From the IMG/VR virus record IMGVR_UViG_3300044852_000047, positions 1 through 64,000 of that record: a stretch of 64,000 nucleotides of DNA, one strand, 5' to 3'. The notes beneath the pieces are model-generated. The model had not been told where the DNA came from, ran no database searches, and was given only the letters and a program-made list of their open reading frames with translations. Numbering within the stretch: the stretch's first letter is position 1; every line of letters begins with the position of its first letter. The translations under genes and the position numbers were made by a program. Positions 1 through 64,000 of the stretch are shown in pieces. This stretch comes from a virus (Duplodnaviria > Caudoviricetes).

Positions 1-1
1 C

Positions 2-193
2 CGCCGAGGCGGAATAATTCTCGGGCCGCAGGTCGGGGTCACCGCACCGGAGAATTATTCCGCCTCGGCGGTGGCCTTTGGGCAGTACTGGCTGGAGGCC
101 GGCACGTACGACTGCACGGGTCTCATCAGCTTCCAATACAACACGCGGATCATCGGTAGCACCGCGGTGAACGCCTTGGGGATCAAGCGATGA
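2..193 (+). CDS. C-terminal fragment of a tail/tail-tip protein (5' end outside window)
   Basis: Open frame from base 2 (RRGGIILGPQVG...NALGIKR*); TGA overlaps next ATG (ATGA). Confidence 0.6.
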   Translation, partial: RRGGIILGPQVGVTAPENYSASAVAFGQYWLEAGTYDCTGLISFQYNTRIIGSTAVNALGIKR

Positions 194-546
194 GTACAGA
201 CGTAACTTACTACCTTAAAGGGGATGGCCGGATCGTGGCGGCGGGTACCACCTTCGACCCGGACGCGGTACGCCCTCCCGGCACTGAGATGGTGCTGGGG
301 GTGGCGGGTGATCCGCTGAATGATTATGTCGTGCACGGAGAAGTGCACCCACGCCCAGTATTACCGGTGCGTTTACAAGGGCACTGGTTATTGGAAGTTC
401 CGCGGGGCGCCTCGGTAAACATTGACGGCGCAAGTTATGCCGCCGACGGTTCGGCCATTGAATTAAGTTTCAACTATAAAGGAACGTACGCGGTGTCTGT
501 GACACTCTGGCCGTACCATGACTGGAGTATTCAAGTTGAAAATTGA
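190..546 (+). CDS. Tail-module hypothetical protein
   Basis: 118 aa, coupled to upstream stop, lies in tail cluster. Confidence 0.7.
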   Translation: MSTDVTYYLKGDGRIVAAGTTFDPDAVRPPGTEMVLGVAGDPLNDYVVHGEVHPRPVLPVRLQGHWLLEVPRGASVNIDGASYAADGSAIELSFNYKGTYAVSVTLWPYHDWSIQVEN

Positions 547-706
547 ACACACGCGAGATCATCAGGAAGTTCGTGCGGCGGCGTACCCGAGTGTGGAGGA
601 TCAACTCGATATGTTGTGGCATGCGATGGATCAAGGCACCGCACCTAAAGTAGAACCTTTCTACAGCCGGATTAAAGAGGTGAAAGAGTATTACCCAAAA
701 CAGTAA
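536..706 (+). CDS. Small tail-associated protein (track start 518)
   Basis: GGAG at 524-527 before TTG at 536; RAAAYPSVEDQLDMLW motif typical of small tail-fibre-adjacent proteins. Confidence 0.6.
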   Translation: MKIEHTRDHQEVRAAAYPSVEDQLDMLWHAMDQGTAPKVEPFYSRIKEVKEYYPKQ

Positions 707-854
707 CTGAGTTACTCTATGCCGGGACGGCATCTGGACCCTTGTTTAGTTGCACTCAGCGGCAATAACTTGTTCCCTGTTTATTCGGATGGGGGAGAAG
801 TCACCCACTTCACACAGTTCATACGGTTCTTCTCACTCAGCAGAGGGTATATAC

Positions 855-1259
855 ATGCCTGCTTTTTCCGATTACCTGGAAAACACTCTGGTCAATGCCA
901 CGTTGCGCGGCGGTACTTATACCGGCGGCGGCGTGTTTGTGGCCTTGTTTAAATCTGACCCGACCGATGCCGGTACCGGCGCGGAACTGACCGACTCCGG
1001 TTATGTTCGCCAGCGTGCGCACACTACCGTGGCCTCGGATGGTTTCACTGTACCGAGTAACGGTTCCACCAGTAATGCCCGCAACTTGATCTTCCCGGCC
1101 ATTGTCCAGGTACAAGTAGCGATTACCCACTGGGGCATCTTCGATGCGCAAACCAACGGTAACTTGTTGTACTACGCACCAATGTTGAACCCTAAGACTC
1201 TGGACCCGACTGACGTACTGTCGTTCCCGATCGGTTCGCTCATCGTGACGTTGGACTAA
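855..1259 (+). CDS. Virion tail-fibre-associated protein
   Basis: FSDYLEN...VALFKSDPTDAGTGAE...ITHWGIFDA..GNLL conserved phage tail domain; GAGGG upstream of ATG 855. Confidence 0.75.
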   Translation: MPAFSDYLENTLVNATLRGGTYTGGGVFVALFKSDPTDAGTGAELTDSGYVRQRAHTTVASDGFTVPSNGSTSNARNLIFPAIVQVQVAITHWGIFDAQTNGNLLYYAPMLNPKTLDPTDVLSFPIGSLIVTLD

Positions 1260-1263
1260 GCCT

Positions 1264-2652
1264 ATGTCCATGCGCTTCGGCTCAGACCTGTTTACCGGTT
1301 TAGCGACCGGTTTTGTCGTCGCCTCTGGACTGGCCTTGGCCGGTGCTGCCGGGTCGGCGCAACTGACCACGACTCGTTTCATGGCCGGTACCGGGTCGGC
1401 CGGCGCGGTGGCACAAGCGTCGGTTCACCGTGACCTGTACGCGCAAAATAGTTCGATCACTGCGGGTGCGGTTGCCTCCGGCAATGCCCGCGGTACCTAT
1501 TCCAAATTGGGCCTGGCGATTGCCGGGGCCAATGCCAGCGGCACATCGTGGTACCAGGCGTTTGCTCACGGCAACTTGTCGATCCAGGCCCAGGCTTCGG
1601 CCAATGGTTTGCGCCTGGCGCGGATCTACCCGTACCACGCCCAAGCCGGGGCCGATGGCCAGGCACAGGGCTACACCTTTCAATACGGGCAGACCACCCC
1701 GGCCAAAGGTGAAGCGACGGCGTTCGGTACCACCTACTTCGTTGGACATGGTTTAAGCCCCGCCGGGGCTACGGCCTCGGCCTCGGTGCACAAGCAGGCC
1801 GGCTTTGCCGGAATCGGGTCCGCTACGTCGGTGGGCAGCAGTAGCGCTGCCAAACGTACTGCCGGCTCCACCGGTACCGGGCTGGGCAATGCCAGCCTGT
1901 TCGGTGACGCCGCGGTCAAGAAGACCGGGGTGCGGTATTTCCAGGGTGTGGGCCAAGCCAAGGCGGGTGCGGTCGGCTCGACCCTGTCGGTGCTGGTGTT
2001 CCAGCAGCAGCATGCGCTGGCCACCTCCAACCTCTACGGCACCCTGACCGCCATGTTCGGCGGCAAGGGGCAGGGTTACGGAAATGCCTCGGGTTATGCC
2101 GACGCGATTGGCGCCACCACCGGGGTTACCGGCGTGCCGGCGACCACCACCGCGTACGGCAATGGCCGTGCTCAGGTGAACTTCTTGGCCAAGAGTACTG
2201 GGCGTGCCGGTTCGACCTCGTCCAGTGCCCTGAATGCGGTGGTCAAACACACCGCGGCGCCGACCCAACCGGGGCTGGGCAATGCCAATGGCCGCGCCAC
2301 CGCGTACGTGACCAAGCTGGTCTACGCCACCGGTCAAGCCGGGGCTACCACGGCCACCTTCCCGGTCAAGACCCAAAGCGTGTCCAGTACCGCGCTGGCC
2401 CGCGCCACCTTGAATTCTCCCGGTATCCGGCTGGACGTGGTGGTGTCGGTCATTGCCCGGGCGACGGCCTACCAGGAACAGGAAGCCGTCCGCCAAGTAT
2501 TCGGCCAGGGCCAGATCACCGCGCTGGCGCTGGGTCAGGGTTACAACCAGGTCAACGACTTCCTGCGGGCACCGGCCGAACGCACGCTGTATTCCCTAAT
2601 AGAAGACCGTCTGCTGGCAACCGCCACAGAAGACCGCTTGATCACTGTGTGA
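1264..2652 (+). CDS. Ala/Gly-rich virion tail protein
   Basis: 462 aa, Ala/Gly/Thr-rich repeats, position in tail module. Confidence 0.65.
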   Translation: MSMRFGSDLFTGLATGFVVASGLALAGAAGSAQLTTTRFMAGTGSAGAVAQASVHRDLYAQNSSITAGAVASGNARGTYSKLGLAIAGANASGTSWYQAFAHGNLSIQAQASANGLRLARIYPYHAQAGADGQAQGYTFQYGQTTPAKGEATAFGTTYFVGHGLSPAGATASASVHKQAGFAGIGSATSVGSSSAAKRTAGSTGTGLGNASLFGDAAVKKTGVRYFQGVGQAKAGAVGSTLSVLVFQQQHALATSNLYGTLTAMFGGKGQGYGNASGYADAIGATTGVTGVPATTTAYGNGRAQVNFLAKSTGRAGSTSSSALNAVVKHTAAPTQPGLGNANGRATAYVTKLVYATGQAGATTATFPVKTQSVSSTALARATLNSPGIRLDVVVSVIARATAYQEQEAVRQVFGQGQITALALGQGYNQVNDFLRAPAERTLYSLIEDRLLATATEDRLITV

Positions 2653-2659
2653 GGACGTC

Positions 2660-2980
2660 ATGAAAGTCTTTCAGAAACAGCCCCGTGACGTCCTCGACTA
2701 CGACGTGGACATGTCCGCTTGGTTCGCCGGCATTCCCGGGGACGACATTCAGTCGGTCTCGGTGAGCATCAGCGCACTGAGTGAAACCATCCCGGCCTTG
2801 GTGGTCGGTTCCCCGGTACACAGCGCGACCCCGGTCTTGCTGGGCTCGGTACCGGTGAGCTTCAAGGTGTGGCTGAGCGGGGGTACGGACTACGAAGACT
2901 ACGTCGTCACCTGTCTGGTGACCACGGAGCAGGACCGAACCAAAGAAGTGGAATTCAAACTGAAGGTGCGTGACCTATGA
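2660..2980 (+). CDS. Putative fibre-tail adaptor protein
   Basis: KQPRDVLDYDVD...VWLSGGTD..Y.VTCLVTT..RTKE motif; GAGG RBS. Confidence 0.7.
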   Translation: MKVFQKQPRDVLDYDVDMSAWFAGIPGDDIQSVSVSISALSETIPALVVGSPVHSATPVLLGSVPVSFKVWLSGGTDYEDYVVTCLVTTEQDRTKEVEFKLKVRDL

Positions 2981-5115
2981 GCTATGCAAACCTGGTCCTG
3001 AGTCAGGTGTCGGTGCCTCTGAGCGTCGGAGCCACCACCATTACCCTGATCGACATTGGCGCACCGTACCAACTCCCACCCACCGGCGGCGGTATCCTGG
3101 TGCTGTCCGACAGTCCGGCCAAGCCCAGTGTGGTGGAGATCATCAAGTACACCAGCCGCAGCGGCTTGGTGTTGTCCGGGGTGACCCGTGGACAGGAAGG
3201 CACCACGGCATTGGCCTGGGCCTTGCCGACCTTCTCGCTGATGTCACTGACGGCGCAGGACTTCCAGACTCAACTGGACAGCAAGGAACCGTCCATTGCC
3301 GTGGGGACCACGGCGCAGTACTGGCGCGGGGACAAGTCCTGGCGCGACTTCATGACGGACGTCCGTGCCAGTACCTTGACTGGCTTGTCGACCGCGACCA
3401 ACGCCGTGATCAGCGCTACCGACACGGTGCTCAGTGGTCTGGGTAAACTCCAGAAGCAGATCAGTGATGCGTCTACCAACCTGGCGGGTAACGTACGCTC
3501 GACGGTCCTGACCGGTTATGTCAGCGGGACCAACGCCGCGCTGGCCGCCACCGATACACTGTTGGCAGCGTTCGGCAAGGTACAAGCCCAGCTGGATGCC
3601 AAGGCGACCTTGGCCAGCCCAGCATTGAGTGGAACGCCAACGGGACCCACGGCTGCCAGTGGCACCAATACCCTACAACTCTCCAACACAGCATTTGTGC
3701 AGCAGGAGATTGCCAAGCTAATTTCTTCGGCGCCGGGGGCGCTGGACACCTTGGCGGAACTGGCGGCAGCGATGGGCAACGATGCCAACTTCGCAGCAAC
3801 CATGACCACGGCACTGGCCGGCAAAGAGCCGTCGATTACCGCGGATCTGGTTAGTTCGTTCTACAGCGGTAGCAAGACCTGGCGGGATCTGCCGACTGAC
3901 GTGCGTGCCGTGGTGCTCACGGGTTTGAGTGTGGCCACTAACTCGGCGGTCGTCGCCGGTGATTCGATTCTGGTAGGGCTCGGCAAACTACAAGCTCAGG
4001 TCACTGCCCTGGGTACCAGCAAGCTGTCGTTGTCCGGCGGTACGTTGTCCGGGGCACTCAACGAAGCGCCACCGGTGACCTTGGCTTCCGCTGCTACGGT
4101 GAACATTGGCGCAGCTGCGGCCAACTCGGTGACCATCAGCGGTACCACGACCATCACGGCGTTCGACACGGTCGCTGCGGGTATTACCCGTAAGGTGACG
4201 TTCTCTGGTGCTCTGACACTGACCCACAACGCCACCAGCTTGCAGCTCTTGACGGGGGCCAGTATTGCCACGGCGGCGGGTGACACCTCGGAGTTCGTAT
4301 CACTGGGGGCCGGTAACTGGGATTGCCTTTGGTACCAGCGTGCCAACGGTAAAGCCATTGGCTTGGGCAACGTCGACAACACCAGTGACGCCAACAAGCC
4401 AATCAGCACCGCTACACAGACCGCATTGAACCAGAAGGCGGATGCCGCCGGTGTGGTACCTCCCGGGATGACCGGCGACTTCGCCACTTTGCTGGCACCG
4501 ACTGGCTGGTTGGACCAGGATGGGGCGGCCGTGTCGCGGACTACTTACGCCGCGCTGTTCGCCGTGATGTCGGCGGCCATTGTCGGTAACACCACTTCCG
4601 GCAGTGCCGTGATCGCTGCGGTGGCCGCCACCAACGCCATGTGGGTCGGCATGCCGATCTCAGGTCCGGGTATTCCAGCCGGCGCCACGGTGTTGTCGAT
4701 CGTGACCAATACAAGTGTGACCCTGTCGGCCAACGCCACCGCCACCGCGACGGGCATCACGGCCACCATCTGCCCGTACGGTGTCGGTAACGGCACCACC
4801 ACCTTCAACGTGCCAGACAAGCGTGGTCGTGTCGGTCGCGGTTGGGACAACGGCGCTGGGGTGGACGTCAACCGGGTACTGGGCAGCTTGCAAGCCGACC
4901 AGAACGCCTCGCACACCCACGGTGTCACGGACCCAAGTCACGCCCACTCGACGAGTACGTCGCCGGGTACTGCCTATACCGCCGGTGGCGTGTGGGGTGG
5001 TACCGCAGTAGGTGGTGGTACGGGTGCGGCGGTCACCGGCATCTCTATTCAAGCCTCGGGCGGTACGGAAGCGCGGATGAAGAACACCTCCTACCGCGCC
5101 TGCATCAAATACTAA
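2977..5115 (+). CDS. Tail fibre protein with tail-collar domain
   Basis: Internal DVR..LTG...LGKLQ repeats; GWL..DGAAVSRTTYAALF and GNGTTTFNVPDKRGRVGRGWD collar motifs. Confidence 0.9.
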   Translation: MSYANLVLSQVSVPLSVGATTITLIDIGAPYQLPPTGGGILVLSDSPAKPSVVEIIKYTSRSGLVLSGVTRGQEGTTALAWALPTFSLMSLTAQDFQTQLDSKEPSIAVGTTAQYWRGDKSWRDFMTDVRASTLTGLSTATNAVISATDTVLSGLGKLQKQISDASTNLAGNVRSTVLTGYVSGTNAALAATDTLLAAFGKVQAQLDAKATLASPALSGTPTGPTAASGTNTLQLSNTAFVQQEIAKLISSAPGALDTLAELAAAMGNDANFAATMTTALAGKEPSITADLVSSFYSGSKTWRDLPTDVRAVVLTGLSVATNSAVVAGDSILVGLGKLQAQVTALGTSKLSLSGGTLSGALNEAPPVTLASAATVNIGAAAANSVTISGTTTITAFDTVAAGITRKVTFSGALTLTHNATSLQLLTGASIATAAGDTSEFVSLGAGNWDCLWYQRANGKAIGLGNVDNTSDANKPISTATQTALNQKADAAGVVPPGMTGDFATLLAPTGWLDQDGAAVSRTTYAALFAVMSAAIVGNTTSGSAVIAAVAATNAMWVGMPISGPGIPAGATVLSIVTNTSVTLSANATATATGITATICPYGVGNGTTTFNVPDKRGRVGRGWDNGAGVDVNRVLGSLQADQNASHTHGVTDPSHAHSTSTSPGTAYTAGGVWGGTAVGGGTGAAVTGISIQASGGTEARMKNTSYRACIKY

Positions 5116-5125
5116 GGGGTGACAC

Positions 5126-5617
5126 ATGCAAGTTTACAGCTACGACTCGGACAGCCTGCACTTCAACGGCGTGACTGTGGCGCAAGAGTGTCAGATTGAA
5201 GCCGGGGTGTTTCACCACCCGGCGTGGACCACCACGGAGATCCCGCCGAACTACAACCCGGCGACGCAGACCTGCCGTTTCCATGAAGGGCGGTGGGTGA
5301 TCGGGGTACGCACCTCGACCGAGTTACCAGTCAATGCCAGTCCAGGGGAAGTGGACGCAGCCCTGGCCGCGGACCTTCTCCACCTACGGGATGCCTCTCT
5401 GCGCAATAGCGACTGGAAAGTCCTGCGACACCAGGAAGAAGGCCTGCTGCGCCTCGAACCATCTCTGTCCCCACTCGAATGGCAGATCCTGCTGACTTAC
5501 CGCCAGTCCCTACGAGACTTGCCGTTGCAGCCGGGTTTCCCTCGAGTGGGTTTACCAGTGGAACACGCGTTACCACAGTTGGCTCAAGGAGTTGCACATG
5601 CCGTTACCGATCACTGA
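5126..5617 (+). CDS. Tail fibre assembly chaperone
   Basis: Follows the fibre; LRNSDW..L...W..Y RQSLRDLP.QPGFP motif. Confidence 0.8.
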   Translation: MQVYSYDSDSLHFNGVTVAQECQIEAGVFHHPAWTTTEIPPNYNPATQTCRFHEGRWVIGVRTSTELPVNASPGEVDAALAADLLHLRDASLRNSDWKVLRHQEEGLLRLEPSLSPLEWQILLTYRQSLRDLPLQPGFPRVGLPVEHALPQLAQGVAHAVTDH

Positions 5618-6029
5618 CAAAGACCGCGCCGTCCTTGCCCGCACATTGTGGGGCGAGGCGCGAGGAGAGGGGATTGCTGGCCAGCAAGCGGTGGCCTGGG
5701 CCATTCGCAACAGGGTCAACGATGGAAAGGACAAGTCCTGGTGGGGCGAGGGCTACACCGGGGTGTGTCAGGCACCGTACCAGTTCAGTTGCTGGAACAA
5801 GAACGATCCGAACTACCCGTACCTCAGTGGTGCGACGCCGATCCCCAAGGGCCAGATCAACCGGGCCACCGAAGCGGCCAATGCCGTGATCGATGGTTTG
5901 GTCAAGGACCCGACGGGCGGGGCGACCCACTACTACGCCCTGAGCATGCCCAAGCCGCCGGCCTGGGTGAAAGGCGCCACGCTGACCCTGACCCTGGGCC
6001 AACACAAATTCTATAAGGACGTCCCATGA
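5598..6029 (+). CDS. Cell-wall hydrolase (Hydrolase_2/SleB family), probable endolysin
   Basis: LARTLWGEARGE, AVAWAIRNR, YQFSCWN, DPTGGATHYY, GQHKFY; AGGAG RBS before ATG 5598. Confidence 0.9.
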   Translation: MPLPITDKDRAVLARTLWGEARGEGIAGQQAVAWAIRNRVNDGKDKSWWGEGYTGVCQAPYQFSCWNKNDPNYPYLSGATPIPKGQINRATEAANAVIDGLVKDPTGGATHYYALSMPKPPAWVKGATLTLTLGQHKFYKDVP

Positions 6030-6235
6030 AACCATTGATCTTTGTTGTACTGGCTTGTGTGGTGTTGTGGCTCTCGGCCTGCACCACGTTGCCCGCAGCG
6101 GCGCCGCTACCACAGGCGGTGGCCGGTTACTGCGCACTGCCAGTGACGGATCGGGCCATCAACCGCGCTGTCATCAACAGTCTGTTGCTGCCGAACACGG
6201 TGGCGATCACCTGTGCCGGGGACGCTATTCGATGA
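6026..6235 (+). CDS. Small lipoprotein, spanin candidate
   Basis: Lipobox LSAC after hydrophobic signal; coupled to endolysin stop. Confidence 0.6.
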   Translation: MKPLIFVVLACVVLWLSACTTLPAAAPLPQAVAGYCALPVTDRAINRAVINSLLLPNTVAITCAGDAIR

Positions 6236-6741
6236 CAGACCTCACGGCTGGGCTGCTCTACCCGTACATCGGTGCTGCACCAGGGCAGTTCACCCGTGTG
6301 CCGCAACTTCTGCCGTACAAGACCGGCGAGTGGGTGGTGATGGAGGACTTCGGCTACTTCCGCAAAGACGGTAGTTATCAGCATGTTCCCAAGTACTTCA
6401 TCACCGACCTGGCGTCGATTCCTTGGCTGGCGGAACCGATGTTTGCTGACACAGACAGTCGTCTGCCGGGGATCGTCCACGACGCCAGCTACTGCTTTAA
6501 CCAGAAGCCCAAGGCGTGGTGCGACAGCATGCTGTACGAGATGCTGCAAGTAACCGGCGCTCCGTTGATGCAGAGTCATCTGATCTACGCCGGGGTTAAG
6601 GTGGGCGGCGCTTCCCGATACGACGCTTGCAAGGGCGGACCCAAGGAAGAAGACTTCGCTTGGGAGCTGATGACACCCAGTGACGACTACCTCTACAAGC
6701 AGGCTTACGGGATTTGTCAAGTAGGTGCGGAGAGAGGCTGA
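6232..6741 (+). CDS. DUF1353-family protein
   Basis: VP..FITDLASIP, IVHD..Y, CDSMLYEML, IYAGVKVGG; ATG 6232 overlaps upstream TGA. Confidence 0.8.
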   Translation: MTDLTAGLLYPYIGAAPGQFTRVPQLLPYKTGEWVVMEDFGYFRKDGSYQHVPKYFITDLASIPWLAEPMFADTDSRLPGIVHDASYCFNQKPKAWCDSMLYEMLQVTGAPLMQSHLIYAGVKVGGASRYDACKGGPKEEDFAWELMTPSDDYLYKQAYGICQVGAERG

Positions 6742-6795
6742 GAAGACCCTAAAAACAGTACCCAAATGGAAACGGCGAAGTGTCTAGGATGGGGT

Positions 6796-6824
6796 TTGCA
6801 AGGCGGGGATGTGTCGGTTATTAT
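6796..6824 (+). promoter_or_regulatory. sigma70-like promoter directed into the attP core
   Basis: TTGCAA-17 nt-TATTAT. Confidence 0.6.
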
Positions 6825-6869
6825 GGTACACGTTTTACGGTCCAAGGCACGGTTTTACTGGGTTTCAGT

Positions 6870-6919
6870 AGCGGATTGCAAATCCGCCTACGCCGGTTCG
6901 ATTCCGACCTCGGCCTCCA
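6870..6919 (+). other. attP core: 3' portion of tRNA-Cys(GCA)
   Basis: AGCGGATTGCAAATCCGC anticodon arm, GCCGGTTCGATTCCGAC T-arm, CTCGGCCTCCA 3' end; no 5' acceptor or D arm; 100 bp from integrase. Confidence 0.9.
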
Positions 6920-6924
6920 CTATT

Positions 6925-6958
6925 AAAGCCCGTAAGATTAACGTCTTACGGGCTTTTT
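6925..6958 (+). terminator. Intrinsic terminator (likely bidirectional) after att core and int
   Basis: AAAGCCCGTAAGA-TTAACG-TCTTACGGGCTTT followed by T run. Confidence 0.85.
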
Positions 6959-6977
6959 CTTGCCTGTAGAAAAACAG

Positions 6978-7013
6978 GTGTACCAGAACTTTTGGGTACG
7001 TGTACCAGAACTC
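6978..7013 (+). repeat. Two 13-bp direct repeats GTGTACCAGAACT, putative Int arm-binding sites
   Basis: Copies at 6978-6990 and 7000-7012; partial inverted copy TGGTACAC at 6824-6831. Confidence 0.7.
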
Positions 7014-7016
7014 CGG

Positions 7017-8066
7017 TCATTTGGTCGGGCTAGCGATGGCACCGATGCGGCGATAAACGCGCTCGGTGATCCCTTCTTTAGAGTGGCCCAGTAGCAGACT
7101 GGCTTCGCCAATGTCATCAATTTCAGACGCGGCTTTCGGTCGAATGTCACGGAACTGAAACTCCATGATTCGTTGAGCCATGTCTTCGGAGCCTGCTTTG
7201 CGGGCTTTGTCTGCGGCCAGCAGTCGAGCGGCATCCCAACGATTCCTGAGCATCTGCCAGGACACTCGCAGACCCTGCTTGTTGAGGATGAAGTAGGGCG
7301 ATGGGTGTCCAGCATTGCGCAGGATGATGCTGTCCAGCAGCAGCCCCAGGGTATTACGTTCAGCGCCGAGGTTGAGCTTGATGCGCAAGCGCTTTTTGGT
7401 CTTGCCCTGTTGCACCGTCAGGAAGCCATTGACCATGTCGTCTTTGCGCATGGCGAGGACGTCGGAAGGTCGCTGCCCACTCAGGTAAGCCAGGTCCATG
7501 GCATCCTGCAATTCCTGCGGAGCTTGGTCATAGACGCTGAGCCATACGGTGTCATTGGCGTAGTAGTCACGCGGTGTCTCCTTGTTCTTGCCTACCCCTT
7601 TGCAGGGATTCTCCAGACGTGTCAGGCCCCATTCACGAGCTTTATTAAACACATGAGAGAACAGTGCCAACTCTCTGTTGGCTCTGATTTTTGCGCTACG
7701 GTTGTCGCGGTAGCTGGCAATCATGGACGGGGTGATGGCGTCGATAGGTGCTGAATCAAATACCATACGCAACTGCTTGAGTTCCTTCGCATTGTCCTTC
7801 TGCGTGCGCTCGGCTTTCTTCGGGATGATGTCTTTGGCGTAGCGATCAAAGATCGACCGCATGGTGGTGAGGTCGGCTGGCTTGTCCTTGGCTTCCAGCT
7901 CGGCCCATTTAAGACGGGCCTGGTCCAGGTCTTTGCCAAGCTGAATGTCGATACCATCCGTGCCCCGGTAGACGTAGGTGGTCCACACGTCGCCGTTCTT
8001 GCGCGTACGGTTCTTCTGGTACATCCGAGGAGGCAGGTGGTGGTTCTTAGTGCTGCGTGGGCGCAT
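7017..8066 (-). CDS. int: Tyrosine recombinase (phage integrase)
   Basis: GQRPSDVL (R), FRDIRPKA, LLGHS...T..VY catalytic motifs; likely start MRPRS at 8066 overlapping xis stop (TAATG). Confidence 0.95.
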   Translation of the reverse strand: MRPRSTKNHHLPPRMYQKNRTRKNGDVWTTYVYRGTDGIDIQLGKDLDQARLKWAELEAKDKPADLTTMRSIFDRYAKDIIPKKAERTQKDNAKELKQLRMVFDSAPIDAITPSMIASYRDNRSAKIRANRELALFSHVFNKAREWGLTRLENPCKGVGKNKETPRDYYANDTVWLSVYDQAPQELQDAMDLAYLSGQRPSDVLAMRKDDMVNGFLTVQQGKTKKRLRIKLNLGAERNTLGLLLDSIILRNAGHPSPYFILNKQGLRVSWQMLRNRWDAARLLAADKARKAGSEDMAQRIMEFQFRDIRPKAASEIDDIGEASLLLGHSKEGITERVYRRIGAIASPTK

Positions 8067-8305
8067 TATCTGAGTCCTGAAAAGTCGGGCGTCCACGCCG
8101 GTTTAGGGAGGGGAGGCGCCACGGCGGTAGTCGGGGAGGGGAGTCCGAGTTTCATTCGGGCGTATTGCCGGCCCACCAGGGGGCGCTTGCCGCGACTTTC
8201 AACGAAGTGCCACTCACGTTCTTTAAGCCAGCGAATCTGCCAGCCGCGGGCAACATACCCGGTCATATCGGCTAGTTCTTCCTCACTGAGGATTTCGGTT
8301 TCCAT
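8066..8305 (-). CDS. xis: DUF4224-type excisionase / recombination directionality factor
   Basis: LSEEELADMTGY....QIRWL...G.RPLV motif; directly upstream of int. Confidence 0.8.
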   Translation of the reverse strand: METEILSEEELADMTGYVARGWQIRWLKEREWHFVESRGKRPLVGRQYARMKLGLPSPTTAVAPPLPKPAWTPDFSGLR

Positions 8306-8335
8306 GACGGCTACACCAGACAGAGGGGATTGAGG

Positions 8336-8599
8336 TTATTCGTCATAACCGTGTTCCCGCTGGCGCCTAGCTTTGGTCATTACTGCCCGAACCTCAGCAA
8401 TTAAGCTGTCGTTGTCCACGAACTGGTATTCCCCGCGCTCCATACCGAACATGAAGTCCTCGATCGCGTCGTTGTAGGCCGGGATATGACCTTGCGCACA
8501 ACAGACAACTTCATCGCCGTTGGAAGTACGCGGAAAAGTTTTTTGCTTGGTGTCACGAATCACCAGGGTGTCGTAACGAGTCTTCTTGGCTTGGGTCAT
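8336..8599 (-). CDS. Hypothetical protein
   Basis: 87 aa, GGAGG RBS. Confidence 0.7.
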   Translation of the reverse strand: MTQAKKTRYDTLVIRDTKQKTFPRTSNGDEVVCCAQGHIPAYNDAIEDFMFGMERGEYQFVDNDSLIAEVRAVMTKARRQREHGYDE

Positions 8600-8611
8600 G
8601 TGACCTCCAAT

Positions 8612-8637
8612 AAAAAACCCCGCACTTGGCGGGGTTA
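8612..8637 (-). terminator. Intrinsic terminator after holin
   Basis: Minus strand AACCCCGC-CAAGT-GCGGGGTT-TTTTA. Confidence 0.8.
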
Positions 8638-8651
8638 GTTCGGAAACTTAA

Positions 8652-8990
8652 TTAGGGTTTGGGTGTTTCCGGTGGATCGGATAGAGGGATATTAAAACGT
8701 TGGTAGAACAACTTCTCGAGCCATTGGAAGGAACGCCCACCGACGTGCGCAGCCACGGCCACGCACAACGGTAAAGTGGCCCACTCAGGCAACATACCCA
8801 CCAACTTGGGGTAGGCACCATACATTAAGTAACCGGCCAACACCGCCGAGGCAAACTCGGTGGCCACCCACAGCACCGAGAACGGGTGCCCTTGGGAGAT
8901 GCGTTGTGCAATGGAAATGAAACCACTGATCAAACTGATCAATACAGCGCCCAACATGCTCCAAATGTTTGGATCATTCTGCCAAGGCAT
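8652..8990 (-). CDS. Putative holin
   Basis: 112 aa with 2-3 hydrophobic helices; LISGFISIAQRI...AGYLMY...AHVGGR resembles N4-type holins. Confidence 0.65.
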   Translation of the reverse strand: MPWQNDPNIWSMLGAVLISLISGFISIAQRISQGHPFSVLWVATEFASAVLAGYLMYGAYPKLVGMLPEWATLPLCVAVAAHVGGRSFQWLEKLFYQRFNIPLSDPPETPKP

Positions 8991-9071
8991 TGTTTAACTC
9001 CTGAACCGGTAATAAGGGTAACGCGCCGCAAGTGCGACCATAGTATCGGAACAGGGATTAAAGAGTAGTAG

Positions 9072-9632
9072 CTATTTAGCGCTGAGTGTCTGAAGGGCGG
9101 CCTTGATGGTATTAACGATCAGCATTAAGCGGGTATAAGCATGGTTCTCTTCTAACGCCTTGTCTTGTACTGGGTAGTGCCATTCCTCGCCAAAGATGTC
9201 GGTGAGTAGTTTGCCGTGGTACCACAGTTCACTGAAGTGTTCGATATGCTCCAAGTTGTCGATGTCGTTCCACAGTTCATAGGCTTCGCCTTTGCTCAGT
9301 TCGCCCAGCTCCCAGTCGTGACGTCCGGTGCGTTGGCGTCTACGTTGCACAATGCAACGCTTGGCCAGGGTGACTAAGGCCGACCCGGTGAAGTGTTTGT
9401 CCTGTAAGTTGCTCGACAAGTTGCTGAGAATGTAATGCGCGTCGCATCGATTAATGAACTGCACCAGGTCACCTCCCATGGCGCCCCAGTAACAGGTCCA
9501 ACTATCGCCCCAGCAACTTACCGTCAACTTGCCTTGGTTCGGACCCTGGTCTTCCAGGAAGACATTGATCGGGTCCAGCCGCGGAACTTCACTGATGACT
9601 AACTTGCGCACCGTCGACGTTACTATCTGCAT
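9072..9632 (-). CDS. Hypothetical phage protein
   Basis: Likely start MQIVTS; LDPINVFLED..G.LTVSCWG.SWT.YWGAMG motif. Confidence 0.75.
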   Translation of the reverse strand: MQIVTSTVRKLVISEVPRLDPINVFLEDQGPNQGKLTVSCWGDSWTCYWGAMGGDLVQFINRCDAHYILSNLSSNLQDKHFTGSALVTLAKRCIVQRRRQRTGRHDWELGELSKGEAYELWNDIDNLEHIEHFSELWYHGKLLTDIFGEEWHYPVQDKALEENHAYTRLMLIVNTIKAALQTLSAK

Positions 9633-10389
9633 TGACTTGCTCCTGTTGTTTGATGGCCATAATCTTCTTGGCTGCCGCATTTATCAGGTACAACTCATTG
9701 ATCAGTGATTCACTGACCACGCTGATGCTGATCTCGTACCACTCACAACCGATGCCCAGGGCTTCTTCGTTGTCACGCATGAACAGCTGAGCTTCGGTCA
9801 CGTCGCTGATGTTGTCCGCTTCACGCAGCAAGTCATAGCGGGTGTCCCAGTCATCACCATAGGTGCTGCTCTTGTCGTGTACGTAGTCTTTCAGGGCATT
9901 GAAGCAACTGTCGCCGACCAGCTCGTCGTCATGTCCTTGTAGGAGGAACGGCGGGAAGTCGTCATCAGCAATGTCTTCACTACTGGCTTGCTCAACGATC
10001 AGTCGACACATGCTGTTGGTGATTGCCTGCTTGAACTTCGGTTCGCAGAACTCGACTTCCTTGTGGCACTGATCCAGCTTGGTGTGGATGTAGTAGGTCA
10101 CATCCTTGCCGGCCAGAAACGGCATGCCGTAAGAGTGACCCACGGTCCAGGTCAGATTGTCGATGTCACCCATCACGGCAATCCCGAAGCGGGTCATCAT
10201 GATGTCGAAGGCGTAGTTGGTGGTGCCGGGTTGTTTACAGCGCCACACCTCCACCTGATCGGAGTTGATCAGGCACGAGTACTCGTGCTTTTCCAGGGTT
10301 TGTTCGGCCCGGATGATGCGGTCTTCTTCTTCAAGACGGCGACTGCGCAGTTACTCTTGGTGCTTGGCTTCACGTTGTGCGTCGTTCAT
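9589..10389 (-). pseudogene. Hypothetical protein interrupted by an in-frame TAA at codon 13
   Basis: ATG 10389 with AAGGAG RBS and ATGA coupling; TAA at 10353-10351; same frame stays open to 9589. Confidence 0.6.
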
Positions 10390-10559
10390 GGGGACTCCTT
10401 ACGGCTTCGGTCCAATGTTGATTGCGCCCGTTGCTCCAGGCGATGGGTCTCGATCCAGATACGGCGTTCCTCTGGGGTCATCTGGTCGATCTCCTTGTGC
10501 TGTTTATAGATACGGGCCAGCGCCAGGAAGATGTCGGCAGGTACCTGTACCGCTTTCAT
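10386..10559 (-). CDS. Small hypothetical protein (57 aa, not in track)
   Basis: MKAVQVPADIFLALARIY...RKESP*; fills gap between flanking genes. Confidence 0.6.
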   Translation of the reverse strand: MKAVQVPADIFLALARIYKQHKEIDQMTPEERRIWIETHRLEQRAQSTLDRSRKESP

Positions 10560-10561
10560 TT

Positions 10562-10924
10562 TCACAGAGAACTCTCCGGTACCCAGACCCAGGCGGCAAC
10601 GAAGGCTCCGTCTTCGCCGACAGAAACGGCACAGTTTTCGTCCATTTCTATGGTGTCGTTGGAGCCGTCGGCGTACATGGCAATTGCCTTCTGGCGGTAC
10701 TGGGCTTCCCGATCAGCATCATCCTGGTCCGGTTCCCAGCTCTGGATCTGGTTAAACACCCAGTCCCAATACCCACTGATGGTGTCCAAATCCATCACCA
10801 CAAGGCGCCACAGCTGGCGCGGGAAGTTCGGATGTTCACCGTCACCGACTGGACTGTATTTGGTTTCCAGGTCGTTGGCGTTGAGGGTGTTTTCTTCGCT
10901 GTACAACGCGTCGGTGTATTTCAT
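10562..10924 (-). CDS. Hypothetical protein
   Basis: GGAGG RBS before MKYTD; acidic; SVGEDGAFVAAWVWV C-terminus. Confidence 0.7.
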   Translation of the reverse strand: MKYTDALYSEENTLNANDLETKYSPVGDGEHPNFPRQLWRLVVMDLDTISGYWDWVFNQIQSWEPDQDDADREAQYRQKAIAMYADGSNDTIEMDENCAVSVGEDGAFVAAWVWVPESSL

Positions 10925-11097
10925 GCCGCCTCCTTTGGATTGAGGGTCATCAGGGCATCGGCGACACCGTCCTGAATAGTTTGGGTTTCGTGGTGGAAGT
11001 AGACCCACGCCAAGGCTTCTGCCTGCTTACGGGTCAATGGCCAGCATTCACGGTGTTTCTCGTAGATGCTGGCCGCGCATTCATCCAGTTCGGTCAT
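10921..11097 (-). CDS. Small hypothetical protein
   Basis: GGAGG RBS, ATGA coupling. Confidence 0.6.
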   Translation of the reverse strand: MTELDECAASIYEKHRECWPLTRKQAEALAWVYFHHETQTIQDGVADALMTLNPKEAA

Positions 11098-11297
11098 GCT
11101 GCCTCCTTTTGCCGCAGCTTTTTCAGTGCAGCGGGTGTCATGCCCTTGGTTTCCCGGCGGAACGCGTCGTAGGCACCGCTGGTGACCCGAACCCATTCAC
11201 TGTCCCGGGCTACCGGCAACATGCCGGCTTGCCAGGTACGGGTCATGCGATCAGACAGGCGAATGAAATACATGCGCCTGTTCACTTGATGGCCCAC
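11094..11297 (-). CDS. Small hypothetical protein
   Basis: 67 aa, coupled to neighbours. Confidence 0.55.
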   Translation of the reverse strand: MGHQVNRRMYFIRLSDRMTRTWQAGMLPVARDSEWVRVTSGAYDAFRRETKGMTPAALKKLRQKEAA

Positions 11298-12352
11298 TTT
11301 TCAGCGGCCTTGAGCAGCTGCTTATAGGCAATCCGCACTGGCAGGCGCATCTGTGCCTGGTTGGTACGAAACCATTCGGTGAGTATTTCCAGCGGTGTCT
11401 GGACCTTGAGCACCTTGGCGTTCTCGGTCTTGTAGGCGGCATGGCCGGTGACGGCGGTGTAATAGCTGCCGCCGACGTGCACAGTCTTGGTCATGCCCTT
11501 CTCGACGTACTTCTCCATCTCGGCCTGGCTGCGCACCGCGACCTTGCCCGGGTTGTTCTGCTTGAAGCGCTTGTAGCAGGCTTCCTTGACCAGTTGCGGG
11601 CAGTCGTACTCGATGTACTTGACGTCCTCGATGTCCTGGTCCATCAGCTCGGCGACCCGCTCCCACTGTTCGGTGTTTAGCCACATGTCCTTGGTGACCC
11701 GGCGCAGGTCCCAGTCATCCACGGTCTGGCGGTCACGCTCAAGCTCCAGGTACTGCGGCAGCACGTTGTAGCCATAGCTCAACTGGGTTTCACAGACCAG
11801 AAGGCCGCCGACGTACAGGAACCCTGGCTTGGAGGGCAGGATGTCGCCGAACTTGGTGACGATCACATCGTCGGAGGTGGCCTGCATGAACAGACACATG
11901 TCGTGGATCTGCGTGGTGTCTTCGTGGTTCAAGCCATCGATGACAAAGGACAGACCGCGGGCTTCACCATGGGCGAGCAGGGATTCGTTGATCTGCAACA
12001 CTTCGCATTCGAAGGTGTCACTACGGCCAAAGGCCGGGGTCCACAGCAGATCACCGTTGTACAACTTGACGTCGTAGTTCAGGCGAGCGAGGACCAGCAG
12101 CGCCAGCTTGAAGCCTTCGCCGAAGCTGCCGATCTTGCTGACGTCATCGGCCTTGCTGGTCTGGCCCAGCACCAGGGTACTGGACGGCAACACGGTGGTG
12201 CGGCTGGTCACGGTCAGGGTATGACCTTCGATGGACCACTCGATCGGGTCCTTGCTGTCGAGCGCGTTCTGCATGATTTCGCGGATGGCTTCCAGCAGTC
12301 CCCAGTGACGCACGTAATCACGGGACAGGGGCAATTCGTAGACACGGTCCAT
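11282..12352 (-). CDS. GHKL (HATPase_c) ATP-binding protein
   Basis: EAIREIMQNALD (N box), LGQTSK, KIGSFGEGFKLALL (G boxes). Confidence 0.8.
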   Translation of the reverse strand: MDRVYELPLSRDYVRHWGLLEAIREIMQNALDSKDPIEWSIEGHTLTVTSRTTVLPSSTLVLGQTSKADDVSKIGSFGEGFKLALLVLARLNYDVKLYNGDLLWTPAFGRSDTFECEVLQINESLLAHGEARGLSFVIDGLNHEDTTQIHDMCLFMQATSDDVIVTKFGDILPSKPGFLYVGGLLVCETQLSYGYNVLPQYLELERDRQTVDDWDLRRVTKDMWLNTEQWERVAELMDQDIEDVKYIEYDCPQLVKEACYKRFKQNNPGKVAVRSQAEMEKYVEKGMTKTVHVGGSYYTAVTGHAAYKTENAKVLKVQTPLEILTEWFRTNQAQMRLPVRIAYKQLLKAAEKWAIK

Positions 12353-12406
12353 GGGGACGTCTTCCTTTATTCATTGGTTTGAGGGGGAGGGTGTAACGAG
12401 GGTGTA

Positions 12407-12658
12407 TCAGGCAGGCAGCAGAGCGTCGTCTTCAGGGCGTCCGTCGATGTTCAGTGACTCGCTACGGCCCCAGCAGTGCTTACCGTCGGTGAAACCGGCA
12501 GAGATAGTGTTGCGCATTACCCGGCGCCAGTTGCCATGGGTCTGGTCCTTGATACGCCCTGCAACTTCGGCAAAGGCATCATGATCAATGGAGCAGTCAA
12601 AGACGAACATCAGTTCCTTGCCTTCTGCGTCACGAGTGACGATGTACTTGGCTTTCAT
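12407..12658 (-). CDS. Hypothetical protein
   Basis: 83 aa; ISAGF...CWGRSESLNI motif. Confidence 0.7.
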   Translation of the reverse strand: MKAKYIVTRDAEGKELMFVFDCSIDHDAFAEVAGRIKDQTHGNWRRVMRNTISAGFTDGKHCWGRSESLNIDGRPEDDALLPA

Positions 12659-12924
12659 AGTGCGGCTTCTTCCAGGTGCTGTTGGTATTCAGCGATGAGT
12701 TGGATTTCCACGGTCGGGGTGACCATGTCCATGAGCATCTGCTGGCGATCACCATTCAGGGTCAGGATGTCAAAGTAGAACTCTGCATCCTCCGGTGGAT
12801 CAGCATCACCGAAGCCATGGCCGGTGACGCGCATGTCCCGGCTGGGATGGTAGGACTCAACCCGGCACAAGACCGGGATGTCGTCGATCTGAGTTTGAAA
12901 GATCAAGGATTCGCTCCTGTTCAT
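12655..12924 (-). CDS. Hypothetical protein
   Basis: Likely start MNRSES; GFGDADPPE..EF motif. Confidence 0.6.
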   Translation of the reverse strand: MNRSESLIFQTQIDDIPVLCRVESYHPSRDMRVTGHGFGDADPPEDAEFYFDILTLNGDRQQMLMDMVTPTVEIQLIAEYQQHLEEAAL

Positions 12925-13378
12925 GGCGCGGCATGATGCTGATACCGCAGCGGTGAATGATGTCGACACCGGTGGTGTCATCGTGCAGGCGGTCGTAGAA
13001 CACGGCAGCAATACCCGAAGGGATGATCTGCCTGGCACACGGATCACACGGCGACACCGTGGAGTACAAATGTGCTCCTTCCAGTGAGATCCCGGCCCGG
13101 GTGGCTTTACCGATCGCGTTGTTCTCGGCATGCAGCACCGAGCGATCGGTCTTCATTCGCAACTTTTCTACGCCATGGACCATTTCCATGATCGGGGCGT
13201 TCTCGCAGCAGTTCGTGTGCCAGCCAGCGGGCTGGCCGTTGTAGCCGGGAATCACCAACCCTTGCGGGGTGACGATCACACACCCCACCTGCTCACGTTC
13301 AGCTTCAGTCTGGGCTTGGGCGGCGTAGGCCATAGCCCAGTACATCGGGCTGTATTTGAGTTTCAGTGGGGTGTGCAT
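12857..13378 (-). CDS. dCMP deaminase
   Basis: VGCVIV, GYNG, HAENNAI, PCDPC zinc-binding motifs. Confidence 0.9.
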   Translation of the reverse strand: MHTPLKLKYSPMYWAMAYAAQAQTEAEREQVGCVIVTPQGLVIPGYNGQPAGWHTNCCENAPIMEMVHGVEKLRMKTDRSVLHAENNAIGKATRAGISLEGAHLYSTVSPCDPCARQIIPSGIAAVFYDRLHDDTTGVDIIHRCGISIMPRHEQERILDLSNSDRRHPGLVPG

Positions 13379-13381
13379 CGG

Positions 13382-13564
13382 TTATCCCTTTCTTCGGTTC
13401 CACGCCAGCGCGGCTTTGGGCCGCGACGGGTAGCTGAGTTGACGTAGTTGGCAGCGGGTGCAGAACACCCGCCACTGCGGGCGTTGCAGATTGGTAAAGC
13501 AGACTCGGATGAAGACCGACTTACCTCCGCAGCAGGGACAGCCAAGCAGTGAGGGCAATGGCAT
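13382..13564 (-). CDS. Lar-family restriction-alleviation-like zinc finger
   Basis: CPCCGG...V.C..C...A..AWNRR. Confidence 0.7.
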   Translation of the reverse strand: MPLPSLLGCPCCGGKSVFIRVCFTNLQRPQWRVFCTRCQLRQLSYPSRPKAALAWNRRKG

Positions 13565-13571
13565 ATGCGGT

Positions 13572-13754
13572 TTACTCCTCAGGTGCCCAGGTGACGGTCA
13601 CAGTGAACTTGCCTGCCCAGAAGCCAGGGGAGCCTTCCATTTCAGGAATCTCAGCAGCGACTGGGTTGAATCGTTGATCGAAGCATTCGCTGATGTCCCG
13701 GCTTAAATCGACGATGTTTTCGCCGTCATACGACTTTTCAAATAGCGTCTTCAT
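13572..13754 (-). CDS. Small hypothetical protein
   Basis: Start MKTLFEK overlaps pol stop. Confidence 0.6.
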   Translation of the reverse strand: MKTLFEKSYDGENIVDLSRDISECFDQRFNPVAAEIPEMEGSPGFWAGKFTVTVTWAPEE

Positions 13755-16405
13755 GCGGCTTTCTTCTGTGGTGGATTTAAGTGATCCCGGCACAACCCCC
13801 TGATCTGATCAGTGGTGGCTTTGTTGGGCAGGGTGAGGGGTTTGGCCCAACTCGGGTAGAACAGGTCCAGTGCAGCGCCGAGCTTGACGGTGGGGTGATA
13901 CAGTTCAGGGAGTTCCTGCCATTGCATGGCTTCGATCAGCTTGCGATTGGCCCACTCGACCACGTCGATGTCGTCCCTCATCAGGATGTAGATCGCGTCG
14001 TGAATCAGGCAGATCGGCAGGATCTTGTGGCGGTACGGGGAAGCCCAGACTTCCTTGAAGAACGCCACCGCGGCGCGGTTGTTGAGCAAGCCATAGGACT
14101 GCCCCATGGCATTGCCGGCTGTACGTCCTTCGGCTTGTGCCTGGTAGGTGGTGGAACGGTTGCCCAGTACGCTCTGTCCCAGCAGCGGGGTACGGACACG
14201 CAGACCAAAGGCCACTTCCACGTAGCCGTCCGTGCACGCCTGCTTAATGCGTCGGGCGATGTATTCGTCCGACACTTTGTACAGGCTGTGGTAGTTGGCT
14301 TCGATGCGCTGGGACTTCTCCTGCGTCCAGCCCAGGTTCTTCATCATGCCGTGGTACGTGCCGCCATAAGTCAGCAGGAACGTCGGTGGTTTGGAGTCCT
14401 GGCGCAGCGGGTGGTCTTCTTTCTTCAGCCGGTTGACCGACTTCGGATCGCTGTGGTCGAGGAAGATACCTTCCGCTTCCAGTTGCTCCTTGAAGTAGAA
14501 CGCGGCACGCAGCGAGTGCCCGTCGAAGCCATCGGTGTACACCTTGAGCTTGTTCGGGTCCTTGGTGGTCAGCGCACTGATCATGTCTTCCAGCGAGTTG
14601 AAGTCAGCACCGCCCATCAACCAGCCTTTCGGTGCCTTGAACATGGCCTTGACCAGCTTGCCGTAGGTCGAACTGGCTGGCATGTTCTGAAGGTTCGGAT
14701 CACTGGAAGACAGGCGACCGGACAGTGTGCCGCCCAGGTTCAGTGAACCGTGCAGCCAGCGCATGCCGTCGGCCTTGAGCTTGCCGCTCTTGAACGCAGG
14801 CAGGAACGACGACAGGATCTTCGCCACCTTGCTGTAGTCGATCAACGCCAACAGCACGTCCTTGAACGGCGTTGCCAAGATATGCCCACTGAGTGTCTCG
14901 ATCACGTCCGCACCCGTGGCCGGTTGCTTGGTGTCGGTCAACTCGATGATTGGCAAACCCATCAACTCGTACAGCAGGACCTGCAACTGCGGGTTGCTGT
15001 TGGGGTTGAACGACTTGTAATGCTTGCTCGCCGGGTCACTGAACACCGTCAGCGGGTGCTGCTTGGTCTTCAATTTGGCGTTGGCATCGGTCATCGCCTT
15101 GGTTTGCACGTACGCGTTCATCTTCGCCATGATCGGGTGGGCCATCATCGTGGCCAGGTACCCTTCCTTGGCTTGGATCAGCTGCGCTTCCCCGGCGAGG
15201 ATCTGCTCATCATCCATCGGCATGCCGACTAGTTCGGTCTGAATCAACATCTTCTGGCTGTCACGGAACAGCCCCAGGTACAGCGCCTCCTGGTTGTCAG
15301 CGACCATGACCGGGTAGTACTTGTCACGGACAAACCAGGTGGATAGTGCATCCACAAGGTTATAGCGTAACAGTTGCTCCTCCGGGATAAGACGGATGTC
15401 CTTGATGTCCTCCACCGCATAGTTGCCGGCGAATTCATGGGCCAGTGCCTTCAAGCCAAGGACGTTGCCGGCCGTGGTGTTGGTGGCCAGGTAGGCGATC
15501 AGCTTGGTGTCGTGCATGCGCTCGGCCATCAGGTCTATGCCGCGCAACATGCCTTCGTAGTCCAGCGGATGGGTCATGAACAGTTGGTAGACCAGCACCT
15601 TCACGTCATAGCCCGCGTTGTGCCAGGTCATCTCGCCCTGGTACTCCTCGAAGAACTTGACCAGCAGGGCACGCACAGGGGCGTTGAACACCTGCTGACC
15701 GTAGTGCTTCTGCTCGTTCATCTCGGGCAGCGCTTCCCAGTCCACCTTGAACGAAATACCCTCGAACATGTTCCAGGCAAAGGAGATGGTGCCCACGCCG
15801 GCTTCGTCGAACTTCAGGCTGAAGCCTTCGATGTCGGCGGTGAGTGCGGGGTACTGGTGCAGCGATTGAAGGGTCTGCTCGATCTCCCCCAGGGTCTGCG
15901 GGTAGTACTCGTACTTAATTACGTCGGCACCCAGCTTTACATAGTTGCCATGGATGTGATCGGCCAGACACTTCAGACCCATGTCCAGTTTGGTTTGCTG
16001 GGTCGGGTCAAAGATCAGGCCCTGATAGTTGTAGCCCAGTACCACCTGCATGTGCTCGTAGCCGGCAATGGCGCAGGGCAGAACGTAGCCCATGTGCACG
16101 TCGGCTTTCTTCTCCTTGGTCAAGACCTTGAAGTAGGCACCGTCGTTGACGAACAGGTACTGGGTCTTGAGGCGCTCCAGTGCTGGCAGCAGCTCATCGA
16201 TCAGGTAGCTTTTGATCAGGCCAACCGGGGCTTTACCCCCGGCGTCGTAACGCAGGCTGAAACCAATGCAGTCATTGTTGGGCACGCCCAGTACCGCCAG
16301 CGGATCGACGTAGTAACGGCGCATTTCCGCAAGGCGCAGTGTCTGGGGTTTGGTCAGGAACGCCACCTTGTAGGTGGGTGTATCGCCGAAGAGAAGGTGG
16401 TGCAT
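13751..16405 (-). CDS. DNA polymerase, family A, N4 gp39-like
   Basis: Exo DIEGF, WHNAGYD, YNLVD; GTLSGRLSSSDPNLQNMP, ADFNSLE, RQDSKPPTFLLTYG, IHDAIY. Confidence 0.95.
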   Translation of the reverse strand: MHHLLFGDTPTYKVAFLTKPQTLRLAEMRRYYVDPLAVLGVPNNDCIGFSLRYDAGGKAPVGLIKSYLIDELLPALERLKTQYLFVNDGAYFKVLTKEKKADVHMGYVLPCAIAGYEHMQVVLGYNYQGLIFDPTQQTKLDMGLKCLADHIHGNYVKLGADVIKYEYYPQTLGEIEQTLQSLHQYPALTADIEGFSLKFDEAGVGTISFAWNMFEGISFKVDWEALPEMNEQKHYGQQVFNAPVRALLVKFFEEYQGEMTWHNAGYDVKVLVYQLFMTHPLDYEGMLRGIDLMAERMHDTKLIAYLATNTTAGNVLGLKALAHEFAGNYAVEDIKDIRLIPEEQLLRYNLVDALSTWFVRDKYYPVMVADNQEALYLGLFRDSQKMLIQTELVGMPMDDEQILAGEAQLIQAKEGYLATMMAHPIMAKMNAYVQTKAMTDANAKLKTKQHPLTVFSDPASKHYKSFNPNSNPQLQVLLYELMGLPIIELTDTKQPATGADVIETLSGHILATPFKDVLLALIDYSKVAKILSSFLPAFKSGKLKADGMRWLHGSLNLGGTLSGRLSSSDPNLQNMPASSTYGKLVKAMFKAPKGWLMGGADFNSLEDMISALTTKDPNKLKVYTDGFDGHSLRAAFYFKEQLEAEGIFLDHSDPKSVNRLKKEDHPLRQDSKPPTFLLTYGGTYHGMMKNLGWTQEKSQRIEANYHSLYKVSDEYIARRIKQACTDGYVEVAFGLRVRTPLLGQSVLGNRSTTYQAQAEGRTAGNAMGQSYGLLNNRAAVAFFKEVWASPYRHKILPICLIHDAIYILMRDDIDVVEWANRKLIEAMQWQELPELYHPTVKLGAALDLFYPSWAKPLTLPNKATTDQIRGLCRDHLNPPQKKAA

Positions 16406-16414
16406 ACGGGGTCC

Positions 16415-16945
16415 TTAACGCTTGTTGAGCAGGTTGAACACCATCCTTTGCTTGATGTAATCAAAGCTCTTGGCGTGGGTGTCGATCATCTTCTCCGCTT
16501 CGGCCAGGGTCAGGTTGACGCCTCGGCAGTTGCAGTGGTCGATGACCTGCTGGATGGGTGGGTGAATGGCGCTGGGGAACAGGGCCAAGTAATCCTGGAG
16601 CTGGTCGGAGGTGTTGAGCACGTTCTGGATGTAGCCCATAACCAGCGGCACCTCCACATCGTTCAACTCCTTGGTTTCCGCCAGGTAACGCTCCATGCGG
16701 TCATGCAGGGTCGGGTCCAGGCGCGGTATGTGCTTGGGCAGGTGACGGAATTCCTTCTTGGCGTAACGAATGCCTCGATAAACGAAGATCTCGTTGACGC
16801 CTTGACTGATCTGCTCGTTGAGGTCGATCAGCTCATGCAGTTCACGCTGGTAGTACTCGCGCACCGGGCCGTACAGGAATTCATGAATGGAGGTACGGAT
16901 GGCCACTTTCAGTTGCGGGTGATGAACTCGTTTGGGTGTAGTCAC
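16415..16945 (-). CDS. Conserved N4-like hypothetical protein between helicase and polymerase
   Basis: 176 aa, syntenic position. Confidence 0.7.
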   Translation of the reverse strand: MTTPKRVHHPQLKVAIRTSIHEFLYGPVREYYQRELHELIDLNEQISQGVNEIFVYRGIRYAKKEFRHLPKHIPRLDPTLHDRMERYLAETKELNDVEVPLVMGYIQNVLNTSDQLQDYLALFPSAIHPPIQQVIDHCNCRGVNLTLAEAEKMIDTHAKSFDYIKQRMVFNLLNKR

Positions 16946-18189
16946 GCAATATCTCCAGTAAAGGTCACTTGTCGTCGAAAGCGGCTGATGCCCACGTACA
17001 AGGCACGCGCCAGTTGGTTGCCGGTGCGGATCTTGCCCATGTCATTGAGGTCGATGAACCCGATGTCATAGGTCGATCCTTGGGATTTGTTGACGGTGCA
17101 GGCAAAGGCCGGACGCAGGTCAATCCAGGTGTCAGTGATGATCTCCATGGCGTGCCACTCCTCGCCGGCTTGCGCCTGCTTGAGGCGGATCTTGGCCAGG
17201 TCACGGCTGCGCGGCATGAAGTAGCTGCCGCCCTTGCCACTGAGACGCACCGTCCAGCCTTCGACTTCGTACTCGGTGTCCTCGGCAATGCTGGTGATCA
17301 GTACTTCTTCCTCGGTGTTGCACTTGCTGGCTTTGTTGTTGACCGCCTTGTTGACCACCATGTAGTCACCTTCAGCCGGCTCACTGGTGCCCTTCACTTG
17401 CCTCGACAGCAGCTCGTTGTAGGCAATCACCGTTTTGTTGGTGTAGGCCAGGGCCTTGATCGAGGTGTTCTTCTCGTTGGCGAAGGCGAGGAACAGACGA
17501 TCCTGGAAGGTTTTCTGATCCACCTTCTCGATCACGCCGGGGTACAACTCAAACTTCGGCCATGGTCCACCCAGCACCGTCTGGCGCAGGGCTTCGATCA
17601 ATGGCTTGAGCGGTGAGCTGTCGTCTTGCCTGACCGGCTCGGTGAGTTCGATCTGGTTCTTGCTCATATTGAACGCCGGCATGTACGTCGCACCGACCGG
17701 GGTCAGTTGCGCTGGATCGCCGATGAACACCAGCTTGCAGTCCTCGGTGCGCTCGAAGATGAACTTGAGAAGGGTCTGGTCAACGAAGCTGGCCTCGTCG
17801 ATAAAGATCAGGGTCCGGCTGACCGGGTCCTTGCCGGGTATCGGCTGGATAAAGGTCTTGCCCGTCTGGTAATTGGTTTGCACCCGCAGGCCCAGGTAAC
17901 TGTGAATGGTGCGTACATCAGCGCAGCCACTGTTGATCATCAGCGCTTCCGCCGCCTTGTTGGTGGTGGCGGTGAGCTGGAAGTCCCAGGGTACAAAGCC
18001 CGGGTCAACCATTTTCATCAGGCTGTTGAGCTTGGGCAGCTGCTCGAGCATGTGCGACACCAGGGTGGATTTCCCGGTGCCGCTGTAGCCTTTGAGCAAC
18101 ATCACGTTTTCCAAAGGGTCCAGGTAGAACTTGGCGAACAGGTCATAGCCGGCCAGTTGCCCAGCGGTCAGGGGGAAATCACGTTTCAT
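16942..18189 (-). CDS. SF1B (Dda/RecD-like) DNA helicase
   Basis: GYSGTGKS, IDEASF, GDPAQL, TVNKSQGST, YVGISR. Confidence 0.92.
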   Translation of the reverse strand: MKRDFPLTAGQLAGYDLFAKFYLDPLENVMLLKGYSGTGKSTLVSHMLEQLPKLNSLMKMVDPGFVPWDFQLTATTNKAAEALMINSGCADVRTIHSYLGLRVQTNYQTGKTFIQPIPGKDPVSRTLIFIDEASFVDQTLLKFIFERTEDCKLVFIGDPAQLTPVGATYMPAFNMSKNQIELTEPVRQDDSSPLKPLIEALRQTVLGGPWPKFELYPGVIEKVDQKTFQDRLFLAFANEKNTSIKALAYTNKTVIAYNELLSRQVKGTSEPAEGDYMVVNKAVNNKASKCNTEEEVLITSIAEDTEYEVEGWTVRLSGKGGSYFMPRSRDLAKIRLKQAQAGEEWHAMEIITDTWIDLRPAFACTVNKSQGSTYDIGFIDLNDMGKIRTGNQLARALYVGISRFRRQVTFTGDIA

Positions 18190-18198
18190 GGTTAATCC

Positions 18199-18396
18199 TT
18201 AAAGGAGAGAGTCGAGCACCTTTTCGTCGCGGCGCCAGGTTTCAATTTTGGTGACAGTCATGATCCCGGTCTTGGGGTCACGTTCCATGGTGACGCGACA
18301 GGCCAGATCCCCCCGATGTCCCGGGTCGAAACCAGTCACGGTGTCGCCATCCACTTCGACCCAGGGTTTATCAACGTCACGCATGTCACACCTCAA
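18199..18396 (-). CDS. Small hypothetical protein
   Basis: 65 aa gap-filling ORF. Confidence 0.5.
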   Translation of the reverse strand: MRCDMRDVDKPWVEVDGDTVTGFDPGHRGDLACRVTMERDPKTGIMTVTKIETWRRDEKVLDSLL

Positions 18397-19501
18397 ATGT
18401 CACGATGCGTCCGAAGGGGCAGCGGAAATAGGCACGGGTACTGCCGTGGATCATCCACAGGACGGGTACGCCGGGGTTGAATTCAGGCTGGTCAAACTCA
18501 CCGTCGGTGAACACCACCAGCGCCGCGGGCTTGTGTTTCTGTGCCCAGGTCATCAAGGGTTCGATCCAGGTACCACCACGGCCAGTCAGCTTGACGTTCA
18601 TCAGGTCGTAGACGTTCTTCACCACGTCCACCGAGATGATCTCGGTGTCGAACTGCACCAGGGTCAGCTTGTCCGGCTTGAGCATGCGCAACACGCCGTA
18701 CAGCTCCGACACGTAACGCTTGGTGTCGGTGTCCTGCACTGAACAGGACATGTCGAAGGCAAACGCTATGTGCATCAGGTCGGTGCCGACCAGACTCGGC
18801 AGGTAGAACTGCGGGTAGTAACGGCGGTTGGGCCGGCGGTAGCTGTAGTCGTTCTTCGCAATCTGGGTGAAGAACTGCTTCAGGTGGTTGGCCATGGGCA
18901 GCTTGGGGGTGAGCAAGCCATCCAGGTACACCTGCACGTCACCGGGAATGGAACCCGGGCTATCACCGGCCGACTTGGCAGCCATGACCGCCTTGACCAG
19001 GATCTGATCCAGGTACTCCTTGTATTCCTCCGGGGGTTTGTCCGAAGGACGGATGTCACCGTGGTCAGCCTCGTTGGGTTTCTCCTCCGGGTCACTGATC
19101 AAGGCGTCGTACACCTGTTCGGTGGTCATGCCGCGGAACTTCTCATCGATCAGGCACGGTGGCCAGATCTCGTACTTGGCGTCCTTTAGGTCGAGGTTGA
19201 TTACGTAGTCACCTGCGTAGTTGTAGGTCAGGTGATCGCGTTCACCCTTGCGCTCGATGTGCTGGTGCACCACATGCTTGGTTTCATGCGCCAGCACGAA
19301 CACGCGCTGGCCGAGTGGCAAGCCAATGAAGAAATCCGGGTTGATGCCCATGTCGGTGCCGTTGACCCACGCAGTGGAGCAGCTGTGGTCGGCAAAGATG
19401 TTCAGGTGCAAGCAGACGGTGGTCATGAATACCGCATCATTGCGGTCCATGAAGGCGACCTTGGCCTTGATCAAGGCGAGGTCAAACGGGGTGTAGTCCA
19501 T
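18386..19501 (-). CDS. vWA-domain metallopeptidase-like protein (N4 gp25-like)
   Basis: LAHETKH (HExxH), DMSCSV MIDAS, GRGGT, VVFTDGE. Confidence 0.9.
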   Translation of the reverse strand: MDYTPFDLALIKAKVAFMDRNDAVFMTTVCLHLNIFADHSCSTAWVNGTDMGINPDFFIGLPLGQRVFVLAHETKHVVHQHIERKGERDHLTYNYAGDYVINLDLKDAKYEIWPPCLIDEKFRGMTTEQVYDALISDPEEKPNEADHGDIRPSDKPPEEYKEYLDQILVKAVMAAKSAGDSPGSIPGDVQVYLDGLLTPKLPMANHLKQFFTQIAKNDYSYRRPNRRYYPQFYLPSLVGTDLMHIAFAFDMSCSVQDTDTKRYVSELYGVLRMLKPDKLTLVQFDTEIISVDVVKNVYDLMNVKLTGRGGTWIEPLMTWAQKHKPAALVVFTDGEFDQPEFNPGVPVLWMIHGSTRAYFRCPFGRIVTFEV

Positions 19502-19512
19502 CAGGCAGGTCC

Positions 19513-19728
19513 TCAGACCAGCCCTGTGTGCGGGCGGATCTCCAAGAAGTGGTCGTTGCAGAGGGAAGCCCACTGCGGTGGGGTGGTTAAACTGGCCAGG
19601 GTGTCCTTGGCTTCAAGGACCGACTTGACCAGCACCAGGTGAGCTGTGTTCATAGGCTCCTCTGGCAGTCGGTAGAACAGGGCGTACTTGCGCCCACTGA
19701 GTAGATCCAGCACGTCATACAGCTCCAA
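19513..19728 (-). CDS. Small hypothetical protein
   Basis: Gap-filling ORF; start uncertain. Confidence 0.45.
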   Translation of the reverse strand: MELYDVLDLLSGRKYALFYRLPEEPMNTAHLVLVKSVLEAKDTLASLTTPPQWASLCNDHFLEIRPHTGLV

Positions 19729-20173
19729 TCAATCGTTTGACCCGATGCAATTTGCCCCAGGCCAGTTGGTTGTCCCACTCATCTCGAGCGGCGAAGACCT
19801 GCACCATCGCCATGCGCTGGATGCCGTCTTTCACCACCACCGGCAAGTGGCGGTCATGCACTTGGATCAGGTCTTCGTTTTCCATTACTACGCGGCTCTG
19901 GCTCATTTCACCGGTGTGATCGAAGCGTACCTGCCAGTGCCAGATCAATTTGCCGTTGGTTAACACCACCGAGTTAAAGGCGATACCCTGGTTGATCCTT
20001 TCCGTGCGAACCACGGAAAGGGGCTTGCCGCCTATTTTAATGTCCAGGCGCAGCAATACCCGACCTTCAATGCTGCGGTACAACTCCCGCATCACTGATT
20101 CTTCGGGGTACTCCATCGCCTTGATAGCCGGTAATTGCTCAATCAAAACCAAAAAGAATTCGGTAGTCGCCAT
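19715..20173 (-). CDS. Hypothetical protein
   Basis: 152 aa in minus-strand operon. Confidence 0.65.
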   Translation of the reverse strand: MATTEFFLVLIEQLPAIKAMEYPEESVMRELYRSIEGRVLLRLDIKIGGKPLSVVRTERINQGIAFNSVVLTNGKLIWHWQVRFDHTGEMSQSRVVMENEDLIQVHDRHLPVVVKDGIQRMAMVQVFAARDEWDNQLAWGKLHRVKRLIGAV

Positions 20174-20184
20174 GGTTCAGTCCC

Positions 20185-21237
20185 CTAGAAGAACAAATCG
20201 GCGTGGTCGATGGCCCATTGGTTGATCGCACCGTTGGACTTGAGGTCCGGCTTGCGACGGATCAAGGACTTCATGGTGATGATCTGGTGCTCGGCCGGCA
20301 TGCGGTCGATGTACTTGAGCAAGTTAAGGATGTTGTCCAGGTTGGCGTACTCGGCCAATGCCCCGGTCATTGCGTACAAGGTGCCTGGGTCTGCCGGTAC
20401 CCGGACGTCATCTGGCTTCTGGCTGATCTCGTACAGCGAGGGGAGGTTGTCGCGCAAGGCACAGAAGGCCCGGAACTCCACAGCCACCCCTTCACTGACG
20501 GTACCGGCCAACAGCGGCATTTTCTCCTTGCTGACGTTTTCCCATAGCTTGAGGAAACGGTTGGCGAACTCCCACGGACGCGGTGCGGCGTACACCCGCT
20601 CCGGGTTGGCCGGGTCGAAGGTGTAGAAGCAGGCCGGACGAAATTGCAGAAATGAGGTGAGTCGGGTATCGAAGCCTTGCTTCTCAGCCCAGTCTACCCA
20701 CACCGCCAAGTCCTCACGGACATGCAGGTGCACCAGGCGACTGATCATCGCCGTGGACATCGGGTTGGTGATCGCACCGTCGGTGTCGAGGTTACCGGCA
20801 CAGATGATGGCGACCTGTTTGTGCAGCTTGAACATGCCGACCTGGCGGTCCAGCACCACCTTGTAGGCGGCGGCTTGTACCGACAGCGGGGCACTGTTCA
20901 TCTCATCGAGGAACAACACCCAGCCGGCGTACTTCTTGCCGGTCTTTGAGTTGATCGGTAGTTCGGTGGACTCCAGCGGGAACAGATCCATCGGCACGTA
21001 ATGCGCGAGGTTCTTGCTGGAATCAACCATCGGGAAACCATTGAGGTCTACCGGATCGCACTGGCTCAGGCGCACGTCGATGATGCAGAGGTTGTAACGC
21101 TCGGCCAGCAGGTGCACCAGTGCAGACTTGCCGATCGCCGGAGAGCCGTGCAGGAACGGTACTACCTTGGCTTGAATGGCATCGACCACCAATGGCATGG
21201 CCTGGACAAAATTGACTTGCAGGTGTGGGGCAAACAT
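20185..21237 (-). CDS. MoxR-like AAA+ ATPase (N4 gp24-like)
   Basis: GSPAIGKS, LFLDEMNSA, AGN, SRLVHL, PRPWE. Confidence 0.9.
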   Translation of the reverse strand: MFAPHLQVNFVQAMPLVVDAIQAKVVPFLHGSPAIGKSALVHLLAERYNLCIIDVRLSQCDPVDLNGFPMVDSSKNLAHYVPMDLFPLESTELPINSKTGKKYAGWVLFLDEMNSAPLSVQAAAYKVVLDRQVGMFKLHKQVAIICAGNLDTDGAITNPMSTAMISRLVHLHVREDLAVWVDWAEKQGFDTRLTSFLQFRPACFYTFDPANPERVYAAPRPWEFANRFLKLWENVSKEKMPLLAGTVSEGVAVEFRAFCALRDNLPSLYEISQKPDDVRVPADPGTLYAMTGALAEYANLDNILNLLKYIDRMPAEHQIITMKSLIRRKPDLKSNGAINQWAIDHADLFF

Positions 21238-21248
21238 AGGGATTCGTC

Positions 21249-21722
21249 CTATTGCTCGATTAATTGGCGGGTGCGGTAAACCTTGCCGTAGGCGACTTGG
21301 TCGTCCCAAGGCAGCGGGGTAATCGCGGCGACGTGTTGTTGAACGATGCGCAGCAGGTCCTGCACCGTGCCGTTAGGGGCGTGGAAGACAGGGTCCAGTT
21401 TGCTGATAGGGATGACATCCAGCTCGGTGTCATAGACATCAAACTTGATGGCTTCGCCTGTAGGAGTGAACCGCAGGTATTGGGTACCTTCGCTGAACTC
21501 ATCCCCTGCACCCCAGCTACTGTTGTAGGCGATACCGCGCCGTTGCAGTTCTGGGAGGAGCACCAGATTCCCGTTGTTCACTTCCTCGAAACCCATGTTG
21601 TAGGTTTCGTCATCATTGGGGCCTTGGTCGTTCGGTAGGTCCTGGTGTTCTCTTAGCAGGGCCATGACTTCTTCCGCATGAGCCAGGGGTATATTCAGGT
21701 TGACGTAAGCACGGTCGCCCAT
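21249..21722 (-). CDS. Hypothetical protein
   Basis: 157 aa. Confidence 0.7.
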   Translation of the reverse strand: MGDRAYVNLNIPLAHAEEVMALLREHQDLPNDQGPNDDETYNMGFEEVNNGNLVLLPELQRRGIAYNSSWGAGDEFSEGTQYLRFTPTGEAIKFDVYDTELDVIPISKLDPVFHAPNGTVQDLLRIVQQHVAAITPLPWDDQVAYGKVYRTRQLIEQ

Positions 21723-21725
21723 GAG

Positions 21726-21902
21726 TTACCCCTCACCATTCATGATGGCTTGGATGTCGCCCTGGATGTCGTCAGACCATTCATGGTTGAGCAACTGCGC
21801 CAGTGCTTCACGCTTATCGGTATCAGGCAGGGCCATGAAGCGATCGACCATTGCCTGCCCGGACTCGTTGAGCAGTTCGTAATACGGCTGAATCTGCGAC
21901 AT
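21726..21902 (-). CDS. Small hypothetical protein (58 aa, not in track)
   Basis: AAGGAA RBS; MSQIQPYYELL...NGEG*. Confidence 0.6.
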   Translation of the reverse strand: MSQIQPYYELLNESGQAMVDRFMALPDTDKREALAQLLNHEWSDDIQGDIQAIMNGEG

Positions 21903-21912
21903 GGCAGGTTCC

Positions 21913-22722
21913 TTACGCGAGGGAGAGAGTTTTCTGGAACGTGGTCTGCTTGGCCTTGGCCTTGGTCAGACTGCCGTTGATGAAATACTGGTGGAGCAGG
22001 GTGCTGATCAGGCGCACGCCGAGGGTGTTTTTCTCGTAGTTCTCACGAACCACGGTCATGACTTCCTCGACCACAGTGGCCTTTTTGACTTCAGGGAACA
22101 GGGTCAGGTAGTCGTTCAGCAGCGGGCTGCTTTCGAGGATGGTTTGCATCTGCTCCAGGGTGACCTTCTCCATGGCGAAGGTCAGGCCGACACGCCCGAG
22201 GAACTCGGTCTTGATGCCCATCTCGCGCAGACGATCCATGTCGATGTCTTCCTCACCATTGAACGCACCGGCGAAGATGAACAGGGCACGACCGACGGGC
22301 ACGTTGACGTACTTGCCGAAGTCCGCCGCTACAGAGGCCAGCTTCGATTCAAGCACCTTGAGAAATTCGTTTTGCACACCGTTGGTGGTCTCGTGCGCCA
22401 GGTCACCGTTGGTGTTGCCGCTGATGAACAGCTTGTCGAATTCGTCGACAAACACGATGCACGGACGGTCACCGACCTGCATCAGAGGGGATAGGGCCTT
22501 GGACAACGAGTTGCCGGCGGTGCCTTCTTTGGTCAGCTGCGCGGCGTTGATCTCCACCACGGTGATGTCCTTCAGCTCGCTGAGCAAACCAATGGTGTGG
22601 GACTTACCCGAACCGGACGGGCCGGTCAGGATGAAGTGCGGGCGGATGTTGCCTTCACTGGCTTGGTGGATGTCCAGCACACGGGTGATCTGTTCCAGCG
22701 GGGACTTCTCGGTCATGGTCAT
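21913..22722 (-). CDS. ClpX/HslU-like AAA+ ATPase module
   Basis: TGPSGSGKS, VFVDEFDKL, GVQNEFLKVLE, FIFAGAF, EFLGRV. Confidence 0.8.
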   Translation of the reverse strand: MTMTEKSPLEQITRVLDIHQASEGNIRPHFILTGPSGSGKSHTIGLLSELKDITVVEINAAQLTKEGTAGNSLSKALSPLMQVGDRPCIVFVDEFDKLFISGNTNGDLAHETTNGVQNEFLKVLESKLASVAADFGKYVNVPVGRALFIFAGAFNGEEDIDMDRLREMGIKTEFLGRVGLTFAMEKVTLEQMQTILESSPLLNDYLTLFPEVKKATVVEEVMTVVRENYEKNTLGVRLISTLLHQYFINGSLTKAKAKQTTFQKTLSLA

Positions 22723-22725
22723 TCC

Positions 22726-22923
22726 TTAACAGTCATTGAGTGGTGCAGAACCAAGCTGGCACAGCAGCGTGTTCTGGTAAGTGAACAGAATGTTCAACAG
22801 TTGATTGCGGTCAGTGATGGGTAAGCAGCTTTCTGCATACGCAATCACGTCAGTCAGTGATTCCATGGTCGGGTAGACCGACTGAATCACCAGAGGAATA
22901 GGCAGGGGTTTAACAACAGACAT
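22726..22923 (-). CDS. Small conserved N4-like hypothetical protein
   Basis: ES.LPI...N.L...L.TY.NTLL motif. Confidence 0.65.
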   Translation of the reverse strand: MSVVKPLPIPLVIQSVYPTMESLTDVIAYAESCLPITDRNQLLNILFTYQNTLLCQLGSAPLNDC

Positions 22924-22982
22924 AACAAGGGGTCCTGAGTCGTACAGAACACCGCTTGAGCGCTGTCCTATGACGGATTGAA

Positions 22983-22997
22983 CTGCCCGGAGGGCAG
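22983..22997 (+). promoter_or_regulatory. GGA-triloop hairpin in an intergenic gap
   Basis: CTGCCC-GGA-GGGCAG. Confidence 0.45.
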
Positions 22998-23046
22998 AGG
23001 GAAGGGGTGAAGCAGGTGCTGAACGTGCACTAGCAGACTCCAGGGA

Positions 23047-23229
23047 TTACAAGGCAGCAGTAGACTGCACGTACGGTGTGCCATTCACGGCGACCAGTAA
23101 CACGGTGATCATGTGCTGCTTGCTCTTGGGCGGCTTGAAGTACTCAATAGCGGCCAGTTGCGCCCGGTAACTCGACAGGGCCTCCAGCTCCACCTTCTTC
23201 TGGTTGTAGAACGCATGGTAGGTATTCAC
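23047..23229 (-). CDS. Small hypothetical protein
   Basis: 60 aa, GGAG RBS. Confidence 0.65.
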   Translation of the reverse strand: MNTYHAFYNQKKVELEALSSYRAQLAAIEYFKPPKSKQHMITVLLVAVNGTPYVQSTAAL

Positions 23230-23531
23230 GTAGGTACACTCCTTGGGTAATCAGGTGGGTCGAAGTACACAGGTTGGGTGTAGTTGAGGTATTGCTTGCC
23301 TTTGATACGGATGGTCGTGATCGATCCCCGCTTCAATCCAAACAGTTCACCGGGCCTGGCAAAGCCGGCCACTTTCACCGGCTGGGCCGGGCGCTTGCTG
23401 TATTCACGCAGCTTGTCGAGCAGGCGTTGCAGTTCGGTGGTGCGGATCTGTGTGCTGCCCACACCCAATTGCTGGCACTGCGCAAGTTCTGCACGCAGGT
23501 AGTCCAGGTCTCGTTCAAAGTCACTGCTCAT
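23226..23531 (-). CDS. Hypothetical protein
   Basis: 101 aa, coupled to neighbours. Confidence 0.65.
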   Translation of the reverse strand: MSSDFERDLDYLRAELAQCQQLGVGSTQIRTTELQRLLDKLREYSKRPAQPVKVAGFARPGELFGLKRGSITTIRIKGKQYLNYTQPVYFDPPDYPRSVPT

Positions 23532-23758
23532 CGTTTAATCACCTGACCCATGCGGTAGCCTTTCCAGGCACGCGCTTGGTATTTCTTCAGCTTGGCAATT
23601 CGCGTTTGGATCACTGAGCGACGTTTGGCGTTCGGGATCACCTTGTTGAATGAGGTAAACAGCCCAGTGGTTTGCTTGCGCATCGCCTTGGTATGCCGGG
23701 TCTTTTTGAGCACCGAGTAGTACTCAATGAGGATCAGGTCTTTGTACTCAGTCTTCAT
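23528..23758 (-). CDS. Small basic protein
   Basis: AGGAG RBS before MKTEYK. Confidence 0.6.
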   Translation of the reverse strand: MKTEYKDLILIEYYSVLKKTRHTKAMRKQTTGLFTSFNKVIPNAKRRSVIQTRIAKLKKYQARAWKGYRMGQVIKR

Positions 23759-23990
23759 CAGGAACTCCTTTGTTGGCTGGCAGTTCGTCATCACCGCGCA
23801 GCTTGATGTAACGAGCGTTGTTGGTGATCTCCAGCCAGCCACCGCAGCGGCACTGGAACTGTTCGCCGCGGACGTCGTCACCGTCCTCACCTTCCACGCC
23901 AATCACGGCCTGGCAGTGCGGGCAGCGGCAGATCAGGCCGCCGTCGGTATCCCGGGCAAAGTGCACCACGTCATAAATGAAGTCGCTCAT
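23748..23990 (-). CDS. Small zinc-finger protein
   Basis: CPHC and C.CG motifs; GGAGG RBS. Confidence 0.65.
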   Translation of the reverse strand: MSDFIYDVVHFARDTDGGLICRCPHCQAVIGVEGEDGDDVRGEQFQCRCGGWLEITNNARYIKLRGDDELPANKGVPDED

Positions 23991-24370
23991 GGCCTGCCGC
24001 CTCCCAGGTCATCCTCATGGATGCCATACAGGGTGGCGATGGGGGTTTTCATCAGCTTCCGTAACTCGGCCAGTGTGCTTTCCAGATCCGCGATGCGCGC
24101 ATCTTTGCCACTCAGTTCTGGGTCTTTGTGGATCGCCACGGCCGCGTTGTACGTGGCATCGCTGACGTAACTCAGTTCACCGAAGCCATCGAGGCTGTAG
24201 CCGATCAGCTGGGCAAACTGCTCACGGTCTTCCTGGGAAAACTCCAACACGGCCAGCTTGTTCATGTCGATGCCGCCGTTGTCCAGTAGGTACCGGACAA
24301 TGGCGTTTTCCTTAAAGCGCAGCCGTTGATGCTGGTCGAGTTCAAGCGGCTGGATTGGGTGTTTGTTCAT
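23987..24370 (-). CDS. Hypothetical protein
   Basis: HPIQP...RFKENAIVRYLLD...QFAQLIGYS motif. Confidence 0.75.
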   Translation of the reverse strand: MNKHPIQPLELDQHQRLRFKENAIVRYLLDNGGIDMNKLAVLEFSQEDREQFAQLIGYSLDGFGELSYVSDATYNAAVAIHKDPELSGKDARIADLESTLAELRKLMKTPIATLYGIHEDDLGGGRP

Positions 24371-24663
24371 GGTTTCACCTGTTCGCGGTACAGCGCGGCG
24401 TCACGTTTTAGGGCTTCCAGTTCGGGCCAGTCGATCTTCTGGAAACCAATGTCCTTTAGCATTTCAACCGGGTCACAGTGGGTGGCGGTGCGTGGCACGG
24501 TGCCGATCAGCAAGGTGACGAACTGCTCACCGGTACGGGGTTTGAAGTTGGTGGCAAGCTTGACGCTGCCATCCCAGGAGAACTCGACTTTGTTGAAGCG
24601 ACCTTGGAAGGTCACGTCGCCAATCAATAGGGGTCCGGCCATGTTTTGCATTCCTGTAGGCAT
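24367..24663 (-). CDS. Hypothetical protein
   Basis: 98 aa, coupled. Confidence 0.6.
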   Translation of the reverse strand: MPTGMQNMAGPLLIGDVTFQGRFNKVEFSWDGSVKLATNFKPRTGEQFVTLLIGTVPRTATHCDPVEMLKDIGFQKIDWPELEALKRDAALYREQVKP

Positions 24664-24815
24664 AGCTCCGCCGTGCTGTAGAAGCAGCAGTCGATGGGTA
24701 TAGGGGAGCGGAGGGGTTTACAGTGGTGGGTGAATAAGTTGCAGCTCTATCTTGGCCAGTGCTTCACGCGAGGCGCTGTACACCAGCCATCACACACTGT
24801 GCACGGAAGGGTAGA

Positions 24816-25076
24816 TCAGGGCTGGCTGCCACCGTAGATACGCTTGATGTCGTTGCACAGTGGGCAAGGTTGCCCTTCAGCAGGTGGCACAACGTCTTTG
24901 ACAAAGCATGTATCCGGGTGGCTGCATCCATTACACCCGCAGCTTTTGTAGCCGGCAGGCGGCACAGGCTTGAATGCGTCGATGATTGCTCGAGCTTCAG
25001 GCGTCTTTGGCGGCAATATACTTTGGGGGTTGGGTTGACTGATGCGGTTGCGGCCAGTCGGTGTTTTGTCACTCAT
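24816..25076 (-). CDS. Cys-rich small protein
   Basis: CGCNGC..PDTC and CPLC motifs. Confidence 0.55.
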   Translation of the reverse strand: MSDKTPTGRNRISQPNPQSILPPKTPEARAIIDAFKPVPPAGYKSCGCNGCSHPDTCFVKDVVPPAEGQPCPLCNDIKRIYGGSQP

Positions 25077-25091
25077 GATTTGCTCCAGGGC

Positions 25092-25316
25092 TTACAGCAC
25101 ACGGCTCTGGAGTTCGTCCAGGCGCGTGCTGCTGATGGTTTGGGTTTCACACGCAAAGCGTGTGGTCCGGCGATTCTTAGCAGTCAGATTACCCGTCAGC
25201 CGGGTGGCCACCTGTTCACACAACACCACCTGGTCCGGCGCCGTCCAGATTCGTTGGGCGTACACCTGACAGTTCAAGGGTGTGGTGCAGATGTACAGCA
25301 GCAGGGCAGTGATCAT
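25092..25316 (-). CDS. Small secreted Cys-containing protein
   Basis: Hydrophobic N-terminus, four Cys. Confidence 0.55.
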   Translation of the reverse strand: MITALLLYICTTPLNCQVYAQRIWTAPDQVVLCEQVATRLTGNLTAKNRRTTRFACETQTISSTRLDELQSRVL

Positions 25317-25621
25317 GAGTGGAACTCCGACTCGCCACCGACCTTGCGCTGGATCGCACCGACCAGCAGCTTGCTGCCACTGTAGTAACTGACCACGATC
25401 AGGTGCTCGAGCCAGCCCCCTGCGTCGTACACGACACCCTCTGCCGTAGTCTTGGGCAAGGTGCGGGCATTAAGCGCGATGGACACGTTTACGGCGTTGT
25501 CGCTGTTCCCTAAAAACAGGGCACGGTTGACGGTGTTGATGAAGTGAGTCTGCTCATCTTCAGTGACCCGATAAGGGCTTCCATCAAGGGTAGCGGGTGG
25601 AATGATAGTGAGGTCTGTCAT
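25313..25621 (-). CDS. Hypothetical protein
   Basis: GWLEH.I.V.Y....L.VGAIQR..G...EFHS motif. Confidence 0.7.
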   Translation of the reverse strand: MTDLTIIPPATLDGSPYRVTEDEQTHFINTVNRALFLGNSDNAVNVSIALNARTLPKTTAEGVVYDAGGWLEHLIVVSYYSGSKLLVGAIQRKVGGESEFHS

Positions 25622-25886
25622 GACTGTCTCGAGTCCTTTACGGGGTGGTTTGACTGCCTTTTTTTGACCCCTCGCCGACCCATGTAAAACAGGCGTTAGT
25701 CTATAGGCAGGGTATGGTCAAAAACCTTGGTTTTGAAAAGTCAGGGTATCGCCAAGCCAGAAATAGAAGTCCTAGGAGAACTTCTCCCGACTTCTCCTAG
25801 ACTGTCTTTCTCGACGCATCGCCGGCTCATCTGTACTCAGAAAAAACAAGGTCCACGCCCGTTAGGCGCAGACCTCAACTCACTCC

Positions 25887-25903
25887 GGTGCCCGGAGGGC
25901 ACC
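25887..25903 (+). promoter_or_regulatory. GGA-triloop hairpin just downstream of RNAP2
   Basis: GGTGCCC-GGA-GGGCACC. Confidence 0.45.
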
Positions 25904-25918
25904 CTCATCTCACACCAC

Positions 25919-27160
25919 TCAACTCAGTGCGTATTCCGACTGGCGGATCAGATCCCCCAAGCCTTCCAGCTTGTTTTCGTAGTAACACTCGTGCCCGGTC
26001 AGTTGCAGGAAGATGTCTTCCAGTACCCGCGACTCAGCCAGTTCGGCGAACAGGTCGATGTAGGTTTGACGCATGTAGTTGCAGTTCTTCGGGTGACATT
26101 TGAACTCGTCGTGTACCGTGACCAGTTCAAACGGTTGATACTCGCTCATGCGCAAGTACAAGTTCCACAGTGCGGTCATATGCCGGTTGGACAGGTCCTT
26201 GATAGTGTCCTTGTTCAAGTAATCAAAGATCACCGAGTCCACCATTTGAGTGGCTTCATAGCGTTCCATGTACACATGGTGAGGTAGGGTGACAGCCTCT
26301 ACTTCATTGGCTTGTCCGCCCAAGTTACGCCGCTGTCTTTCAGTTATCGTAAGACGGCCGAAGTTGTTGAGGGCTTCCGCGTCATAGTTACAACGACGGT
26401 GCATGCTGCGCAGGATATAAGCGTCGATCGAGTGAATAACGTTGGCGGCATTCTTCACATCTTTCTTCACGCCACAGTTGATGTAGTACTCATAACTAAA
26501 GGTGGCATGATCCAACTCGTCAACTTCAATACGGCACTCAACTTTCTCCATAACTTTGACACGGGCGTGGCCGTTATCCGGCAACTTCCAGCCATGGGTC
26601 AGTGCGTAAGGCTGCCAACTTCCGAGCAAGTCTTGCAGAACTTCGTTGGCGCCTGGGCACACTACCCAGTTGGCTTCGTAGAACGCCGCCAGTTCATCTG
26701 AGTCCGGCCCGAAGAGTTCCTTTGGAATCTTCTTGGAGCCGTACAAGTGAGTCATTTGCGCCTCTTTAATATCAGCGCGAGTTACATGAATGGCTTCGCC
26801 AAGTTCAATAGCGGCGGCCTTCGTTACTTCGGTGTACGCGTCCCGACGTTCTCCGGTGTTAATCAAGTTGGTGGCTTTACAGCCTTCGACGCAACCACTC
26901 AATACCGACATGATCTGCATACCACTACAGCACGCATCGAGCCCGACTAAGTGTCCAGTAGGTTCGCTATACTGAGTCTTGCGAAGTGTCTGTACTGCTT
27001 TCAAATACAAAGGGCGTTCTTTCTTTGGAGTGTCCAGATACTCCAGCCTATTGATGTTATCCAGCACCCAAGTAATGCGGTCTGGAAATAGTGCCTTGTC
27101 CAAGCCGTATTGGTTGGCAATATCAATGCACAGGTACTCGAATGCTGAATAAGTTTGCAT
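25919..27160 (-). CDS. RNA polymerase II subunit 2 (N4 gp16-like)
   Basis: LDACCSGMQI (motif A), K...MTHLYGS (motif B), ANVIHSIDA, VHDEF (motif C). Confidence 0.92.
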   Translation of the reverse strand: MQTYSAFEYLCIDIANQYGLDKALFPDRITWVLDNINRLEYLDTPKKERPLYLKAVQTLRKTQYSEPTGHLVGLDACCSGMQIMSVLSGCVEGCKATNLINTGERRDAYTEVTKAAAIELGEAIHVTRADIKEAQMTHLYGSKKIPKELFGPDSDELAAFYEANWVVCPGANEVLQDLLGSWQPYALTHGWKLPDNGHARVKVMEKVECRIEVDELDHATFSYEYYINCGVKKDVKNAANVIHSIDAYILRSMHRRCNYDAEALNNFGRLTITERQRRNLGGQANEVEAVTLPHHVYMERYEATQMVDSVIFDYLNKDTIKDLSNRHMTALWNLYLRMSEYQPFELVTVHDEFKCHPKNCNYMRQTYIDLFAELAESRVLEDIFLQLTGHECYYENKLEGLGDLIRQSEYALS

Positions 27161-27163
27161 GGT

Positions 27164-28153
27164 TTAAAGCCTCAAGTGATCGGGCAAGCCCGTAACCAGT
27201 TCTTGTTTATACAACTCTACGGCCGCTTTCTTAAATGGGCTGCCCTGGGTGCTGATGTGATAACCTTGACAGTACAAGCGCAAGCGTTTGTCATACTTGT
27301 GGGATAAGTAGAACTTGTTACCTTGTGCCGTCATGAGTCGGTAGTGTTCATAACTTTGACGCTTCATGTTGTCCCAGTCGCGGAGTTGTTCAACCGAAGT
27401 AAACTCTTTACTCGGTTCTTCTTCCACGGTGCACAGGAACTGCGTATCCAAGCGCAGTTCCACACTGTTGCAGATGTTCAATACGTCGAGGCATACGTCC
27501 TCTTCGTGGTGATTGGCTTTACCCAGGATCACACTGTCCGCGGTGATCGTTAGATAAGGCGTCTGCCGGTTCTTGGTTAGCTTCATGGGCTTGTAGACCA
27601 ACGGCGGCAAGTAACTACAGTTAATGACGTAGTTGTGCAGTTGGTCGCTCAGTTCAATATTGGACTGGATTTGCAAACTGGCCATCTTGTGTGGCTTCAC
27701 AATATCGAATACATCGGTATGCGTGAGCACAGCTACCATCTCGGCCAGCGTGGTAATGCTGTCCTGTTTGTCATCGAACTTAAGGATGCCCGCCAACTTG
27801 GCGGTGAAACTGGTGAATAGTTCCGGGCTTTGGCAATATGCCGAGGCCACGAAGATTTCAAACACCAGTGCATTCAAGTCCATGTGCCGAACTTGGTCGA
27901 TGCGCTTGTTCTTGGAGTCGTAATACGTTTGATCGAAGTACTCGTGCAACATCTCCACGCCTTGTAACAGGCGTGGTTGAATGTCTTCATCATCACGTAA
28001 GAAGTTGCGGACATACCCGTCAATGTGATCCCGCGCAAAGCGATACTCGTTCGCCAGTTGCATGTCGCGGGGCAGCATGTGCGGTTGATTCTCGGGGGTA
28101 ATCTGACGCAAACTCATATCGTTCTCCTGTTGTAATAACTTAGGCTGGAACAA
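27164..28153 (-). CDS. RNA polymerase II subunit 1 (N4 gp15-like)
   Basis: Y.PP...P, HKYDKR.RLYCQGYHISTQG..FKKA. Confidence 0.9.
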   Translation of the reverse strand: MFQPKLLQQENDMSLRQITPENQPHMLPRDMQLANEYRFARDHIDGYVRNFLRDDEDIQPRLLQGVEMLHEYFDQTYYDSKNKRIDQVRHMDLNALVFEIFVASAYCQSPELFTSFTAKLAGILKFDDKQDSITTLAEMVAVLTHTDVFDIVKPHKMASLQIQSNIELSDQLHNYVINCSYLPPLVYKPMKLTKNRQTPYLTITADSVILGKANHHEEDVCLDVLNICNSVELRLDTQFLCTVEEEPSKEFTSVEQLRDWDNMKRQSYEHYRLMTAQGNKFYLSHKYDKRLRLYCQGYHISTQGSPFKKAAVELYKQELVTGLPDHLRL

Positions 28154-28346
28154 CTTGTTCTGTTGCGTGCGGTAAGGCGTACAGCGTAATCACTTGATCC
28201 GCCTTGACCGTGTAAACCTTTACATCCGACACCAGCGTGTTATTTAAACAACTGCACAGTTGCAGGGCTTTACTAAGCCCGGACACTTGCGTGTGCACAA
28301 ATTCGCCACTGGTGTTGTCCATGTACTGAAGAAACAAACTGCTCAT
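28140..28346 (-). CDS. Small early protein
   Basis: Start MSSLFL in TAATG overlap. Confidence 0.55.
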   Translation of the reverse strand: MSSLFLQYMDNTSGEFVHTQVSGLSKALQLCSCLNNTLVSDVKVYTVKADQVITLYALPHATEQVVPA

Positions 28347-28438
28347 TACTTCTTGCTCCGGTATTCGATATAAGTAATCAGGGCCATGGCACTGAAAACG
28401 ATGCACAGCGCTTGCAATAACAAAGTTTCCAGTGTCAT
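28346..28438 (-). CDS. 30-aa single-TM peptide (not in track)
   Basis: MTLETLLLQALCIVFSAMALITYIEYRSKK*; AGGGG upstream; TAATG coupling. Confidence 0.55.
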   Translation of the reverse strand: MTLETLLLQALCIVFSAMALITYIEYRSKK

Positions 28439-28460
28439 GGGATTACCCCTTCAAGTTGTT

Positions 28461-28493
28461 AAAGAACAACAGGCCAGCCCGAAGGCCAGCCTG
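28461..28493 (-). terminator. Terminator after gp2
   Basis: Minus strand CAGGCTGGCC-TTCG-GGCTGGCCTG-TTGTTCTTT. Confidence 0.75.
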
Positions 28494-28509
28494 TGAGTTT
28501 CGGAGTAAC

Positions 28510-28806
28510 TTAGCCGAGGGCCAGTTGATTCTCCGCTTCAGAACGCACGGCGTTAAACGACAACGACAACTTGCTGGTCAGGCCATTCAACCGACCTTCA
28601 CGGGTGGGTTCTTCCGACAACCACGCCAACAGTTGTTTGTGAATCGGGTCCGACTCTTTCAGGGGCACACTCACCAGCCGAACTTTGTCGCCGGCCGCGG
28701 TGGGAATGGAGATGTTGATAAAGCCCTTGGCCTTCTCCCATTCACCCTGAGTGTCGCTGTTACGGGTACCGCGGGTAGTTGCTTTGTCGCCGTTTTTAAT
28801 TGCCAT
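28510..28806 (-). CDS. N4 gp2 / Drc-like ssDNA-binding RNAP II cofactor
   Basis: W.KAKGFIN..IP...G...L..VPL.ES....QLL.WL pattern; early location. Confidence 0.7.
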   Translation of the reverse strand: MAIKNGDKATTRGTRNSDTQGEWEKAKGFINISIPTAAGDKVRLVSVPLKESDPIHKQLLAWLSEEPTREGRLNGLTSKLSLSFNAVRSEAENQLALG

Positions 28807-28874
28807 GAGATGTCTCTCCAATGTGAACTTGGTGTACTGGGTTAGTTGGATTGCAAGCGTGCACAGGCCCTTGC

Positions 28875-28894
28875 CCTTGCGCGCCCGCAGGGCG
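28875..28894 (-). promoter_or_regulatory. Putative vRNAP hairpin promoter P3
   Basis: Template (+) strand CC-N10 with CGCCC-GCA-GGGCG hairpin, upstream of gp2. Confidence 0.7.
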
Positions 28895-28921
28895 TTACGG
28901 TGTTACAGGTGGAACGAGGTG

Positions 28922-29116
28922 TTACAACCAACCACCGGACGGGGTTAGTTCATTGCTGAAGGAATCCAGCAACTTAACGTCGCGCATCACTTGTTTGCCG
29001 TGCGCGCATTGAATACGCACATGGTCAATCGCATGACTGGTGTTGCGTGCCGCGAATTCTTGCTCATGCACTACACCGGACTCGTCGGTGAAGAACAGCG
29101 TGTAGAAGTAGCTCAT
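28922..29116 (-). CDS. Small early protein
   Basis: AGGAG RBS. Confidence 0.65.
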   Translation of the reverse strand: MSYFYTLFFTDESGVVHEQEFAARNTSHAIDHVRIQCAHGKQVMRDVKLLDSFSNELTPSGGWL

Positions 29117-29119
29117 GAC

Positions 29120-29362
29120 TCACTCCTTGAATGGTTTGGTGATTGGCAGACCACTGCCAATCAGTTGTTGGGCAATGGCCTGGGTATCAATGGGTAAACC
29201 CAATCCCCGCAGTTCGTGGAGGATCTCCTTGACCGTCAACCGACTCTGTACCCCATTGGCCACGATCTTGTAGATACGCGCCGCTTGCTCGCACTCTGCA
29301 CACACACCTTCGGGTGTTTCGCCATGCTTGGAACAGGTGAAGTAATCATCAACAGAAGCCAT
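29120..29362 (-). CDS. Small early protein with Zn-binding motif
   Basis: C.KHG...C..C. Confidence 0.6.
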   Translation of the reverse strand: MASVDDYFTCSKHGETPEGVCAECEQAARIYKIVANGVQSRLTVKEILHELRGLGLPIDTQAIAQQLIGSGLPITKPFKE

Positions 29363-29396
29363 TGAGAAGTTCTCCAGACAAGTGGGGTGAGTCAGT

Positions 29397-29417
29397 CCCA
29401 CCGTGTCCGCAGGACGC
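29397..29417 (-). promoter_or_regulatory. Putative vRNAP hairpin promoter P2
   Basis: CC-N10 with GTCC-GCA-GGAC hairpin. Confidence 0.7.
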
Positions 29418-29906
29418 TGGCTAGAGGGCGCGCATAGTATCGGGTGAATATCGGTTCAGCTAATAGACAGGAAAGGAAAGAGACGGACGGTCAAAGTTTT
29501 AGGGGGAAGTTTCTATAACTTCAATAACCCAGTGTTTCACTCCAAAACCCCTCTCATTCTCTCCCTAGCAGCGCCTGTGCTGTTTTGTCCTCCTTTAAGG
29601 AGTACGCCAAGGCGTGGGAATTAATAACTCTTACATGGACTTACAGAGGCTCGGTTATCTTTTACATGAACAGAGTTCTGGTACACATTGGGTACCGGGT
29701 ACGCGTGCGCGTATCGCAGGTGTGCACTCAGCGCTATCCACTGCGTGCAGTTCTTTAGTCTATTTGGGTCACAGGTGACAGACGGATTAAGGGTGTGGGT
29801 TATCCGCCAAGGCGGAGGTACTGTCGTTCCCACTCCCTTGGTAATCCTACTGTCCCTGCTGTGTGCTCTTGCTGTGTGCTGTTTGTGTGCTGTTAAAAGG
29901 GCAAGC

Positions 29907-29926
29907 CCTAACCCCGAAGGATTAGG
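29907..29926 (-). terminator. UUCG-capped hairpin / possible terminator
   Basis: Minus strand CCTAATCC-TTCG-GGGTTAGG. Confidence 0.55.
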
Positions 29927-30065
29927 ACTGGCGATCTTGCATGATGAGTGCTTTGGTCAGGCAGACCAGGCGACGACGATTGGTGCGGGCACAAGGATAG
30001 GGTTGCTCCTCGTAGCAAGTAAGGAAACTGAACAAGTCTTTGAAGCAGCCATGATTGATGCGCAT
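29922..30065 (-). CDS. 47-aa early protein (not in track)
   Basis: GGAG RBS; MRINHGCFKDLFSFLTCYEE...QDRQS*. Confidence 0.6.
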   Translation of the reverse strand: MRINHGCFKDLFSFLTCYEEQPYPCARTNRRRLVCLTKALIMQDRQS

Positions 30066-30117
30066 GTGATTCTCCAGCAGTACCCACCCTGAAGGGCAGG
30101 CACTTAGTTAGGGTTGA

Positions 30118-30393
30118 TTAAGCAGCAGACGCAGGAGCAACAAGTTTGCCCGAGGCCGCGATGTCCGCAGACGCCTCACGCTCGATACCACGAATGGTCG
30201 AAGCCAAGTTGGCAGTGGACTTGACGCTGAGTTCTTGCAGCATGGCATTACGCTCGATACGCGCTTTGTCATTGAAGGAACGAGCTTCTTCCTCGGTCCA
30301 TGTAGCGATTTCATTGAACGCATTGGCGATCTTCTCAGTAGCACCGAAGAACACAGTGATAGCTGCGAACAGTTGCTTGAACATCTTGAACAT
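30118..30393 (-). CDS. N4 gp1-like first early protein
   Basis: MFKMFKQLFAAITVFF N-terminus; first gene after P1. Confidence 0.7.
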   Translation of the reverse strand: MFKMFKQLFAAITVFFGATEKIANAFNEIATWTEEEARSFNDKARIERNAMLQELSVKSTANLASTIRGIEREASADIAASGKLVAPASAA

Positions 30394-30447
30394 GGGTAGT
30401 ACTCCAGAGTGTATGAGGTAGATGTAAGCCATGGTGTACCGCCATAG

Positions 30448-30466
30448 CCATCCGCCGCCGCAGGCG
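30448..30466 (-). promoter_or_regulatory. Putative vRNAP hairpin promoter P1
   Basis: CC-N10 with CGCC-GCA-GGCG hairpin. Confidence 0.7.
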
Positions 30467-30479
30467 TAGTACTAGGGTG

Positions 30480-30720
30480 GGGTGGGTAGGTCAGGAATTC
30501 TTAGGTACTCAAGCACCCGGGGGGGTATCCGGTTAGTTGATGCCCGAACCCAGAAGCCCTGCATTCACCTTGCCATGTGCAAAATTTTAAAAAGTTTTCC
30601 CCTTTCCTGAAAGTTTCGGCGGTCCACTCTTTACCCTAACTCCCACTCCGCACTTTTTAATTACCCACAAAAAATTTTATAAGTTCTGTTACTCTGCGGC
30701 GATACACACCCGCGGTACTA
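30480..30720. other. Probable virion genome-end / terminal repeat region
   Basis: Non-coding divergence point between gp1 and terS with G run and A/T tracts; N4-like genomes end here (inference from synteny). Confidence 0.45.
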
Positions 30721-30724
30721 ACCA

Positions 30725-31525
30725 ATGACTAACAGCGTGCCCAGTACTTCTCCATTGGCTTCTCCACAGGCGGCTATTGCTGCACTGGCGCTAACTGTTC
30801 CTGTTGTTCCAGTAGTGCCTGTAGTTGCCTCTCCGCCGACTGTCGCTGAACTTACGATCAATCAGTTCAAGCAACTGTTGCCAGACAAGGTGAAGCGTTC
30901 GATCAATCAGCAGTTGATTGACCAGGTGACCGCGCTGTTGTCTGACCCGGACATGTTCGAGAATTACCGGGACAACTTGCTGGGCTACACCCGGGTTATG
31001 GCCGACGGCCGTTTCAAGATCGAAGACTATGTCTCGGCAGTGAAGTACGTCAGCCACAAGTTGAAGGGTGACAGTAACTTAGAGGCGTATATCCGCACCT
31101 TCCCGGATCGCTATAACGGGTTCGTGGCGCGGGGGGTGCAGAGCAAGGACATTGCCAGTTACGTCACCAGTTACAACAAGAACAAGTTGGTCAACCTGAT
31201 CTATGAACAGACCCTGGTGCCCGACTATGTATTGAACGCCGACATCCGGCAGAAGGCGATTAACCAGCTGGCCACGTTGATGATGACGGCCACGAGCGAG
31301 AAGGTGCAGAGCGACAGTGCCAATGCCCTATTGACCCACCTCAAGGTGCCGGAGGCGACCAAGATCCAGCTGGACATTGGTATCAGTGAAGGCAGTGCGA
31401 TCGCCGCGTTGCGCGAAACCACCCTGGCCCTGGCAGCGCAGCAGCGCCTGATGTTGCAGGCTGGGCAAATGAACGCCAAGGAAGTCGCCGAGAGTGGCTT
31501 GCTGATCGAACAGGACGCCGACTGA
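30725..31525 (+). CDS. Putative terminase small subunit (N4 gp69-like)
   Basis: Y..AVKYVS.KL.G.SN..AY..TFP.RY...YNKNKLVN.I.EQ motif; precedes terL. Confidence 0.85.
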   Translation: MTNSVPSTSPLASPQAAIAALALTVPVVPVVPVVASPPTVAELTINQFKQLLPDKVKRSINQQLIDQVTALLSDPDMFENYRDNLLGYTRVMADGRFKIEDYVSAVKYVSHKLKGDSNLEAYIRTFPDRYNGFVARGVQSKDIASYVTSYNKNKLVNLIYEQTLVPDYVLNADIRQKAINQLATLMMTATSEKVQSDSANALLTHLKVPEATKIQLDIGISEGSAIAALRETTLALAAQQRLMLQAGQMNAKEVAESGLLIEQDAD

Positions 31526-33147
31526 TGACTGACCTGGCCATGCACGCAAACCTGGAGTTGACGCCGCTGGCCAAGGGTGTGGATGACTGGCTGAACGAGG
31601 TGACCTACAGCCTCGACCTGGGCTACGTGCCGAGCCTGTTTGCGCTGGAGTTCGTCAACTTCATCAAGATGGTCAACGGTGGCAAGGGGGAAGAGAACAA
31701 GACCCCTGTGCTGCACTACCGCATGCTCGACCAGGTGGGCTCCGGCGAAACCCGGATCACCAACATGGTGTTCCGGGGCGCGGCCAAGACCACGATCATG
31801 GGTGAGTACCTGTTCCTGTACATCGGGTGTTTCGGTGCACTGCCTGGGTTCGGCACGATCGAGCTGGCGCTGTACGTCTCGGACAGTATCGAGAACGGCG
31901 TGAAGAACATGCGCAAGAACCTGGAGTACCGCTGGGAGAACAGTGCGTTCCTCAAGGAGTACATCCCGGACACGCGCTTCACCGACGTGCGCTGGGAGTT
32001 CAGGAACAAGGACGGCAACGTGTTCGTGGTCAAGGGCTACGGCGCCAAGACCGGGGTCCGGGGTTCCAAGGAGATGGGCGTGCGCCCGCGCTTGGCAGTG
32101 CTCGACGACTTGCTCAGCGATGATGACGCCCGTTCGCCGGTGGTGATCGCGGCCATCGAGGACACCGTGTACAAGGCGATCGATTACGCCCTGCACCCGA
32201 CGCGCAACATGATCATCTGGTCCGGCACACCGTTCAACGCCAAGGACCCGCTGTACAAGGCAGTGGAATCCGGGGCGTGGAAGGTTAACGTGTACCCAGT
32301 ATGCGAGCAGTTTCCGTGTGCCGAGGAGGATTTCAAGCCGGCGTGGGGTGACCGCTTCACTTACGCCTACGTGAAGAAGAAATACGACGACTCGGTGAAG
32401 TCCGGCAAGCTCGAGACCTTCAACCAGGAGCTGATGCTGCGCATCATGTCGGACGAGGACCGGCTGATTCAGAACCATGAGATCGGCTGGTACAAGATAA
32501 ACAACGTGTTGAGCAACAAGAACCGCTTCAACTTCTACATCACCACCGACTTTGCCACGTCGGTGAGTCAGGCGAGCGACTTCTCGGTGATCTCGGTGTG
32601 GGCCTACAACAACAACCGTGACTGGTTGTGGGTGGACGGTATCTGCAAGCGACAAGACATGGCGGCGAACATCAATGACCTGTTCCGCCTGGCCCAGATG
32701 TATAAGCCATTGAGTGTAGGAGTAGAGGTATCGGGCCAGCAGGGCGGGTTTATTCCCTGGATTCAGGAGCAGATGCAGCTACGCAACGTGTATTTCTCAT
32801 TGGCTTCCGACCAGAACAGCAACAAGCCGGGGATTCGCCCCAGCACCAACAAGTTGCAGCGCTTCAACACCGTGGTGCCACTGTTCAAGTTGCACAAGAT
32901 CTTCTTTCCGGTGGAAAAACGCTCGAATCCAACAATGGCCGAGATGCTCAATGAAGTGACCTTGGCTTCGGCCAGTGGTTTCCGCTCGAAGAAGGACGAC
33001 TTTATCGACACCATCTCCATGTTGGGCCTGATGCCGGCCTGGGCACCGAGTGAAGATGCCCCGATCGATTACAACAGTGAGACGGGTATGTGGGAAATGG
33101 AAGACAATGTCCAAGTCCAGAGCCGAATCAGTAGTTACGTCGTGTGA
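31525..33147 (+). CDS. terL: Terminase large subunit (N4 gp68-like)
   Basis: FRGAAKTT, LAVLDD, ITTDFA, KKDDFIDTISML. Confidence 0.95.
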   Translation: MTDLAMHANLELTPLAKGVDDWLNEVTYSLDLGYVPSLFALEFVNFIKMVNGGKGEENKTPVLHYRMLDQVGSGETRITNMVFRGAAKTTIMGEYLFLYIGCFGALPGFGTIELALYVSDSIENGVKNMRKNLEYRWENSAFLKEYIPDTRFTDVRWEFRNKDGNVFVVKGYGAKTGVRGSKEMGVRPRLAVLDDLLSDDDARSPVVIAAIEDTVYKAIDYALHPTRNMIIWSGTPFNAKDPLYKAVESGAWKVNVYPVCEQFPCAEEDFKPAWGDRFTYAYVKKKYDDSVKSGKLETFNQELMLRIMSDEDRLIQNHEIGWYKINNVLSNKNRFNFYITTDFATSVSQASDFSVISVWAYNNNRDWLWVDGICKRQDMAANINDLFRLAQMYKPLSVGVEVSGQQGGFIPWIQEQMQLRNVYFSLASDQNSNKPGIRPSTNKLQRFNTVVPLFKLHKIFFPVEKRSNPTMAEMLNEVTLASASGFRSKKDDFIDTISMLGLMPAWAPSEDAPIDYNSETGMWEMEDNVQVQSRISSYVV

Positions 33148-33155
33148 GGTAAGCC

Positions 33156-33875
33156 ATGAAGTTGACGGAAGTCTTTGCCCAACTCTCTTATGGGGAGTTG
33201 AGTTCGTTAAAACTGGGGAGTAGTGCCCCGGGAACTGTAGATCCGAGTAACTACGCGAAGATTCTGTCGCATGTGAACCTGGGACTGACCGAATTACACA
33301 AGCGTTTCCTGTTAAAGGTCGGGACCTTGACCCTTAACATGGTGGACGGGCAGTCACTGTACCCGTTGAAGTCGCTGTATCAGATCGGTAACCGCGAAGG
33401 CGCCCGCTTTACCCAGTATATTCAAGCCAGTCCGGTGTTTGCCGACGACTTGATCAAGGTTGAGCAGGTCTTCACTGAACTTAACCTGGAACTGGGACTG
33501 AATGACGCGAGTAACTGGCGCAGTGTAAGCACACCAAGTTACAACGTGCTGCAAGTATCGCCGGATGTGGTCAAGGAGTTGAAGTTACAGACCCTGCGTG
33601 TGGTGTATCGGGCCAATCACCCGCTCATTGTTAAGGAGGACGGGTACTTTGACTTGGATTCGGTAGAGGTGGACTTGCCGTACACGCACTTGAGTGCGCT
33701 GCTGTTGTTTATTGCCAGCCGACTGCACAACCCCGTGGGGTTTAATACTGTAATGCACGAGGGTAACAATTACGCTAGCAAGTTCGAGCACGAGTGTGCT
33801 TTACTGAATGAACAGAACTTGCGAGTGGACGTCGTGGCACACAATACCAAGGCGTCACAAAAGGGTTTTGGTTGA
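33156..33875 (+). CDS. Head-tail adaptor / virion protein (N4 gp67-like)
   Basis: QLSYGELS, VNLGLTELHKRF; follows terL. Confidence 0.8.
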   Translation: MKLTEVFAQLSYGELSSLKLGSSAPGTVDPSNYAKILSHVNLGLTELHKRFLLKVGTLTLNMVDGQSLYPLKSLYQIGNREGARFTQYIQASPVFADDLIKVEQVFTELNLELGLNDASNWRSVSTPSYNVLQVSPDVVKELKLQTLRVVYRANHPLIVKEDGYFDLDSVEVDLPYTHLSALLLFIASRLHNPVGFNTVMHEGNNYASKFEHECALLNEQNLRVDVVAHNTKASQKGFG

Positions 33876-33895
33876 TCGGGCAGGTCAGTAGAACG

Positions 33896-33919
33896 AGGGT
33901 CCCTAAAGGGACCCTTTTT
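33896..33919. terminator. Terminator between convergent genes
   Basis: AGGGTCCC-TAAA-GGGACCCT-TTTT. Confidence 0.8.
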
Positions 33920-33931
33920 CTTGCGTGCTAG

Positions 33932-34399
33932 TTACAGGCGGATCAGCCAGTCGGTGGCCAACATATCCGTTTGACTCGGTACCCAAGCCACGCGAGCCCC
34001 TTCCGGGTATGGCCGACTGTTGACCGGGTAACTCAGACGCAAGTACGGCAGATCCACACCGTGTGCCGGGATGTAATCCACCCACATGCCCGCGCCATTC
34101 CAGCCGCTGCGCTGCATACGCTTGCCGGCCTTCAGGTACTCCAGGGCATGGCCAAAGCCAACGCCCGAATTGATGCCCTCATAGGCATTATCGAACTGTG
34201 CCTTCGGTGACCAGGAGAGGTAGCCCTCATGGTTTGGGTGGTTGGGTTTACCCCCGTCCAGGTACTCGACTAGGTAACCCAAATCTTCCCCGTCCTCATC
34301 ACCGGGCAGTTCCCAGCCACGGTATTGGTTGTATTGCAGGCGATTCATAGCAGTCGCTAGTACACGTTTGGTGCCAATAAACTCAGACAATTGTTCCAT
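33932..34399 (-). CDS. Two-domain protein with C-terminal DUF2829 (Tad2-like) domain
   Basis: FGHALEYLKAGKR..RSGWNG.GMWV...W.PSQTDMLATDW. Confidence 0.8.
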   Translation of the reverse strand: MEQLSEFIGTKRVLATAMNRLQYNQYRGWELPGDEDGEDLGYLVEYLDGGKPNHPNHEGYLSWSPKAQFDNAYEGINSGVGFGHALEYLKAGKRMQRSGWNGAGMWVDYIPAHGVDLPYLRLSYPVNSRPYPEGARVAWVPSQTDMLATDWLIRL

Positions 34400-34427
34400 C
34401 GATTACTCCTTGGTTTAGTTGTGTAAA

Positions 34428-34850
34428 TTACTTTCCGGTACTTCCGAAACCACCCGCGCCGCGTGTAGTTTTCGTCAACGATTCAACGGTAATAAGTTCC
34501 GGGGTACTGATCTGCACTAGGACAAACTGCAAGACCCGTTCGCCTTTGGCCCAGCAGAACGGATTACCGTTCTTGGTGCGTAATGTGGCCATCCACTCCC
34601 CGGTGTAGTCGTGATCAATCACACCACAGGTGTTATTCAACTCCAGGCTGAACTTGGCCCCGGCGCCCGAGCGCGGTAATAACAAGGCGACATGGCCGGC
34701 CGGTACTTGCGCTGCAAACCCCAAGTTGAACTTGATGGTTTCGCGTTCGCCTAGTTTTCCAGCCGTTGGCATGTAGATGTCATAACCGCCGGCAAACTCG
34801 GTACTGCGACTTGGGCAAATGAAATCTGCATGTAAGGGTTGAATATTCAT
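34428..34850 (-). CDS. dut: Trimeric dUTPase
   Basis: GGYDIY, LLPRSG, GVIDHDYTGE, GERVLQ, RGAGGFGSTG. Confidence 0.95.
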   Translation of the reverse strand: MNIQPLHADFICPSRSTEFAGGYDIYMPTAGKLGERETIKFNLGFAAQVPAGHVALLLPRSGAGAKFSLELNNTCGVIDHDYTGEWMATLRTKNGNPFCWAKGERVLQFVLVQISTPELITVESLTKTTRGAGGFGSTGK

Positions 34851-34898
34851 TATGATGCGTCCATTGGTGGGTTAAACAACACAGGTGGTTATACAACT

Positions 34899-37055
34899 AT
34901 GGCTGATACTCTTGGTACGTCGCCGGATAATCGTCCGCGACTAACAGATTGGGCTAAAGAACCCACTCTGATGGAACTCAAGCTGGATTTGGAAGAAGCC
35001 CGATCGAGCCATGTAGCGCGGGTCTCGGAGATTGAACTGTGGCTCGACAATATGCACGTCCGCGGTAAAGCCAAAGTTGACACTGGGGTCGGTAACTCCA
35101 AGGTCGTGCCTAAGTTGATTCGAAAACAAGCAGAGTGGCGGTACTCTTCACTGAGTGACCCGTTTCTCAGTACGCCTAATTTGTTCAAAGTAAAACCCGT
35201 GACTTGGGAAGACCGCGGCGCGGCTGATCAGAACATGATGGTGCTCAACCACCAGTTCAATAACCGGATCAAGAAACAGAAGTTCATCGACGACTACGTG
35301 CGCACCGCCGTGGATGAAGGCACGGTGATTATCAAGGTCGGCTGGGAACACCGGGAAGAGAAGTACAAGGAAACTGTGCCAGTCATCGAACTGACCCAGA
35401 GCCAGGACCCGGCGTACCTACAACAACTGCAACAGTGGATGCAGCTGCAACAGGAAAACCCGGCCGGTTTCAGCGAGCTGCCGCCAGAAGTCCAGCAAGC
35501 GGTAATCGAGTCGGCCAAGGACAGCATCCCATACGTGGGGAAGGTCGTGGGTACCAAGGTCCAGGACGCCGTGCGCGTGCTGAAGAACCAGCCGACGCTG
35601 GAGATCTGCGATTTCCGCAACGTGATCATCGATCCCACCTGCCAGGGTGACATCGACAAGGCTGGTTTCGTGATCCACCGCTTCGAGTCCTCGCTGTCGG
35701 AGCTGAAGGCCGACGGTCGTTACAAGAACCTTGAATTCATTGAAGCAAGTAGCAACTCGCCCTTGGGAGAACCTGATTATGCGTCGGCATCCACTGGCTC
35801 AAAAAACTTCAATTACGCTGACAAAGCCCGTAAAAAGTTTGTTGTTTATGAATATTGGGGATTTCGCGATATTGATAACAGTGGTGTTGTTAGCCCTGTG
35901 CTGGTCACTTGGGTAGGCAACAACTGCATCCGCATGGAAACCAACCCGTTTCCTGACAAGAAAGTCCCGTTTGTGCTGGTGCCGTACATGCCGGTGCGCC
36001 GTGACAGCTATGGCGAGACGGATGGTGCACTGCTCGAGGACAACCAACAGATCATCGGCGCCACCGTGCGCGGCATGATCGACATCATGGCCAAGTCGGC
36101 CAACGGCCAGACCGGTATCCTAAAGGGTGCACTAGATACCACCAATAAACGCCGCTTCGACCGGGGCGAGGACTACGAGATCAATGCACAGGCGGACCCG
36201 CGCAGTGCGATCTTCATGCACACCTTCCCCAACATCCCGCAATCGGCGCAATTCATGCTGCAAATGCAGAACATGGAGGCCGAATCGCTGACCGGGGTGA
36301 AAGCCTTCAACAATGGCATCTCCGGGGAATCCCTCGGGCCGACTGCCGCTGGCGTGCGCGGAGCGCTCGATGCCTCCAGCAAGCGTGAACTGGGGATTCT
36401 GCGTCGACTGTCCAACGGCATGGTCGAAGTAGGGCACAAGCTGATCAGCATGAACGCAGTGTTCCTCTCCGACGTAGAAGTGGTGCGGGTGACCAACGAT
36501 CAGTTCGTGCCGGTACGGCGTGACGACCTGGCTGGGGCTTTCGACCTGGAACTGACCATCACCACCGCCGAGGAAGACAACGCCAAGGCGCAGGAACTGG
36601 CGTTCATGTTGCAAACCATGGGCAATAGCGTGGACTTCGGTATTACCCAGATGGTGCTGGAAGATATTGCTTCGTTGCGCAAGATGCCGGACCTGGCACA
36701 CCGGATCAAAATGTACCAACCGCAACCTGATCCGATGCAACAACAGAAGGCGCAGTTAGAACTTGCCTTGTTACAAGCGCAGATTGCCACCGAACAAGCC
36801 AAGGCTGCTCATTATGGTTCCGGCGCACAATTGCAGGGTGCGAAAATTGGAACTGAACAAGCAAAAGCGCGGCATGTTACCAGTCAGGCGGATCTCACTG
36901 ACTTGAACTTTGTGGAGCAAGAGAGTGGTGTTAAACAGCACCGTGATCTTCAGAAACAAGGGGCGCAAGCACAGGCGCAAGGCCAACTTCAAATCTTGGA
37001 ACATCAACTTGCCATGAAAGAGCAAGCCAAGGCGGAAGTACTTGGTAATAAGTAA
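34899..37055 (+). CDS. Portal protein (N4 gp59-like)
   Basis: PKLIRKQAEWRYSSLSDPFL, DNQQIIGATVRGMID, KAFNNGISG; likely start MADTL. Confidence 0.92.
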   Translation: MADTLGTSPDNRPRLTDWAKEPTLMELKLDLEEARSSHVARVSEIELWLDNMHVRGKAKVDTGVGNSKVVPKLIRKQAEWRYSSLSDPFLSTPNLFKVKPVTWEDRGAADQNMMVLNHQFNNRIKKQKFIDDYVRTAVDEGTVIIKVGWEHREEKYKETVPVIELTQSQDPAYLQQLQQWMQLQQENPAGFSELPPEVQQAVIESAKDSIPYVGKVVGTKVQDAVRVLKNQPTLEICDFRNVIIDPTCQGDIDKAGFVIHRFESSLSELKADGRYKNLEFIEASSNSPLGEPDYASASTGSKNFNYADKARKKFVVYEYWGFRDIDNSGVVSPVLVTWVGNNCIRMETNPFPDKKVPFVLVPYMPVRRDSYGETDGALLEDNQQIIGATVRGMIDIMAKSANGQTGILKGALDTTNKRRFDRGEDYEINAQADPRSAIFMHTFPNIPQSAQFMLQMQNMEAESLTGVKAFNNGISGESLGPTAAGVRGALDASSKRELGILRRLSNGMVEVGHKLISMNAVFLSDVEVVRVTNDQFVPVRRDDLAGAFDLELTITTAEEDNAKAQELAFMLQTMGNSVDFGITQMVLEDIASLRKMPDLAHRIKMYQPQPDPMQQQKAQLELALLQAQIATEQAKAAHYGSGAQLQGAKIGTEQAKARHVTSQADLTDLNFVEQESGVKQHRDLQKQGAQAQAQGQLQILEHQLAMKEQAKAEVLGNK

Positions 37056-37126
37056 TCTTGAACTAACACGGGGCCGCTGATATGGTGGCCCCGTTATTCA
37101 ATTACTTCTCCAAGTGAGTCCATGCC

Positions 37127-37474
37127 ATGTCTGACAGTCAAGTTCGTGACATTGAACGGGCGATCGCATCTGACAAAGTCAAAGCGGAAGCCGGTAAAGC
37201 ACTAGAACGTCTGCGTCGTAATCCAGATTTCAAAAGTTTGATTGTTCAAGGCTACCTCAAAGATGAAGCGGTGCGCCTGGTACATGCCAAGGCTGACCCA
37301 CAGTTTGATTCGCCGACACGCCAGGCTGCGATTGACCGCGACATTAACGCGATTGGTGCTTTTGCGGTGTTCCTGCGCACTACCGAACAACTGGGTGGCT
37401 CCGCCATGGCGTCTCTGGAAACCAATGAGCGTGAACTTGAATTGATTCACCAGGAGGAGTTGAGCAATGTCTGA
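37127..37474 (+). CDS. Conserved N4-like protein (gp58-like)
   Basis: L.RL..NPDFK.LI..GY..DEAVRLV. Confidence 0.8.
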   Translation: MSDSQVRDIERAIASDKVKAEAGKALERLRRNPDFKSLIVQGYLKDEAVRLVHAKADPQFDSPTRQAAIDRDINAIGAFAVFLRTTEQLGGSAMASLETNERELELIHQEELSNV

Positions 37475-38648
37475 TACCACTCGCTCGTTCTTGGAATTGT
37501 CCGACGAAGACCTGATGAAGTTGCCGCCACCGGTATTTAACCCGGCGGAACCGATCAGTACAGCCACCACTGAGAAGTTAGTGGGGGCCGAGGAAGAAGT
37601 TGTACTCGACCCAGCCTCCGAAGTGGTAGATCCCGTGCCTGCCACGACTGATCCTGTTATTGAACAGGAAGAGGGCGAGGAGGGTAAACCTGCAATCGTT
37701 GCCGAGGTGGAAGATGGCCAAAACTCTGCTGCCACCGAGCCCGCGCCAGCAGGCAAGGATGGAAAGGAGCCCGTACCGGCCAAGGCCGATGCAGAAAAAG
37801 GTACTGAACCGGCTGCCGAAATCGACCACAAAGCTGAACTCGCCAAGATCATGGCCCCCTTCAAGGCCAACGGTCGTGACATGCAAGTTCGCAGCGCCGA
37901 TGAAGCCGTTGCACTTATGCAAATGGGTGCAAACTACAACAAGAAGATGGCCGGACTTAAACCCCATCTTGCGCTTGTTAAACAATTGGAAAAAGCGGAT
38001 CTACTCAGTAATGAGAAGATTGGCTTCCTGATTGACTTGCACAATAAGAACCCTGAAGCTATTGGTAAGTTGATCAAGGACAGTGGCATTGACCCACTTG
38101 ATCTGAATGAAGAGAAAGTACAGGCCTACGTGCCAAATACTTACGCCATCAGTGACAAAGAGCAGGCGTTTGATGAAGTACTGGAATCCATCAAGGACAC
38201 TCCGACTTATCAACGCACGCTGGACACTGTGGCCAATGAGTGGGACCAAGGCAGCAAGGCGCAATTAGGCGAACACCCTCAAGTGTTGAAGATCATCAAT
38301 GACCACATGGCCAGTGGTATTTATGACCTGATCGCCGCTGAGGTGAATCACCAAAAAGCCTTGGGTAAGTTAGTGGGTGTTCCTGCACTCGCGGCGTACA
38401 ACCAAATCGGCGACCAATTGAATGCGGCCGGCGCGTTTAACCACTTGAACAAAGTGGCAACAGAGCCTGCACCGATCAAGAAGGTTGTTGTAGCGGAAGC
38501 CGCCAAACCGAATCAGGCCGTGCAAGACCAACGTCGTGCCGCAAGCCCGACCCGAACTTCCCCTGCCAAGAAAGTGGCCACTGACTTTAATCCGCTGAAT
38601 ATGTCGGATGACGAGTTCGCCAAACTTGGTAACCCCGCTCATATGTAA
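37467..38648 (+). CDS. Scaffold-like protein (N4 gp57-like)
   Basis: PFKANG..., LMQMGANY.KKM, NPL.MSDDEF. Confidence 0.85.
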   Translation: MSDTTRSFLELSDEDLMKLPPPVFNPAEPISTATTEKLVGAEEEVVLDPASEVVDPVPATTDPVIEQEEGEEGKPAIVAEVEDGQNSAATEPAPAGKDGKEPVPAKADAEKGTEPAAEIDHKAELAKIMAPFKANGRDMQVRSADEAVALMQMGANYNKKMAGLKPHLALVKQLEKADLLSNEKIGFLIDLHNKNPEAIGKLIKDSGIDPLDLNEEKVQAYVPNTYAISDKEQAFDEVLESIKDTPTYQRTLDTVANEWDQGSKAQLGEHPQVLKIINDHMASGIYDLIAAEVNHQKALGKLVGVPALAAYNQIGDQLNAAGAFNHLNKVATEPAPIKKVVVAEAAKPNQAVQDQRRAASPTRTSPAKKVATDFNPLNMSDDEFAKLGNPAHM

Positions 38649-38660
38649 TTCGAGGTTTAT

Positions 38661-40061
38661 ATGGCTCAGCAGTATAACGATCCAAAAGGCGGCACTCAGG
38701 CGGCCATCGGTAACCAGGCGGTTGTCGAGTACTACCAGAAGCAGGCGCTGATCGAAGCCCGCAAGTTGCAGTTCTTCAGTCAACTGGCTGACGTGACTTC
38801 CATGCCGAAGAACATGGGCAAGGCAATCAAGCGGTTCCACTACATCCCGATGCTGGATGACGCGAACATCAACGACCAGGGTATCGACGCTGCCGGCGCG
38901 GTGATCCTCAGCACCGGTTACTCGGTGACCCTGCCACGTCCAGTCCTGAGCTACGCCGTTGAAGCGGATGCGACCGCAGCCGCTGCGGCTATCAACGCCG
39001 TAGGTGCAGGTGTTGCGGTGAAGACCGGTGCAGTTACTCCGTGGACCGTGACCTGCTCCAAGGTTGCACTGGCAGCCGGTACCCAGGCTCAAGCGAACGC
39101 CATCGTGGCGGCGGTGCCGGGTTCTATCGCGCTGCAAGGTTCGGGCAACCTGTACGGCTCCTCGAAAGACATCGGCACCATCAGCGGCAAGATGCCGGTG
39201 CTGTCGGAAACCGGTGGTCGCGTCAACCGTGTGGGCTTCAAGCGTAAGGAAGTGACCGGTTCGCTGGAAAAGTTCGGCTTCTTCGACGAATACACCCAGG
39301 AATCTCTGGACTTCGACTCGGATGCTGACCTGGAACAGCACATCAACCGCGAGATGGTCAACGGCTCGATCGAGATCACCGAAGACCTGTTGCAAATCGA
39401 CCTGCTGAACAGCGCGGGTGTGATTCGCTACGCCGGTTCGGCGGTGTCCAACGCCTCCATCGGTGCTACGTCGATCGTGTCTTACCAGGACCTGATGCAC
39501 CTGAGCATCGATCTGGATAATAACCGTTCGCCGAAGTACACCAAGCAGATCACCGGTACCCGCATGATCGACACCCGCACGATTCAAGGTGCGCGACTCA
39601 TGTACATCGGCTCCGAGCTGCTGCCGACCCTGAAGGCGATGAAGGACCTGCACAACAACCCGGCGTTCATCAGCGTCGAGAAGTACTCCGCCGGCGGTGA
39701 AACCTTCACCGGTGAAGTAGGTTCGATCGACCAGTTCCGCTTCATCGTGGTCCCGGAAATGATGAAGTGGGCGGGTGCCGGTGCAGATGCTACGGCTGAC
39801 GCGGCGCACTACGAGACCAACAACCGTTTCGACGTGTTCCCGATGCTCACCATCGGCAGCGAGTCGTTCACCACCATTGGTTTCCAGACCGACGGCAAGA
39901 CGGTCAAGTTCGTTATCACCCACGTCAAGCCAGGCCCGGAAGCCGCGTGCAAGACCGACCCGTACGGCGAGACCGGCTTCATGTCGATCAAGTGGTACTA
40001 CGGCTTCATGGCTCTGCGCCCTGAGCGTATCGGTCTGATCAAGACTGCTGCGTCCCTGTAA
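38661..40061 (+). CDS. Major capsid protein (N4 gp56-like) with ~78-aa insertion
   Basis: NDQGIDA, GNLYGSSKDIG, GGRVNRVGF, DPYGETGF.SIKWYYG. Confidence 0.95.
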   Translation: MAQQYNDPKGGTQAAIGNQAVVEYYQKQALIEARKLQFFSQLADVTSMPKNMGKAIKRFHYIPMLDDANINDQGIDAAGAVILSTGYSVTLPRPVLSYAVEADATAAAAAINAVGAGVAVKTGAVTPWTVTCSKVALAAGTQAQANAIVAAVPGSIALQGSGNLYGSSKDIGTISGKMPVLSETGGRVNRVGFKRKEVTGSLEKFGFFDEYTQESLDFDSDADLEQHINREMVNGSIEITEDLLQIDLLNSAGVIRYAGSAVSNASIGATSIVSYQDLMHLSIDLDNNRSPKYTKQITGTRMIDTRTIQGARLMYIGSELLPTLKAMKDLHNNPAFISVEKYSAGGETFTGEVGSIDQFRFIVVPEMMKWAGAGADATADAAHYETNNRFDVFPMLTIGSESFTTIGFQTDGKTVKFVITHVKPGPEAACKTDPYGETGFMSIKWYYGFMALRPERIGLIKTAASL

Positions 40062-40072
40062 CACCTCTTCAG

Positions 40073-40094
40073 CAGGGCGGGTCATACCGCCCTG
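40073..40094 (+). terminator. Hairpin after MCP
   Basis: CAGGGCGG-GTCATA-CCGCCCTG. Confidence 0.6.
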
Positions 40095-40126
40095 TTGTCA
40101 CTTTGCCCCCTTCAAGGAACACTCCC

Positions 40127-40720
40127 ATGATTGATGACAACCAAGAGCTGGAACAGGAAACCGCAGCAGCGCCGAGTGAACTGGATTCTCTCAAGGCCCG
40201 TGCTGACCTGATTGGTTTGAAGTACCACCCAAGCATTGGCGTGGACGCCCTGCGTGAAAAGCTGGCCATTGCCTTGTCCGATACTCCTGCTCCCACCGAA
40301 TCGCTTAATCCGGTCGTCGATCCGTCGGCCCCGGACAGTAATGCCCCGGTTATCTCCGAACGCAAGCGTCTGCGTAACGAAGCGGCCAAGCTGGTGCGCG
40401 TACGCGTGACCTGCATGAACCCACTGAAGAAAGACTGGGAAGGCGAGATCTTCTGTGTCGGCAACGGCCAGATCGGCTCGTTCAAGAAGTTCGTGCCGTT
40501 CAACCTGGACGAGGGTTACCACATCCCGCACATCATCTACACCGAGATGAAAGCGCGCATGTACCAGGCCTTCGTCACCGAGAAGCACTCCAGTGGTCGT
40601 AAGGTCAAGGTCGGCAAGCTGATCCGCGAGTTCGGTATCGAAGTGCTGGAACCGCTGACCGAAGTCGAGCTGAAAGAACTGGCGCAGCGCCAAGCCATGG
40701 CCAACGGTACCGCGAACTAA
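40127..40720 (+). CDS. N4 gp55-like protein
   Basis: LKARADLIG..YHP.IG..LR.K; LVRVRVTCMNP.K. Confidence 0.85.
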   Translation: MIDDNQELEQETAAAPSELDSLKARADLIGLKYHPSIGVDALREKLAIALSDTPAPTESLNPVVDPSAPDSNAPVISERKRLRNEAAKLVRVRVTCMNPLKKDWEGEIFCVGNGQIGSFKKFVPFNLDEGYHIPHIIYTEMKARMYQAFVTEKHSSGRKVKVGKLIREFGIEVLEPLTEVELKELAQRQAMANGTAN

Positions 40721-40732
40721 GGGAGCACGGTC

Positions 40733-41620
40733 ATGACACTGAACATCAACCCGCTGATGACAGCGGATTTGACTGAGGCCATACCTGCCGGTAACGGGGT
40801 GTTCGACACGCTGATGCGTGCGGCCAAAGGTCACCTGGAACAGGAATATGACCAGAATCGCATTCGTGCGGCGGACTATTCCCAGGTCTACCTCGGTGCC
40901 ATGACCGCTATCCTACAAAACTCGGTGATGTTCCTGCTGCAAAAAGACAAGGCCTCGCAAGATGCCTTGTTGATTCAGGAACAGATCAAGCTGGCCGTCC
41001 TGCAACAGGAGCTGTTGCAGAAGCAGATCGATCAGGCAGACAAGGATGCGGCCCTGAAAGCGGCGCAGACCCTAAAGGTCATCCAGGAAACGCATAACCT
41101 GGTCAATGCTGACCTTCAGACGATCGCCCAGACCGACACGATCAAGCAGCAGAAGCTTAACCTGATCACCGAAAACGCGACCATGGTCAAGCAACAGCTG
41201 AAGCTGGATGCCGACACCAACCTGGTCAAGCAGAACACGGCTAATGCGGTCATCGAAGGTGACAACCTGTCGAAACAGGGTTGCTTGCTGGCGGCGCAGT
41301 ACGACCTGACCATGACCAACAACCTGCAAGCGGTGGCACAGACCACCTTGATCCAGCAGAAGACCGCGACTGAGAAAGCCCAGACCGTCGCCACCGGTGT
41401 GGACGACAACTCGGTAGTAGGCAAGCAGAAGTTGCTGTACGCAGCACAGACCAATGGTTTCACCCGCGACGCCGAGCAGAAAGCGGCCAAATTGCTGGTG
41501 GATACCTGGAACGTGCGGCGCACCACCGACGATGCGACGGTGGCGGACAACAACAACATGCTCAACGACGTGACCATTGGCCGCGCCGTGAACAAGGTCC
41601 TGCAAGGTGTGGGTGCGTAA
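40733..41620 (+). CDS. Virion structural protein (N4 gp54-like)
   Basis: G.GVFD.LM, GVVGKQK.LY.AQT.GF.RDAEQKAAK. Confidence 0.8.
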   Translation: MTLNINPLMTADLTEAIPAGNGVFDTLMRAAKGHLEQEYDQNRIRAADYSQVYLGAMTAILQNSVMFLLQKDKASQDALLIQEQIKLAVLQQELLQKQIDQADKDAALKAAQTLKVIQETHNLVNADLQTIAQTDTIKQQKLNLITENATMVKQQLKLDADTNLVKQNTANAVIEGDNLSKQGCLLAAQYDLTMTNNLQAVAQTTLIQQKTATEKAQTVATGVDDNSVVGKQKLLYAAQTNGFTRDAEQKAAKLLVDTWNVRRTTDDATVADNNNMLNDVTIGRAVNKVLQGVGA

Positions 41621-41638
41621 GTACGCACGTAGGTAACC

Positions 41639-41664
41639 AAGGGCGCCACTGTGCGCCCTTTTTT
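41639..41664 (+). terminator. Intrinsic terminator
   Basis: AAGGGCGC-CACTGT-GCGCCCTT-TTTT. Confidence 0.8.
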
Positions 41665-41678
41665 AATGAGGGTGGGTC

Positions 41679-43958
41679 ATGGGCCTGTTCAGCAGCAAGA
41701 AGAAGACCTACGTCAACACCACGGTGCAGCCAGTGTTCACCGAGAACCAGATCCCCAATTCGCTGAAGACCGGGGTGATCAAGGCGATCCTGCGCGACGG
41801 TAACGTGCCGGACTACCTGCTCGAAGAAACGGTCAACAGCATCAACATCCGCGCCGATGCCGGCTGGAACTGGGCACGCTGGAACTACCTGTATGGCACG
41901 CCGAGCGCCAGTATCTCCGCCAGTGCCAGTGCCAAGAGCGTGGTCATGCACACCCTGGCCAGCTTGAACCGGGTACCGGTGACGCCGGATTACTACGTGT
42001 TCGGGCCAATGAACAGCCTTCACTTCGGTTGGCAGACGCTGGTCACTGACTACGCGTACCAGCCGCAAACCAATGAACTGAAAGCGCTGTCGGCCAGTGT
42101 TGGTTACCCGTGCTACCTGAAAGACATGGTCGCCACCTACCGCCGCAGTATGTTCGATGACGCGGTGCGCCACAGCGATACCGGCATCCTCAATCAATGG
42201 GGGCCGTCGCCTAGTTCGGGCTACCGTCCTTCGGCGCCGTTCAACCTGCTGACCGGCATTGGCCAGTTCGCCGAGCACGCGGTGTATGAAGTGTCGGACA
42301 CGGTGACCGATGACTACATCACCCTGACCTACGAGTTCAAGGACAACCAGGGGCAGATCATCAGTCGTGGCCTGACCGTGTCGATGGGCACGCTCGACCT
42401 CGATGCAGACTACCACCAGGTGCGGTATGTCCGTGGCGATGGCTTCATTGGCTTCTTCACCTACCTCGACGGTAGCGGCGAATATCCAGAGATCGACGGT
42501 GTGCAGCACACCCCGTTCCAGGAACTGGGCACCTACTACCCTTGGACCTACCTGCGTCTAAACGACGAGAACATGGGCGCTGATTACAAGCACCAGGACC
42601 AGTCGTATAAGGACTCGGTGAAGTGGTGCAAGTACCTCGGGGTGGATTACCAGACCCTGAGTGATGCGGTGCAGGCTGACCCTGGGGTAGACGATGTCGA
42701 GCAGGCCATCATGATGTTTGGCGTGGACGCCAACGGCCAGAGTCAGGCCGAACTGGACTACCTGTTCGAGTACTTCAGTCTGCTGCACCAGAACAGCGTG
42801 CAGGCACTGGAGACCTCCGACCAGTTCAATGCCTACAGCAGCAGCCCGGGCCAAGCCCAGGTGATTCGTGATTCGTCGTTCCAGATGACCCTGACCCATG
42901 CCGGGATTCAGTTCAAACGCACCGCCGGCTATATAGGCAAGGTTGGCTTCTGTAGCGGAGAACTGCTGGCGGAAACCAGTGAAGTGACTTATCAGCGGGT
43001 CAACAGTAAAGACGAGGCTCCGGGGCCGGCTACACAGACTGTGGTCACGCCGTACTACCAGTACCGCAAGCAGGTAAAGGGTGGCTTCTACGAAGAAGTT
43101 AGGGTGTACAACCCGTCACTGTCCTACCAGATCACCGACAACTATGGTCACTCCGCCGGTGCAGGGGACAAGGAACTGCTGATCCCGGTGGATCGCGCTG
43201 TGGTGGCAAGCATGAGCTTCCGTCTGCGTGAGCAGGTGCTGGCTCGCTCACTACACATCGTGGTCAACACCAAGGTGGTAGTGAAGACCCCGTGGTACGC
43301 CAGCACCTGGTTCAAGGTGGTGCTGATCATCATTGCCATTGCCATCGCGATCGTCTCGGTAGGCGGTGCCTCGGGGATCTCGGCAGCCATTGCCACGGCC
43401 ACGGTGACGTCGGTGACAATTGCCGTGGTGGAAATGATCGTGATCAACCTGGCGGTTAGCTATGGCTTGAAGCTGTTCGTCAAGGCGTTCGGCCCGGAGG
43501 CCGGGTTGATTGCCGCCATTGCCTTGATAGCCGTCGGTGGTTACTACGCCACCACGACTGATACCACCGCCAGTTTGAGTGAAGTGTGGGGCGAACGCTT
43601 GTTGTCGGCCGGCAGTAACTTGGCGCAAGTGTCGACCACCGAGTACGGCTCTATGGTCAGCGATATTCAACAAGAGATGCTGGACTTCCAGGACTACGCC
43701 AAGGGCGAGTTTGATAGTCTGAAAGAGCACCGTGAACAATTAGGGTTGGACAAGTCTACTACTGCCCTGGACTTCGTCAGTTATGCGCCAATGATTGTCT
43801 TTGGAGAGTCGCCCAATGATCTTTATACCCGCACAGTACACTCGGGTAACATAGGCGTGGTGAGTTACGACATGGTCAGTAACTTCGTCGGCACGTCCTT
43901 GACGCTGCCGACGCTTAATCAAACTGAAGAGGGCTTTAAAGATGGCTGGACTGTTTGA
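41679..43958 (+). CDS. Virion protein (N4 gp53-like)
   Basis: MGLFSSKKK start, C-terminal hydrophobic helices, synteny. Confidence 0.8.
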   Translation: MGLFSSKKKTYVNTTVQPVFTENQIPNSLKTGVIKAILRDGNVPDYLLEETVNSINIRADAGWNWARWNYLYGTPSASISASASAKSVVMHTLASLNRVPVTPDYYVFGPMNSLHFGWQTLVTDYAYQPQTNELKALSASVGYPCYLKDMVATYRRSMFDDAVRHSDTGILNQWGPSPSSGYRPSAPFNLLTGIGQFAEHAVYEVSDTVTDDYITLTYEFKDNQGQIISRGLTVSMGTLDLDADYHQVRYVRGDGFIGFFTYLDGSGEYPEIDGVQHTPFQELGTYYPWTYLRLNDENMGADYKHQDQSYKDSVKWCKYLGVDYQTLSDAVQADPGVDDVEQAIMMFGVDANGQSQAELDYLFEYFSLLHQNSVQALETSDQFNAYSSSPGQAQVIRDSSFQMTLTHAGIQFKRTAGYIGKVGFCSGELLAETSEVTYQRVNSKDEAPGPATQTVVTPYYQYRKQVKGGFYEEVRVYNPSLSYQITDNYGHSAGAGDKELLIPVDRAVVASMSFRLREQVLARSLHIVVNTKVVVKTPWYASTWFKVVLIIIAIAIAIVSVGGASGISAAIATATVTSVTIAVVEMIVINLAVSYGLKLFVKAFGPEAGLIAAIALIAVGGYYATTTDTTASLSEVWGERLLSAGSNLAQVSTTEYGSMVSDIQQEMLDFQDYAKGEFDSLKEHREQLGLDKSTTALDFVSYAPMIVFGESPNDLYTRTVHSGNIGVVSYDMVSNFVGTSLTLPTLNQTEEGFKDGWTV

Positions 43959-44397
43959 TAACAACTACGGGATGGACTTATCCAGCCTCGGTAGTTATGG
44001 CAACAGTAATAACATGGCTGCGCCCAGTGTTTCGTCTTCCCCCGTCGCAAGTAACAACCCTGTCGGGGGTGATTGGACCAGCGTACTGAAGAACTTGCTA
44101 AGTGGTGCACTAAACCAAAGTTCTACCACTAACGGGATTACCACCCAGTCTCAGGGCTGGGCAGCGCCCGCAGTTGCTGGTGCCGGTGCTTTGCTCAATG
44201 GCTTCCTCGGTATGCAGCAGTACGGCCTGGCCCAGGATGCACAGAAGGAGCAGACCCGGCAGTTCAACGCGAACTTCCAGAACCAACGCAGCCTGACCAA
44301 CACTCAGCTGGAAGACCGTCAGCGGGCACGCGTCGCGGCCGGCGGTAATGGTGCCTACCAGTCGGTATCCGACTACATGACCAAAAACGGGGTATAA
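43942..44397 (+). CDS. Virion/ejection protein (N4 gp52-like)
   Basis: N..NQ..L.N.QLEDRQRARVAA C-terminal motif. Confidence 0.8.
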   Translation: MAGLFDNNYGMDLSSLGSYGNSNNMAAPSVSSSPVASNNPVGGDWTSVLKNLLSGALNQSSTTNGITTQSQGWAAPAVAGAGALLNGFLGMQQYGLAQDAQKEQTRQFNANFQNQRSLTNTQLEDRQRARVAAGGNGAYQSVSDYMTKNGV

Positions 44398-44400
44398 ACC

Positions 44401-46020
44401 ATGGCGACGCCGATCACCTGGCGCAACATCAATTCGGACCCGACTCTCGGTGCGAGCCGTGCCCTGTCCGGTGCACAGCAGTCCGTACAGGACGTCAGTA
44501 AAAGCCTGATGGGGATCATTGATTCCGGTAACCAGCTCCAGGCGGATAACCGCGCCGCCATGATCAAAGGCAACACGCAGAACTTCCTAGATCAGGTGGC
44601 GGGTAAGTCCGCCACCGATCTGGCTGATCCGGCGGTACAGGCGCAACTGGCGGCACAGCGTCAATCCATGGCTTCAGCCGGTTTGATCGATCAGGCCGCG
44701 ACCCGTAATGCCACGGTGGATCAGGGTGCGCTGTTGCAAAAAGCAGCCATGCAAACCATGGAGTTCAACGACAAGTCGCAGACCGTGTCAGACCGTCCGG
44801 CCGAGCAGCAGGTAGCCCAACTGGTGGCTAACAAGGATTTCACCGGGGCGAAGCAGCTGATTGACCAGAACCACTTCTTGAACGCTCCCAGCCTGTACGA
44901 CTCGCTGACCCAAGCCCAACGTGCGGCCACCGGTGATGCGTACAAAGCACAGGATCAAGTATGGCAGGGGCAGAATCACGCACTCAGCATGGCTCAAGGT
45001 AATCAGAGCATGGACTTTGCTCGTCGCAACCAAGCGTACGCCGATACTGTTCATGCGCAGGGAATCAAGGAGATCAACGACAGCAATGCCGCAGATGCCG
45101 TGGTACGTCAACTGGATGAAGCCTATAGCACTGGACAGAAGCAACAGGCGACAGCGGTCAATGCCATTGCCGATAAGTTACAGCTGCCGCGGGACCCCAC
45201 CACCGGGGAGATTGCCTATGACAAGTTGTCGAACGACCAGGCGCAAACCATCAAGGACACCTTGAAGGCGCAGGGACTGGACCAGAATTATTCTGCCACT
45301 AGTCGTAATGCCACGGCACACGAACTGACCAAGGATCTGCCGGTGGCGATCCAGAAGCAGGTGCAGGACAAAGCCTCTATTCTAGACGCCTTCGATGCAG
45401 TGGCCCCAGCCGACCAGCCGCGTATGCAATCCTACGTGCAGCAGGCCACCAAGCAGGCCACCTCGGACCTGACCATGTTGCAGATCCAGGAGGAGAAGGA
45501 CAAACGCAATAACGTCTGGTTGAACACGTCGGCAGACCCTGAAAAGGATGCCATGGGTATTGTTGATGGCTTCATCAGCAAGCAGAAGGATCGCCCGACT
45601 GACGCCAACCAGCGCAAGTTAATTGAGGGGGCTACCAATGCACTGCGTAGTGGCATCAAGGTAAATATCGACGGCGAAGACAAGTTGGTACAAGTGCCCC
45701 CCTCGATGTTGGCCAATGCCTTGGATGCTGTGGGTTATGACCAAGCGGCTAGTATGCTGTCTTACGGTAGTTTTAAACCGGATGAAATTGGTAATTACAT
45801 CAAGGACCAGTTAGTCAATAACCCGGATATGCTGGCGCAAATGAAAGCGGCACCGCAACTAGCCGGGGCGTATGCCAAAGGAAAGATTCAACTCAGTCGC
45901 AAGATTGAAGCGGATACAACGGACGCCGTTAATACATTCAAACAACAAAATGGCATCACGCCTAATTCGTCGAGTATCATCGACCGTATTAACCGCGCCG
46001 CCAAGGAATCGAAACAGTGA
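44401..46020 (+). CDS. Virion/ejection protein (N4 gp51-like)
   Basis: MATPITWRNI start, Gln/Ala-rich, no Cys seen, precedes vRNAP. Confidence 0.75.
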   Translation: MATPITWRNINSDPTLGASRALSGAQQSVQDVSKSLMGIIDSGNQLQADNRAAMIKGNTQNFLDQVAGKSATDLADPAVQAQLAAQRQSMASAGLIDQAATRNATVDQGALLQKAAMQTMEFNDKSQTVSDRPAEQQVAQLVANKDFTGAKQLIDQNHFLNAPSLYDSLTQAQRAATGDAYKAQDQVWQGQNHALSMAQGNQSMDFARRNQAYADTVHAQGIKEINDSNAADAVVRQLDEAYSTGQKQQATAVNAIADKLQLPRDPTTGEIAYDKLSNDQAQTIKDTLKAQGLDQNYSATSRNATAHELTKDLPVAIQKQVQDKASILDAFDAVAPADQPRMQSYVQQATKQATSDLTMLQIQEEKDKRNNVWLNTSADPEKDAMGIVDGFISKQKDRPTDANQRKLIEGATNALRSGIKVNIDGEDKLVQVPPSMLANALDAVGYDQAASMLSYGSFKPDEIGNYIKDQLVNNPDMLAQMKAAPQLAGAYAKGKIQLSRKIEADTTDAVNTFKQQNGITPNSSSIIDRINRAAKESKQ

Positions 46021-49000
46021 GTGAATTTGACCTCAATGCTTACTTGTCCCGTCCCACTGCGCCTCCTAGTGAGGGTAATGGAACTTCAGAGTTTGATCTG
46101 AACAGTTATTTAAAGCGGGATAAGTTGGCGGGGGTCACTCCGTTTAAAACCATCAACCTGGATCAGGCAGTAGCCCGAGCCCAGCGCAATGTGGAACAGT
46201 CCCTGGTGGGTCACCTGGGGCTGGACCCTAATTCCATTACTGGTCAGGCAGTCAACGGCGCGGTGTCGTTTGCTTCTGGTACCAGCCGCGTGGCCGGTAA
46301 CCTGCTGACCCTGCCGCTGGACGTATTGTCTGGGCTGGCACAAGGTTCGGTCCCTAATGACGTCATTGATGCCTACTCGCGTTACACCGAGCGGCAGAAC
46401 AACCCTAATCCCGATCCAACAGCCATCTCGACCGACAGCCCGGAACAGGCAGCGGCCGATTTGGCCCTGCTCAACGGTACTGCGCAAGGCGACAGCGGTG
46501 AAGCCGGTGCCCCGCAAACCTACTTGGCTCGCCTGCAAAGCGCGGACAAGGTTCGCCAGATGGCCAAGGCGGTGGATGATCAGTTCAACATCGACCGTAC
46601 AGTAGATACCACTCGCCGCGACGTCTTCTCGGATGACCTGAAAGCCGCCACCGCCAATGGTGTGGCGGATCTGCGTCAAGCCGCACATGACTGGAACTAC
46701 GGGGATACCCCGGGCGAGACCGCCTCGGCCTTGAAGAACGGGATCTTCGGCACGGCCAGGACCGTGGGTAATGCGCTGGCGACGATCGCTACACATCCGG
46801 CCGCCATTGCCGAGTACACCGCAGAGAACATTCCGCAGCTGGCCATGGCCGCCAAAAGCGCCACGGCAATGGCCTTGAGCAATGCTGGTTATGGTTTCGA
46901 CAACTACCGCCAAGGCATCACCGATTACCAGAAAGAAAACGATGGGATGCAGCCGACCTCAGCGGATCGCCTGAAGATGGGCCTGTTCTCGGCCAGCGCC
47001 GCGTTGGCGGAAAACGTCGGTGAATCCAACCTGGTCAAAGGCCTGATGGGCCATTCCAGCAGCAATATCGTGAAGGCGGTGGGTAAGGGCGCTGCCACCG
47101 AAGGGGCGACCGAGACTTACCAGTCCTACGCGGAAGGGCAAGGCTCGCTGCAACCGGCCAGTCTGGAGTCCATTGTGGAAGGTGGCACCATCGGCGCAGC
47201 CGTCGGCGGCACCATTCATGCCGTAGGGCATGGTAACCACGGCGAGGCCACGGCGCAGGTTGAGCAGAACAAGGCGGTGGAAGACGCCTTCTCCAAAGCG
47301 GTGGAGACGGGTGACGTCACGCCTTTGACAGACACTACCAGTCCAACCTACGCCCCTGAGCGTGCGGTACAGGCACTTCATGCTGCCGTGCTGGCGCCGG
47401 ATGCGACCGAAGAGGTCAAGCAAGCCAGCCTGAAACAGGCCGATGTGATTCAGGCGGATCTGCACCAGCAGATCAAGGACATCAAGGACACCCAGACCCT
47501 CTATTCGCCGGATATGCAGGCGAACATGCAGGAAAAGATCGCTGAGAAGCAGGACCTGTTGAAAACAGCGCCGGCTGATGAGCAGGTCACCTTGCAACAG
47601 CAGATCCGTTCCTACGAGAACACGCTCGATACGGCACGCAACTACGACCCTGCGGCAGACAACGCCAAGCTAGAGCAGTTGACCCAGCAGCAAGAAGCCA
47701 CCAGTGCTGCGGTGCAGCAGTTGCACATCGATGCCAGCCCCGAGACCGGGCAAGTGGAATCCCTGGTTTCACAGGTCAACGCTCCCGCCGCCGAGGACAA
47801 CAAGGCCGCCGCTGAACAGCTGATGACCTTGACCATGTCCAACCCGGAGAGCCTGAGCCCGGAGCACATCAACAGTCTGCTGGACAACCCCGACAACCAG
47901 TTGACCCCGGAGCAACGGGACTCGCTGCGCGCCTTCAATGAAGCGCAAGTGGCGACCAATACGCTGAAAAGTAAAGACGCGGTCAGCACTGACATCTTCA
48001 CCGGCGGGGAAGGGTTCAAGGGCCTGGACGAATATCGTTCACGGTTCCGTACCGCCATGAGCACCGGCAACCCGGCACTGGCGCAGTCTGAAGTGACGCA
48101 GCTGCAAGCGTTTGCCGCCAGTCGTGAGCAAAAAGCTCAGGTACTGGCCGATGCCTACAACCAGGTCAAGGGCACGGCGGACAGTCTGCAAGTGGTCAAG
48201 ACTGATAATGGCTGGGAGATCCAGCCGCCTACCATGAGTAAACGCCAACTTCGTGCGAACGGTGGTCTGTTCGTCGATCGGACCACCTTTGCCATCCGTG
48301 ACGCGGTCCAGCTGGAAGCCAAGGCACTGAGCAAGACTGCTGATTCCATGGCTTCGCTGTTGCCATCGATCAAAGCCGCCGCACCGGTTACTCAAGCCAG
48401 TGCCCCGGCAACCACGTCCGCAGATACGCAATTACGTTCGTACATAAGCACGCCAGTAACCACCGACACCGCTACGCAGGCTACGTCGGAACAAGCACCG
48501 GTATCTGACAATGCAGCGCCGGTCTCGGATAACCTGAGTACGCCTGTTACCCCCGAAGCGGCGGCGGAGCCTGCCAAAGAAGACGGTACGCTGGACGTGA
48601 TCAAGAACACGCCCAAGGTCGAGGACACTGGTGTCGCCCCGGGCGAGTACACCAAGGGCAGCATGATTGGCAAGTTCTTCACCCAGCAAGCCAAAGGCGC
48701 CAAGGATGCAACGGCGCGTCCGCTGGTCGCGATGAAGGACTTCATCAGCAAGCTGAAGAACGATCGGGCGGTGGCCCAGTTGTTCATGGAAGACCGTGCG
48801 CCCCTGTCTCCGGCACAGGAACAGGCTGTGCAAGGCTTCCTTCAGTTTGCCGCCAAGGCCTTCCCGCACATCGAGAAGAACGTCAGCCGCAAGCTCAAGG
48901 GCGAGCAGTATCAATGGCAGGACTACGCCCAGCAGTTGTTGCAGGCGGACGGTACCCTGCCGCAGAACGTCAAGACGGCGATTGCCTACTCGATGTTTGC

Positions 49001-52000
49001 CCAGGTCAACGACATGGCCGGCGACCTGTTCAACGATGCACGGGCGATCAATACGATCCTTGGCTTGCCGTCGGACACCATCCCGAGCCGCGCCGCGTAT
49101 GCACTGCTGAGCACCATCGGCACCACCGAAGCCATCGCTGCCGCAAGCCTTGGGCAGACCATCGTCCAAGCCAGTGGCTTCAAGGCGGTCAAGGGTGCAC
49201 CAGTCAATGAGAAGGCTCGCCTAGAGACCGCACTGGGATTCCTGGCCATGAACAGCCTGGTCACCATGGGCGTTGGCGAGAAGGTTCGTGTCAGTGACGC
49301 CAAGATGCAGGCCGCCAAAGGTCGGGTCAGTGACCCTAATGAGCCGGTACAACTGAACAGAGACACTACCTTCTTCCGCCTCAAGGCCAGCCGTAATGCC
49401 GACAACAAGTTGGTGGTCAGTGATCAGGCGCAGGCCGTCCGTGAAGCCAGCAAGGGTACACAGGGTGCACTGGACAAGTTGTTCAGTGTGCAGTCGCGCT
49501 CGACAGAGCCAAGCCTGAAGCCTATCCCGTTCACTCAGGACAAGGCCAAGCGTACCCAACAGGGCATTAGCAGCACGCAAAGCCAGCTACTGGACAAGGT
49601 GGCCAAGCGCAAGCACGTCCTCAAGCAGAACATGTGGCAAGTCTGGGGTCAGCTAAGCAATCAGGCCCGCTATGCCATGGCCGGTGTGGTCAATGAAGAC
49701 CCGGTACATGTGGTCAACCAACAGTCGACCCAGGCCAAGAATGACGCATTGATGCAGGAAGTCGACAACGCTCAGGACTGGTTCAGCAACACCCTGGGCA
49801 AGACCAAGAACGCCCTGGACACTGCGTTCTACTTCATGCCGAGCGTGTGGAGCAACTACCGGGTGGGTCTGGCGCAGAACGTCATCAACCCACAAACCAG
49901 CAAAGTGCATCGCTACCTGATCAAGCAACAAGGATGGGACACGCCGATCAAGTTGGATGATCCGGCTAGCTTCCTGCACTTCCAGTTGCGGGTACTGGAA
50001 GGCTTCGGCGTCAAGACTGAAGGCAACAAGACCTCGGCGGTGATCTCCGATGCCAAAGACGGCTGGCAGGCGCAGTTGGCCAAGCCGGAAATCAAGGCAG
50101 CGGTGGATGAACTGGTCAAGTCGCTCAATGGTGAGCAGCTGAATGAATCCGTGGTTGTGGCTGGGGTCAAGGCCGGTGGTGAAGGCTTCCACTCGCTGGC
50201 GGCGCTGACCGCGCTGGCTGAAATGCAGATGGCCACCGAGTCGGGGCAGCGCACGTTTACCACGGACTTGCCTGGTGAAGTGGACGGGGTCAACAACGGC
50301 CCACAACTGTCGATGCTGTACACCGGCACCTCCAGCGAAGCAATCATGGCGCAAGGCGGGTTCTTCACCAACGACCAGCATGCCCAGTTCTCCGACTATA
50401 AAGCGGTACCGGGCAACCACGACATGTACCAGGGCCTGATGGCCAAGATCCTTACACAGATGGACCCCAAGTACCGTGACGCCCGCGTGGCGCTGGAAGG
50501 AGTGATCGGTGAGCTGGCGGATGCCGCCGGCAACATCAAGAAGGCCGGTCGTAACATCGTCAAGACGCCACTGACCGCCGTGATGTTTGGTTCGGGTATT
50601 GGTCGCGCCGTGGCGTCGATGCAGGAAACCTTCATCGAGAACCTGTACAGCAAGATCGAGCAGGTGGCAGGCCTGCCCTTTGCCCAGCAGCAAGCGGCCA
50701 TGGGTGACCTAGTAGGGCACCTCAATACACTGATCAAGACCGGTGATCCAAAGGCGGCCCTGCTGCACCCGAAATCGTCCGTCGACCAGATGATGACCAC
50801 CGAGCTGAGCAAGCAGCAGACGCAAGCCATCAGCCAAGCCTTCCTGCACGTCATCGGGCAGGCCGCGACTAACACCATGAAGAATGAGTTCGGGGTGTTC
50901 ATCGAGCGGCGCGACACCATCAACAAAACGGCGACCCGCGCCTATCGCCTGTACGCACTGGCGGAAAGTATTCTGCGCCAGCAGATACTGGAAGCGGCTG
51001 GCAATACCACCACCCGTGTGCGTGAAGGCAAGACTGACTTTCTGCATGACCTGACTGCGACACAGCAAGCTGAGTTGGACGCCCAGCTGAACAATGTGGC
51101 GCCTATCATGCACACCGCGCTGTCGTTGATGAGCGGCGAGCGCAATACCGGGATGATGTTGGCCAAGACCAAGAACACCTCGAGCAACGACACGGCCTAC
51201 AGCAGTGAGCTGGACTTTGGGCAGAAGATCCCGCAGGTGGACGATAAGGGTGTAGCCCTCAAGGATACCCAGTCGACCAAGTCCGGCGGTACTCGCCGGG
51301 TACTGGCTGAGCCAGGGGTCGGTACCATGAGCCGCGGTATTCACTCCACGGACAGTGCCAACGCGGTGCTGACCTACGGCGAACACCCAGCGATCAACAT
51401 CCACGATGCGGTACTGACCGGGATTGGTCATTTGGCTTCGGCGGCACAGGCGTTCAACAAGAACACCTTCAACGTGATGCTCAACTACTCGCCGGCACAT
51501 GAAGTACAGAAGACCTTCGAGCAGACGCTGATTGGTTTCGCTGAGTTGATGCAGGACAAAGAATTCGCCAAGCTGGCGGCCCCGCACCTGGAAGAAGTCT
51601 TCACGGACTACAACCGCAAGGGCGAAGGGTTCACCACCTTGCCTAGTTCGCAGCTGCAACAGATCCGCGGGACGGCGCTGGCGGCTGACCACAACAAGTT
51701 CAGCTCCATGGCTTCAATGACCTCGGTCGGGCAGTACGCCACCGAAGGCGGTAGCTACGCCGTTACCGAGGCCGACCGTGCCGCCGCTCTGAAGGCTCAA
51801 GAGAAACTGGTCAACCGCAGCAACCCACAGGCCGACAGTGCGATGGAAGTGCTGGAAGATCATGTGGAGCCGCAGGCGCTGGACGTACAGAAGACCGCTC
51901 TGGCGCAAGGCAGCATCGAGACCGCTACGGCAGCCACGGGTTTGAATGCCCTGGTGTCGATCAAGGACTCGGTCAGCGAAACCATGCAACAGGACATCGC

Positions 52001-55000
52001 CCAGGTGTCCCAGACCATGCTGGAGCAGAACATTCCGTTGGGGCAAGCCATCCAGGTATTGGACCCGGTGTCCCAGACCAACCTACGCGAAGCCGTGCAG
52101 GAGAATGCCCGTGCCCAGCAATCGGTGTGGGGTGAAGTCGGTAAGCCGCGCTTCGAAAGCGACCCGGTGCTGGAAGCGCTGGTGAGTCGTGTCGGCATGA
52201 CTAGCCACCAGCTGATCGATAACCTGATCCTGCACCTGGACAGCGTATTGCCTAAGGCACAGGCCCAGTTCCATAAGGAATTGCTGCAAAACGTGCGCAG
52301 CGTAACCCGGGATATTCCGGTGACCTACGTCACCCCACACACTGGCCCGGAAGGCGCCATGGGTGAGGGTGTCGACAAGTCTCGGGGCTGGTTTGCCCAG
52401 CGCGGTACCGTTCAGGGTCTGTACATCAAGTCCTCGGACTTCGTGGAATCCGGGATCACTGCGGAACTGTTGACCCATGAACTGGTGCATGCCGCGCTGT
52501 CGGGTACGGTGCAGACGGAACTGAACCGCGCCCAGCGCAACCCGAACTACAGCAGTGACGCCTTGTCGCTGGTGCGTGACCTGCAAGCGCTGCAAGCGAA
52601 AGCCCAACAACTGGTGCAGGCCAACGGTGCGCTGTCGGCCAAGTACGCCAATGCCACCAGCAACGTGCATGAGCTGATCAGCTGGGGCCTGACCAACCAG
52701 TCGTTCCAGACGGAGGTCCTGAAACAGATCAGCGTACCGGCGTCCGTGGGCAACCGTTTGTTGAACGGTGTACAAGCGTTTGTGCAGAAGATCACGGGTC
52801 TGTTGTTCAAGGGTTCGCCTAAGAGCGTCAACCAGCGTCAGGCCACTGGCATGGGACTGCTGCTGGCCAACACTGCTGGCTTGTTCAAGGCCGCCGCTGA
52901 GCGCCGTGATACCGCCAACCGGGAGCAGACCTTCAAGTACGAAGATGCTATGGACTCGGTCCAGGGCATGACTACCGATCAGGTGTACAGCGCACTGGCG
53001 GATTCGCCATCCGGCAACAAGGTCACCGATCCCCACCACGACAACGTGCTGCGTACTGTGTTGAGCAACATTGTCAGCAAGATCTATGGCCCGCACGGTG
53101 CATTCCATGAGCAGGCGCAAGCCAATGTGGCGATGACCGCCAGTGATGTGTTCCTCAAGTCGCTGGACACCGGCAAGCTGCCGTTTGCGTCGGCGGCACT
53201 GGCCTCGTCGTTCATTATCAGCGAGCAGGAAGCCTATGTACTGGAACAAGTCGAGGCGACTACCCAGTACGCCATGACCAGCAAAGAAACGCTGTTCGTC
53301 CGTTCGGCGTTGGAAGGGTTGTTCCAGCAAGCCAAGGCCAAGGTACAGGCGCGTGACTTCTATGCCGGTGACTGGTCTCAGGCCAGTGATCAGGCCAAGG
53401 CCACGGCACAGGCCAAGCACGACTTCCTGTTCAAGGCGACCTCCAATGCCGACGGCACGTCCAGTTACCTGGCCCGTTTCGCCGCACTGGGTCTGGCCAG
53501 CCAGGAAGTCAGCAAGGTCTTGCAGTTCGGTACCAGTAGTACACAGACAGCGCTGAGCAGCCTGTCAATCGGTGGCAAGATCATCGAACTGTTCAACCGT
53601 CTGCTGGCCAAGATCGCCCAGATCAACACCCGGACCTATACCGGTCAACAGGCCAATTCCCAGCTGGGACAGCTGGTCAGTCAACTGGTGGACATCGAGG
53701 CCAAGCGCAAGACACGCATGCAGGAAGCCAAGCTCAACACCTTGGACAAGCTCGAAGGCTTTATTGACGGTGGCTTGAAGTACAAGCGTCGCACCGGCCG
53801 TTCGGCTATTGCTGATTCCACCCTGTTCAAGGTGGCCTCGTCGCCACTGATTCAGGCAGTCGGGCACGCCACTACTATTCTCGCCCGGTCCCGGGTAGGT
53901 GAAGTGATGGACCGGATCAGCCTGATTCGAGACAACGCCATGAAGGGTCGCCAGGGTATCGCTATGGGCGTGATTAATGAGATCCAGGGCGTCACCGACA
54001 GTAAGCGGGCGGCCAAAGAGTTGCTGGACGGCGCCAAGTTCATTGAGCAAGGTCGTCAACACACCAACGACTATTCGGTGGATGCGGTCAACGGTTCGTT
54101 CCGCAACGGTAGCCAGGACTTGTCAGGGGTTGAACGGACTGCACTGACCCGCACCTTCCTGCGCACCAATGCGCATGCGTTGCTGGACCGCTTCGACATG
54201 ACTAGGGTTACCGCGCTGCTGAATGACCCGGTGCAGATGAGGCAGGAACGCGAAGCGCTGGAGCAGCAAGTGAAAGCGCTGGGCAGCAATGCCAACTACT
54301 ACCTGGTACAGACCAAGCATCTGGCCTACCACCGAGTGATCGGTGGATCGACCAGCGCCATGCAGATGCAGAGCGCCGAGAACATTGCCCAGTTGGTAGG
54401 TACCCACTTGCACGGCAGCGTGTCGGACACACAAGCCAAGGCTGCCGCTGATCTGCTGCGTCCGCTGATGGCGATGTACGCCCTGAATTACACCGATGCG
54501 GCCCAGAAGGCTCCGGCGCTGAAAGTGCTTCGTCAGGAAACCGGCCGTGAGGGTGGTGCCAATGGGGTTGAATACCTGTTGCTGCAACACAAGGCCCTGC
54601 TCAAGGACGCCAAGTCCAGCGTGTTCAATGGCAATGAAGCCCTGTTCGCTGATGGCTTCGTGCCGGAGATCCACGATCCTAAGATCGAGGTGGTGGCGGC
54701 GCACACACCGGAAACCATTGCCTACTTGCAAAAGTCGGGATTCGCTACGCCACCTACCGGCGGCAAGGTGCAACAGGACCCACATGTCCAGGGTCACCCG
54801 GACACAGTGCTGTTAACCCGTCGCGGCAGTGGCCAGGCGGACATCCTCACCGGCGCCGTGAGTTACACAAACCTGCATGCCAAAGGCACGCCGGTGGAAC
54901 GTCATGACGGGGCGATTAACCTGCTGGGCGGTTCGATGGGCGCCAACCAGGCCACGGTCAACCACATCCTGGTAGCACGGGATGCGGAGATCCGTGCCAT

Positions 55001-56507
55001 GTTCACCACCGATGGCTTGACGTTTGACCCACGCAAGCAACAAACCGGTCGTGCCGTGCCGTTGCTGCGCCCGGACGGTTCGGTGGCGGACTTTCGCTAC
55101 ACCATGACCGAGGACAACCGTGATGCTTTACTGGATCGCAACAACGACATGGCCAAGCTGATCGGCGCACTGGCGGCCAGTACCGTGGACAAGGTCAACA
55201 GCACACAACAGAACCGCGACGTGGTGCGGACCCTGCGCGAGCAGTACCGTGAGGATTACGCCAACCGGCCGAGCAGTTACATCAAGGTCGGGCGTGACAG
55301 CACCGATGCACGGCTGCGCGAGCAGTACCACTTGCTGTCGGATGACATCCGCGCCGAGATCAAGCGTATCTGGAAGTCGGACAACATGATGATCCCGGCC
55401 GACCAGCTGGACATGATCATGGGCTACCGCAAATACAGCCTGACCGAAGCGTTCAAGAACGTGAAGGGCAGCAAGGCTGAGGTCTACGCGGATTGGCATG
55501 CCGGGGAGTTCAATGACCGCAATCTCAGCGAGAAGCTGATGATTGGCGTGACCACCGCACTCTGGGGCGAGAAGGCCGGCTGGCGCGTGGGCAAGGCCGA
55601 GGACGCAATTCAGGAAATCATGAAGGCTACCAAGGACATCCTGGTGATCAAGTCGATCACCACGATGATTGGCAACATCAAGAGCAACCTGTCGTTGTTA
55701 CTGGCTTATGGGGTACCGCTGAATAAGCTGATCGCCAACCATGCGGTAGCAATCAAGGGGGCGCTGGACTACCGCAAGGACAACAAGCGATTGATGCAGC
55801 TGGAGATGGCCGTGAACGGCGGATACGTGCCCCAGGGTCAGGCAAACGTCGAGGAGGAGATGGTGATGTTGCGGGACCGTATTGCCCGCAACCCGGTAAA
55901 AGACCTGATCGATGCCGGCCTGATGCCAACGATCGTGGAAGACGTGGATGCCATGGACAACCAATACAGCTACAAGTCGCGCCTGACCAAAGCCATTGAC
56001 GACCGTACCCAGTGGGTCCCGGGACTGGCCAAGACCGTGGTCAAGGAAGGTCTGCTGTTCACCCATGACTCTATGGCCTACAAATTCCTCAGCCAGTCCA
56101 CTCAGCTTTCCGACTTCGTGGCGCGTTATACCTTGTACGAGCACCTGATCAGCCGTCCTACGGATACCCTGAGTTCGGTGGACGCCATGCGTCGTGCCGA
56201 GGATGCGTTCATCAACTACGACATTCCGTCGCACCGGTCGATCCAGTACATGAACGACATGGGCTTGTTGATGTTCACCAAGTACTACCTGCGTATCCAG
56301 AAGGTGATCGCCCAGCTGTTCAAGGAGAAACCAACACGGGTACTGGCCACCGTCATGTACGGTCACTATGTACAGGGTGCGTCGGTGGTCACCGACTCCA
56401 GCTGGCTGCACCGCATCGGGCATAATCCGCTGGGTAACAGCATCCTCGGTGCACCGGCGGTGATCGATGAACTGCCTGGGGTCAAGGGTCTGTTGAATGT
56501 GTTGTAA
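46017..56507 (+). CDS. Virion-encapsidated RNA polymerase (N4 gp50-like)
   Basis: 3,496 aa; EVDGVNNG (motif A), RNIVKTPLTAVMFGSG (motif B), IHDAV (motif C); no Cys seen. Confidence 0.95.
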   Translation: MSEFDLNAYLSRPTAPPSEGNGTSEFDLNSYLKRDKLAGVTPFKTINLDQAVARAQRNVEQSLVGHLGLDPNSITGQAVNGAVSFASGTSRVAGNLLTLPLDVLSGLAQGSVPNDVIDAYSRYTERQNNPNPDPTAISTDSPEQAAADLALLNGTAQGDSGEAGAPQTYLARLQSADKVRQMAKAVDDQFNIDRTVDTTRRDVFSDDLKAATANGVADLRQAAHDWNYGDTPGETASALKNGIFGTARTVGNALATIATHPAAIAEYTAENIPQLAMAAKSATAMALSNAGYGFDNYRQGITDYQKENDGMQPTSADRLKMGLFSASAALAENVGESNLVKGLMGHSSSNIVKAVGKGAATEGATETYQSYAEGQGSLQPASLESIVEGGTIGAAVGGTIHAVGHGNHGEATAQVEQNKAVEDAFSKAVETGDVTPLTDTTSPTYAPERAVQALHAAVLAPDATEEVKQASLKQADVIQADLHQQIKDIKDTQTLYSPDMQANMQEKIAEKQDLLKTAPADEQVTLQQQIRSYENTLDTARNYDPAADNAKLEQLTQQQEATSAAVQQLHIDASPETGQVESLVSQVNAPAAEDNKAAAEQLMTLTMSNPESLSPEHINSLLDNPDNQLTPEQRDSLRAFNEAQVATNTLKSKDAVSTDIFTGGEGFKGLDEYRSRFRTAMSTGNPALAQSEVTQLQAFAASREQKAQVLADAYNQVKGTADSLQVVKTDNGWEIQPPTMSKRQLRANGGLFVDRTTFAIRDAVQLEAKALSKTADSMASLLPSIKAAAPVTQASAPATTSADTQLRSYISTPVTTDTATQATSEQAPVSDNAAPVSDNLSTPVTPEAAAEPAKEDGTLDVIKNTPKVEDTGVAPGEYTKGSMIGKFFTQQAKGAKDATARPLVAMKDFISKLKNDRAVAQLFMEDRAPLSPAQEQAVQGFLQFAAKAFPHIEKNVSRKLKGEQYQWQDYAQQLLQADGTLPQNVKTAIAYSMFAQVNDMAGDLFNDARAINTILGLPSDTIPSRAAYALLSTIGTTEAIAAASLGQTIVQASGFKAVKGAPVNEKARLETALGFLAMNSLVTMGVGEKVRVSDAKMQAAKGRVSDPNEPVQLNRDTTFFRLKASRNADNKLVVSDQAQAVREASKGTQGALDKLFSVQSRSTEPSLKPIPFTQDKAKRTQQGISSTQSQLLDKVAKRKHVLKQNMWQVWGQLSNQARYAMAGVVNEDPVHVVNQQSTQAKNDALMQEVDNAQDWFSNTLGKTKNALDTAFYFMPSVWSNYRVGLAQNVINPQTSKVHRYLIKQQGWDTPIKLDDPASFLHFQLRVLEGFGVKTEGNKTSAVISDAKDGWQAQLAKPEIKAAVDELVKSLNGEQLNESVVVAGVKAGGEGFHSLAALTALAEMQMATESGQRTFTTDLPGEVDGVNNGPQLSMLYTGTSSEAIMAQGGFFTNDQHAQFSDYKAVPGNHDMYQGLMAKILTQMDPKYRDARVALEGVIGELADAAGNIKKAGRNIVKTPLTAVMFGSGIGRAVASMQETFIENLYSKIEQVAGLPFAQQQAAMGDLVGHLNTLIKTGDPKAALLHPKSSVDQMMTTELSKQQTQAISQAFLHVIGQAATNTMKNEFGVFIERRDTINKTATRAYRLYALAESILRQQILEAAGNTTTRVREGKTDFLHDLTATQQAELDAQLNNVAPIMHTALSLMSGERNTGMMLAKTKNTSSNDTAYSSELDFGQKIPQVDDKGVALKDTQSTKSGGTRRVLAEPGVGTMSRGIHSTDSANAVLTYGEHPAINIHDAVLTGIGHLASAAQAFNKNTFNVMLNYSPAHEVQKTFEQTLIGFAELMQDKEFAKLAAPHLEEVFTDYNRKGEGFTTLPSSQLQQIRGTALAADHNKFSSMASMTSVGQYATEGGSYAVTEADRAAALKAQEKLVNRSNPQADSAMEVLEDHVEPQALDVQKTALAQGSIETATAATGLNALVSIKDSVSETMQQDIAQVSQTMLEQNIPLGQAIQVLDPVSQTNLREAVQENARAQQSVWGEVGKPRFESDPVLEALVSRVGMTSHQLIDNLILHLDSVLPKAQAQFHKELLQNVRSVTRDIPVTYVTPHTGPEGAMGEGVDKSRGWFAQRGTVQGLYIKSSDFVESGITAELLTHELVHAALSGTVQTELNRAQRNPNYSSDALSLVRDLQALQAKAQQLVQANGALSAKYANATSNVHELISWGLTNQSFQTEVLKQISVPASVGNRLLNGVQAFVQKITGLLFKGSPKSVNQRQATGMGLLLANTAGLFKAAAERRDTANREQTFKYEDAMDSVQGMTTDQVYSALADSPSGNKVTDPHHDNVLRTVLSNIVSKIYGPHGAFHEQAQANVAMTASDVFLKSLDTGKLPFASAALASSFIISEQEAYVLEQVEATTQYAMTSKETLFVRSALEGLFQQAKAKVQARDFYAGDWSQASDQAKATAQAKHDFLFKATSNADGTSSYLARFAALGLASQEVSKVLQFGTSSTQTALSSLSIGGKIIELFNRLLAKIAQINTRTYTGQQANSQLGQLVSQLVDIEAKRKTRMQEAKLNTLDKLEGFIDGGLKYKRRTGRSAIADSTLFKVASSPLIQAVGHATTILARSRVGEVMDRISLIRDNAMKGRQGIAMGVINEIQGVTDSKRAAKELLDGAKFIEQGRQHTNDYSVDAVNGSFRNGSQDLSGVERTALTRTFLRTNAHALLDRFDMTRVTALLNDPVQMRQEREALEQQVKALGSNANYYLVQTKHLAYHRVIGGSTSAMQMQSAENIAQLVGTHLHGSVSDTQAKAAADLLRPLMAMYALNYTDAAQKAPALKVLRQETGREGGANGVEYLLLQHKALLKDAKSSVFNGNEALFADGFVPEIHDPKIEVVAAHTPETIAYLQKSGFATPPTGGKVQQDPHVQGHPDTVLLTRRGSGQADILTGAVSYTNLHAKGTPVERHDGAINLLGGSMGANQATVNHILVARDAEIRAMFTTDGLTFDPRKQQTGRAVPLLRPDGSVADFRYTMTEDNRDALLDRNNDMAKLIGALAASTVDKVNSTQQNRDVVRTLREQYREDYANRPSSYIKVGRDSTDARLREQYHLLSDDIRAEIKRIWKSDNMMIPADQLDMIMGYRKYSLTEAFKNVKGSKAEVYADWHAGEFNDRNLSEKLMIGVTTALWGEKAGWRVGKAEDAIQEIMKATKDILVIKSITTMIGNIKSNLSLLLAYGVPLNKLIANHAVAIKGALDYRKDNKRLMQLEMAVNGGYVPQGQANVEEEMVMLRDRIARNPVKDLIDAGLMPTIVEDVDAMDNQYSYKSRLTKAIDDRTQWVPGLAKTVVKEGLLFTHDSMAYKFLSQSTQLSDFVARYTLYEHLISRPTDTLSSVDAMRRAEDAFINYDIPSHRSIQYMNDMGLLMFTKYYLRIQKVIAQLFKEKPTRVLATVMYGHYVQGASVVTDSSWLHRIGHNPLGNSILGAPAVIDELPGVKGLLNVL

Positions 56508-56527
56508 GGCAAACGCTTAAAAGAACG

Positions 56528-56559
56528 GCCCTCCTGGAAACAGCGAGGGCTTTTCTTTT
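56528..56559. terminator. Terminator between vRNAP and convergent block
   Basis: GCCCTC-CTG-GAAA-CAG-C-GAGGGC-TTTTCTTTT. Confidence 0.75.
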
Positions 56560-56566
56560 ACGGGTT

Positions 56567-56767
56567 TCACTCTTTTGATTCAGGTGTGTTCCACCAGTCG
56601 TACATCATATAAGCCAAGGCCAGGATGATGATGACGACCAACGCCAAGATCCCAATCACCCGGAATAGCAGGGCGAAGAAGAAGAAGGCGGCAATACCGG
56701 CCAGCACGACACCACTGGCCATGATCAAGGCAATCAGCCCTTTTAACAGTTGCCAAAGTTTCAGCAC
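56567..56767 (-). CDS. Small two-TM membrane protein
   Basis: Almost entirely hydrophobic 66 aa. Confidence 0.7.
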   Translation of the reverse strand: MLKLWQLLKGLIALIMASGVVLAGIAAFFFFALLFRVIGILALVVIIILALAYMMYDWWNTPESKE

Positions 56768-56788
56768 GTTGGACTTCCTTGGATGGGT

Positions 56789-57277
56789 TTAATGGTCCTG
56801 GCAGTAGGCTTGCACTGACTGACAGGATTCCACTGTGAAAAACCCACAGTGAAACAGTTCCCGCGGTACCTCAAAGGTAGCCGCCAGGATTTGATAGCCT
56901 TCGCTGCGGCTGTACGCGTGCCGGTCCATCCAAGCCAACATCGCTGGCTTGCAGGCACTACGCGCTTTACGCGTACGGTCATCGGCCAGGGTACCCATGG
57001 CCAGGTCGGTGAACGGGTGTAGGCCCACGTACTTGTGGCAACCTTCGCAGTAGAACGCGTAGGGCCACTTGCCAAAGCTGGTGCGGTAGATCGCTGCGTT
57101 GTTGACGATGCTGACCGTACCGCCACAGTCACATACTGGAGCGGCCAGTCGATTGCGCACCTGGGCCAGGGACTTGGGGTTGAGCGCAGGGAAGGGTGGG
57201 TACGTCGGTACTTTCTCCAACTGGCTGCGTGGATCGATGCCGAACACTTCCGGCCAAGGTTGGTCGAGTTTAGGCAT
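56789..57277 (-). CDS. DUF3268-like zinc-finger protein
   Basis: C.CGG.V...N..IY...G.WP....C..C..YVG.HP...MGTLAD..R.AR; H.G.F. Confidence 0.75.
   Translation of the reverse strand: MPKLDQPWPEVFGIDPRSQLEKVPTYPPFPALNPKSLAQVRNRLAAPVCDCGGTVSIVNNAAIYRTSFGKWPYAFYCEGCHKYVGLHPFTDLAMGTLADDRTRKARSACKPAMLAWMDRHAYSRSEGYQILAATFEVPRELFHCGFFTVESCQSVQAYCQDH

Positions 57278-64000: not shown

Follow-up and report, generated by a model that had tools for sequence, protein, structure and literature searches.

An int-xis-attP module related to those of tRNA-Cys prophages in the genome of an N4-like Pseudomonas phage

N4-like phages are regarded as strictly lytic, and this extends to Pseudomonas phages that are candidates for therapy. 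An integration cassette within an N4-like genome, IMG/VR record IMGVR_UViG_3300044852_000047, raises the question of whether such a phage can insert its DNA into the host chromosome. The window analyzed here covers positions 1 to 64,000 (64,000 nt) of this record, and the first-pass annotation had read it as a temperate N4-like phage carrying integrase, excisionase (Xis) and attP. We consider it likely that the locus is a complete λ-type site-specific recombination module (Int, Xis and an attP of about 275 bp) that lets an N4-like phage integrate at tRNA-Cys. Judged from its sequence, the module is real and probably integration-competent, and we infer a temperate life for the phage that carries it.

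The full record is 74,057 bp long and its ends overlap by 127 nt, giving a circular assembly in which a tail-fibre gene runs across the record ends. An inverted-repeat artefact lies within the first 70 nt of the contig. The record is a complete genome of an N4-like Pseudomonas phage of the Schitoviridae, related to Littlefixvirus, and is collinear with Pseudomonas phage 98PfluR60PP (NC_070866; Schitoviridae, Littlefixvirus). Two genes serve as landmarks of this backbone:

13751..16405, − strand: N4-type DNA polymerase (PHROG match and synteny)
46017..56507, + strand: vRNAP, the virion RNA polymerase, 3496 aa (40% identity over 3518 aa to the 98PfluR60PP RNA polymerase gp43)

A Pfam search with the vRNAP reading frame gave no match. 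Both RNAPII subunits, the DNA polymerase, helicase, terminase, portal and a capsid of the N4-gp56 type are present by PHROG matches and synteny and stand in N4-like order, so that the complete N4-like gene set announced by the first-pass annotation is indeed there. Homologues of the capsid carry the name 'N4-gp56 family major capsid protein' and the closest of them sit on contigs of roughly 74 kb. Besides the vRNAP, the two phages share DNA polymerase (53% identity), TerL (67%), major capsid protein (MCP, 65%), portal (60%) and primase (62%), and in both the replication block converges with the lysis/tail-fibre block. The lineage is a singleton, the closest MCP having 74% and the closest Int 80% identity.

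The cassette lies exactly where these two operons, for replication and for lysis/tail fibres, converge. In 98PfluR60PP, which has no int, xis or att, the genes gp21 and gp22 directly abut there (15263-15276), whereas the present phage carries 1.9 kb of additional DNA at the place of the gp21/gp22 junction. Its surroundings are as follows:

5592-6029: SleB-type hydrolase, before the DUF1353 gene (Pfam search)
6232..6741, + strand: DUF1353 gene, last of the late (tail-fibre/lysis) block and left flank (Pfam DUF1353, 48 bits)
8336..8599, − strand: ORF87, upstream of xis (only unannotated PHROG families)
8616..8636, − strand: intrinsic terminator after the holin gene, right cassette boundary (−13.9 kcal/mol, z −3.2)
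8652..8990, − strand: holin-like backbone gene, right flank (PHROG 6854 holin, 2e-42)

A tail-fibre chaperone gene also precedes the DUF1353 gene. The holin-like gene is homologous to gp20 of 98PfluR60PP, with 46% identity to positions 14614-14928 of that genome. No σ70-like promoter belonging to int and xis themselves was found, and both genes lie behind an intrinsic terminator.

Could the cassette be a fragment of a Pseudomonas prophage or of host DNA that was mis-joined into an N4-like contig? The IMG/VR origin of the record and the artefact at its start would be compatible with such a chimera, but two independent false joins would be required, and both flanks consist of backbone genes in the order of 98PfluR60PP. 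The G+C content is even over the cassette region (0.55-0.56), no host DNA extends past the 88 nt of att homology described below, the 5′ half of the tRNA is not host-like, and related N4-like contigs from other samples have integrases at the matching place. We regard a chimera as highly improbable and reject it on synteny and circularity.

The two genes of the module are:

7017..8066, − strand: tyrosine integrase of the λ Int type, 349 aa (Pfam, homologues, alignment to λ Int)
8066..8305, − strand: excisionase (recombination directionality factor), DUF4224 (Pfam, PHROG)

The integrase open reading frame extends from 8096 to 7017 (− strand), but its true start is the ATG at 8066, since hundreds of Pseudomonas homologues have the same length of 349 aa. 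The protein is full length and the first-pass assignment to the tyrosine integrases is borne out: the catalytic domain matches Pfam Phage_integrase (PF00589) with 32.1 bits (cut-off 27.1; 33 bits in a six-frame search), and the catalytic residues are kept. At the N-terminus, PF24624 (Int_N) scores 25.8 bits, just below its cut-off of 27. The arm-binding model PF09003 gave no match for the present protein, while homologues at 65-67% identity have precomputed matches to it. The best solved relative in the PDB is λ Int (1e-9), to which the protein is only 26% identical and with which it probably shares the heterobivalent type of tyrosine integrase. In the alignment, Arg199, Lys222, Arg306/309, His328 and Tyr338 correspond to λ R212, K235, R311, H333 and Y342 and are invariant in the family. 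Unlike in λ Int, the first histidine of the HxxR motif (His-I) is replaced, by Phe or Arg in all family members, and the nucleophilic tyrosine stands one residue later.

Int is 60-80% identical to hundreds of Pseudomonas integrases, the two closest having 80% and 74% identity (the latter encoded on a 31-kb contig), and its nearest relatives all come from ordinary Pseudomonas prophages and siphoviruses (PseuP_222, F10-like phages). Pseudomonas phage PseuP_222 has an Int with 68% identity, but its att region holds a different tRNA fragment. In a pattern scan of GTDB genome contigs, the integrases recovered were all from Betaproteobacteria and about 40% identical; a scan of IMG/VR returned only two relatives at 54%, both in non-N4 contigs; and nothing was found in a class-level genome sample.

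Xis matches DUF4224 with 42.9 bits and PHROG 4764 'excisionase' at 2.4e-27. Its TAA stop (8068-8066) overlaps the ATG of int (8066-8064) by one base, forming TAATG, as the first-pass annotation had noted in proposing translational coupling of int to a DUF4224 excisionase. An xis overlapping the start of int is also found in λ, although the present Xis belongs to DUF4224 and not to the λ Xis family. The pairing of xis with int is conserved in all 12 related loci that we compared. ORF87, in contrast, is not part of the portable int-xis module. We considered it as a possible hidden regulator; it had no Pfam match and a word search returned no homologue. There were 14 remote matches, one of them fused to DUF5406. 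Its single-sequence fold was poor, an alignment-based model reached pLDDT 85.5 and had no match in the PDB, and in the Atlas there were no more than weak leads, all below 0.9 / TM 0.5.

On the other side of int lies the attachment site, for which we annotate the following elements:

6742..6870, + strand: P arm of attP, phage-specific, without homology to the host tRNA; similarity to attB begins at 6871
6756..6768, + strand: possible distal arm-type site with a GTACC core, weak (7/13 match), 117 nt before the core
6820..6832, − strand: arm-type site of the P arm in inverted orientation, 54 nt ahead of the core and matching the P′ repeat at 10 of 13 positions
6846..6870, + strand: pseudo 5′ half of the tRNA called by ARAGORN, not derived from tRNA-Cys
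6871..6919, + strand: attP core of 49 nt, an exact copy of the 3′ portion of the Pseudomonas tRNA-Cys(GCA) gene, reaching from the anticodon stem through CCA
6925..6956, + strand: intrinsic terminator with a 14-bp stem (−21.1 kcal/mol, z −6.7)
6978..6990, + strand: arm-type site P′1, perfect 13-mer
7000..7012, + strand: arm-type site P′2, perfect 13-mer, 22-nt spacing from P′1

The first-pass annotation had already pointed to a 50-nt tRNA-Cys 3′ core, a terminator and arm-like repeats. All three hold: homology to real tRNA-Cys genes (more than 200 genomes) starts only at 6870/6871, the terminator is strong, and the repeats comprise the two P′ copies of the 13-mer and the imperfect inverted copy in the P arm. 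Identity to the host reaches 54 nt (to 6924) in one genome (G432), and attP aligns with a native attB over 88 nt at 95%. The terminator falls within this stretch and is homologous to the terminator of the host tRNA-Cys gene. When phage records were searched with the cassette by megablast, the sole match was one of 89 nt, to the tRNA/terminator part. As in the attP of λ (POP′), arm-type repeats flank the core on both sides, within about 275 bp, but λ has a 15-bp core where the present phage has 49-88 nt of homology to a tRNA gene.

ARAGORN calls a whole tRNA-Cys at 6846-6919. We reject a functional phage tRNA-Cys for several reasons: the 5′ 24 nt are not homologous to tRNA-Cys, the acceptor stem has two mismatches, the Rfam tRNA score lies below threshold (24 bits), and the fold is no better than that of shuffled sequences (z −0.6, compared to −2.1 for a host tRNA-Cys).

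A full-length tRNA-Cys beside int is what one would expect at a true attL, and the ARAGORN call could thus be taken to mean that the window is an integrated prophage and its tRNA piece an attL or attR. The probability of this is close to negligible, as the 5′ 24 nt are not those of tRNA-Cys, the contig closes on itself through the 127-nt overlap with a tail-fibre gene spanning its ends, and no host genes were found on either side of the att/int region. Circularity and synteny, which continues across the cassette junction, lead us to reject the integrated state; the site is an attP with phage DNA on both sides, in agreement with the first-pass annotation.

To place the module among its relatives, we used a host sample of 401 genomes of the genus inferred to be Pseudomonas. 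When the core was compared with Pseudomonas tRNA-Cys loci, a check that the first-pass annotation had suggested, the exact 49-nt target was found in 113 of the 401 genomes. A near-full homologue of int-xis, with the module integrated at tRNA-Cys, is present in at least 35 of the 401 (about 9%); in 13 of these 35 it forms a single unbroken alignment that begins within tRNA-Cys. These tallies, like that of more than 200 genomes given above, include the unpublished genomes G045, G147, G314, G504, G556, G776 and G779, with G556 counted among the 113 exact-core genomes and G504 outside the 35; none of these seven contributed a sequence to the alignments. In G735 and G384, attL and attR are separated by 52.6 kb and 42.6 kb, respectively, with attL holding the whole tRNA and attR no more than a 3′ fragment. 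The tRNA-Cys prophages of G735, G384 and G708 resemble the present phage in Int (60-76% identity), in Xis (58-76%), in the order tRNA-Cys 3′ part, terminator, two P′ repeats, int, xis, and in the offsets of their arm sites. They differ in being 40-55 kb long and lacking N4 genes. The attL sites of all 12 related prophages examined have two direct P′ repeats at the matching position with 22-nt spacing, and the sequences of these repeats vary between the integrases. In the P arm, the inverted site shares its −54 offset and orientation with the attR of the G735 prophage, which also has a direct arm-site copy at the matching −117 offset. By sequence comparison, modules of this type occur commonly among prophages of the presumed Pseudomonas genus, where they target the tRNA-Cys(GCA) gene of the tRNA-Gly/tRNA-Cys cluster. 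The related integrated modules, the shared arm offsets, the attP copy of the host terminator and the exact target in 113 of 401 genomes are newly described here.

These relationships invite the view that int-xis-attP was acquired from a temperate Pseudomonas phage by recombination and is now carried along neutrally or for a short time only, giving no lysogenic cycle to a phage that is otherwise lytic. The confinement of the nearest integrases to ordinary prophages and siphoviruses, the singleton status of the lineage and the failure to find a repressor or an integrated N4-like copy (see below) are consistent with this. Yet the module is intact in all its parts, among them both arms, the coupled translation and arm sites that co-vary, and the form that was captured is an attP rather than the attL of a resident prophage. 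Integrases are also recurrent at this location: 8 of 17 related near-complete N4-like genomes encode a tyrosine integrase downstream of the DNA polymerase gene, at a distance of 2-7 kb. The enzymes belong to several types and the contigs come from other samples; IMG/VR lists one related integrase-bearing N4-like record as a provirus. That about half of the related genomes have different integrases at one position argues for selection of the function there, and we judge a mere passenger to be unlikely.

Int and attP might also have a role outside lysogeny: recombination with the att sites of resident tRNA-Cys prophages, leading to gene capture or disruption of the prophage, resolution of replication multimers, or regulatory DNA binding. 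The presence of a homologous module at tRNA-Cys in about 9% of the sampled genomes would fit the first of these, and regulatory binding could draw on a further copy of the arm-type repeat:

29673..29686, − strand: early control region, 14 nt identical to the arm-type repeat; membership in the system uncertain

This copy stands beside an inverted spacer motif. When the int region of a related integrase-bearing N4-like contig (G002) was compared with its early region, only 12-14-mers at chance level were shared. Nothing points directly to any of the three roles, and an excisionase together with a core that rebuilds the tRNA and brings its own terminator is the classic mark of elements that integrate into the chromosome and excise from it. 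We therefore hold a role outside lysogeny to be very unlikely.

For integration at tRNA-Cys, the preferred reading, the steps might run as follows. The injected linear DNA would first circularize; Int would then bridge the core and the arm-type sites (a direct pair in P′; in P an inverted site and perhaps a direct one) and exchange strands within the 49-54 nt that match the 3′ end of tRNA-Cys exactly. The phage copies of core and terminator would rebuild a working tRNA gene at attL, adjoining int, and Xis together with Int would reverse the reaction. Actual integration and persistence as a prophage are steps that we infer for the present phage. Its transcription cascade may be silent by default, since the early promoters depend on vRNAP brought in by the virion.

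The proposal of a temperate phage stood in part. The cassette and its attP status are fully borne out, and comparison with relatives indicates an intact, integration-competent module. Neither an integrated N4-like copy nor a repressor came to light. No N4-like portal gene was found in any of the 401 sampled genomes, using a query that matched in four N4-like records as positive control. All 120 best capsid homologues lie on contigs of at most 78 kb, and searches of JGI metagenome contigs and IMG/VR for the arm signature, as exact and spaced repeat patterns, found no other copy. The first-pass annotation had recognized no CI-like repressor in the window, and our search of the rest of the genome extends this: among about 85 predicted proteins of the whole genome, no repressor or antirepressor of the HTH, CI, Cro, S24 or MarR families was found (for two batch scans, among the top 25 families listed).

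Integrase-bearing phages in families regarded as strictly lytic have been reported before. The T7-like LUZ100 and other such phages carry an integrase, and stable LUZ100 lysogens were not obtainable (Putzeys et al. 2023, PMC10134795). Like the present phage, LUZ100 is a podovirus with its own RNA polymerase, and it poses the same question of how a polymerase cascade is restrained. It differs in that a MarR-like regulator is co-transcribed with int, none being detectable here, and in that the polymerase that starts infection in the present phage is delivered in the virion. The first-pass annotation had likewise asked how the early promoters of an induced prophage, which has no injected vRNAP, would be activated, and the question is a fair one. 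A more speculative reading, which we consider unlikely, is lysogeny without a repressor. As early N4-like promoters are read only by the virion-borne polymerase, an integrated copy might be transcriptionally silent by default, with no need for a CI-type repressor. The arm-repeat copy in the early control region suggests that the integration proteins might act in the switch and in its reversal. Induction could then occur through leaky host transcription of vRNAP or RNAPII, or through a superinfecting relative supplying vRNAP in trans.

Integrase-bearing N4-like viruses were mined from IMG/VR by Zheng et al. 2023 (mSystems, PMC10654107), in agreement with the first-pass remark that such phages are known mainly from genome mining. 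That study proposed a lysogenic strategy for parts of the family and described 54 N4-like genomes with lysogeny hallmark genes and 40 integrated proviruses, mostly in Moraxella; attP, excisionase, repressor and induction go unmentioned in it, and no case from Pseudomonas is named. The present phage is likewise a vRNAP-carrying N4-like genome with a tyrosine integrase and is less novel because of this publication. In contrast to the published genomes, its att site, tRNA-Cys target, arm sites, donor module family and backbone insertion point are resolved. The gain lies in detail and testability, not in a new category.

With the exact target in over a quarter of the sampled genomes, the assumption that N4-like phages are strictly lytic needs checking genome by genome. 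The locus also points to a route by which integrative N4-like phages may arise: a portable int-xis-attP unit, common to ordinary Pseudomonas prophages, is inserted at a single fixed place, where the operons converge behind the replication genes, and relatives occupy this place with other integrases. The phage also makes it possible to study, in a host genus that can be cultured, how a cascade started by a virion polymerase would be silenced and restarted.

ARAGORN calls a whole tRNA-Cys at 6846-6919 of the window, a reading that we reject, because the acceptor stem contains A·G and C·C mismatches, Rfam tRNA models stay far under threshold on this segment, it folds like its shuffles and no better (the host tRNA-Cys gives a cloverleaf) and homology begins only at 6870-6871, the point at which similarity to real tRNA-Cys genes always starts across more than 200 sampled gammaproteobacterial genomes. 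The tRNA-derived part of attP is therefore confined to the 3' 49-50 nt, in agreement with the 50-nt core proposed in the first-pass annotation, which had also named a terminator and arm-like repeats; both are present.

Features of attP around the core (6871-6919)
6820-6832: inverted arm copy, matching the 13-mer at 10 of 13 positions
6925-6956: terminator, 14-bp hairpin followed by a U-run (-21.1 kcal/mol, z -6.7)
6978-6990 and 7000-7012: P' arm repeats, the perfect 13-mer GTGTACCAGAACT twice

The P arm also contains a sigma70-like promoter, TTGCAA-17-TATTAT (6795-6824, plus strand; a consensus match only), which aims into the tRNA-Cys fragment and terminator and overlaps the inverted arm site.

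Host genomes were represented by 401 species genomes of the genus of G384, a genome reached via a class-level sample; all tallies refer to species representatives, a few unpublished genomes included. We infer that this genus is Pseudomonas; integrases in its genomes share 96-97% identity with NCBI proteins named P. entomophila and P. phoenicis. The tRNA-Cys(GCA) gene located after tRNA-Gly(GCC) is the native target. Comparison of the core with host tRNA-Cys loci, suggested in the first-pass annotation, returned the exact 49-nt sequence in 113 of the 401 genomes. In some species the alignment with attP is identical over 54 nt (6871-6924), and in four genomes (G755, G497, G631, G635) homology extends through the terminator (88 nt at 95%), so that the terminator beside the core is copied from that of the host tRNA.

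Near-full-length matches to int-xis, at 65-69% nucleotide identity, were found in 35 of the 401 genomes, and in 13 of these the alignment is unbroken from within tRNA-Cys through the terminator, int and xis. A second copy of the core lies 52.6 kb away in one sampled genome, G735, and 42.6 kb away in G384; in both, the int side has the complete tRNA-Cys (attL), and a 3' fragment alone makes up the far copy (attR). The terminators of attL and attR differ in G384, the crossover therefore falling within the tRNA part, with the phage-borne terminator landing behind the rebuilt tRNA. In every one of the 12 attL sites examined, a pair of direct repeats stands as far from the core as in the window and is likewise spaced by 22 nt; the sequence of the repeat differs between integrases (GAGTTCCGAAACT in most). 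Relative to the core, the attR of G735 places an inverted arm copy at -54 and a direct one at -117; our attP likewise has its inverted copy at exactly -54, and shows a weak match containing GTACC at -117. Of all the evidence that the attP described here is complete and would be functional, this conserved arm geometry weighs most. Downstream of the G735 attR (locus L055, G735:C3:113350-113950), a second arm-like repeat pair at +108 and +128 suggests tandem accretion, with a trace of an element that occupied this tRNA-Cys site earlier.

The int ORF exceeds the Pfam gathering score and, since hundreds of its homologues are 349 aa long, its true start is the ATG at 8066. Upstream of it, xis encodes 79 aa, belongs to DUF4224 and falls within a PHROG annotated as excisionase; its TAA stop overlaps the int ATG by one base (TAATG), so that the tyrosine integrase coupled to a DUF4224 Xis, as originally read, is confirmed in both its parts. 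The best solved relative of Int is lambda Int. In an alignment with it and ten family members, Arg199, Lys222, Arg306/Arg309, His328 and Tyr338 are conserved, corresponding to lambda R212, K235, R311, H333 and Y342. In every aligned family member another residue takes the place of the first His of HxxR, and the catalytic Tyr is shifted by one residue relative to lambda, likewise in all demonstrably integrated Pseudomonas members. Judged by these residues, Int looks active. The family is overwhelmingly from Pseudomonas, with named homologues at 65-69% in P. piscis, P. granadensis, P. putida, P. koreensis, P. entomophila and others. Among cultured phages, the closest integrase (68%) is that of Pseudomonas phage PseuP_222, whose att region (L038, 5050-5480) has a different tRNA 3' fragment and arm repeats of the same general form; core specificity in the family therefore changes while arm sites stay similar.

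Pseudomonas phage 98PfluR60PP (Schitoviridae, Littlefixvirus) is collinear throughout with the window's phage. Its rightward replication block (DNA polymerase, dCMP deaminase, holin-like gp20, gp21) converges head-on with the leftward lysis/tail-fibre block (Rz-like spanin gp22 onward) at 15263-15276.

Genes and signals flanking the integrase module, and the virion RNA polymerase
8336-8599, minus strand: ORF87, upstream of xis, from a very small family
8636-8616, minus strand: intrinsic terminator after the holin gene
8990..8652, minus strand: holin gene, 46% identity to the 98PfluR60PP homologue
46017-56507: vRNAP ORF, 3496 aa, 40% identity along its entire length to the 98PfluR60PP virion RNA polymerase

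Beyond the terminator of the holin gene the order is ORF87, xis, int, attP and then DUF1353, the last late-block gene, which ends at 6741. As int and xis lie behind this terminator and have no sigma70-like promoter of their own, they are probably expressed by read-through from the middle operon. The portable unit consists of attP, int and xis; ORF87 is absent beside related modules. A search of 1.8 billion representatives gave ORF87 14 matches; the family has a conserved R-Y-D-T ... G-H motif, and DUF5406 is fused to one of its members. The confident AF2 model of ORF87 had no fold match in the PDB. A tyrosine integrase lies 2-7 kb downstream of DNA polymerase in 8 of 17 related near-complete N4-like IMG/VR genomes, so relatives use the same slot too, filling it with integrases of several types unrelated to one another. 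One such genome, G810 (L162, G810:C1:12086-14133), bears a genuine tRNA-Arg(ACG), scored at 68 bits by Rfam, at 0.9 kb from int. In G808 (L160/L161), classed as a provirus by IMG/VR, the record end truncates int, and the first 35 nt resemble a tRNA 3' fragment. Another slot integrase is found at L012 (G002:10973-12208).

The window covers positions 1-64000 of an IMG/VR virus record of 74,057 bp, which is 100% complete by CheckV. The final 127 nt of the record recur near its start at 99% identity, the mark of a circular assembly. The N4-like gene set recognized at first reading is substantiated by collinearity with 98PfluR60PP, by the vRNAP homology and by hallmarks found in PHROG and Pfam scans (DNA polymerase, both RNAPII subunits, Dda-like helicase, large terminase, portal and major head protein); single-stranded DNA-binding, RuvC-like and gp49-family proteins were also found. 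Identities to 98PfluR60PP are 53% for DNA polymerase, 67% for TerL, 65% for capsid, 60% for portal and 62% for primase. Despite the collinearity, the phage is isolated: a search of 5.8 billion proteins gave a nearest capsid at 74% identity, and the nearest DNA polymerase in IMG/VR is at 55%. Long minus-strand ORFs at the record end (72874-74050 of the record and 1-700 of the window) match the 98PfluR60PP strand opposite its annotated tail-fibre gene and are therefore antisense shadows, the real plus-strand tail-fibre gene spanning the contig ends. The first 70 nt of the record contain a hairpin-like inverted repeat that resembles an assembly artefact. Within the structural block, on the opposite strand and adjoining dUTPase, a 155-aa protein (33932-34399, minus strand; PHROG 872) has a Tad2-like (Thoeris anti-defence 2) domain (Pfam 1.7e-18).

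Lysogeny is not proven. The N4-like portal gene was found in none of the 401 genomes of the sampled genus, with a query that reached E < 1e-260 in four N4-like records at 58-61% identity. The best 120 capsid homologues are all on contigs of at most 78 kb, and the arm-repeat signature has no other copy in JGI metagenome contigs or IMG/VR. Family scans of the ~85 predicted proteins of the whole genome, with the top 25 families listed in batch scans, gave no HTH, CI, Cro, S24 or MarR among the matches listed, in line with the lack of a recognizable repressor noted earlier for the window. The small ORF87 family without a recognizable fold, and the position of int and xis behind a terminator with no sigma70-like promoter of their own, count on the same side.

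Integrase-bearing N4-like phages are already known: Zheng et al. 2023 (PMC10654107), mining IMG/VR, counted 54 N4-like genomes that carry lysogeny hallmark genes and, mostly in Moraxella, 40 integrated proviruses; their analysis did not extend to att sites, excisionases, repressors or Pseudomonas cases. The present module therefore forms no new category; it is well resolved and experimentally tractable. For LUZ100, an integrase-bearing T7-like phage, stable lysogens were not obtained (PMC10134795).

The phage carries an intact Int/Xis pair; in its attP, core and terminator are copies of the host tRNA-Cys locus; the arm geometry is conserved, and homologous modules are integrated at that locus. 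The injected linear genome would circularise, and Int, probably with a host bending protein, would recombine attP with attB within the tRNA segment. The resulting prophage would have the order attL-int-xis-ORF87-holin ... replication ... early region ... packaging/structural genes-vRNAP ... primase ... tail fibres-lysis-attR, and Xis with Int would reverse the integration. An exact 14-nt copy of the arm repeat lies at 29673-29686 (minus strand) in a 500-bp non-coding early region; immediately before it stands the 9-mer spacer of the two att repeats in inverted form, which gives three GTACC motifs within 25 nt (context 29640-29715). A shared word of 14 nt arose in 2 of 300 simulated genomes; the phage has no close relative for a conservation comparison. 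It is an unexplained observation that bears on how a prophage stays quiet or wakes. One attractive possibility is that the prophage would be silent by default, its early promoters requiring vRNAP brought in by the virion.
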